A stretch of DNA of 32,000 nt from Patescibacteria group bacterium (GTDB taxonomy: Bacteria; Patescibacteriota; Patescibacteriia; 2-01-FULL-39-33), in the NCBI GenBank assembly GCA_041662745.1, contig JBAZRV010000002.1, positions 90,001 through 122,000 of the forward strand, in the 5' to 3' direction. Positions 1 to 32,000 of the stretch are shown in pieces (within the stretch, counting starts at the first letter, position 1; each line of letters opens with the position of its first letter). Below the pieces are notes generated by a model, which worked only from the letters and a program-made list of their open reading frames with translations, searched no databases and had not been told where the DNA came from. Made by a program: the position numbers and the translations under genes.

Positions 1-135
1 ACGGCGGGGGATTAATGTCAAAAGTTTCGGGGGTATGGCTTTTAATCAATGCTTTATTCTAACAGCAGTCATCGGCGCCTGTGGATAACATCAAGTTAGG
101 TAATGTTTATTTTATATTTAATCGTATAGGCCTGC

Positions 136-165
136 TTGCCAGATTGAGCCAAATGGTGCTATAAT
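136..165 (+). promoter_or_regulatory. candidate sigma70-type promoter with extended -10
   Basis: TTGCCA (136-141), 18-nt spacer, TGcTATAAT (157-165). The next ORF start is ~250 nt downstream at 414. Confidence 0.4.
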
Positions 166-318
166 TAGTTTATTCTTACTCAACTTAGCGGTCAGGGTAA
201 GTCAAATAAAATAGTAAAATAGCTAAAATAAGCGATTTAATTAAAATCGTGAGTTTTTAGTGTCCGACTGCCGCAGAGGTAAAAAATAAAAAACACCTCG
301 CCAAAGTCATTTTCATTT

Positions 319-342
319 GTTTAATTTTGTCTAAAATTAAAC
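319..342. repeat. perfect 10-bp inverted repeat (gtttaatttt / aaaattaaac, 4-nt spacer) upstream of the sigma gene
   Basis: Reverse complement checked by hand. All A/T apart from the terminal G-C pair (the spacer gtct also contains G/C). Function unknown; possible operator or weak hairpin. Confidence 0.6.
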
Positions 343-380
343 AAATAAGTTAATAGTTTTTATTAATCAATAAATGCAAG

Positions 381-409
381 TGTAACATTTAGCTATTTTT
401 TCCGTCTAA
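381..409 (+). promoter_or_regulatory. candidate ECF-type promoter (tGTAAC-N16-CGTCTAA) abutting the start codon
   Basis: AAC at 384-386, 16-nt spacer, CGTCTAA at 403-409, ATG at 414. A very similar layout occurs at 11475-11510. Confidence 0.4.
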
Positions 410-413
410 TAAG

Positions 414-965
414 ATGAAGAACCCTATCGCTGACAAAATACTGTTTTTACGGGTGAAAAACAAGGATCACGAGGCCTATGGCCGGTTTTATGATCTTTAT
501 GTTGAGCGGATTTATCGATTTGTCTATTTTAAGGTCAGTTCGGTTGATGATGCCAAAGACCTGACTTCCGAGGTGTTTCTGAAACTTTGGCAGTACATTA
601 AAGATGGCAAACCGATTAATAATTTGAATGCTTTGACTTACATGATCGCCCGCAATTGCGTGATAGATTTCTATCGCGCGCGCGCTCGCCGTGATGAGAA
701 TGAAGAAAAAGTCGCTGATGAGCATATCACTATCATTGATGATGAAGGCGACATCTTGATTCAGAAAATCAAAGACGCGGAGATGGCCGAGGTGCTGGCA
801 ACATTAAAAAAGCTCAAAGACGAATATCGCGAAGTTATAGTGCTAAGATATCTGGATGAATTGTCCATCAAAGAAATTTCTAAAATTTTAGATAAGTCAC
901 CCGGTTCGGTGCGCGTTTTGCTTTATCGGGCGCTCAATGCCATTAAAACGACGATTAAACAATAG
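414..965 (+). CDS. ECF-type RNA polymerase sigma factor (sigma-70 family, regions 2 and 4)
   Basis: 183 aa. Region 2-like FYDLYVERIYRFVYFKV...DAKDLTSEVFLKLW. Region 4 HTH-like YREVIVLRYLDELSIKEISKILDKSPGSVRVLLYRAL. Confidence 0.9.
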   Translation: MKNPIADKILFLRVKNKDHEAYGRFYDLYVERIYRFVYFKVSSVDDAKDLTSEVFLKLWQYIKDGKPINNLNALTYMIARNCVIDFYRARARRDENEEKVADEHITIIDDEGDILIQKIKDAEMAEVLATLKKLKDEYREVIVLRYLDELSIKEISKILDKSPGSVRVLLYRALNAIKTTIKQ

Positions 966-967
966 CT

Positions 968-2152
968 GTGTCTCACAAAAATCTCATCAAACAACTAAAG
1001 AAAGTCAAAAACCTCGAAACCGTAGGACGGCCCGAGGCTTCTTGGACTTCCGACAGCCGTGAGATTTTGATGCATCAAATCAATCCGCAGAATAAGGCCG
1101 TGGAGTATTCTCCGATTAAATATTATGCCGAGTTTTTTTCTTCCACTCTGCAACAGAAATTTTTGCGTCCGGCCTTGGTCGCCTTAATGGTGGTCAGCAC
1201 TTTTTTCACTTATTCCGCCTTTACTTTGGCCGCTAAGGCGTCTTTGCCCGGCGAAGCTTTGTATCCCGTCAAGGTGTTTAGCGAGAAAATCCAGTTAGTC
1301 GCGGCTATCGGCAACGAGGCTAAGGTTAAGTTGCAATTGGATTTCATCTCCCGTCGCGGCGATGAATTGCAACAGATTGCCCGTCAGCCGGAAGATGCCA
1401 AAGCCAAATCCGCCAAAATTTCCCAAACAGTCAAGCAAATTACCGAAGATGTTAAGAACATTCAAGATAAAGTGGACAAAATCGCCGTTTCTTCTCCGGC
1501 CACTACTGTTATCAGTACTGCCAAGGTGGTTGATGATAAGACTTTAAAAGTGGAAAAAGACATAGTTGACGCTCATACTGTTTTGTCTACGGAAGTGAAG
1601 AAGGATGTGGCCAAGGATGTCAAAGAAGCGATTGCCACCACTGAAGAAGCCGGTACTAAGGCGCTTTTAATGATGGTGGCCAAATCCGAAGAAAAACAAG
1701 TCAAGGACAATAATCAAGCCGTTCCCACCAAGGAAATCGCCGCTCGCGTGCAAGAAAGAATCAAGAATACCGAGGCCGCGGTGGAAGTTGCCGCCGACGA
1801 GGTCAATAAAATCGCTACCGGTACGCCGGCCATTCTTAATTTGGTTGTTTTATCCAGTGATGGCACTAACAGAATCAGCGGTGTTTCCAGCACCGAAGCC
1901 AACACCACGACCACTTTGAAAGACGCAGTTCAAGATGTTACCGAAAAGCCCAAGCAAGCTCAGGAAGTGATTGAACAAGCCAAGCAAATGCTTGATAAGA
2001 ATGATGTCGTTTCCGCCTTACAGAAGATTGTAGAGAGCAAAAACATCGCCGCTGACGCCTTGGAAAAGGCGCCGCTTATCAACGATAAAATTCAAACCGA
2101 AATAACCAGTTCCACTGTTTCGGTTGTTACTGCGACCTCAACGGTCAAATAA
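968..2152 (+). CDS. putative anti-sigma factor / DUF5667-like single-pass membrane protein
   Basis: 394 aa. GTG start 3 nt after the sigma stop. One TM segment (LRPALVALMVVSTFFTYSAFTLAA) followed by the motif LPGEALYPVKVFSEKIQL and a long Lys/Glu/Ala-rich helical region. Position directly after an ECF sigma gene. Confidence 0.6.
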   Translation: MSHKNLIKQLKKVKNLETVGRPEASWTSDSREILMHQINPQNKAVEYSPIKYYAEFFSSTLQQKFLRPALVALMVVSTFFTYSAFTLAAKASLPGEALYPVKVFSEKIQLVAAIGNEAKVKLQLDFISRRGDELQQIARQPEDAKAKSAKISQTVKQITEDVKNIQDKVDKIAVSSPATTVISTAKVVDDKTLKVEKDIVDAHTVLSTEVKKDVAKDVKEAIATTEEAGTKALLMMVAKSEEKQVKDNNQAVPTKEIAARVQERIKNTEAAVEVAADEVNKIATGTPAILNLVVLSSDGTNRISGVSSTEANTTTTLKDAVQDVTEKPKQAQEVIEQAKQMLDKNDVVSALQKIVESKNIAADALEKAPLINDKIQTEITSSTVSVVTATSTVK

Positions 2153-2558
2153 TCAAATTAATAATTATTCGGAGTGTTGCGTCCAGAGCAGACATCCCGC
2201 TTTTAGCGAAGTCTCTGCCTTGTCCGCAATAAGCGTACAAGAACTTACAATTAAAACTTTAAGGGGTTTGAGGGCTAACTTTGCTGTCGCAAAGGTTTCG
2301 GCCTTCGGGATTCCATAATTTTATCGGCAAAGGTCGTTGAGGCAACCGCCCAGCTTATAAAATTATCGGTTTAATCCGTTGCTGGAAAAAGCTGCCTGTA
2401 GAGACGCCGCGATTGCGGTGGCTCCTAAGGCGCTTGTCGCCAGCGGAGACGCGACAATCTCGCGTCTTTACATCGGTTGCTGTTTTCAATTTCAACGGAT
2501 AATCCCCAGTGTTCCGCCTTGAACTGATAAGGTTTTAATCTAACTATTAACACAAACT
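2153..2558 (+). other. long non-coding spacer with multiple verified helices (candidate structured 5' leader or small RNA)
   Basis: No credible ORF. Helices: 2279-2284/2289-2294, 2315-2324/2357-2366, 2405-2410/2415-2420, 2447-2454/2460-2467, and long-range 2374-2381/2493-2500. Strand assignment is assumed. Confidence 0.3.
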
Positions 2559-5500
2559 ATGAAAAAGTTTTTAACTTATTCCGTAGTCGTAGCCACTATT
2601 GCTTGGTCTATGGGCATCAGCGCCGTTTTACCGGCCGCTGCCGCTTATACTCCGGCTGACGGCGATCTGATCAAGACCGCCAGTTATTCGGCTGTGTACT
2701 ATGTCACGGGTGGACAAAAATATCTTTTTGTCAACCGCGTAACTTATACGACCTGGTCAAATGCTGTTGGCGATGCCAATAACAATTTTGCCGGTTTAAA
2801 GGTTATTTCCCAATCTGAATTTGATGCTTTGCCCTTAGGCGGCAACATCACTGCCAGAGCTGGTGTCAGCTTAGTCAAGTTTGATAACTCGGGCATTGTC
2901 TATGCTGTCGCTCCGGGATCAAAATTGTGCAAGTTGGTTGATAGCGCCGCTCAGACCGCTTTATACGGTTCTGCCGCCCCTATTATCATCCAGTCTTCTT
3001 TTGAGGCTAACTATACTAAGGATGCCTCTTGCGACCTGACCGCTACTTCTAAGTATCCCGATGGCTCTTTAATCAAGACCTCCGGCGATGCTTCAGTTTA
3101 TTACATTGAAGGCGGAATGAAGCGCTTGGTTTCTGCTGATGGCTTTACTGCCAACAGTTTCAAATCCAGCTGGGTCAAGACCGTCAGCGATGTCAGTGGC
3201 TATACCACCGGCTCTGCTTTGACCATCAAGGAAGCCGCTGTTTCTAATGTGGTTTCCGGAGCTTCTGCCCCCGTTGTAACCTTAGGAACTTTAGGCGTGT
3301 CCTTATCCGCCAATAACCCGGTTTCAGCCACTATCGTGTCTGATACTGTTAACACCAGCCAGGCCTTAGTGCCGATGCTTGCCGTCAATTTGACTGCTTC
3401 ATCTGCCGGCGATGTCAAGGTTACCGGCATGCAGTTCACTCGCACCGGTATCTCCAATGACACTGATGTCTCCGTTTCCTATCTATATGAAGGATCCAAG
3501 AAATTGGCTGAGGGCGGTTCAATTTCTTCTAAGGTTTTAACCTTTAATGCCTCTAACGGTATTATTACGGTTCCGGCCGGCCAAACCAAGACTGTTTGGT
3601 TGAAGATTGACACAACCATCGCTACCGGCGCTGGCAAGAGCATTGGTTTCAATTTGACCGGTGTTACTTCTAACGCCACTGCTATTTCCGGCACTCCTTT
3701 GACTGGAAATTTGATGAGCACTGCTTCTGTTACTGATTTGGGTTATGTGGTTATCAGCTCCGGCAATGTGCCGACTGCCGCTTCCACTGTAAACTCCAAT
3801 GAGACTGATTTTGAAGCCTATAAAGTCACTTTGACTGCTACCGATCAGGATATGCAGTTAGAGGGCTTGAGATTGACCGAAATCGGTTCAATCGGTAAGG
3901 ATGATTTGACAAACATCAAATTGGTTTATGGCGGAACTACTTTGGCCACTGCCGCTTTTGACGACAATATGGAATTGTATTTTGACTTATCAGCCTCTCC
4001 CTTCCAGATCGCGAAGGGCAATTCCAAGACCTTGTCTTTGAGAGTTGACATTTCCAAGGGTTCAACTCGAACCTTTAAGTTCTCCATCCAGTATGCTTCT
4101 GATATTGTGACTAAGGATTTGGGCTATAATGTTTATACCCAAGCCTTTAAGAGTGGAGCTGTCACTTGGAGCGCTGTTACCAGCGCCGCCAGCACCTATG
4201 TCTATACCATTAATTCTGGCACTTTGACTTTAGCTAAGGATGCCAGTTCACCTTCCGGCACCGTCGCTGGTAATGGTACTAATGTTAAGTTGGCAACCTA
4301 CAAGATTACAGCTACCGGTGAAGATATGAAAGTTAAGAGCATGGATCTTAAGGTCAATACCACTTCCGGCCAAGAAGGCGGTTTGGACAATGCCAAGATT
4401 TATTTTGATGGCGTCCAGGTCGGTTCGACTAAGGATTTGACCACTGAAGCCACTAATGTAAACTTCACTTTCGGCTCCAGTTTCATTGTCCCGGCCGGAA
4501 CTTCTAAATTAGTTGATATCTATGCTGATTTGAAGACCTCCACTGGAACAGCTATTGTTTCTGGTGCTGCCACAGTTACTCTGTCTTCAAGCGAAACCCA
4601 AGGCGTTCTATCTTTGACTGCTGGAACTTTAGCAGCGGTTGATGGCAGCGCTTTGACTATTGGCGCTGTTTCAACCATTACTTTGGCTGAGTACACCGCC
4701 TATGGCGATCAGACTCTACCTTCTCCTTCATCTCAAGCTAAGATGGGATCATTTTCCGTCGCCGCTTCTGCCAGTGAAGGTGTAGTTGTCGAAAATATCT
4801 ACATCAGCGGAGCCACTTCCGGCGAACTTGCCAACATGAATTTGAAGGTTGGCTCAACGATTATCGGCTCTAAAGCGACTTTCTCTGCTACCGATGCTTC
4901 CTCCACTATTTCTATCAGTGGCGGCAAGTTGACTTTAGCCAAGGGCGAAACCAAAGTTGTTGATATTTATGCCGATATCACTTCCGGTATCACTAATACC
5001 ACTGGTATCACTTTGGGCGTAAATTGCGACGGTACCACTCCTGACACCAATACTGCCGCTACCGGCGCTTTCAAGGGCTTGCAGACTATTGTTATTGGTG
5101 CTGGTTCTTTGACTTTGGATACCAACGGAGCTAAACCGGATTCAGCTGTTATTGTGGCTGGTGCAACCACAGCGGTTAGCGCTTTCACAATGTTGGCCGC
5201 CAATGATTCATTCACTATTAACACCCTGACTGTTACTTCTACTGTTGCCGCTTCCGATCGCTCAGTGGGCGCAGTCATCTTGGAATATAAGAATGAAGCT
5301 GGTGAAACCAAGACCGCAACCGGTTATTTAAGCAGCGGTTCGGTTATCTTCAACAACCTGTCTATCTGGATTCCGAAGAGTGTCGGCGCAACCGTAACCA
5401 TCAAGGCTATGGTGGCTGACGCTACCGGCGCCAAGTCTGGTGATATCGTTCGCTTGAACTTAAGCGCTTCTGATGGCACTTCCACTGTTTTTGCCGCTAC

Positions 5501-6128
5501 CAGCAAAGCGACCGGTTCAGCTGAATATGATTACACTGGTGCTAATGGTGTTACTGGCAATCCGATGATTGTCAGAAAGACCAAGCCGACCGTCTCTTTG
5601 ATTTCCTTGCCGACCTCTGTTTTAGCTGATGGCACTCAGACCATCTCTAAATTCAGTATCGCTGCTGATGCAGCCGGTGATGTTACTTGGAGAAAGATGG
5701 GTTTTGTCTATTCAACCAGCGCCATCGCCGTTGATGTAACTGATCTTAGTATCTATCTGTATAAAGATGGCGATTCCACTAAGTTGAATGCTACCGGTTT
5801 GAGTTTAAGCCGAACTTCAGCTAAAACTATCAGCTTTGTGGCTGATACCGAACAAACCATCACCAAGGGTACTTCCCAGACTTATGTCTTGAAGGCTGAT
5901 TTGACCGGCACTTCCGCTGGTACTTCCTTCACCACTAAGATCTCCGGTACTTCGGCTACTGCTGGAACTTCTACCACTTACGCATTATTGCTCACAGAAA
6001 CAATGTTCTGGTGGTCTGACCGTTCCGGCGCTGCCGATGATGGCGTTCATACCGCCACTTCTGATGACTGGTGCGATTCCAGCTATATTAAGACTTTACC
6101 GACCGATTCTCAAACCTTATCCAGATAG
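2559..6128 (+). CDS. giant secreted surface protein (S-layer/adhesin-like) with repeated beta-sandwich-like modules
   Basis: 1189 aa. Signal peptide MKKFLTYSVVVATIAWSMGISAVLPAAAA. N-terminal ~120-aa module shared with the C-terminus of 9341..10552. At least 6 divergent ~100-aa repeats (recurring ...PAG/KGxxKxVxIxAD...). Strongly Thr/Ser/Ala/Gly/Val-rich. Trp-rich C-terminal tail FWWSDRSG...DDWCDSSYIKTLP. Confidence 0.8.
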   Translation: MKKFLTYSVVVATIAWSMGISAVLPAAAAYTPADGDLIKTASYSAVYYVTGGQKYLFVNRVTYTTWSNAVGDANNNFAGLKVISQSEFDALPLGGNITARAGVSLVKFDNSGIVYAVAPGSKLCKLVDSAAQTALYGSAAPIIIQSSFEANYTKDASCDLTATSKYPDGSLIKTSGDASVYYIEGGMKRLVSADGFTANSFKSSWVKTVSDVSGYTTGSALTIKEAAVSNVVSGASAPVVTLGTLGVSLSANNPVSATIVSDTVNTSQALVPMLAVNLTASSAGDVKVTGMQFTRTGISNDTDVSVSYLYEGSKKLAEGGSISSKVLTFNASNGIITVPAGQTKTVWLKIDTTIATGAGKSIGFNLTGVTSNATAISGTPLTGNLMSTASVTDLGYVVISSGNVPTAASTVNSNETDFEAYKVTLTATDQDMQLEGLRLTEIGSIGKDDLTNIKLVYGGTTLATAAFDDNMELYFDLSASPFQIAKGNSKTLSLRVDISKGSTRTFKFSIQYASDIVTKDLGYNVYTQAFKSGAVTWSAVTSAASTYVYTINSGTLTLAKDASSPSGTVAGNGTNVKLATYKITATGEDMKVKSMDLKVNTTSGQEGGLDNAKIYFDGVQVGSTKDLTTEATNVNFTFGSSFIVPAGTSKLVDIYADLKTSTGTAIVSGAATVTLSSSETQGVLSLTAGTLAAVDGSALTIGAVSTITLAEYTAYGDQTLPSPSSQAKMGSFSVAASASEGVVVENIYISGATSGELANMNLKVGSTIIGSKATFSATDASSTISISGGKLTLAKGETKVVDIYADITSGITNTTGITLGVNCDGTTPDTNTAATGAFKGLQTIVIGAGSLTLDTNGAKPDSAVIVAGATTAVSAFTMLAANDSFTINTLTVTSTVAASDRSVGAVILEYKNEAGETKTATGYLSSGSVIFNNLSIWIPKSVGATVTIKAMVADATGAKSGDIVRLNLSASDGTSTVFAATSKATGSAEYDYTGANGVTGNPMIVRKTKPTVSLISLPTSVLADGTQTISKFSIAADAAGDVTWRKMGFVYSTSAIAVDVTDLSIYLYKDGDSTKLNATGLSLSRTSAKTISFVADTEQTITKGTSQTYVLKADLTGTSAGTSFTTKISGTSATAGTSTTYALLLTETMFWWSDRSGAADDGVHTATSDDWCDSSYIKTLPTDSQTLSR

Positions 6129-6176
6129 TTTCTATCTGTTAAGTTAAGGGTAAAAGTCAGGTAAATCTGATATAAA

Positions 6177-6213
6177 AGACCGTCCCGACGCAAGTTGGGG
6201 CGGTCTTGTTTTC
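6177..6213 (+). terminator. rho-independent terminator
   Basis: 10-bp stem agaccgtccc/ggggcggtct (one G-U), 10-nt loop, then tgttttc. Lies 49 nt after the stop of the giant gene. Confidence 0.75.
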
Positions 6214-6234
6214 GCCATAATTTTTTGCTATAAT
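6206..6234 (+). promoter_or_regulatory. candidate sigma70-type promoter with extended -10
   Basis: TTGTTT (6206-6211), 17-nt spacer, TGcTATAAT (6226-6234). The extended -10 nonamer is identical to the one at 157-165. Confidence 0.45.
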
Positions 6235-6262
6235 AAAGACGTTATTATTAATTTGATTTCGT

Positions 6263-7027
6263 ATGTTCAACTCAAAAACCATCATCAAAACTTTAGCCGT
6301 TGTTTTAGTTATTTTAGTTTTAGCCGGCTGTTTTTATGTCATTGCCAATTATCAGGAACTGTTCGGTCCCAAGATTGAAGGCCAAATCGGACAGCAGGTC
6401 TATAATCCGGAAGAAATCAAGAAGGATTTTAGCAATCGGGAAAGAAAGTCAGCTTCCGGCGTCGTGCCGCCGCAGGAAATCACCGATCGTTACAATGATC
6501 TGATCGCCAAATCCCGCCAGGCAATCGCCGACAATAAGCCGTCTGATCCGGCCAATCCCGATTTATCCTGGGATTACGTGATCATCGCCAACAGTCAGGC
6601 GATTTTGGGCCAATATGATGAAGCGGAGCAATCGTATTTGCAAGCCGCTCAGAAATTTCCCGATAATTACCGCGCCCACATGAATTTGGGTGATCTGTAT
6701 ATTTTAATGGAATTGCCCCAGAGCGCGGCCGTTAAATTCGCCGAGGCAGTCAATCTTTATCCTAAAGACGGCATGATTTACACCAAACTGGCTGATTTGT
6801 ATTTTAAATATTCCACCGCGCCGGAAAAAGCCCAGGATATTTACGAATTGGGCTGGAAAAACGCCGATGATAAACGATTGGTTTTGAATTATTACATCAT
6901 CTATTTGCAAACTCAGAAGAAAGACTTAGTGAAGTTGGAGGAAATCAAGCGCGAATACGAAAAGATTATCAGCGGCAAAGTGGAACAGCAGAAACAGAAG
7001 ATTGAGCAGACGATTGACGTTCAATAG
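6263..7027 (+). CDS. membrane-anchored TPR-repeat protein
   Basis: 254 aa. N-terminal TM (TLAVVLVILVLAGCFYVIANY). TPR-like repeats (AILGQYDEAEQSYLQAAQKFPDNYRAHMNLGDLYILMELPQSAAVKFAEAVNLYPKD). Confidence 0.7.
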   Translation: MFNSKTIIKTLAVVLVILVLAGCFYVIANYQELFGPKIEGQIGQQVYNPEEIKKDFSNRERKSASGVVPPQEITDRYNDLIAKSRQAIADNKPSDPANPDLSWDYVIIANSQAILGQYDEAEQSYLQAAQKFPDNYRAHMNLGDLYILMELPQSAAVKFAEAVNLYPKDGMIYTKLADLYFKYSTAPEKAQDIYELGWKNADDKRLVLNYYIIYLQTQKKDLVKLEEIKREYEKIISGKVEQQKQKIEQTIDVQ

Positions 7028-7028
7028 T

Positions 7029-9212
7029 ATGGACTGGCAAAAAAATATCAAGAATATCTTGCTTTGGGGAACACTTGCGGCCTTATGGACCCCGCTGATT
7101 TTTTATCGCCAGGCGATTTTCCCCTATATTTCTCCCAAAAATTTCTTTTTCCGCTTTATTGTGGCAGTTCTTTCTGCATTGCTGATTGGTTATATTTTAC
7201 AGAGGAAGAAGTTGGTTTTTTCAAGCCATAAGATATATTTTTCTTTTTTAGTTTTTCTGTTGGTTAATCTTATTGCCGCGATTTTCGCCGTAAATCCGCA
7301 ATTGGCTTTCTTCGGCAGTTTTGAGCGCATGGGAGGCTGGTTCAATTTATTCTTTTTGAGCCTGTTTTTTCTAATTGTTATTAATGTATTTGAAACTAAG
7401 GATGATTGGCTTAAATTACTGCGGTCATCAGTGATCTGTTCGGCGATATTATCCATTTATTCTTTGATTGTCCGCTTCGGCCATAACATTCCGGTCGGCT
7501 GGCCCAAAAACGGCGCCACCTTGGGAAATATTGATTTTTTGGGCGCTTACCTGATGCTTAGCGTATTCTTGGGCCTGTTAGCGTTTGTTTTGGAAAAAAA
7601 CAATAAATGGCGGATGGCTTATGGAGCCATTATAGCCATAAATCTTATAGTTTTGCTTCTGACCGCCGCGCGAGCCGGAATATTGGGCCTATTTTTCGGC
7701 TTGTTTATTTTCGCGATTTTTATTTTTATCAAGGCTGGTAAAAAAATCAAATACAGCCTTGCCGGCTTGTTAGTGATATTAATTTTATTCGGCGGCATCG
7801 CTTATCAGCAAAAGGATTCCGCTTGGGTTAGATCATTGCCATTTTTATATCGCTTCACTCAGATTTCCCTTAACGATGCCAGCACAAAAGACCGTTTGCT
7901 GGTTTGGTATGTTTCTTGGCAAGCCTTTGGAGATCGGCCGATCATCGGTTACGGATCGGAGAATGCCATTTACGGCTTGAATAAGTATTATAACCCCAGG
8001 GTGACGGAAATGTGGTTTGATCGGGCGCATAATTTTATTTTTGATATTTTGCTTGCCAGTGGTTTGATCGGCTTATTGTTTTATTTGTCAATTTTCGGCT
8101 TGGCTTTTTGGCTGATATTGAAGAATTTAAACCGTAATTATTATCTTGGGGCTATTTTATTTAGTTCTCTGGCCGGATATCTTGCCAGTAATCTATTTAA
8201 TTTCGATACCATCAGCTCCTGGCTACCTGTAATATTAATCTTGGCTTTTATCGGGCATTGGACAAAAAAAGAGAATAGTGAGAATAATCTCCCCCGATTG
8301 CTCGTTAAATTTGATTTTATTACGGCCGGCACGCTGATTTTTATTCTTGCTTTAGTCAGTTATTTTACGGTCTTGAAGCCGGCTTATGCCGGCTATTTCG
8401 GTTCGTATGGAAGTGCTTATGCCGATCAATACCCGGATAAAGCGATAGTTTTTATGGAACGAGCAATAAGCTTGAATACTTATGGCAATCGAGAGTTGGC
8501 TATGCAGTTGTCGGAGTTTGATCGGCAATATAATGAATCGTCGGAACTTGACTCTGTTAAAAAGAAGGAATATTTTGACATATCCGAAAAAGCCTTGTTG
8601 GATTATCTGAAATCTGACCCGAATAATATCCAACCCAAGATTTTTTTGGCCCTGCTCTATCAAAGTTTTGCCAAGGAAAATTCTTTTTATATTAGTGAAT
8701 CAATTCGGCTTATGGAGGGCAACATCAATAATTCACCTCAGAGAATCGAGATTTATAATATTTTAGCTCAGGGATATTATTTGAGGGGTGATTATGATCG
8801 GGCGGTTAAAAATCTAAAAGTTTCCTTATCAATCAATAATTGGGATGAAGACCAATATTTGAATTTGATCAATATCCTGTCGCAACGGAATGATTTGGCA
8901 GAAATGAATAAGTATATTAATGAGTTTTTGACTAATATCAAAAGTATTTCTCCCGACGGCTATAAGCGCTTGGGGCAGTATTATTTCAATGTCGGCAATG
9001 TCGATGAAGCTGAGCGCGTTGTCCGTGATTTGGCCATTCCTGCCAATCCTGACTATTTGCCGACCAGAATCGCCCTGGCCTCTATTTATGAATCTCGCGG
9101 CGAGTATGATCGGGCTATAAATTATACCCAAGAAATGATCAATATCCATCCAGAATGGGCAGAAACCCTAAATAATTATATTAAATATTTGAACGACAAG
9201 AAAAATAGGTAA
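7029..9212 (+). CDS. Wzy_C (O-antigen ligase-like) polytopic membrane protein with C-terminal TPR-like domain
   Basis: The ATG at 7029 is preferred over the TTG at 7002 because the upstream stop gives TAGtATG. Many TM helices. Signature DRLLVWYVSWQAFGDRPIIGYGSEN...WFDRAHNFIFD. The C-terminal ~270 aa are soluble with TPR-like repeats (YNILAQGYYLRGDYDRAVKNLKVSL, ASIYESRGEYDRAINYTQEMINIHPE). Confidence 0.75.
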   Translation: MDWQKNIKNILLWGTLAALWTPLIFYRQAIFPYISPKNFFFRFIVAVLSALLIGYILQRKKLVFSSHKIYFSFLVFLLVNLIAAIFAVNPQLAFFGSFERMGGWFNLFFLSLFFLIVINVFETKDDWLKLLRSSVICSAILSIYSLIVRFGHNIPVGWPKNGATLGNIDFLGAYLMLSVFLGLLAFVLEKNNKWRMAYGAIIAINLIVLLLTAARAGILGLFFGLFIFAIFIFIKAGKKIKYSLAGLLVILILFGGIAYQQKDSAWVRSLPFLYRFTQISLNDASTKDRLLVWYVSWQAFGDRPIIGYGSENAIYGLNKYYNPRVTEMWFDRAHNFIFDILLASGLIGLLFYLSIFGLAFWLILKNLNRNYYLGAILFSSLAGYLASNLFNFDTISSWLPVILILAFIGHWTKKENSENNLPRLLVKFDFITAGTLIFILALVSYFTVLKPAYAGYFGSYGSAYADQYPDKAIVFMERAISLNTYGNRELAMQLSEFDRQYNESSELDSVKKKEYFDISEKALLDYLKSDPNNIQPKIFLALLYQSFAKENSFYISESIRLMEGNINNSPQRIEIYNILAQGYYLRGDYDRAVKNLKVSLSINNWDEDQYLNLINILSQRNDLAEMNKYINEFLTNIKSISPDGYKRLGQYYFNVGNVDEAERVVRDLAIPANPDYLPTRIALASIYESRGEYDRAINYTQEMINIHPEWAETLNNYIKYLNDKKNR

Positions 9213-9340
9213 AATTAGGCAAATTAATAATTGTAAGTTATCCACAGCCGTACTTTTCTGTTCTTGATTATTATGTTATACTTAAATCAAGCTTTTTAGA
9301 TAAATATCCGCGTTATAGCGGTATAAAAAATTAAAAAAAT

Positions 9341-10552
9341 ATGGAAGGTAACAAATTCGGCCGGTTTTTATTTCTGGCCAAGACTTCAGTCTTAATGGTT
9401 GCGGTTATTTTTGCCGTAGTTATTTCGGCTTCAGTTGCTTTGGCAGCTGCTCCGGTAGCTCCGACAGGCGCTTATGTGTCAACTACCTCGACAAACTCAA
9501 TGGTTGTAACTTGGGTTTGGGGCAGTGGAACAGAAACATATTTTACGGTTGATCAATCAACTGACGGGTTAACTTACACTCATGTTTCATCGTCCATTGC
9601 GACCACAACTCTGAGTTATACTTTTGCTGGTTTATCTCCAGATACTTTGTACTATTTTAGAGTAGCTTCAGCCAGCAGTACTCATACGGCGACTTCATCT
9701 TACTCTACCACTTCAGCGGCCTATACTTTAGCCACGGCTCCAACTTCATCTAACGCTGTTGTGCAAAGTCCAAGTGTTATTAATTTTACTTGGACAGGCG
9801 ATGCCACAGCATATTATGCGGAGAATATTACTGCCGGGACAAATTCTGGCTGGGTAACTGACACGAATTTCAGTTCGACCGGCTTATCATGCAATACAAC
9901 TTATACCTTTTATGTTAAGGGCAGAAATGGCGATTTAGTTGCAACTGCATATTCCGATACTCAGTTGGCCACAATTAGTTGCGGCAGTGGTGGCGAAGAC
10001 CCCTCTCCTGCGACTCCGGCCACACCTGCCGTACCCGCCACTCCGGCCACGCCGGCTGTGCCGGGCGAAACCCCAGCCATTCCCGCTGTTCCTGCTACGC
10101 CAGCCATACCCGCATCCATTACTGTTAGTAATGTCCCTGGTTCAATTATAAAAGTCAACGCCAGCGACCGTCCGGCTGTTTATTATGTCATTGACGGCAA
10201 GAAATACTTGTTTGTCAATCGCGCCACTTATACGACCTGGAGCTCCGACGCCGGCGATAGCGCCAACAATTTCTCCACCCTTACCATGGTTTCTCAAGCG
10301 GAATTTGATGCTATTCCTACCGGTGGCAATCTAATCGCCAAACCCGGCAGTTTGATCAAGTTTGATAACAGTCCGATAATTTATGCCGTCGCCACCGGAG
10401 GCAAGCTGTATCAACTGGCCGATTCAGCCGCTCAGACCGCGCTTTACGGCACGGCTGTTCCGGCGGTAATCCAGACGGGCTTCAGAGACGGCTATTATGA
10501 CCATGGCAACGCTGTCGGCACTCTGACCGCCAGTTCGCAGAAACCGGAATAA
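9341..10552 (+). CDS. secreted protein: 2x fibronectin type III-like domains, Pro-Ala-Thr linker, C-terminal module shared with the giant surface protein
   Basis: 403 aa. N-terminal signal/TM. FN3-like segments (PTGAYVSTTSTNSMVVTW...LSPDTLYYFRV; VINFTWTGDATAYYAE...CNTTYTFYVKGRN). Linker PSPATPATPAVPATPATPAVPGETPAIPAVPATPAIPA. The C-terminal ~120 aa are about 60% identical to aa 45-153 of the 1189-aa protein by hand alignment. Confidence 0.8.
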   Translation: MEGNKFGRFLFLAKTSVLMVAVIFAVVISASVALAAAPVAPTGAYVSTTSTNSMVVTWVWGSGTETYFTVDQSTDGLTYTHVSSSIATTTLSYTFAGLSPDTLYYFRVASASSTHTATSSYSTTSAAYTLATAPTSSNAVVQSPSVINFTWTGDATAYYAENITAGTNSGWVTDTNFSSTGLSCNTTYTFYVKGRNGDLVATAYSDTQLATISCGSGGEDPSPATPATPAVPATPATPAVPGETPAIPAVPATPAIPASITVSNVPGSIIKVNASDRPAVYYVIDGKKYLFVNRATYTTWSSDAGDSANNFSTLTMVSQAEFDAIPTGGNLIAKPGSLIKFDNSPIIYAVATGGKLYQLADSAAQTALYGTAVPAVIQTGFRDGYYDHGNAVGTLTASSQKPE

Positions 10553-10574
10553 TTTTTATCTAAAGTAATTCTAT

Positions 10575-10607
10575 AAAACTCCCGCCTCATTCCGAAGCGG
10601 GAGTTTT
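10575..10607. terminator. hairpin terminator between convergent genes (usable on both strands)
   Basis: aaaactcccgc / gcgggagtttt with an 11-nt loop. GC core ctcccgc/gcgggag, flanked by an A-run and a T-run. Confidence 0.65.
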
Positions 10608-10642
10608 AAAAAAAAAATAAACCCCCGTTTTATAAACGGAGG
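10608..10642 (-). terminator. rho-independent terminator of the HD-domain gene
   Basis: On the minus strand: stem cctccgttt..aaacggggg (core ccgttt/aaacgg, 10625-10639) followed by tttatttttttttt. Confidence 0.65.
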
Positions 10643-10656
10643 TATTGAGAGAAGGT

Positions 10657-11361
10657 TCAAGCGCCGGCAATAAGCGGCGGTCCCAGTTTGTCGGCCGGCA
10701 AGGCCTTAGCTGTTTCCAGTGCTTCCCGCATTTCATGATTAAGGTAGCGACAGAAGTTCTGATTGATTTGTTCAATAGCCGGGATCATGGGCAGATAAAT
10801 CTCAACGGTTTCTTTGATTTTGCGGGATCGTTTTTCCGGAGCGCAATGGTGAATGGTGCGCATATTATGCAAGCGATCGCACAGTTTAATCAGCTTGACC
10901 CAGGAATTAGACCTATTGAGTTGCTGGAAATAGAATTGGTGCCTCTCGGAATCAGACTTGAAGCGCTGATCGTTTTTTGACGGCTTGGTCATGTTGACGA
11001 TCAAACCGGAGGCGCGTCGGCCGAAAACAGCCGTTAGCTTGCTGGGGGTAGCCAGGCGCAATAGCAATTCCGGGGCGTCCTCGCGAAAATCATGGAGCAG
11101 AGCGGCGATAATCAAATCCTTGTCCCAGATGCCCAATTCTTGCATGATAATTCGCGCCGTGTTCTTGCAGTGTTCAATATAAGGCGTGCCGTCATCGCGT
11201 TTCTGTTCATGATGGCCGACCTTGCCCATTTCGTAAGCGAAATCAACCAATTCAATATCTCCCGGCGACATTTTAAATCTCAGCAATTCAAGGAATTCTT
11301 GGTGGGATAAATGCGTTTCCTGATGCTTTTGACGCTTGATTTCGGTGTTGGCCTCTGGCAT
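10657..11361 (-). CDS. standalone HD-domain (p)ppGpp hydrolase-like protein (RelA/SpoT hydrolase-domain family, small alarmone hydrolase type)
   Basis: 234 aa. HHEQKRDDGTPYIEHCKNTARIIMQELGIWDKDLIIAALLHDFREDAPE matches the H..Q.R..G.PY..H....A.I.......D....AALLHD..ED hydrolase motif. No synthetase domain. Strong SD GGGAGGA 7 nt upstream. TGA stop. Confidence 0.7.
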   Translation of the reverse strand: MPEANTEIKRQKHQETHLSHQEFLELLRFKMSPGDIELVDFAYEMGKVGHHEQKRDDGTPYIEHCKNTARIIMQELGIWDKDLIIAALLHDFREDAPELLLRLATPSKLTAVFGRRASGLIVNMTKPSKNDQRFKSDSERHQFYFQQLNRSNSWVKLIKLCDRLHNMRTIHHCAPEKRSRKIKETVEIYLPMIPAIEQINQNFCRYLNHEMREALETAKALPADKLGPPLIAGA

Positions 11362-11470
11362 GGCTAAGTCCTCCCGCGGTTGTTCTTTTTAGAAGGTTCT
11401 TTTTGATTATTTATTGTAGCAATTACACGGAATATGTCAAGTTTATCGGTTATTGGTAATTTTTAAGATT

Positions 11471-11501
11471 GAAAAACAAAGCAGTTTCTGCTACCATCTA
11501 A
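11471..11501 (+). promoter_or_regulatory. candidate ECF-type promoter (GAAAAAC-N17-CATCTAA) abutting the start codon
   Basis: AAC at 11475-11477, 17-nt spacer, CATCTAA at 11495-11501, ATG at 11508. Same architecture as 381-416. Confidence 0.35.
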
Positions 11502-11507
11502 AATAGT

Positions 11508-12188
11508 ATGACAATAATTTTACCCTCCATAACCACCACCCGCCATGCCAATTGGCGACAAATGATCAGTGATTGCGATTCTTTGGGCATCAAAGAAACA
11601 GCTTTATTTTTAAGCGCCTTGCCGGCGGAAGAGCATGAAAAGCTTTATGAAGCGCTCAAGCAGTCAAATATCAAAAGCATACCTTTTGTGCATTTGCGTT
11701 CCGACATGCCGCCGGAGGAAGTTGATTATCTGATTGATAATTATGGCGCTAAAATGTTTAATATCCATAGCCAAAAACAATTTTATTTGAAGTATGATTT
11801 GTCGCGTTTTAAGTCCATGATTTACCTGGAGAATACCAACAACTCCATAACCGATGAAATAGGCGAGTGGGCAGGATTATGCTTAGACGTGTCACATCAT
11901 GAGAATAAACGGTTGTTGGGGCTGCCGCTTTACCGGGAAGTCGCAGAGTTGTTGAAAAAATATCCGGTTGGTTGTTGGCATTTGAATGCTATCGGACCGG
12001 AGCCGATAGTCAAGATTGAGGATGATGATTACGGCTATGACAAACACAACTTTGAAAATTTAAGCGAGTTTGATTATTGCGTCCGTTATCGGGAATACTT
12101 GCCGAAATATATTGCCTTGGAATTGGAAAACACCATAGCCGAACAATTGAAAGCGAAGGAATATGTAACTAAACTCTTAAATATTTAA
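11508..12188 (+). CDS. xylose isomerase-like TIM-barrel (AP endonuclease family 2-like) protein, function unknown
   Basis: 226 aa. Spaced metal-ligand-like motifs FNIHSQ, IYLEN, LCLDVSHH, CWHLNA and IALELEN, as in this fold family. Assignment by eye only. Confidence 0.4.
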   Translation: MTIILPSITTTRHANWRQMISDCDSLGIKETALFLSALPAEEHEKLYEALKQSNIKSIPFVHLRSDMPPEEVDYLIDNYGAKMFNIHSQKQFYLKYDLSRFKSMIYLENTNNSITDEIGEWAGLCLDVSHHENKRLLGLPLYREVAELLKKYPVGCWHLNAIGPEPIVKIEDDDYGYDKHNFENLSEFDYCVRYREYLPKYIALELENTIAEQLKAKEYVTKLLNI

Positions 12189-12757
12189 TGGAAAAAACAG
12201 CCGATGAAAAATTAGTCGCCGATTATTTGTCCGGCAAGGAACAGGCCTTAGAGGAGTTGGTTGCCAGATATTTTAAAGCCATTTATGGCTTTGTTTTCGG
12301 TTATGTCAGGAATCAGGACGAAGCCGAGGATTTGACTCAGGTAACATTCATTAAGGCTTGGCGGGGGATAAAGCGATTTGATTGCCGGAAAAATTTTAAG
12401 GTTTGGCTGTTTACTATCGCTAAGAACACCGCCTTGGACTATTTGAAAAAGAAAAAACCGCTTAACTTTTCCGCTTTTGAAAACGATGAAGGCGATAATA
12501 TGTTGGCAGAAACGTTAGCCGATCCCGGGCCGTTACCCGATGAGATTTTTGAACGCAATGATTTGAGCGAGTTATTAGCTGAGGCCGTAAACAATTTGCC
12601 GGCCCAATATCAGCCGGTTATCCGACTGCATCATGTTGCCGGTTTTTCTTTGTCGGAAATAGCGGAAATAACCGGCCAACCGCTTAATACGGTAAAAAGC
12701 CGGCACCGACGCGCCCTGCTGTTATTAAGGGAGTATTTAATCAAAAAATTTATCTAA
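12188..12757 (+). CDS. ECF-type RNA polymerase sigma factor (second copy)
   Basis: 189 aa. Region 2-like YFKAIYGFVFGYVRNQDEAEDLTQVTFIKAW. Region 4-like YQPVIRLHHVAGFSLSEIAEITGQPLNTVKSRHRRAL. The start overlaps the upstream stop (TAATG). Confidence 0.9.
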   Translation: MEKTADEKLVADYLSGKEQALEELVARYFKAIYGFVFGYVRNQDEAEDLTQVTFIKAWRGIKRFDCRKNFKVWLFTIAKNTALDYLKKKKPLNFSAFENDEGDNMLAETLADPGPLPDEIFERNDLSELLAEAVNNLPAQYQPVIRLHHVAGFSLSEIAEITGQPLNTVKSRHRRALLLLREYLIKKFI

Positions 12758-12774
12758 ATTTAGAATAAAAATAT

Positions 12775-12800
12775 TAAAGACGCAACCTAATGCGTCTTTA
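12775..12800 (+). other. perfect 10-bp hairpin between the sigma gene and the putative anti-sigma gene
   Basis: taaagacgca / tgcgtcttta with a 6-nt loop. No clear U-tract after it. Confidence 0.6.
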
Positions 12801-12818
12801 AATCGTATTAACAACCAT

Positions 12819-13223
12819 ATGCCGAAAGAATTAGGGAAAATTTTTTCCTCTTACCGTTCCCCCGAGCCGTCCGAAGAGTTATTTAATAAAATAACTTTAC
12901 GGCTTAAGTGGGAACAAGCTAAGCGAGCCAAGTTCCGTTTAGCGGTTTTTTCTTTGACTTTTGTCGCTTCATTAGCCGCCGTCGTACCGGCGTTACGTCT
13001 GATTTGGCAGGATGCCAGCCAATCCGGTTTTGCTGATTTTGTTTCTTTATTCTTTTCTGATCCCGATCTGGCGTTGGCTTATTGGCAGAATTTTGTTTTG
13101 GCGCTTTTGGAGGTCTTACCGGTTTTAAGCCTGGCTTTATTTGTGGCTGTTTTGGCTGTTTTTATGGAATCACTGAAATTACTGGTCAAAAATTTTAAGG
13201 GCGCTTATCCGCGTTTGGTTTAG
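12819..13223 (+). CDS. small membrane protein, putative anti-sigma factor
   Basis: 134 aa. Short cytoplasmic N-terminus followed by TM segments (FRLAVFSLTFVASLAAVVPAL; LPVLSLALFVAVLAVFM). Called by position after an ECF sigma gene. No zinc-binding anti-sigma motif seen. Confidence 0.45.
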   Translation: MPKELGKIFSSYRSPEPSEELFNKITLRLKWEQAKRAKFRLAVFSLTFVASLAAVVPALRLIWQDASQSGFADFVSLFFSDPDLALAYWQNFVLALLEVLPVLSLALFVAVLAVFMESLKLLVKNFKGAYPRLV

Positions 13224-13279
13224 CATTATCATCCGGCTTTCAGGCTTTTGACTTTATAAACCTTATAACTTATAAACAT

Positions 13280-13774
13280 ATGATTGATTTTAACAAGTTT
13301 TTCCAATCAAAAGTATTCCTGGGTATTATTTTGGGCATGATGATTTTTGTCTTGCTGCTGTTGGTTTTTCAGGCCGGCGCTTTTGTCGGCTTTAAGAAAG
13401 CCGAGTTTTCCTATCATTGGAGTGAAAATTACCAGCGCAACTTTGCCGGACCGCAACGCGGTTTTGCCGAGCCTTTCCAGGGCAAGGACCTGATCAATGC
13501 TCACGGCACTGCCGGTCAAATCATAAAGATTGACGGTTCGACGATTATTATTAAGGGCAATGATAATGTGGAAAGAGCTGTGTTGACTAAGGAAGATACG
13601 GTTATTAGAAGTTTGCGCGATACCATTAAGACCGGTGATCTTAAATTGAATGATTTGGTGGTGGTTATCGGCGATCCGGCGACTACCAGCGGCCAGATCA
13701 CCGCTAAGCTAATCAGAGTTATGCCGACTCCGCCGGCCGGAGCGCCAGCGGTAAACGGGCGGATATATTTTTAA
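13280..13774 (+). CDS. N-terminally anchored small extracytoplasmic protein (paralogous in architecture to 17656..18132)
   Basis: 164 aa. TM VFLGIILGMMIFVLLLLVF, then a beta-rich domain GQIIKIDGSTIIIKGNDNVERAVLTKEDTVI...GDLKLNDLVVVIGDPATTSGQITAKLIRVMP. Confidence 0.6.
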   Translation: MIDFNKFFQSKVFLGIILGMMIFVLLLLVFQAGAFVGFKKAEFSYHWSENYQRNFAGPQRGFAEPFQGKDLINAHGTAGQIIKIDGSTIIIKGNDNVERAVLTKEDTVIRSLRDTIKTGDLKLNDLVVVIGDPATTSGQITAKLIRVMPTPPAGAPAVNGRIYF

Positions 13775-13827
13775 AAAATAATCATCGGATTACATCATTT
13801 ATTTTATTGTTTAATGCTTCATAATTT

Positions 13828-15600
13828 ATGTTCAATAAGATCAAGGGTCTATTTAAAAAATTTGTTTTGGGCCATAAGGTTGTTGCCGGCATTGTTTTAG
13901 CTGTTGTAATTGCCGGCGGTTATTTTGGCTGGCAAGCGCTATTTGGCGGCAAACAACAGGTGAGTTATGTCACTGCCAAAGCCGTTAAAGACATAATCAT
14001 ATCAACCGTCTCCGGCAGCGGTACGGTAGCCGCTTCTAACGAAGTGGAACTTAAAACCAAGGCCTCCAGCGACGTGACGGCGGTTAAGGTCAAGAAGGGC
14101 GATACAGTTAAGGCCGGCGAAGTTTTGGTTCAACTCAACGCCAAGGACGCGGCTAAATCAGTTCGCGACGCTCAAGTCAATTTGGATTCCGCCAAGTTGT
14201 CATTGGAAAAATTGCAACAGCCGACCAGTGAATTATCCTTAATCCAAGCGCGAAACTCTCTGATCCAATCCCAACAGAGCAAGGAAAATTCCGAGTATGC
14301 CCTAATTAAAGCTTACGAGGATGCTTTTAACGATATTTCCAACGCTTTTTTGGATTTGCCGACTATCATGACCGATCTGAATGATATCTTATACAGTGAT
14401 GAAATAGGCAAGGCGGAGAAAACCGTCGGCAGTAATCAGACTAATCTTCCCGCCTTGCTTTATTCCTTGGCGGGCGAAGATCAGGACGGTTTTCAGGTTT
14501 ACGAATTATCGGCGGAAAGCGATTATAAGGTCGCTTATGCCAAGTATCAGGCTAACTTCAGCAGTTTTAAGGCTACCAATCGTTACGCCGACAATCAAAC
14601 CATAGAAACGTTATTGGCTGAAACCATAGAAAACATCAAGGCTGTGGCGCAAGCGGCCAAGAGTGAAAATAATATGCTTGATGTTTGGGTGGAGGACAGA
14701 TCGCAAAATAATTGGTCTATTTTTAATACGGTTGACGGCTATCAGAATGATTTGAGTTCTGATATCGGCAAGGTCAATAATCATGTGACTACTTTGTTGG
14801 CCATACAGCAGACTTTAAAAACCGATAAAGATGCGATCGCTAATGCCGACAGGACGATTGCCGAGAAAACCGCCAGCTTGGCCGATTTGGAAGCCGGAGT
14901 TGATGAGTTGGATCTCAGAGCGCAACAGATGAGCGTTCAGCAACGGCAGAATTCTTTGGCCGATGCCCTGGAGCAATATGCCAATTATTCGGTAGTTGCT
15001 CCTTTTGACGGCGTAGTGGCTAATGTGGCCGTCACCAAAGGGGATACTGTTTCTTCCGGCGCCAGTGCCGTCACTTTGATCACCGACCAGAAAATCGCCA
15101 ATATTTCTCTTAATGAAGTTGATGTGTCTAAGGTCAAAACCGGCCAGAAAGTCAGTGTTACTTTTGACGCCATCAGCGATTTAACCGTCACTGGCTCGGT
15201 GGCTGACGTAGATATGATTGGCACGGTTACCCAGGGCGTAGCCAGCTATGACGTCAAAATAGTTTTTGATTCGCAGAATGATCAGATCAAGTCAGGCATG
15301 ACGGCCAATGTTAGTATTGTGATTGACTCTAAAGTTGAGGCGTTGCAGGTTCCCAGCTCCGCCATTAAGACGCAAAACAGCGTTACTTATGTCCAGATCA
15401 TGGTCAATGGCCAGCCCCAGCAGAGAGAAGTTACGATCGGTTTGGCGAGCGATACCATGACGGAAATATTAAGCGGCATAAACGAGGGTGATGAGGTGGT
15501 AACACAAACCGTTACTGCGAATAAATCCAGTACCAAGACAACTAGTGGCAACAGTAACTCCAACAGTCGTCCTCAGAGCGGAATGCTGATGGGATTATAA
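13828..15600 (+). CDS. HlyD/MacA-family membrane fusion (periplasmic adaptor) protein
   Basis: 590 aa. N-terminal TM, lipoyl-like motif (VKVKKGDTVKAGEVLVQL), long coiled-coil insert, beta-barrel region (APFDGVVANVAVTKGDTV...VKTGQKV). Confidence 0.85.
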   Translation: MFNKIKGLFKKFVLGHKVVAGIVLAVVIAGGYFGWQALFGGKQQVSYVTAKAVKDIIISTVSGSGTVAASNEVELKTKASSDVTAVKVKKGDTVKAGEVLVQLNAKDAAKSVRDAQVNLDSAKLSLEKLQQPTSELSLIQARNSLIQSQQSKENSEYALIKAYEDAFNDISNAFLDLPTIMTDLNDILYSDEIGKAEKTVGSNQTNLPALLYSLAGEDQDGFQVYELSAESDYKVAYAKYQANFSSFKATNRYADNQTIETLLAETIENIKAVAQAAKSENNMLDVWVEDRSQNNWSIFNTVDGYQNDLSSDIGKVNNHVTTLLAIQQTLKTDKDAIANADRTIAEKTASLADLEAGVDELDLRAQQMSVQQRQNSLADALEQYANYSVVAPFDGVVANVAVTKGDTVSSGASAVTLITDQKIANISLNEVDVSKVKTGQKVSVTFDAISDLTVTGSVADVDMIGTVTQGVASYDVKIVFDSQNDQIKSGMTANVSIVIDSKVEALQVPSSAIKTQNSVTYVQIMVNGQPQQREVTIGLASDTMTEILSGINEGDEVVTQTVTANKSSTKTTSGNSNSNSRPQSGMLMGL

Positions 15601-15608
15601 TCAATTTT

Positions 15609-16295
15609 ATGCTGAGATGCGAAAATATAAATAAGATTTATCAGATGGGCGAGGATAATGAATTGGCGGTCCTGTCTGATATAAATTTCAAAATAGACAG
15701 GGGAGAATTCGTTGCTATTATCGGTCCTTCCGGTTCCGGCAAAACCACTTTGATGAATATTTTGGGCGCCCTGGATCATCCCAGTACCGGCAAGTATTAT
15801 CTTGATAATCAGGACGTGTTCAGTCTGTCTGACGAAGAGATAGCCTTGATCCGTTGCAAGAAAATCGGTTTTGTTTTCCAATCATTCAATTTATTATCGC
15901 GTTCTACGGTGTTGCGCAATGTCATGGTGCCTTTGATTTATGCCAAAGTGCCGAAAGAACAGCGTTTGGCTTTGGCAGAACAGGCGCTGAAAGCCGTGGG
16001 CTTGGAAGAAAACCGCTGGCGTCATTTATCCAATCAGCTATCCGGCGGGCAGATGCAACGCGTGGCCATCGCCCGGGCGCTGATTAATAATCCGGATATT
16101 ATTTTAGCCGACGAACCGACGGGCAATCTTGATTCCAAGACGGGAGAAATTACTTTGGAAACTTTTAAGCGCTTGAACCGCGAATACGGCCACACGATAA
16201 TCCTTATTACTCATGATCATAATGTGGCCAGCCACGCCGACCGGATAATTGAGATCAAAGACGGCCGGATTACCAGCGACAAAAAAATAAGATAA
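15609..16295 (+). CDS. ABC transporter ATP-binding protein (MacB/LolD-type)
   Basis: 228 aa. Walker [10 protein letters not shown], signature [15 protein letters not shown], Walker [12 protein letters not shown]. Confidence 0.95.
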
Positions 16296-16298
16296 CTT

Positions 16299-17522
16299 AT
16301 GCTGTTTTACGATTTATCACAAGAAACATACTTTTCTTTATTGTCAAACAAGTCTCGGTCCGTTTTGACGATTTTAGGCATTGTCATCGGTATTGCCTCG
16401 GTGATTGCCATGGTTTCTGTCGGTCAAGGGGCAACTTCCAGCATCACCAACAGGATTGAGTCATTAGGCACCAACTTATTGGTAATTTCCCCGACTTCGC
16501 AACGTCGTGCCGGAGAATTGGTGCGCGGCGGCATGGGTGAGGCCACAACCCTAATCCTGGAAGATGCTGAGGCGATTTATGCTTCTATTGATGGGATCAC
16601 TTCGGTAGCCCCGGCAGTTACTTCCCGTAAACAAGTTACGGCTAAAGGCACTAACACTAATACCAGTATTTACGGCATTGACGAAAATTACTTTGCCATT
16701 AAAAGCGTGGCTACTGATTTGGGGGCGTTATTCGGCGCTCAGCAAGTTAATTCCAACGCTCGCGTGGCCGTGATCGGACCCGCTACCAGAGACAGCTTAT
16801 TCGGTGAAGGCGCCGATTCAATCGGACAGAAAATTCGCATCAGCGGTCAGGAGTTTACTGTTATCGGCATTGCTCAATCCAAGGGCGGCACTACGATGGG
16901 CAGTTCCGATGACTTGATTTATATTCCCATCGGCGTGGCTCAGCAGTATTTCACCGGCAACAAGGCCGTCAGCAATATCAGTGTTCAGGTAGCTTCGGCT
17001 GATTTAATGGATTCGGTCCAGCAACAAATTTCTGATCTGCTCATGGCTCGTCATGGCATTGGCGATGTCAATAATCTTGACTTCAGCATCATGAATCAGG
17101 CGGACATGTTAAGCACTATGTCTTCGGTCTCTTCCACTTTGACTTGGCTTTTAGGCGCTATTGCCGGCATCTCGCTGGTGGTTGGTGGCATCGGCATTAT
17201 GAATATGATGTTGACCACCGTAACCGAGCGCACCAGGGAAATCGGCCTCAGGAAATCCTTGGGCGCCACGAATTCCGATATCAGCAGTCAGTTTTTAGCC
17301 GAATCCGTGGCCTTGACTTTTATCGGCGGGTTTTTCGGCATTATTATCGGTTGGCTGGCGTCTTATATTATCAGCGCTTTAGCCAGTATGGCAACGAGCG
17401 TTACCGGGACCTCGGTCTTGTTAGCTTTCGGCATTTCCGCTTTAATCGGTATCGTGTTCGGTTATTATCCGGCGCGACGCGCGGCCAAGCTTAATCCGAT
17501 TGACGCGTTGAGATATCAGTAA
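16299..17522 (+). CDS. ABC transporter permease, MacB/FtsX family
   Basis: 407 aa. N-terminal TM, large extracytoplasmic domain, three C-terminal TMs including ERTREIGLRKSLGA and a YYPARRAAKLNPIDALRY tail. Confidence 0.9.
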   Translation: MLFYDLSQETYFSLLSNKSRSVLTILGIVIGIASVIAMVSVGQGATSSITNRIESLGTNLLVISPTSQRRAGELVRGGMGEATTLILEDAEAIYASIDGITSVAPAVTSRKQVTAKGTNTNTSIYGIDENYFAIKSVATDLGALFGAQQVNSNARVAVIGPATRDSLFGEGADSIGQKIRISGQEFTVIGIAQSKGGTTMGSSDDLIYIPIGVAQQYFTGNKAVSNISVQVASADLMDSVQQQISDLLMARHGIGDVNNLDFSIMNQADMLSTMSSVSSTLTWLLGAIAGISLVVGGIGIMNMMLTTVTERTREIGLRKSLGATNSDISSQFLAESVALTFIGGFFGIIIGWLASYIISALASMATSVTGTSVLLAFGISALIGIVFGYYPARRAAKLNPIDALRYQ

Positions 17523-17526
17523 AAAA

Positions 17527-17575
17527 AATTACGAATTAATAATTACGAATTACTAATTTTATTATTATATTCGTA
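17527..17575. repeat. tandem 14-bp direct repeat (aattacgaatta[at/ct]) plus an inverted copy of the TACGAAT core
   Basis: 17527-17540 and 17541-17554 match at 13 of 14 positions. attcgta at 17569-17575 is the reverse complement of the core. Lies in the AT-rich gap upstream of 17656. Confidence 0.6.
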
Positions 17576-17655
17576 TCCCAAAATTGTATGCTGGATTACT
17601 GCTTTCACAGGAATAACAAATAATAAATATAATAAATTAATAAAATAAAAAACCT

Positions 17656-18132
17656 ATGAAACAAAAGCTACCTCTTCCTTTGATGATTTTGGTCACCGTA
17701 GTTGTGATCGTACTTGTCGGCGCCGCTTCTTTTTATGTCGGTACCAAGTATTCTTCAGCTAAGAGATTTGGCGCGTTTGGCAATGGCAATTTTGGCCAAG
17801 GGCAACAGTCGGGCGATGCCGCCATGGCCGGCCGCAGAGTCAATGCCCTCGGCGGGGGAATGATAAATGGTGATGTTTTGTCTTTGGATGAAAAGAGTCT
17901 CACAGTCAAGGGGCGTGATGGCAGTTCCAAGATGGTTTTTTTCGCCACTTCAACGGAAGTGGGTAGGTTTGCCGCCGGTACCGTCAGTGATTTGGCTGTC
18001 GGGCAGAATATTGTAGTGACCGGCAAGACCAACAGCGATGGCAGTGTTGTCGCTCAGTCAATTCAGATTCGTCCGGCTGCGGCTAACCCGGATCCTGGTA
18101 CGCCTAATGCTCCCGCCAATCCAGTTAAATAA
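17656..18132 (+). CDS. N-terminally anchored small extracytoplasmic protein (architecture paralogue of 13280..13774)
   Basis: 158 aa. TM LPLMILVTVVVIVLVGAASFYV, Gly-rich spacer, then GDVLSLDEKSLTVKGRDGSSKMVFFATSTEV...VSDLAVGQNIVVTGKTNSDGSVVAQSIQIRP. Confidence 0.6.
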   Translation: MKQKLPLPLMILVTVVVIVLVGAASFYVGTKYSSAKRFGAFGNGNFGQGQQSGDAAMAGRRVNALGGGMINGDVLSLDEKSLTVKGRDGSSKMVFFATSTEVGRFAAGTVSDLAVGQNIVVTGKTNSDGSVVAQSIQIRPAAANPDPGTPNAPANPVK

Positions 18133-18156
18133 TAATAAAATAATTTTGACCGCTAA

Positions 18157-18190
18157 AAAATATCCTCCTTGCGGGGGATATTTTATTTTT
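18157..18190 (+). terminator. rho-independent terminator
   Basis: Stem tatcctcc/gggggata (one G-U), loop ttgc, followed by ttttattttt. Confidence 0.75.
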
Positions 18191-18402
18191 ATGTACACGA
18201 TAATTAAGATAGTTCGAACGAATTTTAGGCCACCTGTGGCGGCCAAGGACAGCCCTCCCAAATAATTAATTTTATTTGAAGCGGGCAAAGCCCGCGATCT
18301 TTGACAATTTTCACTTTTTCTTTGGCGGAAAATTCTTTAATATTAAGGATTGGTTTGGAGTTGTTTCTATATTAAACACAATTTAATTTAACAATATCCA
18401 AG

Positions 18403-19176
18403 CTACAATCCTGACTTGCTTATAATTAAATCCACAAAAGAAGAGATTTTATTACTTAACGCCATGTCATCATTTGTATATTTATCTAAATTTTCATCCG
18501 CAAATATGTAATCTGTTTCATTAAAGTGATTATTAATTCCAACTCTAAGAGGTTTATAAAAATTATGAAAAGATTCTTGAAATCTAAATCTTTCGCTTCC
18601 CTTAGTGCCGACACCCATTAGTCTTCCAGAAAATGGATTATTCTTTTTGAGATTTGAAAGATTGTTCTTAATACTTTTATCGATTTCTATTTGACTAAAA
18701 TGGTAAGATATTTTATTTAGTGGAAAAGCAGAAGATAAACAGTTTCTATTTGAAAAGATTTCTATGCCATTTTCTATGAAGTTATAATCACAAACATATT
18801 CTTCATCTGGAAATGTCTGTCTTTCTTTGTATAATTCTAAATTAGTTGCTGAATTAGAAATATCTTTTTTTAGGATAAGAGATTTAGAAGTAATATCATA
18901 TACGTATATAAGCGTTTTAAATTTTTCTATTTTTCTTTCTCGGCAATCATTTTCAAACAAGAATAGACTAGATTTAACACATATTGGCTTTCTATAATAT
19001 TTATAATCCACAACATACCTAACAAAAGATATGCTTCCTGAATCTATGTTAGTTTTAAACCCACCTACAACATCCACTCTGTTTAACGGAGCTAGTATCT
19101 CAGTAATATTATTGCCAAATAATAAAAAAATAGCCGCTATAGCTATAAGGACTATAATAAAGTAACGTTTTTTCAT
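18403..19176 (-). CDS. orphan hypothetical protein with N-terminal TM/signal, encoded in a strongly AT-rich segment
   Basis: 257 aa. MKKRYFIIVLIAIAAIFLLF anchor. No motif I recognise. About 25% G+C on hand-counted lines, against about 45-50% in neighbouring genes. Confidence 0.6.
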   Translation of the reverse strand: MKKRYFIIVLIAIAAIFLLFGNNITEILAPLNRVDVVGGFKTNIDSGSISFVRYVVDYKYYRKPICVKSSLFLFENDCRERKIEKFKTLIYVYDITSKSLILKKDISNSATNLELYKERQTFPDEEYVCDYNFIENGIEIFSNRNCLSSAFPLNKISYHFSQIEIDKSIKNNLSNLKKNNPFSGRLMGVGTKGSERFRFQESFHNFYKPLRVGINNHFNETDYIFADENLDKYTNDDMALSNKISSFVDLIISKSGL

Positions 19177-19345
19177 AAATTTAGTATTAATAAATAACTT
19201 GTATTTAAAAATGATAAAAATTTTCTTTTACCCTGAATGCGAATTCAGACAAAACCGCCAATTGATTTTTGATTATAAAATTCCGTATGATTTGGTCGCC
19301 GCAAGCGGCGGCCAGACCGAGGGAAATTTGACTTTTATTCGAATG

Positions 19346-19417
19346 TACCGCCACGGGGAATCGAACCCCGATTACAGCCTTGAGAAGGCCGCGTCCTAAC
19401 CATTAGACGATGGCGGC
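19346..19417 (-). tRNA. tRNA-Glu (anticodon CUC), no encoded CCA
   Basis: Minus-strand read GCCGCCA TC GTCT AATGGTTA GGAC G CGGCC TTCTCAA GGCTG TAAT CGGGG TTCGATT CCCCG TGGCGGT A folds as a 72-nt cloverleaf. G1-U72 is a wobble pair. The D-arm TCGTCTAATGG..AGGAC is typical of tRNA-Glu. Confidence 0.85.
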
Positions 19418-19446
19418 AAAGTGTTATTTTTGTGAATTACTGAATT

Positions 19447-19475
19447 ATTATATCACAAATATCTTAAATAATCAA
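19447..19475 (-). promoter_or_regulatory. candidate sigma70-type promoter for the tRNA
   Basis: On the minus strand: TTGATT (plus 19475-19470), 17-nt spacer, TGaTATAAT (plus 19455-19447), about 30 nt upstream of the tRNA 5' end. Confidence 0.5.
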
Positions 19476-19582
19476 GTCGGCAGATGATTATTACCGGATT
19501 GGCCGATCATATCTCTTGCTTGTTTTCGCCTTGATTTTGATGTAAAATTAACTTAATTAATCCAAACATTTTAATTAATCTT

Positions 19583-21898
19583 ATGAATCTAAAGCAATTT
19601 TTGGCGCCGGCATTAAAAGTTGTAATCTGGGCCTGTTTGGCGGTGGTGCTGTTTTCCGCTTTATACGTCAGTTCCGCTCTGTTTTTCCCCTTTATCACCT
19701 CCAAGACTTTTGCTTTTCAAATTGCCGTAGAGGTAATGTTTTTGGCCTTTTTGTTGCTTTGTTTGGTTGATGACAAATACCATATCCGGCTTAATGTCAC
19801 CGTGCTTTTGCTCCTGCTTTATCTGATAATCTTAACTATCGCCTCGGCTTTTTCCGGCAACGACCTTTATCATTCTTTCTGGTCCAACAACGAGCGTTGC
19901 GACGGCATTCTATTGTTAATTCATTTATTTTTATTTTGCGCCGTCTTGTCGGGTTTTTTCCGCTCTGTCAAAGAATGGCTGTATCTTTTTGACCTGTTCT
20001 TGTTAGCTTCCTTTGCCGTCGCTTTGGTGGCGTTGGATCAATATTTGGCTTTGACCTTCGTCGGCTCTTGGAAGGATCACTTTTTACCCTCGTCAAACGG
20101 CGCGCGTTTGGCCGGAACCATCGGCAATTCCGGTTATGTCGGCGGTTATATGGTGTTTGGGATTTTTATCGCTTTATTCATGGCCTTGAAACGATCGCAG
20201 TGGTGGGCCAAGAGTTTGTATGTCTTAGCGATTATTTTGGAATTGTTCATCGCTGTCCAAACCTTCACTCGCGGCGCTTACCTGGCTTTGGGGCTGGGCG
20301 GATTCATCACCTTGGTTTATCTGGGTTATTTCTATTACAATAAATTGCGGTTGAAGATCGCAACCACGGGTTTAGTCTTAATCGTTTCATTATTTATCGT
20401 TGTCATCTTCGGTTGCGGCAGCGGCAAGATTTTAACCCCGGGTTTTGGGTTTTCTTGGGAGCAAGGATTCCATAAAACCGCCGTCTGCAATAATTTCGCT
20501 TATGCCAATCCGGTTTTAAAAAGAATCAATTCCATTTCCTTGACCGACGTTACCAGCAATAATCGCATCGTGGCTTGGACTATCGGTTTGAAGGGTATCG
20601 CCGCCAGGCCGATCCTGGGTTACGGCCAAGAGAATTTTTATCAAGTTTTTGACAAATATTATACGACTAAAAGTTCCGAACAGTGGTTTGATCGTTGCCA
20701 TAATATGTTTTGCGATCGCGCCGTAACCGGCGGAATTCCGGGTTTGCTGTCCTATCTGGCCGTTCTGTTATTACCCTTCTTCTTTTTGTGGAAATATTAT
20801 TTTAAGGAATACGGCAATAACAAAGAACAGGGGGATGCGGACAGGGATTACAAGAAGTATTTGACGCCGGTTATTTTCAGTATCTTGATTATCGCTTATC
20901 TGATCCAGAATTTTTTCATTTTTGAGGCCTTGGCGATTTACATCCCGCTGATAATCGTGTTGAGTTTCGTCGGCCAGTACAGCCGAAGTTGGAATTTTGA
21001 TTTTTTAGAAAATCATAATTTTAAAGTGGCTCTGGCCGTAATCGTCGGTATTTTGTTTCTGCCGGCGCTTTGGTTTTTCAGCTTGAAACCGTTTTACGCC
21101 AATGCCGATTTTATCAAAGCCCTGACCAGGCCTTGGCCGACCCTGCAAGATAAGATTGATTCCTTTGAAGAAGTTATCGGTCGCGGCACTTTGGGCAACC
21201 AAGAGTATCGCAAGCATTACTTTGATTTTTATGGCAACGAACTGATGAGTTATTTGTCCCAGGCAGCCAACCGCACATCGGACAAAGACCGGCAAATGGC
21301 CAATTGGTCCGATTTGATGGAAAACCAATTCTTAAATCAGTTGAAAGAAAATCCCCATAGCGTTACCAATTGGCTGTTGCTTGAAAGATTTTATAATATT
21401 TCTTATGTTTTCAATGTCAATCGCCTGCAGAAGGCTATCGGCATTGCCGATCAGATGATCGCTCTAAGTCCGGGCAGACCTCAGATATATTACGAAGCCG
21501 GCTCCGCTAATTATTATCTGGGCTGTTTCCTGCTGACTGAAAAAAATAACCCCGTGGAAGCCAAAAAGCAATATCAGCAAGCTTTGACCAGATTTTGGCA
21601 GGGCGCCAAGATCAATAATCAGGTCGGCAACGGCTTTGATCAATTCAGTGATTTTGTCTTATCCATTAAAAATAACGCCCAGATTGCCGATACGTTCGCT
21701 CAAGCCTTGGCTACGGGACCGCTAGACGATATAGCGCCCTTAGAATTAATCAAGCAATTGGCCGAATGGTCCAAGACGCCGGATGATCAGGCAATTATGG
21801 CGCAAAGGGAGGAGAAGCTTAAAACCATGGCCGTTTGGCTAATCGCTTCCCGAGCCGGCAATCCCGAATTAAAACAATACCTGGAAACAATCAAATAA
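19583..21898 (+). CDS. Wzy_C (O-antigen ligase-like) polytopic membrane protein with helical-repeat C-terminal domain (paralogue of 7029..9212)
   Basis: 771 aa. Many TMs. NRIVAWTIGLKGIAARPILGYGQENF...WFDRCHNMFCD aligns with the signature in 7029..9212. The C-terminal ~280 aa are soluble and helical. Confidence 0.75.
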   Translation: MNLKQFLAPALKVVIWACLAVVLFSALYVSSALFFPFITSKTFAFQIAVEVMFLAFLLLCLVDDKYHIRLNVTVLLLLLYLIILTIASAFSGNDLYHSFWSNNERCDGILLLIHLFLFCAVLSGFFRSVKEWLYLFDLFLLASFAVALVALDQYLALTFVGSWKDHFLPSSNGARLAGTIGNSGYVGGYMVFGIFIALFMALKRSQWWAKSLYVLAIILELFIAVQTFTRGAYLALGLGGFITLVYLGYFYYNKLRLKIATTGLVLIVSLFIVVIFGCGSGKILTPGFGFSWEQGFHKTAVCNNFAYANPVLKRINSISLTDVTSNNRIVAWTIGLKGIAARPILGYGQENFYQVFDKYYTTKSSEQWFDRCHNMFCDRAVTGGIPGLLSYLAVLLLPFFFLWKYYFKEYGNNKEQGDADRDYKKYLTPVIFSILIIAYLIQNFFIFEALAIYIPLIIVLSFVGQYSRSWNFDFLENHNFKVALAVIVGILFLPALWFFSLKPFYANADFIKALTRPWPTLQDKIDSFEEVIGRGTLGNQEYRKHYFDFYGNELMSYLSQAANRTSDKDRQMANWSDLMENQFLNQLKENPHSVTNWLLLERFYNISYVFNVNRLQKAIGIADQMIALSPGRPQIYYEAGSANYYLGCFLLTEKNNPVEAKKQYQQALTRFWQGAKINNQVGNGFDQFSDFVLSIKNNAQIADTFAQALATGPLDDIAPLELIKQLAEWSKTPDDQAIMAQREEKLKTMAVWLIASRAGNPELKQYLETIK

Positions 21899-21903
21899 TA
21901 TAA

Positions 21904-21934
21904 AAATCCCCGATTTTATTCGGGGATTTTTTAG
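21904..21934. terminator. bidirectional rho-independent terminator between convergent genes
   Basis: aaatccccg / cggggattt with an 8-nt loop, A-run upstream and T-run downstream. Confidence 0.75.
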
Positions 21935-21947
21935 TCGGCCGGTTTTT

Positions 21948-23096
21948 TTATTTCCGATACGCTTCAATGGTTTTTTCTATCATTTCTCTTAGGTTGAATT
22001 CTTTTTTTACTTTGATCAGCCCCGCTTCGCCGAATTGCTTTCTTAATTTTTCATCGGCCAACAGCTTTATTTTTTCGGCTAGCCTTTCCGGCGATCGCGG
22101 TTCAATCAGATAACCGGTAACGCCATTGTCAATTATTTCGGGAATGCCGCCGACCTTAGCGGCTATGACGGGCAAGCCGGCCGACATGGCCTCCAGTATG
22201 AAGTAGGGCAGGCCTTCTTTGGTTGACGACATCACGGCCAAGTCAAAAGCTTTCAAGTATCTGGCGGCTTCTTTTTTGTTGCCGGCCAGAATAATGTTAG
22301 CTTCTAATTTTAATCGTTTGATCTGTTGTTCTAATTCCTTCCTTAATTCTCCTTCGCCGATGATTATCAGCTTGTAATCGGCAACCGGCAGGAGACTGAC
22401 AGCGTCAATTAAATAATTCAATCCTTTAGCCGGGTAAAAGTTGGCAATAGTTCCGATTATCAGCTTATCATTATTTTTAGTAACAGTCGCCGAGTCGTCG
22501 GTTTTTAATAATTCGCCCAAAGCCCCTTCTTTAGCCAAAAAATAATCAGCCGGCAGATCTATGCCGTTACGAACGATTATTAATTTTTCAGCCGGAGCGA
22601 TTTTTGCTTTAAGGCCGGCTTGCCGATCAAAATCAGACAGGCAAATGAAATAATCCTTAAAACCGGCAAATGATTTTTCTATCAAAAAATAAAACAGTTT
22701 AGTCAGGGGATTGAGGCTTTCATTAAAAACCCAGCCGTGTACCGTATAAACCACTTTAGCGCGATGGCGGGCTAATTTGGCGGCCAAGGATCCCACCGCT
22801 CCGGCTTTACTGCTGTTTAGATGGACAACATCGGGCCGTTCTTGTTCAATCAGTGTTTTTATCTCTTTGACTGCCAACAAATCATTAATCAAACTGATCC
22901 TTCTCACCAATCTCTTAAGGGGAAGGAATTTTATATTTTCTTCTTGCAATCTTGCTGTTAATTCCCCGACAGACTCTTCCCCGCCGGCCACCGTAACGGC
23001 TATGTTATTATTTTTGGCTAAATTTACAGCAAAAGTATGGACATATTTTTGCGCTCCGCCCCAGGATGATTGAGTGATGATAAATAACGCTTTCAT
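21948..23096 (-). CDS. GT4-family glycosyltransferase
   Basis: 382 aa. N-terminal SWGGAQKYV motif. C-terminal EGLPYFILEAMSAGLPVIAAKVGGIPE (EX7E-type). Confidence 0.9.
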   Translation of the reverse strand: MKALFIITQSSWGGAQKYVHTFAVNLAKNNNIAVTVAGGEESVGELTARLQEENIKFLPLKRLVRRISLINDLLAVKEIKTLIEQERPDVVHLNSSKAGAVGSLAAKLARHRAKVVYTVHGWVFNESLNPLTKLFYFLIEKSFAGFKDYFICLSDFDRQAGLKAKIAPAEKLIIVRNGIDLPADYFLAKEGALGELLKTDDSATVTKNNDKLIIGTIANFYPAKGLNYLIDAVSLLPVADYKLIIIGEGELRKELEQQIKRLKLEANIILAGNKKEAARYLKAFDLAVMSSTKEGLPYFILEAMSAGLPVIAAKVGGIPEIIDNGVTGYLIEPRSPERLAEKIKLLADEKLRKQFGEAGLIKVKKEFNLREMIEKTIEAYRK

Positions 23097-23107
23097 AAGT
23101 TGTCGTC

Positions 23108-23164
23108 TTGATTTTTTTAGCTTATTTCTGATATAATATTAAGGTATTAATTGATAATTTACAA
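23108..23164. promoter_or_regulatory. interdigitated divergent promoter pair, copy A
   Basis: Plus strand: TTGATT (23108-23113), N18, TGaTATAAT (23129-23137). Minus strand: TTGTAA (23164-23159), N17, TAATAT (23141-23136). The two -10 elements overlap. Confidence 0.45.
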
Positions 23165-23171
23165 GACCGCC

Positions 23172-23252
23172 ATGAACAAATTAATCGGTTTTATCGGCCA
23201 GGGTTGGATCGGCAAAAGTATAGACATATTTTTGCGCTCCGCCCCAGGATGA
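23172..23252 (+). pseudogene. remnant 5' end of the dehydrogenase-like gene created by the duplication (26-codon ORF)
   Basis: MNKLIGFIGQGWIGK is identical to the start of 23355..24206. It then reads into the duplicated antisense GT4 sequence and stops. Confidence 0.7.
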
Positions 23253-23279
23253 TTGAGTGATGATAAATAACGCTTTCAT
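23181..23279 (-). pseudogene. remnant 5' end of the GT4 gene created by the duplication (32-codon ORF)
   Basis: MKALFIITQSSWGGAQKYV is identical to the start of 21948..23096. It then diverges and stops. Confidence 0.7.
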
Positions 23280-23290
23280 AAGTCGTCGTC

Positions 23291-23347
23291 TTGATTTTTT
23301 TAGCTTATTTTTGATATAATATTAAGGTATTGATTGATAATTTACAA
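23291..23347. promoter_or_regulatory. interdigitated divergent promoter pair, copy B
   Basis: Same elements as copy A shifted by 183 nt. The substitutions fall in the spacers, not in the hexamers. Confidence 0.45.
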
Positions 23348-23354
23348 GACCACT

Positions 23355-24206
23355 ATGAACAAATTAATCGGTTTTATCGGCCAGGGTTGGATCGGCAAAA
23401 ATTATGCCGATGACTTTGAAGTTAGAGGTTATCAAGTGATTCGCTATTCTTTGGAAGAACCCTATCTCGCCAACAAGGAAAAAATCAGCGAGTGCGATAT
23501 CGTGTTTATTGCCGTGCCTACTCCTACCACTCAAGCGGGGTTTGATGATTCCATCGTCAGAAGCGCCGTAAAGCTGGTCGGCCAAGGCAAGCTTGCGGTA
23601 ATCAAATCTACGATTCTGCCCGGTACGACAGAGTCAATCCAAGCGGAAAACCCAGGCGTTTATTTGTTTCATTCGCCGGAGTTTCTGTCCGTTTCCACCG
23701 CTTATGACGATTCGCGCCATCCGCAAAGGAATATTGTCGGCCTGCCCATAGATAATGAGGAATATAAAACCAAAGCCCGAGAGGTGATGTCGGTGTTGCC
23801 CCAAGCTGATTTTTCTCTTATTACTTCCGCCAAAGAAGCGGAGTTGTTCAAATATTTACGGAATTGCTTTTTTTACACCAAAGTCGTCTATATGAATATG
23901 CTTTATGATCTGGCTAAGAAACTGGGTTGCCGGTGGGAAGTGTTAAGGGAAATCATGTCCAATGATCCCTGGATCGGCAACATGCATATTGATCCGGTGC
24001 ATAAAAGCGGCCGGGGCGCCGGCGGAGAATGCTTTATTAAGGATTTGGCCGCGCTTAGGCGTTTCCACAAGCAAAATCTGAACGATGAAACGACGGATTG
24101 GGTTTTTTCCGCCTTGGAGAAAAAGAATATTGAATTACTGCTAAAAAGCCAAAAAGATTTGGATTTGCTCAAAGGCGTTTACGGCGAAGATATATTTAAG
24201 AGATAG
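23355..24206 (+). CDS. nucleotide-sugar dehydrogenase-like protein (UDP-glucose/GDP-mannose dehydrogenase family, short form)
   Basis: The ATG at 23355 is preferred over the TTG at 23334. GFIGQGWIG Rossmann motif. CDIVFIAVPTP, KSTILPGTT and SPEFLSVSTAYDDSRHPQRNIVG resemble the family N-terminal and central motifs. At 283 aa it is shorter than canonical members. Confidence 0.6.
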   Translation: MNKLIGFIGQGWIGKNYADDFEVRGYQVIRYSLEEPYLANKEKISECDIVFIAVPTPTTQAGFDDSIVRSAVKLVGQGKLAVIKSTILPGTTESIQAENPGVYLFHSPEFLSVSTAYDDSRHPQRNIVGLPIDNEEYKTKAREVMSVLPQADFSLITSAKEAELFKYLRNCFFYTKVVYMNMLYDLAKKLGCRWEVLREIMSNDPWIGNMHIDPVHKSGRGAGGECFIKDLAALRRFHKQNLNDETTDWVFSALEKKNIELLLKSQKDLDLLKGVYGEDIFKR

Positions 24207-24209
24207 TTT

Positions 24210-24243
24210 GCTATGTAACCTGTTACGTAGCATGCTACGTAAC
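24210..24243. repeat. three GCTAyGTAAC half-sites (direct, inverted, direct) at 12-bp spacing, including a perfect 22-bp palindrome
   Basis: gctatgtaac (24210-24219), gttacgtagc (24222-24231), gctacgtaac (24234-24243). 24222-24243 equals its own reverse complement. The element sits in the 47-nt gap between two operon genes. Confidence 0.8.
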
Positions 24244-24253
24244 AATTTATCAC

Positions 24254-25441
24254 ATGCCTGCGGAAAACAAAAAAAGAATCTTGATTTTTTCTTTGGCTTA
24301 CCATCCGTTTGTGGGCGGAGCCGAAGTGGCTATCAAAGAAATTACCGAGCGATTGGGTGAAGATTTTGAATTTGACATGATCACGGCCAACTTGAGTGGC
24401 CATGAGCCGAAGGAGGTTGAGAATTTTAACGGCCTTAACAAAGTTTATCGCCTCGGTTCCGGGAAACTTGATAAATATCGTTTTCCTTGGCTGGCCTATC
24501 GGAAGGCCCTGGAATTGCAACGGCAGAACGATTATGACTTGATTTGGGCGATGATGGCTAATCAAGCGGGCTGGGCGGCTTGGAAATTCAAGCGCCGATT
24601 TCCGCAAATCCCTTATTTATTGACCCTGCAAGAAGGGGACAGCGAGCGGGATATTTGGCTTCGCACTTGGTTTATCCGGCCGCTTTATAAGGCGATTTAC
24701 CGCCGCGCCGATCGGATTCAGGCGATCAGTAATTTTTTGGCCCGGCGCGCCAAGCGTTTGGGCGCGAAGTGTCCGATTGAGGTAGTGCCGAATGGAGTAG
24801 ATCAGTTAAAAATTAATAATGAAGAATTAAGAAATAAAAGTAATAGCATAAAAAGGGTTATCTCAGTTTCAAGGTTGGTTAATAAAAATGGCTTAGAGGA
24901 TTTGATTAAAGCAATTGCGATAGTCAATAAAGACAATGATAAGCCGGTAATTTTAAAAATTATCGGAGAAGGAAGATTAAGAAACGAGTTAGAAAAACTG
25001 ATTAAAAAATTAAAAATAAATGACCGGCCTGTAGTAAAGGAATTAGACAAGGAGGAAATAGTTTTGGCGGGGCAAGTTTCTAATAAGCAGGTGTATCAAT
25101 ATTTATCTCAAGCCGATGTTTTTGTCCGTCCCTCATTGTCCGAAGGTTTGGGTAACGCTTTTCTGGAAGCGATGGCTGCGGGGGTGCCGGTAATCGGCAC
25201 GCCGGTCGGCGGGATTCCTGATTTCTTAAAAGGCGAGGAAGCGGGAGACGGGCAGACCGGTTGGTTCTGCGAAGTGAAAAATCCTGAAAGCATTGCGAAA
25301 AAGATTAGATTGATTTTTGATCCCCAAAATCAGGAATTAGTTAAAGTAGTAACAACTCGGGCTAAAAAGTTGGTGGAAGAAGAATACGATTGGGATGCAA
25401 TCACTAGTAAGATAGATAAAATTTTTACACAATTATTATAA
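24254..25441 (+). CDS. GT4-family glycosyltransferase (contains an internal AT-rich patch)
   Basis: 395 aa. LAYHPFVGGAEV N-terminal motif. C-terminal SEGLGNAFLEAMAAGVPVIGTPVGGIPDF. Confidence 0.9.
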   Translation: MPAENKKRILIFSLAYHPFVGGAEVAIKEITERLGEDFEFDMITANLSGHEPKEVENFNGLNKVYRLGSGKLDKYRFPWLAYRKALELQRQNDYDLIWAMMANQAGWAAWKFKRRFPQIPYLLTLQEGDSERDIWLRTWFIRPLYKAIYRRADRIQAISNFLARRAKRLGAKCPIEVVPNGVDQLKINNEELRNKSNSIKRVISVSRLVNKNGLEDLIKAIAIVNKDNDKPVILKIIGEGRLRNELEKLIKKLKINDRPVVKELDKEEIVLAGQVSNKQVYQYLSQADVFVRPSLSEGLGNAFLEAMAAGVPVIGTPVGGIPDFLKGEEAGDGQTGWFCEVKNPESIAKKIRLIFDPQNQELVKVVTTRAKKLVEEEYDWDAITSKIDKIFTQLL

Positions 25442-25452
25442 ACTCTAAATTT

Positions 25453-27156
25453 ATGGCCGAGACAAACAAAAACTTTTGGCAAAAAAATGAAAAAAAGATT
25501 TTGTGGCTGATTATAATTTTAGCGGTGATCTTAAGATTCTGGAATATTTCTACTTTTGATGTCATGGTTGACCACGCCCTTTATTCCGTTCGCGCGCTGG
25601 GTTGGTTTGATTATTTGGGCGGCGGCCAAACCGCCCCTGTTCAGTGGTTCGGCACGATCCCTGCTTGGGCGCTATTATCTTTCCATGACTGCCCACCCTT
25701 GGTTTTTTTCATCCAGAAAATATTTTTTTCTATTTTAGGTGATAATACTTTTGCCTCCAGATTACCCCATGCCTTAGCCGGAATTTTGAGCGTACTCTTG
25801 GTTTATCTGTCGGTAAAGAAAATCAAAAGCGTCCAAGCCGCTCTGTGGTCGGCCGTTGTTATGGCTGTTTCTTCTTATGCCGTCTGGGCTTCTTATGCTG
25901 GCTATCTGGAGGGAGTGGAAGTTTTGTTTATCGTGTTAAGCTTGTATTTTTTCATTTGTTATCTGGCCGATGGCAAAAATAAGAATCTTTATTGGTGGGC
26001 AGCAGCCGCCGGCTTGGCTTTCTTGTCTAAATACACTTCTGTTTTCTTGCTGCCCGTCGGCTTATTATGCTTACTTGGCCTTAATTATCGCGCGCTTAAG
26101 AATAGTTGGCAGAAAATTTTTTACTCCCTGTTGATTTTTTTGGGCGTAATCTCACCGGTGATTTTTTATAATATCATGGTTTTTAAATACCGCGGTCATT
26201 TTGACGCTTCATTGTCCGCCATGGTCGGCATGCACCCGCAAGATTATTCGGCGATTGCCGTTCGGGTGGTCAACGCTAATATTATTGGAAATTTTTCCAA
26301 TTTAATAAATTGCTTTCCCCTGGGCAGTTCTTGGCCCTTGGTCGCGATTTTTATTTTGGCCCTGACTTATCTTTTATTTAAGACCATTCGCGGTCGAAGC
26401 GGCAAGGCGGAAATTTTTATCTTAGCGAACGTCTTGGCCGCCGGATTAATGTTTTGCTTCGGCGAGCCGGCCTACCGGCAGGTTTCTATTTTTATACCGT
26501 TTTTAGTTATTGTGGCCGCCATTCTTTTTGCCGATCTTAGCGTTTACTTATCAGGCAAAAAATATCATTTAGGTGGTGTTTTTAAGTTATTGGCTTTAGC
26601 CGTACTAGTGGCGGAGTTCGGTTATTGCGTGAATACTAATATCTTGCTTAAGTCCTGGGGTAGCGCTCCCTGGTTTTCTTCTTCCCAGCGCTTAGCCAGT
26701 AATGGCTGGAATGAATTGGAAATATATTGGCGTGATAATTTATTGCCGCCGGTTATGGATCGGCAGAAAATCAGGCGGCTGGAGGAAATGCCGCTCAGTT
26801 CGCGGGATTTTTCCGGCAAGAATGTTATTTTTTATGATGATAATGTAAATTGGTTTTCTTCTATGTGGTATATCGAAAAATACCCGTTGTATTATCGCGT
26901 TCCGCTTTTGCCGCTGTCTTATTTATTGAATCAGCCCCAAGCCCTGGAGCAGTTTAGATCTTTTGGCGCTAAGGATTTTTATTATGTTTCCATTGTTAAT
27001 CCGCAAGCCACAGATCCCGTGGTCAGTAAAAATGAGTCTTTGATGAAAGCCATTGAGCAATTAAACGCCAAATTGGTTGAGGATAAAATCGGTTTTGTGG
27101 AAATTAAAAACGCCGAGGGCGAGGCGGCCTTCAGGATTTATAAATTAAATTATTAA
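25453..27156 (+). CDS. GT-C fold glycosyltransferase, PMT/ArnT-like (GT39/GT83-type) polytopic membrane protein
   Basis: 567 aa. About 10 or more TMs. First-loop acidic motif FDVMVDHALY, FHDCPPLVFF (HPPL-like), soluble C-terminal domain. Confidence 0.7.
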   Translation: MAETNKNFWQKNEKKILWLIIILAVILRFWNISTFDVMVDHALYSVRALGWFDYLGGGQTAPVQWFGTIPAWALLSFHDCPPLVFFIQKIFFSILGDNTFASRLPHALAGILSVLLVYLSVKKIKSVQAALWSAVVMAVSSYAVWASYAGYLEGVEVLFIVLSLYFFICYLADGKNKNLYWWAAAAGLAFLSKYTSVFLLPVGLLCLLGLNYRALKNSWQKIFYSLLIFLGVISPVIFYNIMVFKYRGHFDASLSAMVGMHPQDYSAIAVRVVNANIIGNFSNLINCFPLGSSWPLVAIFILALTYLLFKTIRGRSGKAEIFILANVLAAGLMFCFGEPAYRQVSIFIPFLVIVAAILFADLSVYLSGKKYHLGGVFKLLALAVLVAEFGYCVNTNILLKSWGSAPWFSSSQRLASNGWNELEIYWRDNLLPPVMDRQKIRRLEEMPLSSRDFSGKNVIFYDDNVNWFSSMWYIEKYPLYYRVPLLPLSYLLNQPQALEQFRSFGAKDFYYVSIVNPQATDPVVSKNESLMKAIEQLNAKLVEDKIGFVEIKNAEGEAAFRIYKLNY

Positions 27157-27174
27157 CGCTAATCGTTATTTGCT

Positions 27175-27897
27175 ATGAAAGATATTTTATTATTGCCCAC
27201 CTACAACGAGAGAGAGAATGTCAAAATGATTATTCCTGAAATTTTTTCCCTTATTCCCGAAATAGTAGTCATGGTTATCGATGATAATTCACCTGACGGC
27301 ACGGCGCAAGCGGTGCAAGAGTTGATGACGATTTATCCCCGGTTAAGAATTTTGAAACGAGAAAAAAAGACCGGACTGGGCAATGCCTATAAGGAGGCGA
27401 TGCGTTTGGTTATGGCTGAAGACGGTGTCCGCTCGGTTATCACTATGGATGCCGATGGTTCTCATCAGCCCAAGTATTTGGTTGATTTTTTGGCTAATAT
27501 TAATGATTATGATTTAATCATTGGTTCGCGCTATATCCGGGGTGGCGGCGTAGAGAACTGGGAATTTTGGCGCCGTTGTTTAAGCCGTTTCGGCAATATT
27601 TATTCCAAGATTCTTACCGGCCTGCCGATTAATGATTTCACCGCCGGTTTTATGTGTGTTAAGGTGGATTTTTTAAAGCAGTTAGATTTGGTTAGTGCCG
27701 GCGCCTCGGGTTATTCTTTTTTGATTGAATTGAAATTCAATTTGATCCATAACCTAAAAGCCAGAGTCAAGGAAGTGCCGATTATATTCAAAGTGAGAAG
27801 GGAAGGAGAATCCAAGCTGTCTAACTCAATTATCGGCGAGGGAATAATGACCCCGCTAAGAATTTGTTCCAGAAGAATATGGCAGAACAAAAAATAA
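27175..27897 (+). CDS. polyprenyl/dolichyl-phosphate mannose synthase-like GT2 (Ppm1/DPM1 family)
   Basis: 240 aa. LLPTYNERENV, VIDDNSPDGT and ITMDADGSHQP motifs, typical of DPM1-like GT2 enzymes. Confidence 0.85.
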   Translation: MKDILLLPTYNERENVKMIIPEIFSLIPEIVVMVIDDNSPDGTAQAVQELMTIYPRLRILKREKKTGLGNAYKEAMRLVMAEDGVRSVITMDADGSHQPKYLVDFLANINDYDLIIGSRYIRGGGVENWEFWRRCLSRFGNIYSKILTGLPINDFTAGFMCVKVDFLKQLDLVSAGASGYSFLIELKFNLIHNLKARVKEVPIIFKVRREGESKLSNSIIGEGIMTPLRICSRRIWQNKK

Positions 27898-30800
27898 TTT
27901 GCCCGATTTGCCGATCGGCTGACAATAAATTTTACGGCCAGAAAAATAATTTCAATCTGCGGTTATGCCGGGATTGCGATTTGCTTTTTGTTTGGCCGGT
28001 GCCGTTTGATTTAAAAGGAATTTATTCTCAAGATTATTTTGTTAACAGTCGGAATAACAGTGATTTCGGTTATACCAATTATGATCAGGATAAAGAATCA
28101 ATGCGCGAGGTATTTGTAAAAATCATCAGTCAGTTGGAAAAGCTTATCCCAGGTAGAAGAATTTTTGATGTCGGCGCGGCCACCGGTTATTTTTTGGACT
28201 TGACTAAGCAGCGGGGCTGGCAGACCGCGGGAACGGAAATATCTGACTACGCCGCTAAGGTCGCTAATGAACGCGGACATAGGGTTTTTTGCGGTGAGTT
28301 GGATCAGCTGCCAATTGAGGGTAAATTCGATGTGGTGACGATGTGGGACGTACTGGAGCATATTGGCGATCCCCTGGCCTATCTCAAGAAGGCTAATGAC
28401 CTATTGGTTGATGGCGGCTTAGTGGCCATCAATACTGTAGATCGGGGCAGCGCTTTGGCCAGGGTTCTTGGGTTGAATTGGCATTTGATTGTCCCGCCGG
28501 AGCATTTGAATTTTTATTCCCGCGAAAATTTAGAGATCGTTTTGCGACAAGCCGGGTTTGAAATCATTAGTATTTCCACTATCGGAAAGAAATTTTCTCT
28601 GGCGTATATTTTTAAGACGTTGTATTTCTGGCAGGGCTGGGGCTTATGGCGCAGTTTGTCAGTGTTTTTTGACAAACCGTTTTGGCGCCGCTGGTCTTTG
28701 CCGGTAAACTTGCGTGACAATATTTATATTTTGGCGAGAAAGAGAAGCAGTTCGATTGTCCGATTGCCAGGGGAAAACGCCGGTAAGCGAAAAAATTTAT
28801 TAATTTGTGCCGGCATTTATCCGCCGGATATCGGTGGCCCGGCAACTTATGTGAAGGGTTTAGAAAGGGGATTAGCCGAAGAATTTAATGTCAAAATCGT
28901 GACTTACGGCGACCAAGAAGGCCAAGAACCCTCTCACGTTTATAAGATATCTCGCCAACAGCAAGTTGTTTTTAGATATTTAAAATATTTTTGGCAGGTG
29001 GTTAAGTTATTGCCGCAAGCGGATGTTGTTTATATTCAGGGGCCGGTTTCCGAAGGCTTGCCGGCTGCTGTGGCTTGCGGTTTAAGGCGCAAGGCATACC
29101 TATTAAAAATCGTCGGTGATTTTGCTTGGGAGCAGGGCAGCCAGCGTTATGGCGTCAAGGAGAATCTTGATAATTTTCAGCACAATAAATACGGTTTCAA
29201 GATTGAATTATGGCGGCGGATTGAAAAATGGGTGGCGCAGAAAGCCAAGTTGGTTGTCGTTCCCAGTAATTATTTGAAAAAAGTCGTTACCGGTTGGGGC
29301 ATTAAAGCTGACAAAATAAATGTCATCTATAATGCGATTGAAAGAATTGATATTATTGAAAACCGAGAGCAGCTAAGAAATAAGTATGGCCTGGATGGTT
29401 TTGTTATGTTATCGGTCGGTCGCCTAGTCCCCTGGAAGGGCTTGGCCGCCCTGATTGAAGTAGTCAAAGAATTGTCTGCAGAAATTAATGATTTAAAATT
29501 AGTGATTATCGGTGACGGCCCGGAGCGTCAGAATTTGGAGAATTCAGTTAAGGCCAAAGGGTTGGAGAAAAACATTATTTTTACCGGGCAATTAAGCAGG
29601 TCTGAGGTGGCTGCTTACTTGAAGGCCGCAGATTTGTTTATTTTAAACACTTCCTATGAGGGGTTAAGCCATGTTTTAATTGAGGCTATTAAGGCCGATT
29701 TGCCGATAGTTACGACCGCTGTTGGCGGTAATCCTGAATTAATGGAGCAATATGGCCACGGCTTTATGGTGGCCTATAATAATAAGCCGGAGTTGATTCA
29801 AGCAATCAAACAAGCTAGAAAAATTAATCGTCCGATTGAGACGACTGGAGATTTTTTATTGCAGTTCGATTATGATTTTATGGTTAGTCAGACCGGTCGG
29901 TTATTGCGGGCTGAAGCGGTTAGAACCGATATTGCCATTACCGATCAAAGACGAGAGAAAATTTTAAACGACTGTGATCGGCAAACTATTGTTTTAGTTC
30001 AGATTAATTTTAGCCAAGACCATTCGGAAACAGTTTTGCCCCTAGGCATCTTATCGGTCGGCAGCCATTTGAAACGTTGCGGCTATAAAGTTGAACTGGT
30101 AAATATTACGGAAAAACAAATTACTGAGATAGCCGCGATTATCGCCGAGAAAAATCCGCTCTGTGTCGGCTTATCAGTTATGACCGGCGTGCAGACGCGC
30201 CAGAGCGCTGAATTATCCAAAAAAATAAAAACTTTAAATAAGGCCATACCAATTATTTGGGGCGGTATTCATCCGTCGCTTTTGCCAGAGCAGTGTCTGG
30301 GTGAGGATTACATTGATTTCGTAGTTATTTCTGAGGGAGAGATAACTACGACGGAATTAGTAGAAAAAATAATCAGAGGAGGGGATTTTCATGATGTTTT
30401 AGGCATCGGCTATAAGCAAGCCGGAAAAATTACCATCAATCCCAACCGCCCGTTTATTGCCAACCTTGATGATTTCCGCCTTGATTGGTCTTTATTGGAT
30501 TTGGAGCTTTATATTTCTCCGTTGAAAAATTTTAAGCGAGTTATTGCTTACAAGGCCTCGCGCGGTTGCCCGTTTAATTGCTCTTTTTGCTATAATAATG
30601 CCTTTAATCAGAATAAGTGGCGTGTTTGGTCGGTGGAGGCGGTAGCGGAGGACATTAATTGGCTGAAAGAGCATTATCAGATTGATGCCGTTAAATTTTA
30701 CGATGATAATTTTTTTGTTGATAAGAATCGCGCTTGGCAGATCTTAGAAAAAATAAATTTACCGACGCATTTGGAGGTGCGAATTGATACGATTGACGAC

Positions 30801-31415
30801 GACTTGGCTCAAAAACTCAAAGAGTTTAGGGTTTTTGACATGTTAATCGGCGTCGAGTCGGGCAGCGATCGCATTTTAAGTCTAATCGATAAAAGATTTA
30901 CCGTTGATCGTATTTTGGCCGGAGTAAAGCTTTTAGCCAAGTATAATTTACCGGCTACTTATTCGGCGATTGTCGGTTTGCCGACGGAAACCAAGGAAGA
31001 GTTTGACCGAACAGTTGACTTGTTTAATCAAATTAAAAAAATTCAGCCGTCCGCGGTTTTTTCCTTAGGCGCTTATTTGCCTTATCCGGGATCAAAAATG
31101 TATGATTTTGCCATTAAGCAGGGTTTTAAGCCGCCAACTAAAACAGAAGATTGGGGCAAGATTGATCGTTTTAGGAAAGATTTTAGTTCGCCTTGGGTGA
31201 ACGCGCAAAAAGTTTGGCGGATTAGGGAATACTTTAAACTCCTGAATTGGCGGCTTGGTCCAATTATCAAGTGGTTTAAATGGCGCATTGAGCATCGATT
31301 TTTTGCTTGGCCGATAGATATTTATTTAGTGGAATACTTTGGCGGTATAGCTATTGAACAGAGGGGGTTTTTAGGCAAGACACTAAGAAAAATTTATAAT
31401 TTATTAAGAAGATAA
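27879..31415 (+). CDS. tri-domain fusion: Zn-ribbon class I SAM methyltransferase + GT4 glycosyltransferase + B12-binding radical SAM enzyme
   Basis: The ATG at 27879 is preferred over the TTG at 27864. CPICRS-N17-CRDCD zinc ribbon. DVGAATG motif I. GT4 core IYPPDIGGPATY...EGLSHVLIEAIKADLPIVTTAVGGNPE. B12-binding-like VLPLGILSVGSHLKRCGYKVELV...VGLSVMTG...IIWGGIHPS. Radical SAM CPFNCSFC at nt 30567-30590. Confidence 0.8.
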   Translation: MAEQKIICPICRSADNKFYGQKNNFNLRLCRDCDLLFVWPVPFDLKGIYSQDYFVNSRNNSDFGYTNYDQDKESMREVFVKIISQLEKLIPGRRIFDVGAATGYFLDLTKQRGWQTAGTEISDYAAKVANERGHRVFCGELDQLPIEGKFDVVTMWDVLEHIGDPLAYLKKANDLLVDGGLVAINTVDRGSALARVLGLNWHLIVPPEHLNFYSRENLEIVLRQAGFEIISISTIGKKFSLAYIFKTLYFWQGWGLWRSLSVFFDKPFWRRWSLPVNLRDNIYILARKRSSSIVRLPGENAGKRKNLLICAGIYPPDIGGPATYVKGLERGLAEEFNVKIVTYGDQEGQEPSHVYKISRQQQVVFRYLKYFWQVVKLLPQADVVYIQGPVSEGLPAAVACGLRRKAYLLKIVGDFAWEQGSQRYGVKENLDNFQHNKYGFKIELWRRIEKWVAQKAKLVVVPSNYLKKVVTGWGIKADKINVIYNAIERIDIIENREQLRNKYGLDGFVMLSVGRLVPWKGLAALIEVVKELSAEINDLKLVIIGDGPERQNLENSVKAKGLEKNIIFTGQLSRSEVAAYLKAADLFILNTSYEGLSHVLIEAIKADLPIVTTAVGGNPELMEQYGHGFMVAYNNKPELIQAIKQARKINRPIETTGDFLLQFDYDFMVSQTGRLLRAEAVRTDIAITDQRREKILNDCDRQTIVLVQINFSQDHSETVLPLGILSVGSHLKRCGYKVELVNITEKQITEIAAIIAEKNPLCVGLSVMTGVQTRQSAELSKKIKTLNKAIPIIWGGIHPSLLPEQCLGEDYIDFVVISEGEITTTELVEKIIRGGDFHDVLGIGYKQAGKITINPNRPFIANLDDFRLDWSLLDLELYISPLKNFKRVIAYKASRGCPFNCSFCYNNAFNQNKWRVWSVEAVAEDINWLKEHYQIDAVKFYDDNFFVDKNRAWQILEKINLPTHLEVRIDTIDDDLAQKLKEFRVFDMLIGVESGSDRILSLIDKRFTVDRILAGVKLLAKYNLPATYSAIVGLPTETKEEFDRTVDLFNQIKKIQPSAVFSLGAYLPYPGSKMYDFAIKQGFKPPTKTEDWGKIDRFRKDFSSPWVNAQKVWRIREYFKLLNWRLGPIIKWFKWRIEHRFFAWPIDIYLVEYFGGIAIEQRGFLGKTLRKIYNLLRR

Positions 31416-31431
31416 CTGTTTATGAGGATTT

Positions 31432-32000
31432 TAGTTTTCGGATCAGATCCGGCAATTTTAAATAGTTCCTCCAGCGTCGCTCAAAGAGCTATTGATGCCA
31501 GTATTGGTATTGATAAATATTCAGTAATCGTTCCTAATTATTCCGATGTAATAAAGCAGCATCAAGAAAATCTCTGGATTTACGGAGTCAACGCTAAAAA
31601 TAAAATAGTTGCTTCATATAAGATTTATCGCCTGGCCAATCAGCTTTTAAAAAAAGAAAAATTTGATTTAATTACCACCCCCGATGCTTATTATCTGGCT
31701 TTGGCCGGTTGGCTGTTGACCAGAAAAAATAAAATAAAATTAGAAGTTCAAATCCATGGCTTTGAAAAATTTTTTGGTCTGCGGAAACTCATTGCTAAAT
31801 TTGTTTTACCCCGGGCTGATGCCGTCAGGGTTGTCAGTGAGCGGCTCAGAAGAATGATGGTTAGGGAGTTTGGGGTTGTTAATGATAAAATTACGGTCGT
31901 GCCGGTTTTTTCTCCGCCTTACATAAATAATGATAATAGTAATCAGCCAGCGGCAGAACGCCAAGCGGGCAAGTTTGTTTTTTTAACTGTTTCTCGGTTG
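31432..32000 (+). CDS. glycosyltransferase (GT4-like N-terminal domain), 3'-truncated by the window end
   Basis: Open frame from the ATG at 31432 to the window edge: MRILVFGSDPAIL...DLITTPDAYYLALAGWLL...RADAVRVVSERL... Not in the supplied ORF track because no stop is reached. Confidence 0.6.

Follow-up and report, generated by a model that had tools for sequence, protein, structure and literature searches.

What does a membrane enzyme of the O-antigen ligase type do downstream of a giant surface protein gene, in a tiny bacterium of the CPR, which reportedly have no outer membrane? The window analyzed here, a stretch of 32,000 nt from a Buchananbacteria-like Patescibacteria genome, raises this question. 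A first-pass annotation had answered it with a candidate surface-protein O-glycosylation or assembly system, in which the enzyme acts on flanking Ser/Thr-rich secreted proteins. Its open reading frames, domains and junctions were all recovered by ORF check, Pfam and NCBIfam, and its interpretation is partly supported, with both the synteny and the catalytic residues conserved. By analogy with known systems, we give a probability of roughly one half to the reading that the cassette is a dedicated surface-layer-protein O-oligosaccharyltransferase (O-OTase) system. Four features had escaped that annotation: the homology between the giant's N-terminus and the FN3 protein, the second Wzy_C-TPR paralogue, the glycan-synthesis cluster and the RNA leader. 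The features of the window are the following.

414..965, + strand: ECF-type sigma factor (Pfam Sigma70_r2/r4_2/ECF; NCBIfam sigma70-ECF, 96.6 bits, cut-off 42.9)
968..2152, + strand: DUF5667 membrane protein (Pfam DUF5667, E 3e-8)
2255..2558, + strand: conserved, structured RNA leader preceding the giant gene (folding energy, covariation)
2559..6128, + strand: giant secreted surface protein, 1189 aa (signal peptide; AF2 all-beta body)
2640..3053, + strand: N-terminal ~135-aa surface-anchor module of the giant (homology to the FN3 protein)
3291..5978, + strand: six tandem diverged ~150-aa beta-sandwich repeats of the giant (segment profiles, AF2 secondary structure)
5997..6125, + strand: conserved C-terminal element of the giant (family consensus)
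6263..7027, + strand: small N-terminally membrane-anchored TPR protein in a WsaA-like position (Pfam TPR_2 and others)
7029..8264, + strand: WaaL-fold Wzy_C membrane core, 12 helices (Pfam Wzy_C, AF2, Foldseek)
8313..8417, + strand: thirteenth transmembrane helix of Wzy_C-TPR (AF2 helix 429-463, hydropathy)
8421..9212, + strand: TPR superhelix of ~260 aa, joined to the Wzy_C core (Pfam TPR families)
9341..10552, + strand: secreted or anchored FN3 protein (Pfam fn3, E 1.4e-9)
9995..10117, + strand: Pro-Ala-Thr linker of the FN3 protein, aa 219-259 (sequence)
10124..10540, + strand: C-terminal anchor module of the FN3 protein (homology to the giant's N-terminus)
19583..21898, + strand: second Wzy_C-TPR paralogue (Pfam Wzy_C, E 1.8e-16, plus TPR_9)
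21948..31415, mixed strands, one GT4 on the - strand: glycan-synthesis cluster (Pfam, NCBIfam)

The giant protein carries a signal peptide, is indeed Thr/Ser-rich as first described (S+T 26%), and has a pI of 4.9 and 4 Cys. Its ORF matches no Pfam or NCBIfam model. The AF2 model (pLDDT 84.9) has an all-beta body, and its Foldseek matches are confined to generic chains of the Ig-like type, PrgB among them. The original label of repeat protein holds at the profile level and not otherwise: the profile of each of the six beta-sandwich repeats (aa 245-1140) recovers the other five (i-E 1e-5 to 1e-21; 0.006-0.4 for a few pairs). The C-terminal element (F-x-W-S-D ... D-W ... L-P-x-D-x-x-T-L-S), in which W1152, D1154 and D1183 are invariant in the family consensus, follows a disordered S/T-rich stretch, and aa 1132-1146 have a pLDDT below 50. 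Homologues with a source name are 1100-1500 aa long and come from named Patescibacteria lineages in every case. In size class and lineages, the two features compared, the family matches predicted S-layer proteins of 1131-1274 aa from Nealson-, Doudna-, Kaiser-, Kazan- and Parcubacteria (bioRxiv 10.1101/2024.05.28.596244, supplementary table). These candidates are large, possess a signal peptide, Ig-like domains and anchoring segments, and were modelled as hexagonal lattices, in a study that makes no mention of glycosylation or Wzy_C-TPR neighbours (bioRxiv 10.1101/2024.05.28.596244). CPR cells have been reported to possess an S-layer but to be without an outer membrane (bioRxiv 10.1101/2020.05.14.094862), and we regard the giant as a candidate S-layer-type surface protein.

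Residues 24-168 of the giant share 54% identity (E 8e-44) with the C-terminus of the FN3 protein (aa 256-403). This anchor module has no Pfam match, and 2416 cluster representatives contain it, in every case either right behind a signal peptide or at the very C-terminal end, with GH9, PKD, FN3, deacetylase and InlB repeats as partner domains; it constitutes a large unannotated domain family. In distant giant homologues it is replaced by PG_binding_1. Of the two FN3 domains originally assigned to the FN3 protein, one passes Pfam and the other is a weak internal match only (E 0.029), while the Pro-Ala-Thr linker is present as described. Equivalent neighbours occur in related loci, and PT-linker proteins account for 8 of 388 ORFs downstream of the giant versus 0 of 465 upstream.

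Turning to the enzyme, its Wzy_C domain (Pfam E 5.6e-20, 72 bits, cut-off 31.7, aa 201-353) and the fusion of this core to C-terminal TPR repeats, which match Pfam TPR families, are both confirmed. The TAG-t-ATG junction with the small TPR gene is exact, and the start at 7029 is favoured over an upstream TTG at 7002 since orthologues use the equivalent ATG. The AF2 model (pLDDT 92.9, pTM 0.89) resembles the twelve-helix fold of WaaL 7TPG (TM 0.64 over 427 columns), no other membrane-protein fold appears in the top 50 Foldseek results, and a profile search of the PDB likewise found 7TPG (E 1.6e-11), aligning R215, R289 and H334 with R191, R265 and H313. This triad is invariant in 55 sequences, so that the Arg/Arg/His pattern found in both WaaL and PglL, which had been proposed as a point to check, is kept; the corresponding residues have been equated as R215/R288/H338 in E. 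coli WaaL and R224/R298/H349 in PglL (PMC3643930). Furthermore, E99, R100, G166, N167, G307, G309, D331, N388 and D393 on the outer face are invariant or nearly so in sequences that are 22-30% identical.

Given its closest solved structure and the database label "O-antigen ligase family protein," the enzyme could be read as a genuine WaaL joining O-antigen to lipid A-core. We consider this next to inconceivable, since an outer membrane is reportedly missing in Patescibacteria (bioRxiv 10.1101/2020.05.14.094862; PMC12102498), whereas the acceptor of WaaL is the lipid A-core of diderm bacteria. Pfam/NCBIfam domain annotation found no lpx or waa genes within the window, and WaaL has no thirteenth helix, no TPR domain and no conserved neighbourhood with a surface-protein gene.

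The thirteenth helix corresponds to a hydropathy peak at 431-449 that is preceded by a K/R-rich loop. Based on the known WaaL fold, with 12 transmembrane helices and both termini inside, and on the positive-inside pattern, this helix should position the TPR domain on the extracellular side. The domain has both sequence and fold matches in the PDB to the TPR domains of OGT and SPINDLY, and the small TPR protein, which is membrane-anchored as annotated through one N-terminal hydrophobic helix (aa 10-28), is homologous to it. One could speculate that the pair has a non-catalytic role, in which two extracellular TPR modules act as chaperones or docking sites for the giant while it is exported and assembled into a lattice, and the Wzy_C core is mainly a membrane platform. 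TPR domains make protein-protein contacts, the two modules are paralogous and the cassette lacks glycan genes, all of which suits such a role; however, the conservation of the triad and the outer-face residues at such low identity would be unexpected for a mere scaffold, making it very unlikely.

The enzyme had also been likened to the eukaryotic TMTC family. TMTC1-4 and Pseudomonas TfpW are likewise polytopic membrane glycosyltransferases with lumenal or periplasmic TPRs and protein substrates (PMC7801869; bioRxiv 10.1101/2020.04.19.049825), and to this extent the comparison stands. It is nevertheless a loose analogy, because they belong to a different fold class (GT-C) and use polyprenyl monophosphate sugar donors, whereas the enzyme described here is Wzy_C/WaaL-like. 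The closest precedent is instead the S-layer O-glycosylation of Bacillaceae, which makes the original idea less novel than assumed. WsfB of Paenibacillus alvei consists of Wzy_C plus a C-terminal TPR, and for WsaB of Geobacillus stearothermophilus NRS 2004/3a a separate TPR protein, WsaA, is encoded just upstream, in a cluster that was mapped together with the S-layer gene (PMC2943079). Judged by domain make-up and gene layout, the likeness lies in a host without an outer membrane, in a Wzy_C enzyme with TPRs that are either fused (WsfB) or on a separate small protein (WsaA), and in an enzyme encoded with the S-layer gene. On the contrary, the Patescibacteria cassette has both separate and fused TPR modules, carries no glycan-synthesis genes, and encodes a surface protein of an unrelated family that is Patescibacteria-specific among source-named homologues.

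Conservation of the gene order in relatives, on which the proposal was expected to depend, turned out to be strong and directional. Of the 43 species-level genomes in which the flank extends for 8 kb or more, 40 carry a Wzy_C-TPR gene downstream of the giant on the same strand (median gap about 0.9 kb), while such a gene lies upstream in 0 of 61 genomes (Fisher p = 1.2e-25). Of the 80 loci, 55 contain a homologue of the small TPR gene, which almost always sits between the giant and Wzy_C. The same cassette was recovered in independent database gene calls, and it is conserved across many Patescibacteria lineages in the classes ABY1 and Paceibacteria. The linkage is kept whether the giant carries the novel module or PG_binding_1, which associates the enzyme with the giant's conserved body and not with its anchor. 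O-OTase genes mostly adjoin their target gene in the same orientation (PMC3643930), and PglL and PilO(TfpO) of Proteobacteria share with the present enzyme this arrangement and a Wzy_C core with the same triad. PglL prefers low-complexity Ala/Pro/Ser stretches akin to the Pro-Ala-Thr linker of the FN3 protein. The putative targets here are not pilins, however, and the enzyme has an added TPR superhelix and helix 13.

In the O-OTase reading, the giant would leave the cell by Sec, be fixed at the wall through its N-terminal anchor module and display its six beta-sandwich domains. The small TPR protein would be membrane-anchored and extracellular, and helix 13 would set the enzyme's own TPR superhelix on the outer face near the catalytic loop. 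By analogy with WsaA/WsaB, WsfB and PglL, the donor would be a glycan that is built beforehand on undecaprenyl diphosphate and then flipped to the outer face, where R215 and R289 would bind the diphosphate and H334 would serve as the base. The TPR modules would recruit the polypeptide, and the glycan would pass as a single block to hydroxyl groups of Ser/Thr (or Tyr) in the emerging giant and probably of neighbouring wall-anchored proteins with Pro-Ala-Thr linkers; an en bloc transfer of lipid-linked glycan to S-layer protein hydroxyls is likewise the reaction proposed for WsfB/WsaB (PMC2943079). The Ser+Thr content of the giant and the downstream enrichment of PT-linker proteins, both sequence features, would favour this choice of acceptors. 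If true, Patescibacteria share a type of S-layer sugar coating known from some Gram-positive bacteria.

Several observations count against this assignment. The Wzy_C domain is common to ligases, O-OTases and polymerases and does not tell them apart; Pfam detected neither PglL_A nor other PglL-specific motifs in the enzyme, whose conserved C-terminal motif is N-L-F-x-F-D and differs from the PglL_B-type H-x3-E-x-P of PglL (PMC3643930). Genomes carry several Wzy_C-TPR paralogues, the neighbour is absent in ~7% of genomes with enough flank, and in one genome (L041) an enzyme of the second paralogue's type adjoins the giant. Moreover, the conserved cassette in the 80 loci contains no glycan-synthesis, flippase or chain-length genes, and neither an initiating phosphoglycosyltransferase nor a flippase was identified within the window. 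The glycan cluster, a possible donor supply, adjoins the second paralogue, which branches apart from the giant-linked copies. It encodes a GT4 (- strand), a truncated-looking UDP-sugar dehydrogenase, a further GT4, a PMT_2-type GT-C, a polyprenyl-P-sugar-synthase-like GT2 and a methyltransferase-GT4-B12/radical-SAM fusion.

The main rival is a reading that we hold to be rather unlikely: the enzyme and the small TPR protein may ligate or polymerize an undecaprenyl-linked wall glycopolymer (secondary wall polymer or capsule-like) that the surface layer needs for assembly or attachment, the giant being a partner instead of an acceptor. The breadth of the Wzy_C superfamily, whose sole solved relative here is a glycolipid ligase, the missing PglL-specific motif and the paralogue beside the glycan cluster would all fit, as would the nearest named NCBIfam model, an exosortase-associated putative ligase scoring well below its cut-off, and TPR modules also typify polysaccharide export scaffolds, according to a reference cited in PMC2943079. 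However, the linkage persists with any giant anchor, including PG_binding_1, a direct peptidoglycan binder, and the cassette is devoid of glycan-synthesis, flippase and chain-length genes. In addition, the tight, same-strand and often translationally coupled position after the structural gene is that of known O-OTase-target pairs (PMC3643930, PMC2943079).

The window also holds an alternative route for protein O-glycosylation. The PMT_2 protein (E 3.5e-25) adjoins the GT2 (25453-27897), and this pair mirrors the Ppm/Pmt route by which Actinobacteria O-mannosylate Pro/Thr-rich secreted proteins; the FN3 protein has exactly this type of linker. The neighbourhood might then reflect nothing beyond co-expression of envelope genes, with PMT_2 glycosylating surface proteins from GT2-made polyprenyl-phosphate sugars and the Wzy_C-TPR enzyme in an unrelated envelope role. 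We find this quite unlikely, as the pair lies 15 kb off and outside the conserved cassette, and loose co-expression fails to explain a p of ~1e-25 and the strict polarity of the Wzy_C-TPR gene.

As for regulation, an ECF sigma gene precedes the giant in 15 of the 17 genomes with a novel-anchor giant and in 0 PG_binding_1-type genomes of the same survey. The start of the DUF5667 gene is coupled to the stop of the sigma gene and the two are co-conserved, the DUF5667 protein being a probable anti-sigma partner. This pair, together with the structured 5′ leader, may control expression of the giant cassette in the Buchananbacteria-like lineage. The leader (~300 nt) has no Rfam match and folds with an MFE of -111 kcal/mol (z = -5.0). 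Alignment of seven genomes gave 79 consensus pairs, 19 of them with compensatory changes, a level of covariation reached by 0 of 500 shuffles, and pairing amounted to 95%, compared to 38-49% when the partners were slid.

The ORF map recomputed here agreed exactly with that of the first-pass annotation, and domain scans confirmed its ECF sigma factor (414-965) and DUF5667 protein (968-2152), together with the succession of a TPR protein (6263-7027), a Wzy_C protein with C-terminal TPRs (7029-9212) and an FN3 protein (9341-10552) behind the 1189-aa secreted surface protein, hereafter the giant. The TAG-t-ATG junction proposed between the TPR and Wzy_C genes is real, and the giant is indeed rich in Ser and Thr (Ser+Thr = 26%). 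Of the two FN3 domains that had been claimed, one passes Pfam and the other has weak support. Database entries with 100% identity exist for the enzyme and for the giant, both from a "Patescibacteria group bacterium" MAG, and their closest relatives belong to Candidatus Buchananbacteria. Scans of the window for promoters (29 predicted vs 21.6 in shuffles) and terminators (13 vs 12.5) performed no better than on shuffled sequence, and a hairpin at 6199-6216 is suggestive only. The shared terminal domain, the second paralogue and the glycan cluster listed here had been missed in the first pass.

Features of the locus (window positions)
about 2255-2558 (+): structured RNA leader, ~300 nt, also upstream of the giant in the homologous loci L001, L002, L017, L085, L086 and L087
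2559-6128 (+): the giant
2640-3053 and 10124-10540: unannotated ~135-aa domain, N-terminal in the giant and C-terminal in the FN3 protein
5997-6125: conserved C-terminal element of the giant (aa 1147-1189), F-x-W-S-D ... D-W ... L-P-x-D-x-x-T-L-S, family-wide, after a disordered S/T-rich stretch
6263-7027: small membrane-anchored TPR protein
7029-9212: Wzy_C-TPR enzyme
9341-10552 (+): FN3 protein with a Pro-Ala-Thr (PT) linker
19583-21898: second Wzy_C-TPR paralogue of 771 aa, branching separately from the copies linked to the giant
21948-31415: glycan-synthesis cluster, after the second paralogue, ~10 kb downstream of the three-gene cassette

We interpret the cassette (the giant, small TPR and Wzy_C-TPR genes) as a dedicated surface-layer-protein O-oligosaccharyltransferase (O-OTase) module, with a probability of about one half; the chemistry, namely the transfer of glycan to the giant by the enzyme, is the step that we infer. 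Conservation was assessed over giant homologues at 80 species-level genome loci, drawn from Buchanan-, Kuenen-, Komeili-, Yonath-, Kaiser-, Nomura-, Lloydbacteria and other Paceibacteria. The locus search was seeded with a 17-sequence giant alignment, a 41-sequence alignment being too diverse to seed, and all ORFs of the 80 loci were scored by profiles made from the window's proteins. In 40 of the 43 loci with at least 8 kb of downstream sequence, a Wzy_C-TPR gene follows the giant on its strand (median gap ~0.9 kb); such a gene lies upstream in none of the 61 loci with at least 8 kb on that side (Fisher p = 1.2e-25). The suspected synteny of Wzy_C-TPR and giant surface-protein genes is thus conserved; a few genomes truly lack the enzyme beside the giant. 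By neighbour clustering, 55/80 loci carry a gene homologous to that of the small membrane-anchored TPR protein, nearly always between the other two genes, and the same order is also seen in independent database gene calls. The surroundings are housekeeping genes, with FtsK and RecA upstream and L10 and L7/L12 downstream, and in the source lineage the cassette adjoins SecE-NusG-L11-L1. The ECF sigma/DUF5667 pair occurs only with the lineage bearing the novel anchor domain (15/17 vs 0). In a neighbour-joining tree, indicative only, the giant-linked enzymes cluster by lineage, L041 aside, which is consistent with vertical inheritance. At locus L041 (14476-16680) the giant-adjacent enzyme is of the second-paralogue type, with no small TPR gene between, an arrangement that suggests that Wzy_C-TPR paralogues can replace one another. 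In several genomes (L009, L016, L018, L019) a second Wzy_C-TPR copy stands in tandem directly after the first.

The module reading is supported by two further features of this association. First, it tracks the conserved body of the giant and not the anchor type. Second, the downstream side repeatedly carries small wall-anchored proteins that have (Pro-Ala-Thr)n linkers (8/388 ORFs vs 0/465 upstream). They are counterparts of the FN3 protein with its Pro-Ala-Thr linker, and candidate extra acceptors. These PT-linker proteins are secreted, ~290-300 aa long, and found in L022, L027, L035, L039, L057, L078, L079 and L081; in the cluster representative (L057 9339-10256) a peptidoglycan-binding-like domain is added at the C-terminus. 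Just after the cassette, an HD-domain gene (SpoT/RelA hydrolase-like, 234 aa; 10657-11361, - strand) is conserved in the closest relatives L001 and L002, and Ice_binding (PF11999) proteins stand just downstream of the cassette in L002 (14048-15319) and L085 (14275-15522), that of L002 also bearing the novel anchor domain.

The Wzy_C (PF04932) score of the enzyme, 72.1 bits, exceeds the cut-off of 31.7 (E 5.6e-20). Its AF2 model, built from 55 sequences (pLDDT 92.9, pTM 0.89), consists of a 12-helix core, a long 13th helix (aa 429-463) and a TPR superhelix of ~260 aa, the core having the WaaL-like membrane fold with a large outer-face loop. WaaL (7TPG) was the only membrane-protein match among the top 50 in Foldseek, at TM 0.64 over 427 columns, and the fused TPR part (aa 465-727) resembles the TPR domains of OGT and SPINDLY. 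A single-sequence search of the membrane core against the PDB gave no match, and a core profile of 15 sequences found 7TPG at E 1.6e-11. The catalytic Arg/Arg/His pattern is kept: R215, R289 and H334, invariant in 55 sequences, align to R191, R265 and H313 of CmWaaL (7TPG), and their equivalents are functional residues in E. coli WaaL (R215/R288/H338) and in PglL (R224/R298/H349) (PMC3643930). The small TPR protein, which has one N-terminal TM helix and is homologous to the fused TPR domain, should face outward. The termini of WaaL are cytoplasmic in the 7TPG structure and the loop preceding helix 13 of the enzyme is K/R-rich; for these reasons the fused TPR domain should, on the model, also lie outside, on the face that bears the conserved residues.

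Monoderm bacteria already offer examples of Wzy_C and TPR encoded together with an S-layer gene (PMC2943079). In Paenibacillus alvei, WsfB carries a C-terminal TPR, whereas Geobacillus stearothermophilus WsaB has none and a 168-aa TPR protein, WsaA, is encoded directly upstream (PMC2943079). The TPR of these Bacillaceae S-layer O-OTases is thus fused or separate, and both forms are present here, as the small TPR protein (6263-7027) and as aa 465-727 of the enzyme (7029-9212). O-OTase genes also typically adjoin their target in the same orientation (PMC3643930), an adjacency shared by the Wzy_C-TPR gene downstream of the giant on the same strand in 40/43 genomes. It is because the cassette repeats both the WsfB/WsaA-WsaB arrangement and this co-oriented O-OTase-target logic, with an unrelated surface protein, that we favour the module reading. 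The Bacillaceae systems are encoded with the S-layer structural gene; the enzyme here adjoins the giant, a putative S-layer protein unrelated to theirs. Differences are also evident. The Bacillaceae clusters include glycan-synthesis genes, whereas the conserved cassette holds no glycosyltransferase, other glycan-synthesis, initiating or flippase genes. PglL has an H-x3-E-x-P C-terminal motif, in place of which the enzyme has a conserved N-L-F-x-F-D, and PglL_A was not among its Pfam matches at E <= 0.01. The system is a lineage-wide addition to the known Wzy_C-TPR/S-layer scheme and not categorically new. Our literature searches found no paper tying CPR (Patescibacteria) surface proteins to Wzy_C-TPR enzymes, and searches on Patescibacteria with O-antigen ligase or WaaL returned nothing relevant.

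Other assignments of the enzyme were weighed. The premise of the first-pass annotation, that no lipid A acceptor is available, is supported at phylum level since Patescibacteria are reported to have no outer membrane (bioRxiv 10.1101/2020.05.14.094862; PMC12102498), in the former case by cryo-TEM; within the 32-kb window there are no lpx or waa genes. A bona fide WaaL was rejected on the host envelope and gene context, and the earlier comparison with the eukaryotic TMTC family, whose fold class is different, was dropped as a claim of membership. As for an O-antigen or capsule polymerase, neither the window nor the conserved cassette has a Wzx or Wzz homologue. The main alternative, which we consider unlikely, is that the enzyme ligates or polymerises a wall glycopolymer that the surface layer needs. 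Several points count against a dedicated O-OTase: Wzy_C cannot tell ligase, OTase and polymerase apart, glycan-synthesis genes are absent from the conserved cassette, there are several Wzy_C-TPR paralogues per genome, and a GT2/PMT_2 pair in the vicinity is another possible source of O-glycosylation.

The giant has the traits expected of an S-layer protein, being secreted, acidic (pI 4.9), almost free of Cys, rich in hydroxy amino acids, multi-domain and equipped with a probable wall-anchoring module. It has no Pfam or NCBIfam match even at E = 10. In its AlphaFold model (41 homologues as input, pLDDT 84.9) the signal peptide is followed by an N-terminal module of alpha/beta type (aa ~30-230) and then by a long body of all-beta structure; the chain closes with a short, conserved C-terminal element, which could act as a signal for sorting, docking or modification. 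Each ~150-aa segment profile of the body finds the other five, and it is because the body consists of six diverged tandem beta-sandwich copies that family lengths are held at 1100-1250 aa despite 25-30% identity. Foldseek returned generic Ig-like chains only, e.g. the PrgB stalk, with very low TM-scores, and the giant is therefore assignable to no specific S-layer or adhesin family. Cryo-TEM of CPR cells has revealed an S-layer and no outer membrane (bioRxiv 10.1101/2020.05.14.094862), the composition of the S-layer seen in Patescibacteria by cryo-EM being so far a matter of prediction. A preprint from 2024 describes Patescibacteria S-layer candidates of 1131-1274 aa, modelled as hexagonal lattices (bioRxiv 10.1101/2024.05.28.596244), of the same lineages and the same size as the giant family, and Kuroda et al. 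report that, in three Paceibacteria, some of the most highly expressed genes encode secreted proteins with PG-binding domains (PMC10936435). In a search with a Kaiserbacteria member of the giant family, the S-layer accessions of the preprint were not among the matches listed. The giant is hence a well-motivated candidate S-layer protein, linked to the published candidates by size and lineage.

The N-terminal ~135 aa of the giant and the C-terminus of the FN3 protein share 54% identity (E 8e-44). An exhaustive profile search found this domain in 2416 cluster representatives, in host proteins of 166-1787 aa, always at the extreme C-terminus or directly behind the signal peptide. Its partners are GH9 cellulases, PKD, FN3, polysaccharide deacetylase and InlB-type repeats, and it sometimes adjoins PG_binding_1; no Pfam or NCBIfam family matches it, even at E = 10. 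A large Paceibacteria branch of the giants (>686 proteins, annotated "peptidoglycan-binding protein") carries PG_binding_1 in the N-terminal slot. Because it is always terminal and fused to varied domains, the sequence comparisons indicate that the domain is probably a modular wall or surface anchor, swappable with PG_binding_1, and naming it would improve annotation of the CPR surface proteome.

The leader of the giant gene is conserved among seven genomes, between whose giants identity has fallen to ~37%. It folds far better than its shuffles (z = -5.0), and 19 of its 79 consensus pairs show compensatory changes across the seven genomes, a covariation reached by 0/500 shuffles; in a slide control the leader was 95% paired vs 38-49% when slid. 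No Rfam family matches it, and with its covariation support it is a candidate new cis-acting RNA. S-layer mRNAs classically have long stabilising 5′ leaders, and a stabilising 5′ UTR would therefore fit a highly expressed structural gene; a role as cis-regulator is equally plausible.

Taken across many Patescibacteria lineages, the three-gene cassette may, we tentatively propose, encode the apparatus by which CPR cells assemble a glycosylated S-layer. If true, the CPR radiation would have its first defined protein-glycosylation system, complete with an anchor-domain family and, in one lineage, a structured mRNA leader of its own; the glycan coat would be the surface by which CPR episymbionts meet their hosts. 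A large part of bacterial diversity consists of Patescibacteria, which live mostly attached to other cells and touch the host with their envelope, and a cassette kept across many of their lineages is a concrete candidate for an S-layer protein with its modifying enzyme. If active, the enzyme would represent an O-oligosaccharyltransferase lineage with a new acceptor specificity, relevant to bioconjugate work.

The glycan-synthesis cluster contains two GT4 enzymes, a UDP-sugar dehydrogenase, a PMT_2-type GT-C, a polyprenyl-P-sugar-synthase-like GT2 and a methyltransferase-GT4-B12/radical-SAM fusion. The PMT_2-type GT-C (567 aa) adjoins the polyprenyl-phosphate-sugar-synthase-like GT2 (240 aa) at 25453-27897, and this Ppm/Pmt-like pair could on its own serve in O-glycosylation of secreted proteins; that this nearby pair is the O-glycosylation route, in place of the Wzy_C-TPR enzyme, seems to us very improbable. 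The 1183-aa fusion (27864-31415), an unusual architecture of methyltransferase, GT4 and B12-binding radical-SAM domain, suggests from its domains a methylated or otherwise modified sugar. The UDP-glucose/GDP-mannose dehydrogenase ORF (23334-24206, 290 aa) may be a truncated gene or pseudogene, since it begins at profile position ~70 and has no C-terminal domain. A tRNA gene (19346-19417, - strand) precedes the second Wzy_C-TPR paralogue, after which the cluster follows. Between the cassette and this region, the block at 11508-18132, with a second ECF sigma (12188-12757) between small unannotated ORFs and then an HlyD-type adaptor, a MacB-type ABC exporter and two DUF5666-like proteins, is kept in the relative L001.

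Follow-up and report, generated by a model that had tools for sequence, protein, structure and literature searches.

A divergent promoter region in a Patescibacteria genome, lying between a glycosyltransferase gene and the gene that heads a glycosylation cluster, is present twice in head-to-tail orientation. The two copies share short direct repeats at their ends and at the junction, and their sequences have diverged in a pattern that fits poorly with identical copies drifting apart. The explanation preferred here, with a probability of roughly 45%, is that two strain haplotypes were joined at this point. The array would then be a heteroallelic tandem duplication bounded by microhomology, left behind by recombination where a swappable cassette for surface glycosylation, about 41 kb long, has its left border. 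On this reading it probably records an exchange of DNA and did not arise as a device for regulation.

Structure of the array

In the window, that is, the whole 32,000-nt stretch of contig that was analysed, TRF and a repeat finder report a single long tandem array, a 183-bp unit present twice at 23029-23400 (score 702, by far the strongest in the window). Direct comparison of copy A (23029..23211, + strand) with copy B (23212..23394, + strand) gives exactly six substitutions, all of them transitions, at unit positions 11, 73, 100, 121, 141 and 143, so that the copies differ by 3.3%. The period-183 match extends from 23029 to 23400, and the hexamer GCAAAA therefore stands at three places on the + strand: at the left boundary within codons 22-23 of the glycosyltransferase gene (23029..23034), at the novel junction (23212..23217) and at the right boundary in codons 14-15 of the dehydrogenase gene (23395..23400). 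The first-pass annotation had described two direct tandem copies with six substitutions and GCAAAA at three junctions, and had called the event a microhomology-type duplication; both descriptions are borne out, the second by the 6-bp arm at both ends and at the junction and by the ancestral pair of arms in the related genome G001, where the left arm lies in the same place. No third copy of the unit occurs in the genome, all other matches being of 27 bp or less, and no terminator-like site was found in 22900-23500.

Each unit holds 68 bp of the start of the glycosyltransferase gene on the - strand, 75 bp of intergenic sequence and 40 bp of the start of the dehydrogenase gene on the + strand. 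The earlier figure of about 19 glycosyltransferase codons per unit was wrong, as 68 bp correspond to about 23 codons. Copy A consists of the first 68 bp of the intact glycosyltransferase gene, the 75-bp intergenic part and a 40-bp dehydrogenase-start remnant, while copy B consists of a glycosyltransferase-start remnant, the intergenic part and the first 40 bp of the intact dehydrogenase gene. Both outer genes are intact, as had been proposed: the GT4-family glycosyltransferase (21948..23096, - strand; PF00534, PF13439) encodes 382 aa and the short member of the UDP-glucose/GDP-mannose dehydrogenase family (23355..24206, + strand; PF03721 and PF00984) encodes 283 aa. Also present as previously annotated are the two inner remnant ORFs, one of 26 codons on the + strand (23172..23252; 15 dehydrogenase codons followed by junction sequence out of frame) and one of 32 codons on the - strand (23181..23279; 23 glycosyltransferase codons followed by junction sequence).

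The dehydrogenase gene is the head of a glycosylation cluster of about 41 kb (to about G000:C2:154450), whose ORFs are mostly of glycosylation type, those beyond the window being judged from their N-termini only. The genome comprises 1.02 Mb in 10 contigs and is 98% complete; its close homologues are labelled Patescibacteria group or Ca. Buchananbacteria by their sources.

Read depth over the two copies

Four (X1-X4) of six listed sequencing runs were compared over 22000-24500 by their assembled pieces and depths. No RNA run is listed for this stretch, which says nothing about expression. X1 and X2 are possible sources of the assembly, and they therefore check the assembler rather than the distribution of the duplication. 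The duplication is confirmed as real, with both copies at single-copy depth, and is not a misassembly. In X2 the A-specific piece (23071-23201) has a depth of 62.7 and the B-specific piece (23254-23384) one of 62.4, with flanks at 68.9 and 59.9 and 0 differences in all of them; in X1 the corresponding values are 19.2 for A and 17.4 for B, with flanks at 22.6 and 17.1. If two strain alleles, or a chimera, had been written in tandem by the assembler, two single-copy strains should each contribute half the depth per allele, whereas flank depth is seen in both copies. Furthermore, a second flank haplotype of comparable depth is absent (at 23429, 0 of 17.1 in X1 and 8.3 of 73.9 in X2), and junction-specific sequence is present in X1 as a 65-bp piece at 23188-23252. 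This piece is shallower than its flanks (13.1 against 22.6 and 17.1) and has only 24 letters to the left of the junction, below the 31-letter bar for bridging. The depth of 13.1 leaves room for a collapsed minority, while the X2 depths fit near-fixation. Among the pieces listed, none spans the whole array and X2 has none at the junction, which, with the shallow and one-sided junction piece of X1 and the possible descent of the assembly from these same runs, is what speaks for an artefact. Set against the depths, an artefact is hardly credible. Both the earlier opinion that the array is no assembly artefact and the copy-number check proposed with it, run here as piece depths in X1 and X2, thus come out in favour of two copies.

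Relatives and the single-copy ancestor

The comparison with related genomes that had been suggested was also carried out: in the relatives the unit is present once, between the same two microhomology arms. In G001 a single unit has GCAAAA at its start and at its end, 183 bp apart, and relative to this locus the array shows a net gain of 183 bp with nothing lost. The ancestral single-copy locus is thereby shown to have held GCAAAA twice, 183 bp apart, around a conserved predicted two-way promoter. In run X4, a single-copy piece over 22952-23217, with 14 differences, continues directly into dehydrogenase sequence. Among 99 relative loci, some of which are the same contig fetched twice, 86 have at least 500 bp upstream, and 31 of these 86 have a divergent GT4 gene within 400 bp. 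A TRF search for periods of at least 40 in 120 loci picked up the two loci of this genome itself and, apart from these, just one 60-bp repeat, in L075, that is unrelated; pattern scans gave 1 match in genome_contigs and 0 in viral_contigs. The duplication is confined to one lineage. No strain variant of the glycosyltransferase was found among 8000 scored candidates, the nearest other sequence being 80% identical.

The doubled, predicted two-way promoter

Promoters were predicted with a model trained on 135 sites of this genome (TTG-17/18-TG.TATAAT). The predicted + promoter of copy A (23108..23137, + strand; TTGATT-18-TG.TATAAT) is conserved and scores 19.4 bits, in the upper quartile of the training sites, and its counterpart in copy B (23291..23320, + strand) scores 19.7 bits, so the + promoter named in the first-pass annotation was recovered in both units. 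The predicted - promoter (TTGTAA-17-TAATAT) is weak, with 10.5 bits in copy A (23136..23164, - strand) and 9.4 bits in copy B (23319..23347, - strand). The earlier proposal of this site stands insofar as it is the best - site under the genome-trained model and all 10 of 10 aligned rows agree at its CAAG and TA positions, but with a score of 8 of 12 it falls under the threshold of the first scanner. Another - hexamer, TATTAT in an 18-bp geometry, was rejected, as it scores 2.8 bits against 10.5. The -10 elements on the two strands overlap by 2 bp, in keeping with the overlap described before, and across 10 aligned rows ATAAT, TA, GGTA and CAAG do not vary at all, while CTTG is almost invariant. 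Because single-copy relatives carry the predicted interdigitated two-way promoter and its core is conserved, it is, judged by sequence, ancestral and not a product of the duplication. The doubling of promoters for the outer genes holds, as predicted sites in both units. It is true that the six substitutions spare the hexamers, but not beyond chance (P = 0.17), and hexamer avoidance was accordingly rejected as evidence.

The arrangement resembles the bacterial bidirectional promoters described by Warman et al. (PMC12825309), in which divergent genes are likewise separated by -10 elements that lie on the two strands and overlap. The starts are predicted near 23144 and 23327 on the + strand and near 23129 and 23312 on the - strand, about 15 bp apart in each unit, compared with the 18, 10 or 23 bp reported there as common, and each direction has its own conserved TTG -35 element, unlike the promoters of that account.

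Where the differences fall

When the differences are polarized against G001, G002 and the single-copy relative L041, copy A is ancestral at all five intergenic sites, and the five derived transitions (23284, 23311, 23332, 23352 and 23354) are all on copy B. The sixth difference, at unit position 11, has the reverse polarity: copy B carries the G001 letter (ancestral Tyr20), while copy A, and with it the intact glycosyltransferase gene, carries a derived codon for a rare His20, a residue outside the six commonest at that column among 119 homologues. The derived changes thus number five in the 75-bp intergenic part of B and none in 108 bp of dead remnant, where about 7 would be expected at B's intergenic rate (P = 0.0007). 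That five free changes all fall in B's intergenic part has P = 0.012, and the mildest test, at least five of six differences intergenic, gives P = 0.046. For comparison, G001 differs from A at only 3 intergenic positions although it is far more distant. The history implied by the first-pass annotation, in which identical copies drifted apart, therefore fits poorly, with P of about 0.001-0.05 depending on the test. Neutral gene conversion was set aside by reasoning, since expansion and contraction should homogenise the middles of the units more than their inner ends and the reverse is seen. The pattern of differences is informative: their placement and polarity speak for two haplotypes or for selection, but do not separate these two readings.

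A proposed joining of two strain haplotypes at the promoter

The comparison with L041 speaks for a joining of two haplotypes: this relative shares 123 of 123 bp with A and passes from there directly into its dehydrogenase gene. To the right of the junction, L041 differs from the window at 5 of 77 positions in B, 39 of 852 in the dehydrogenase gene and 4 in the next 86 bp, a uniform rate (chi-square P = 0.75) at which 0 of 123 would have P = 0.003. The GCAAAA at the novel junction is thus also the point at which an L041-identical haplotype gives way to an L041-divergent one (0 of 123 differences to the left, 48 of 1015 to the right), as judged against this one comparator and the low-depth run X3. 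Between L041 and the window, the dehydrogenase genes have pS 0.20 and pN 0.004, and 36 of the 39 differences are transitions.

Run X3 appears to contain a single-copy strain of the same kind. Its pieces at 22979-23136 and 23107-23203 show 0 differences; they have the letters of A, among them the codon for His20, and reach 50 bp into the left flank. The depth of X3 over the B-specific bin is zero, and its dehydrogenase pieces carry L041-type letters (4 differences in 23357-23518, as in L041; all depth on the L041 letter at 23429 and 23882). This must be taken with caution, since the evidence comes at a depth of 3-5 among the pieces listed, the linkage of the pieces is presumed and two of three difference counts match those of L041 only roughly (12 vs 15, 4 vs 6). 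X3 and X4 have small word shares, and only their placed pieces were relied upon. X3 also has zero depth over most of the glycosyltransferase body (22084-22671); as a coverage hole proves nothing, no conclusion on the direction of transfer was drawn from this gap.

The relatives differ in affinity on the two sides of the promoter. From unit position 97 onwards, G002 and A agree at 88 of 93 bp, but to the left of it at 37 of 96 (ungapped). The upstream genes are closer to G001 (81% amino acid identity of the glycosyltransferase, against 59% for G002), while the dehydrogenase is closer to G002 (97% against 91%). The gene that follows in L041 is only about 50% identical to that of the window, and L041 continues with different glycosyltransferases. 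On these comparisons the promoter is, as far as sequence can tell, a module boundary or seam in this genus. In protein-cluster look-ups with 16 proteins, 14 of which were found, the one member from L041's contig was its dehydrogenase.

The genome now reads as left flank and copy A, followed by copy B, the dehydrogenase gene and the cassette. We infer that DNA of one strain recombined into another, by homologous pairing at one end but in a shifted register at the opposite end, with the joint running from GCAAAA in an A-type dehydrogenase start to GCAAAA in a B-type glycosyltransferase start; an equivalent route would be a plain duplication in which one half was later replaced by DNA of another strain. 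The structure of the array, the polarity of its differences and the haplotype switch against L041 are direct observations; the transfer and its route are the inferred part, and either side may have been the incoming DNA. The copies would have differed from the start, and this would account for the lack of decay in the dead remnants. As both outer genes are intact and keep a native promoter, the scar would be tolerated, and read-through from a second strong predicted + promoter into the cassette may help to keep it. ComEC, DprA and RecA are encoded, all above cut-off, so that genes for DNA uptake and recombination are present, as a transfer would require; MutS_V had no match in this 98%-complete genome. 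Competence has been reported in Patescibacteria (PMC10633639, PMC12455944), including its demonstration in Saccharibacteria (PMC10633639).

Several observations speak against an origin from two strains. All five intergenic changes are derived on B (one-sidedness P of about 0.06), a bias that the dehydrogenase gene does not share (9 vs 8 among the resolved differences, with 22 ambiguous). Five changes in 75 bp are many for a constrained promoter (Fisher P = 0.05 vs G001, 0.15 vs G001 and G002 together), one of them hits C100, which is kept in 8 of 9 other rows, and with every one of the five the scores move in favour of the dehydrogenase. Moreover, 34 family genomes, 80 metagenome loci and two pattern scans yielded no B-type haplotype in single copy. 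Alternatively, ordinary recombination could have carried A from this lineage into L041.

Competing explanations

The all-B polarity, the conserved C100, the score shifts and the failure to find a single-copy B haplotype make selection on copy B a serious rival, which we nevertheless regard as somewhat unlikely. It supposes a microhomology-mediated duplication in place, after which the second strong + promoter raised expression of the 41-kb cassette and so kept the duplication, while B, relieved of serving the glycosyltransferase, was tuned to the dehydrogenase and away from a useless antisense direction. The confinement of the derived changes to B's intergenic part agrees with this (P = 0.012), as does the fact that, of the close rows, B alone has lost the conserved C100 and A121. 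When scored with models trained on this genome, every change raises a specialisation index (P = 0.004-0.006 vs random non-hexamer transitions), and the component shifts in B, +0.2 bits for the + promoter, +2.0 for the dehydrogenase start context, -1.1 for the - promoter and -1.2 for the glycosyltransferase start context, are all four in the expected direction (P = 0.02-0.04). However, the index was defined after the changes had been seen, with n = 5 and small shifts, and P becomes 0.2 once changes in the hexamers are admitted. The - hexamers, where silencing would be simplest, are unchanged, no reciprocal tuning is seen in copy A, and an extra event is needed both for an apparently single-copy strain that has A with His20 and for the jump from 0 to 5% divergence from L041 at the junction. 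The fuller claim that a two-way promoter escaped its built-in compromise by duplication, with an ancestral A for the glycosyltransferase, five selected changes in B for the cassette and the antisense direction damped, is more doubtful still. Selection on B, if true, would make the array a rare and directly testable example of cis-regulatory division of labour, in which A and B differ at five bases; no case of a duplicated or subfunctionalised divergent promoter in bacteria was found in the literature covered, which leaves out most subscription papers. A joining of two strains and selection on B can be combined if B was tuned in its donor.

An ordinary neutral microhomology-mediated tandem duplication (MTD), whose identical copies have since drifted while the promoter of B decays and that of A serves, is improbable. 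In its favour, neutral evolution is reported for most MTDs (PMC13167724), transitions make up all six changes here and 36 of 39 between the dehydrogenase genes, and if His20 predates the event all six changes lie on B with a milder clustering (P = 0.046). Yet the remnants are the freest DNA and should decay first, which the deficit of changes there contradicts (P = 0.0007), and the version in which His20 came first requires that B's one remnant change hit the G001 letter. Nor is B's predicted + promoter weaker. Drift also requires a long persistence of a revertible structure, and as MTDs with identical copies are reported to revert readily (PMC8639346), this becomes less likely. More improbable still is that the duplication is kept because convergent transcripts interfere or exert antisense control and the remnant ORFs act as regulatory leaders. 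Should both inner promoters fire, the geometry would give a head-to-head overlap of about 169 nt, in line with the roughly 170 bp proposed before, the four predicted promoters retain their hexamers and the remnants are undecayed. But the array occurs in one lineage only and is absent from all other loci compared, the - promoter is weak and weaker still in B, the A-derived leader has an unremarkable predicted RNA fold (z = -0.82), and in E. coli the basal activity of two-way promoters is described as insufficient for polymerases to compete (PMC12825309). With read-through from A's + promoter across B, the cassette would be served by two strong predicted promoters, and B's weak - promoter would yield just this short antisense overlap.

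If instead the two-strain origin preferred here is true, an uncultured Patescibacteria lineage swaps surface-glycan genes between strains with a shared promoter as the seam. "Diverged" tandem duplicates can then be born diverged, and their differences do not date them.

Relation to known duplications

The array is not a new kind of system, as microhomology-bounded tandem duplications are already known. In its structure, as far as the letters tell, it is an MTD as described by Dan et al. (2021; PMC8639346) and in PMC13167724, where a short direct repeat likewise flanks the segment and two head-to-tail copies with three arms result; such events are reported to be common in bacteria (PMC13167724). 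The MTD copies of those accounts are identical and come from one chromosome, whereas the differences between the present copies form a non-neutral pattern, and these copies apparently derive from two haplotypes. In its proposed origin the array recalls homology-facilitated illegitimate recombination (HFIR) and single-crossover duplications (PMC3240628). HFIR, a RecA-dependent process reported in competent bacteria, uses 3-10 bp of microhomology at one joint (PMC3240628), a range into which the 6-bp joint falls, and duplications of 109-950 bp of a homologous locus after DNA transfer are reported in the same source. HFIR as described there is normally an insertion with a deletion, whereas the joint here runs backwards, duplicates and deletes no recipient DNA; with 183 bp gained and none lost relative to G001, the event is not textbook HFIR. 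The transformation merodiploids of Streptococcus pneumoniae (PMC3784515) are likewise tandem duplications ascribed to out-of-register pairing during DNA uptake, but in that account they span about 100-900 kb and are bounded by IS861, compared with 183 bp and a 6-bp joint here.

Sequence conservation within the duplicated promoter region

Directly 3' of the predicted plus-strand -10 element, in both copies of the 183-bp tandem duplication, lies the tetranucleotide GGTA (window 23143-23146 and 23326-23329), which is invariant in all 10 aligned rows. This conservation exceeds what the promoter model of the host genome predicts; the motif may be where a factor binds, or it may belong to the predicted minus-strand promoter. 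A Shine-Dalgarno-like word is present in only 73 of the 447 upstream regions of the same genome.

In L041, a relative locus carrying a single copy, exactly 123 bp separate the first base of the contig from the point where the microhomology ends (L041:1-123). If this assembly was made with a 123-letter word, the contig start would be a graph fork at the right end of the duplication.

The dehydrogenase gene and other features

The dehydrogenase (window 23355-24206) is a short form of 283 aa with the domains PF03721 and PF00984, in which the C-terminal UDP-binding domain found no match; its closest homologues (n=27) measure 280-292 aa. In genus g14 (loci L012, L013 and L014) the dehydrogenase frame spans 309-346 aa, and its match is split into two pieces that overlap, which suggests an internal in-frame insertion or duplication. 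Differences between strains in the dehydrogenase are mostly transitions (36/39), and MutS_V had no match in the 98%-complete host genome. At the relative locus L075, a perfect 60-bp tandem duplication (L075:1254-1374) is located at the 3' end of a dehydrogenase homologue.

The host genome (G000) contains a second tandem duplication, of 215 bp x 2.1 and 99% identical (G000:C1:119403-119861), whose flank, judged by eye only, resembles the beginning of a gene for a structured RNA. In the window itself, a minus-strand tRNA-Glu (CTC; 19345-19417) has the ORF at 18403-19176 on one side and the Wzy_C gene on the other, and a single ORF (27864-31415) combines methyltransferase, GT4 and B12-binding radical SAM domains.

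Follow-up and report, generated by a model that had tools for sequence, protein, structure and literature searches.

A three-module methyltransferase, GT4 glycosyltransferase and radical SAM fusion protein in a Patescibacteria surface-glycan gene cluster

Introduction

In gentamicin, the sugar tailored by the enzymes GenN and GenD1 is installed by a glycosyltransferase (GT), and in hopanoid synthesis HpnI, a glycosyltransferase, and HpnK, a deacetylase, precede HpnJ. GenN, a class I N-methyltransferase, and GenD1, a cobalamin radical SAM C-methyltransferase, tailor one and the same glycosyl residue in gentamicin biosynthesis (PMC4340712). For HpnJ and the calditol synthase Cds, contraction of a sugar head group has been proposed (PMC13459092). 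The radical SAM 1,2-diol dehydratase AprD4 has a glycoside as its substrate and binds no cobalamin (PMC12931638).

The window analysed here, a stretch of 32,000 nucleotides from an uncultured Patescibacteria group bacterium, contains one gene whose product joins three modules that as a rule occur as separate proteins: a Zn-ribbon class I methyltransferase (MT), a complete GT4 glycosyltransferase with an EX7E motif, and a B12-binding domain followed by a radical SAM core with a CxxxCxxC motif (rSAM-B). The fusion ties the widespread rSAM-B family to the building of cell-surface sugar chains.

Extent and authenticity of the fusion gene

The initial annotation described an uninterrupted frame of about 1178 codons with three modules, which is borne out by the open reading frame (ORF) listing and by five Pfam domains, each above its gathering cut-off. 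The listed frame (27864..31415, +) encodes 1183 aa from its first TTG, at 27864, and 1178 aa from the ATG at 27879; the ATG is preferred to this alternative start because the first Cys of the orthologs lies 3-10 residues from their N-terminus. The first 19 nt of the gene are shared with the end of the GT2 gene upstream. An open frame of 1178 codons in DNA of 42% GC is far beyond chance.

27879..31415, + strand: whole fusion ORF, 1178 aa plus stop (ORF listing; start ATG 27879)
28749..28781, + strand: linker 1, between MT and GT4 (aa 291-301; AlphaFold pLDDT < 50)
29940..29975, + strand: linker 2, between GT4 and B12 domain (aa 688-699; AlphaFold pLDDT < 50)

The module boundaries first placed at about 28750-28800 and 29930-29980 coincide with these two low-confidence linkers. 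In the full-length AlphaFold model (pTM 0.49) the packing of the domains against one another is not predicted with confidence.

A chimeric assembly, a frameshift joining separate genes or a decaying pseudogene could be mistaken for such a fusion: the modules are separate genes in more distant relatives, and the rSAM part of one related contig (L011) is broken over three frames. Both L011 frameshifts, however, fall in homopolymer runs and the flanking translation is still 80% identical, the pattern expected of sequencing errors. A second assembly (Logan, run SRR6484324) matches the window at 100% identity over 7779 nt without gaps, with an identical fusion ORF. The in-frame GT4-rSAM junction is conserved in three other metagenomes (P0002/L001, P0003 and L011; 64-81% amino-acid identity), and one of these relatives, P0002, also keeps the MT-GT4 junction and all three modules. 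Linker 1 of P0002 departs from that of the window in both sequence and length yet preserves the frame, and linker 2 varies in sequence yet stays in frame in P0002, P0003 and L011, all indels being multiples of three. Every catalytic motif is intact, with conservation across the fusion clade and the stand-alone families, and neither GC content nor GC skew shifts at either junction. The authenticity of the junctions, a concern of the initial annotation, is thus settled by the second assembly and by the relatives; an artefact is scarcely credible, and the fusion is a genuine single gene.

The methyltransferase and GT4 modules

27900..27977, + strand: four-Cys Zn-ribbon, CxxC-N18-CxxC (C8, C11, C30, C33; read from sequence)
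28110..28571, + strand: class I SAM methyltransferase core, Methyltransf_23 (aa 78-231; Pfam E 2.4e-29)
28167..28187, + strand: MT motif I, DVGAATG (aa 97-103)
28572..28748, + strand: W/F- and K/R-rich tail of the MT module, putative membrane-interface segment (aa 232-290)
28782..29939, + strand: GT4 glycosyltransferase module, Glyco_transf_4 plus Glycos_transf_1 (aa 302-687)
aa 318-488, + strand: Glyco_transf_4 domain (Pfam E 2.5e-14)
aa 496-646, + strand: Glycos_transf_1 domain (Pfam E 1.1e-38)
29658..29684, + strand: EX7E motif of GT4, E594-E602 (read from sequence)

The four cysteines of the Zn-ribbon are present as annotated, and invariant in MT-family alignments A3 and A5, but the spacer between the pairs is 18 residues and not 17. 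The module resembles class I cores of a generic kind only: a profile search gave no match of the Zn-ribbon MT to the sugar C-methyltransferase families Methyltransf_13/14, and its PDB profile matches are generic class I MTs. The tail contains 8.5% W and 18.6% K+R, while W amounts to 1.6% in the module cores, and is also retained in a stand-alone 300-aa MT ortholog (44% identity over the full length). This composition suggests that the tail may bind the membrane.

Patescibacteria proteins with two GT4 units (~750 aa) match the GT4 module through their C-terminal half at 40-50% identity, and the middle of a GT2-GT4-GT4 fusion (P0004), which occupies the same syntenic position in locus L013, matches it at 50%.

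The B12-binding and radical SAM module

29976..30383, + strand: Rossmann-type B12-binding domain (aa 700-835; PF02310 at aa 720-827, E 1.5e-20)
30555..31022, + strand: radical SAM core (aa 893-1048; Radical_SAM Pfam E 1.3e-24)
30567..30590, + strand: CPFNCSFC (CxxxCxxC, C897/C901/C904; Cys invariant in the family alignment), exactly where first reported
31134..31412, + strand: helical tail rich in W/F and K/R, putative membrane-interface or substrate-binding region (aa 1086-1178)

The rSAM-B module shares 60-71% identity with hundreds of Patescibacteria proteins of ~478 aa (range ~476-484 aa), such as P0228, annotated by NCBI as 'B12-binding domain-containing radical SAM protein [Candidatus Parcubacteria bacterium]'. 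Most stand alone; the minority have a class I MT attached at the C-terminus. The C-terminal module is modelled at pLDDT 90.5, with five strands and five helices in the B12 domain, and the PDB structures that match it best in fold are OxsB, QCMT/MgmA, TsrM, AprD4, TokK and CysS. Pfam, NCBIfam, the predicted fold and the PDB fold matches concur with the identities originally given to the three modules. The tail (7.5% W, 21.5% K+R), in which the stand-alone family keeps the Trp residues almost without change, may contact the membrane interface or the substrate.

Named B12-rSAM equivalogs of NCBIfam all score far below cut-off (for example BchE, 137 versus 481 bits), and family membership is therefore uninformative on chemistry; models for PhpK, ApyD and RiPP C-methyltransferases are also among the matches. 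Identity as an HpnJ ortholog was rejected (TIGR03471, 128 bits versus a cut-off of 578).

The same architecture and glycan context would also suit a module that carries out a sugar rearrangement or elimination, possibly without cobalamin, either by contracting the ring to a carbocycle, the reaction proposed for HpnJ, Cds and OxsB, or by 1,2-diol dehydration of the AprD4 type. A Polysacc_deac_1 gene stands in the same cluster, and HpnJ follows HpnI and the deacetylase HpnK in its pathway. No Patescibacteria are known to make cobalamin. Of the NCBIfam models, HpnJ ranks near the top for the module (128 bits) and first for rSAM-A, a paralog that usually adjoins rSAM-B (159 bits), and a head-group contraction is what HpnJ and Cds are proposed to catalyze (PMC13459092). 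The best PDB sequence match (E 7e-15) and the best TM-scores (0.69/0.74) both belong to AprD4, a glycoside-acting enzyme without cobalamin binding (PMC12931638). The term 'cobalamin-type' in the initial annotation consequently stands at the level of domain and fold, but, with a best match of this kind, C-methylation is only one of several possible chemistries. On the other side, the B12-binding Pfam match is strong (73.6 bits versus a cut-off of 32.1), and the N-terminal domain aligns at the sequence level with the cobalamin-binding domain of OxsB and not with AprD4, whose match is confined to the radical SAM core. The NCBIfam scores, far under their cut-offs, do not distinguish HpnJ and BchE from the methylases PhpK and ApyD. 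Rearrangement and elimination, taken jointly, are considered less likely than not.

Gene neighbourhood and variants of the fusion

24254..25441, + strand: a further GT4 glycosyltransferase of the cluster, homologous to the additional GT4 at the N-terminus of P0003 (32% identity)
25453..27156, + strand: GT-C glycosyltransferase, PMT_2 (49% identical syntenic ortholog in L013)
27175..27897, + strand: upstream GT2, polyprenol-phosphate-sugar synthase-like (PpgS, AglJ and Dol-P-hexose transferase models, all below cut-off)
31422..32000, + strand: 5' part of the downstream GT4, which extends past the window (376 aa in L009)

The locus is a conserved Patescibacteria surface-glycan gene cluster with Wzy_C/TPR proteins, many GT4s, an NDP-sugar dehydrogenase-like gene, GT2 and GT-C, and the Polysacc_deac_1 gene follows in it. 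Stand-alone rSAM-B genes also lie inside glycan clusters, directly upstream of a GT4 and a GT in the 4 loci examined, and the order rSAM-B, GT4 (~375 aa), GT (~345 aa) is conserved in L001 and L005-L009. In the same 4 loci the 481-aa B12-rSAM paralog rSAM-A precedes stand-alone rSAM-B; no rSAM-A adjoins the window fusion.

This setting bears on whether the rSAM module, the MT or both might have a target other than a sugar, be it a membrane lipid, the polyprenol carrier itself, or a glycosylated surface protein or peptide. Peptide modification is known, with ApyD and RiPP C-methyltransferase models among the NCBIfam matches, and protein glycosylation is conceivable for the Wzy_C/TPR and PMT_2 proteins of the cluster. 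Lipids, too, are substrates of B12-type rSAM enzymes (HpnP/R, Grs, Gmm; PMC13459092). The module is nevertheless covalently joined to glycosyltransferases in several lineages, stand-alone orthologs are flanked by GT genes in the 4 loci examined, and neither precursor-peptide nor lipid-synthesis genes were seen in the neighbourhoods, making a non-carbohydrate substrate improbable.

Locus L013 has the order UGDH-like, GT4, PMT_2, GT2-GT4-GT4, GT. It carries an orthologous GT4 (50% identity) with neither MT nor rSAM-B at that position, which suggests that MT and rSAM-B are accessory tailoring modules, added optionally to a GT4 whose position is conserved. The upstream GT2 is 60% identical to the N-terminus of the L013 fusion, in which the GT2 ortholog is joined to the GT4 ortholog. 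This favours a functional link between the fusion and GT2, but does not extend to the direction first suggested, in which the fusion feeds the GT2/GT-C pair. A polyprenol-phosphate-sugar synthase and a GT-C normally form a parallel branch, not one downstream of a cytoplasmic GT4.

The three-module fusion is rare and lineage-specific, and, as the initial annotation surmised, no described family or NCBIfam equivalog covers it. Its isolation is nonetheless partial, since rSAM-B belongs to a very large stand-alone family and MT and rSAM are optional around GT4. Fusions of B12-rSAM, class I MT and GT recur in differing orders and with differing GT families: rSAM-MT (721-731 aa), rSAM-GT4 (P0087), rSAM-GT9 (P0084), GT4-MT (P0031), MT-GT (P0029, P0048), MT followed by half a GT and then rSAM (P0178), and rSAM-MT-GT2-MT-GT2-rSAM (P0215, 1879 aa). 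The MT of the 721-aa proteins is of a different subfamily from the Zn-ribbon MT, and the MT-rSAM association therefore holds at superfamily level only.

Whether fusion secures only co-expression, stoichiometry or co-localisation, with modules acting on different residues or steps, must be weighed here. The varied combinations at the locus (GT2-GT4-GT4 in L013, GT4-GT4-rSAM in P0003, MT-GT4-rSAM in the window) suggest that neighbouring genes of the cluster fuse opportunistically, the linkers are disordered with no fixed domain packing predicted, and rSAM-B orthologs mostly stand alone. Yet the analogous fusions in unrelated orders and with different GT families argue for closer functional coupling than mere adjacency, and support the coupling proposed at the outset. 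Co-localisation as the sole role is judged unlikely, and is compatible with the activities preferred below for each module.

Proposed function

The fusion protein has no transmembrane helix and two aromatic/basic tails, and is read as a peripheral-membrane enzyme. The overall scheme, to which we give an even chance, is that it adds and tailors a sugar of a lipid-linked glycan. GT4 would move the sugar from a nucleotide sugar onto the growing, probably lipid-linked, glycan. The rSAM module would modify an unactivated carbon, of that sugar or of a neighbouring one, by means of a 5'-deoxyadenosyl radical; the most likely radical reaction would be cobalamin-mediated C-methylation, a tentative choice that falls well short of an even chance. 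The window contains no cobalamin riboswitch. The N-terminal Zn-ribbon MT would add a conventional O- or N-methyl group, possibly on the same sugar.

Comparison with known systems

GenN and GenD1 carry out two chemically distinct SAM-dependent methylations of one glycosyl residue (PMC4340712). With the glycosyltransferase that installs this residue, the three enzyme kinds are those of the window fusion. They differ as separate proteins of an actinomycete antibiotic pathway, whose substrate is a soluble pseudotrisaccharide and not a cell-surface glycan, and the likeness drawn here is one of enzyme kinds. HpnJ and Cds resemble the window module as B12-domain-type radical SAM enzymes for which remodelling of a sugar head group is proposed once a glycosyltransferase has acted, and in the hopanoid case a deacetylase as well (PMC13459092). 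The window cluster includes a Polysacc_deac_1 gene. They are stand-alone enzymes with membrane lipids as acceptors, and the bit score against TIGR03471 sets the module apart from HpnJ.

AprD4 (PDB 6fd2, apramycin biosynthesis) is the best structural counterpart by sequence match and TM-score (rmsd 4.5), but at ~18% identity, over the radical SAM core only, and with a window score of 65 bits versus a cut-off of 500 on NCBIfam rSAM_AprD4. It is also without cobalamin binding (PMC12931638), whereas the N-terminal domain of the window module is a good PF02310 match. OxsB, TsrM, TokK, QCMT/MgmA and CysS share the five-strand/five-helix Rossmann domain and the partial TIM barrel with CxxxCxxC (Foldseek E-values 2e-21 to 1e-16; PMC12931638), at 14-19% identity. 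Their substrates are a nucleoside, Trp, a carbapenem and the MCR peptide, and none is fused to a glycosyltransferase or class I MT.

The double-GT4 proteins and the L013 fusion share one GT4 unit with the window at 40-50% identity, in a syntenic position in L013, but the partners are other glycosyltransferases and not SAM enzymes. The stand-alone rSAM-B family is alike over the whole C-terminal module, with shared invariant residues and the W-rich tail, and has the same GT4 and GT as downstream neighbours; its members stand alone or carry a C-terminal MT, whereas in the window the module forms the C-terminus of an MT-GT4 protein.

Domain organization of the fusion protein

A single plus-strand open reading frame occupies positions 27864..31415 of the window and encodes 1178 amino acids from the ATG at 27879. 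The initial annotation had read this frame as a methyltransferase (MT), a GT4 glycosyltransferase and a B12-binding radical SAM enzyme (rSAM) in one polypeptide; the ORF listing and the Pfam matches, each of which exceeds its gathering cut-off, bear this out.

Pfam domains of the fusion protein
aa 78-231: Methyltransf_23 (PF13489), 105.7 bits against a cut-off of 27
aa 318-488: Glyco_transf_4 (PF13439), 54.1 bits
aa 496-646: Glycos_transf_1 (PF00534), 132.9 bits
aa 720-827: B12-binding (PF02310), 73.6 bits against a cut-off of 32.1
aa 893-1048: Radical_SAM (PF04055), 87.7 bits against a cut-off of 29.5

The motifs first read from the sequence were found in their places, namely DVGAATG at aa 97-103, the EX7E motif of the GT4 module at E594-E602, and CPFNCSFC at nt 30567-30590 (C897, C901, C904). 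For the zinc ribbon, proposed as CxxC-N17-CxxC, the four cysteines stand (residues 8, 11, 30 and 33), with a spacer corrected to 18 residues. The ATG at 27879 is preferred because orthologs have the first zinc-ribbon cysteine 3-10 residues from their N-terminus. In a public collection, the identical protein (P0001, 1144 aa) is called from 34 codons past this ATG (window 27864-27981), and since it drops three of the four conserved zinc-ribbon cysteines, its start is probably mis-called. GC content and GC skew are uniform along the reading frame.

Authenticity and rarity of the fusion

On four lines of evidence, the MT-GT4-rSAM fusion is judged to be real. Over window 24222-32000, the Logan assembly L009 (11.8 kb, run SRR6484324) matches at 100.000% identity and is free of gaps. 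A 74% identical protein (P0002), encoded on a contig of JGI sample 3300013138 (L001), has the same MT-GT4-B12-rSAM order and is truncated only by the contig end, and P0003 (JGI 3300075153, 1246 aa) retains the GT4-linker-B12-rSAM part with the MT replaced by another GT4. In a fourth contig (L011), obtained by a junction-specific scan of JGI metagenomes, the GT4 C-terminus, the linker and the B12 N-terminus are contiguous and in frame. The linkers at the MT/GT4 and GT4/B12 borders are the most variable stretches among the three aligned full-length proteins, in which they differ by whole codons, and both match aa 291-301 and 688-699, the sole inter-module segments of low confidence in the AlphaFold model of the full-length protein. 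This model (pTM 0.49) was applied to linker positions only; it is uninformative on inter-domain packing, and confidence in its MT part is low because the alignment holds few MT homologs.

Farther along L011 (JGI contig Ga0265297_10042256, 700-1440), the rSAM part is spread over three frames by two single-base indels. Since both breaks lie within homopolymer runs and the translation on either side remains 80% identical, the split frames point to sequencing error rather than decay, and pseudogenisation was rejected.

A scan of GTDB species representatives with the full protein did not find the three-way fusion; its matches were a locus with MT and GT as separate genes (L002) and two loci with distant rSAM or GT matches (L003, L004). 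Because the metagenome scan with the GT4-rSAM junction returned only the known JGI contig and the new L011, we regard the fusion as rare. In this order, the three modules occur together in only two sequence clusters among 5.8 billion, one of which is the window's own sequence. The architecture is described neither in the literature searched nor by any NCBIfam model. Each module is of a known kind, and there are analogues of the combination.

Recurring fusions of the same enzyme kinds

Such analogues are found among relatives of the rSAM module. Several relatives of 721-731 aa carry a C-terminal class I MT, P0087 is an rSAM-GT4 and P0084 an rSAM-GT9 protein, and P0178 joins a small MT and half a GT to a following B12-rSAM. 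The zinc-ribbon MT family is itself joined to glycosyltransferases in both orders, as MT-GT in P0029 and P0048 and as GT4-MT in P0031. The MT of the 721-731-aa proteins was rejected as a member of the window's MT family, given its 22-29% identity over the core only and its lack of a zinc ribbon. It represents a different class I subfamily, and the MT-rSAM association is therefore one of enzyme kind and not of orthology.

P0215 (1879 aa) runs through B12-rSAM, class I MT, GT2, class I MT, GT2 and B12-rSAM. It is a larger fusion than that of the window, of the same three enzyme kinds with GT2 in place of GT4. In another relative, P0191 (818 aa), an intein with Intein_splicing and LAGLIDADG_3 homing-endonuclease domains separates the B12 domain from the radical SAM core.

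The methyltransferase and glycosyltransferase modules

The N-terminal module is a class I MT, with D97, G99 and G103 of DVGAATG and the segment WDVLEH invariant in the family alignment. Its stand-alone ortholog in L002 (300 aa, 44% identity) has both the zinc ribbon and the aromatic tail. Profile searches gave only generic class I cores, with 3cc8, 1vlm and UbiG first and weaker matches, over the core alone, to TcaB9, KijD1 and TylC3. The GT4 module has both GT-B lobes, modelled with pLDDT > 90 throughout in the full-length prediction, and the EX7E glutamates E594 and E602 are invariant within the fusion clade. With one half of the ~750-aa double-GT4 proteins of Patescibacteria it shares 40-50% identity, and it scores far under the cut-off of every NCBIfam GT equivalog.

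No transmembrane helix was found in the fusion protein, in which the Kyte-Doolittle 19-residue mean peaks at 1.48. The tails of the MT (aa 232-290) and of the rSAM module (aa 1086-1178) contain 7.5-8.5% Trp, against 1.6% in the cores, and ~20% Lys+Arg, and the tail Trp residues are conserved across the stand-alone families. Taken together, the aromatic and basic tails and the lack of a transmembrane helix suggest a peripheral membrane protein.

The related locus L013 is collinear with the window (UGDH-like 83%, GT4 51% and PMT_2 49% identity). There, P0004 (L013:10001-14065, 1354 aa) unites a Dpm1-like GT2 (60%), the orthologous GT4 (50%) and the downstream GT4 (42%), and this GT2-GT4-GT4 protein is followed by the 345-aa-type GT. 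At the position of the fusion, L013 carries the GT4 but neither the MT nor the radical SAM module. This makes the GT4 the core whose position is conserved, to which the window's lineage appears to have added the other two as optional modules; the locus is also prone to fusion of neighbouring genes. The initial annotation had the product of the fusion feeding the adjacent GT2/GT-C pair. Since L013 carries this GT2 in one protein with the orthologous GT4, a functional GT2-GT4 link is upheld, and the direction of flow is not.

The radical SAM module

The C-terminal module belongs to the radical SAM superfamily, as seen from PF04055 and from the CxxxCxxC motif, whose cysteines are invariant across 45 homologs. 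Both Pfam and the structural model place a Rossmann-type B12-binding domain N-terminal to the radical SAM core, which is the class B architecture. The AlphaFold model of the module alone (pLDDT 90.5, pTM 0.86) combines a five-strand/five-helix Rossmann domain with a partial TIM barrel and has a helical tail. To our knowledge, cobalamin binding has no diagnostic sequence motif, and no cobalamin riboswitch was found by an Rfam scan of the window; use of cobalamin by the module is plausible.

In NCBIfam, the module reaches none of the named B12-rSAM equivalogs (BchE, HpnJ, PhpK, ApyD, HpnR, BzaD, AprD4, KedN5 and others): it scores best with BchE, at 137 bits against 481, followed for example by HpnJ (128 against 578) and AprD4 (65 against 500). 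Its stand-alone ortholog P0228, from a Candidatus Parcubacteria bacterium, likewise stays below these cut-offs.

Family and gene neighbourhoods of the radical SAM module

With the C-terminal 489 aa as query against 1.84 billion cluster representatives, 4459 matches were found below 1e-30, mainly of 470-500 aa, and a word-indexed search gave 717 matches below 1e-40. The best of the latter are stand-alone proteins of 474-488 aa, 60-71% identical over 97% of the module, and those that are named carry the annotation Parcubacteria, Patescibacteria, Zambryskibacteria, Pacebacteria or Tagabacteria. Full-length similarity and downstream GT4/GT synteny place the window's module in this family, here called rSAM-B. 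The order rSAM-B, GT4, GT is kept in the window, where the downstream GT4 has its ATG at 31422, as well as in L001 and L005-L009. The four loci L005-L008 share the order GT4 genes, rSAM-A (a paralog), rSAM-B, GT4 of ~375 aa and GT of ~345 aa, flanked by Wzy_C, NDP-sugar dehydrogenase-like, epimerase/dehydratase, GT2/GtrA and PMT_2 genes. In L001 and L009, the GT precedes genes for a polysaccharide deacetylase and for a small MT-like protein, along with others; among the latter, L001 has one for a radical SAM/SPASM protein and one for a further B12-rSAM (9110-10573). This B12-rSAM, a 29% paralog, was rejected as a displaced copy of the module. The loci examined carry two or three B12-rSAM genes inside a large glycosyltransferase cluster, and hundreds of Patescibacteria sequences encode the enzyme. 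Neither NCBIfam nor the literature searched assigns a function to rSAM-B, and this literature does not mention B12-rSAM enzymes from glycan clusters of Patescibacteria.

The paralog rSAM-A (481 aa, ~29% identity) lies directly 5' of stand-alone rSAM-B in the four loci examined and is absent beside the window's fusion. Its top NCBIfam model is HpnJ (159 bits, under the cut-off).

Positions of rSAM-A in related loci
L005:6556-8001
L006:6554-7999
L008:6552-7997

Other features of the window

Several further features lie 5' of the fusion.

Features of the window outside the fusion
414-2152 and 12188-12757: two ECF-type sigma factor genes, the first followed by a DUF5667 protein; farther along, 17656-18132, a DUF5666 protein
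2559-6128 (+): 1189-aa ORF with zero Pfam matches at E <= 0.001
7002-9212 (+) and 19583-21898 (+): two large Wzy_C (O-antigen ligase/polymerase-like) proteins with C-terminal TPR repeats
13828-17522 (+): HlyD-like adaptor, ABC ATPase and MacB/FtsX-type permease, a tripartite efflux-type operon 5' of the glycan cluster
18001-20000: low-GC stretch (0.32-0.37 against ~0.43 elsewhere)
18403-19176 (-): 257-aa ORF in the low-GC stretch, with no Pfam match
19345-19417 (-): tRNA-Glu(CTC), inside the same stretch
23334-24206 (+): NDP-sugar dehydrogenase-like protein, short at 290 aa, its Pfam matches limited to the N-terminal and central domains of the family

The last of these is strongly conserved in syntenic loci (83% identity in L013, 55% in L008). 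The Wzy_C/TPR proteins, which in the related locus L012 are encoded by three genes in tandem, could transfer the finished glycan to its target.

Proposed function and significance

The chances are about even that the GT4, rSAM and MT modules jointly build and tailor a lipid-linked surface glycan. The fusion would work on the cytoplasmic face of the membrane, where the GT4 module would attach a sugar, the rSAM module would perform radical chemistry at an unactivated carbon of this or an adjacent sugar, and the zinc-ribbon MT would supply an O- or N-methyl group. For the radical step, cobalamin-mediated C-methylation is tentatively favoured because the B12 domain is a good match and because there is a precedent in GenN and GenD1, which together tailor one sugar (PMC4340712). 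Nearly as likely are a dehydration of the AprD4 type or a ring contraction of the kind proposed for HpnJ, Cds or OxsB (PMC13459092). It is also possible that the fusion merely co-localises enzymes of different steps; if it serves co-expression only, it is just another multi-domain glycan enzyme.

As a rather speculative extension, rSAM-B, which is retained at 60-71% identity across Parcubacteria-type Patescibacteria, may be a dedicated sugar-modifying radical enzyme that creates an unusual residue (C-methyl-branched, deoxygenated or carbocyclic) in a lineage-wide surface glycan. The fusion would then be a 'Rosetta stone' in which the substrate is the product of the fused GT4. Through covalent attachment to a GT4 and an MT, the choice of substrate is narrowed to one particular glycosyl-transfer product, to which other proteins that unite these three enzyme kinds also point. 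A single polypeptide is moreover convenient for heterologous reconstitution and biochemistry. Should the enzyme truly depend on cobalamin, these symbionts with reduced genomes would have to scavenge B12 from hosts or neighbours for envelope building. If confirmed, the chemistry would carry class-B radical SAM enzymes beyond antibiotics, cofactors and lipids into the assembly of cell-surface glycans, for which we know of no characterised example, and would reveal a possible dependence of the cell envelope on cobalamin in ultra-small symbiotic bacteria.

Comparison with known systems

The MT matches the sugar methyltransferase TcaB9 over the generic core only (aa 93-232, E 6e-8), a match that ranks under those to UbiG-type O-methyltransferases, and the domains of TcaB9/TylC3-type NDP-sugar C-methyltransferases, PF08421 (Methyltransf_13, Zn-binding) and PF08484 (Methyltransf_14), are absent at E <= 0.05. 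The GT4 module scores below TIGR04157 'glyco_rSAM_CFB' (87.6 bits against a cut-off of 400), a GT family named for its co-occurring radical SAM genes. For the radical SAM module, the top Foldseek matches in the PDB are OxsB, QCMT/MgmA, TsrM, AprD4, TokK and CysS (E 2e-21 to 1e-16); its fold is therefore of the 'class I' type that PMC12931638 describes for B12-radical SAM enzymes. AprD4 gives both the best TM-scores and the best sequence E-value, the sequence match being confined to the radical SAM core; AprD4 and ArsL have a related Rossmann-like domain, yet do not bind cobalamin (PMC12931638). In OxsB, it is the cobalamin domain that aligns with the N-terminal domain of the module.
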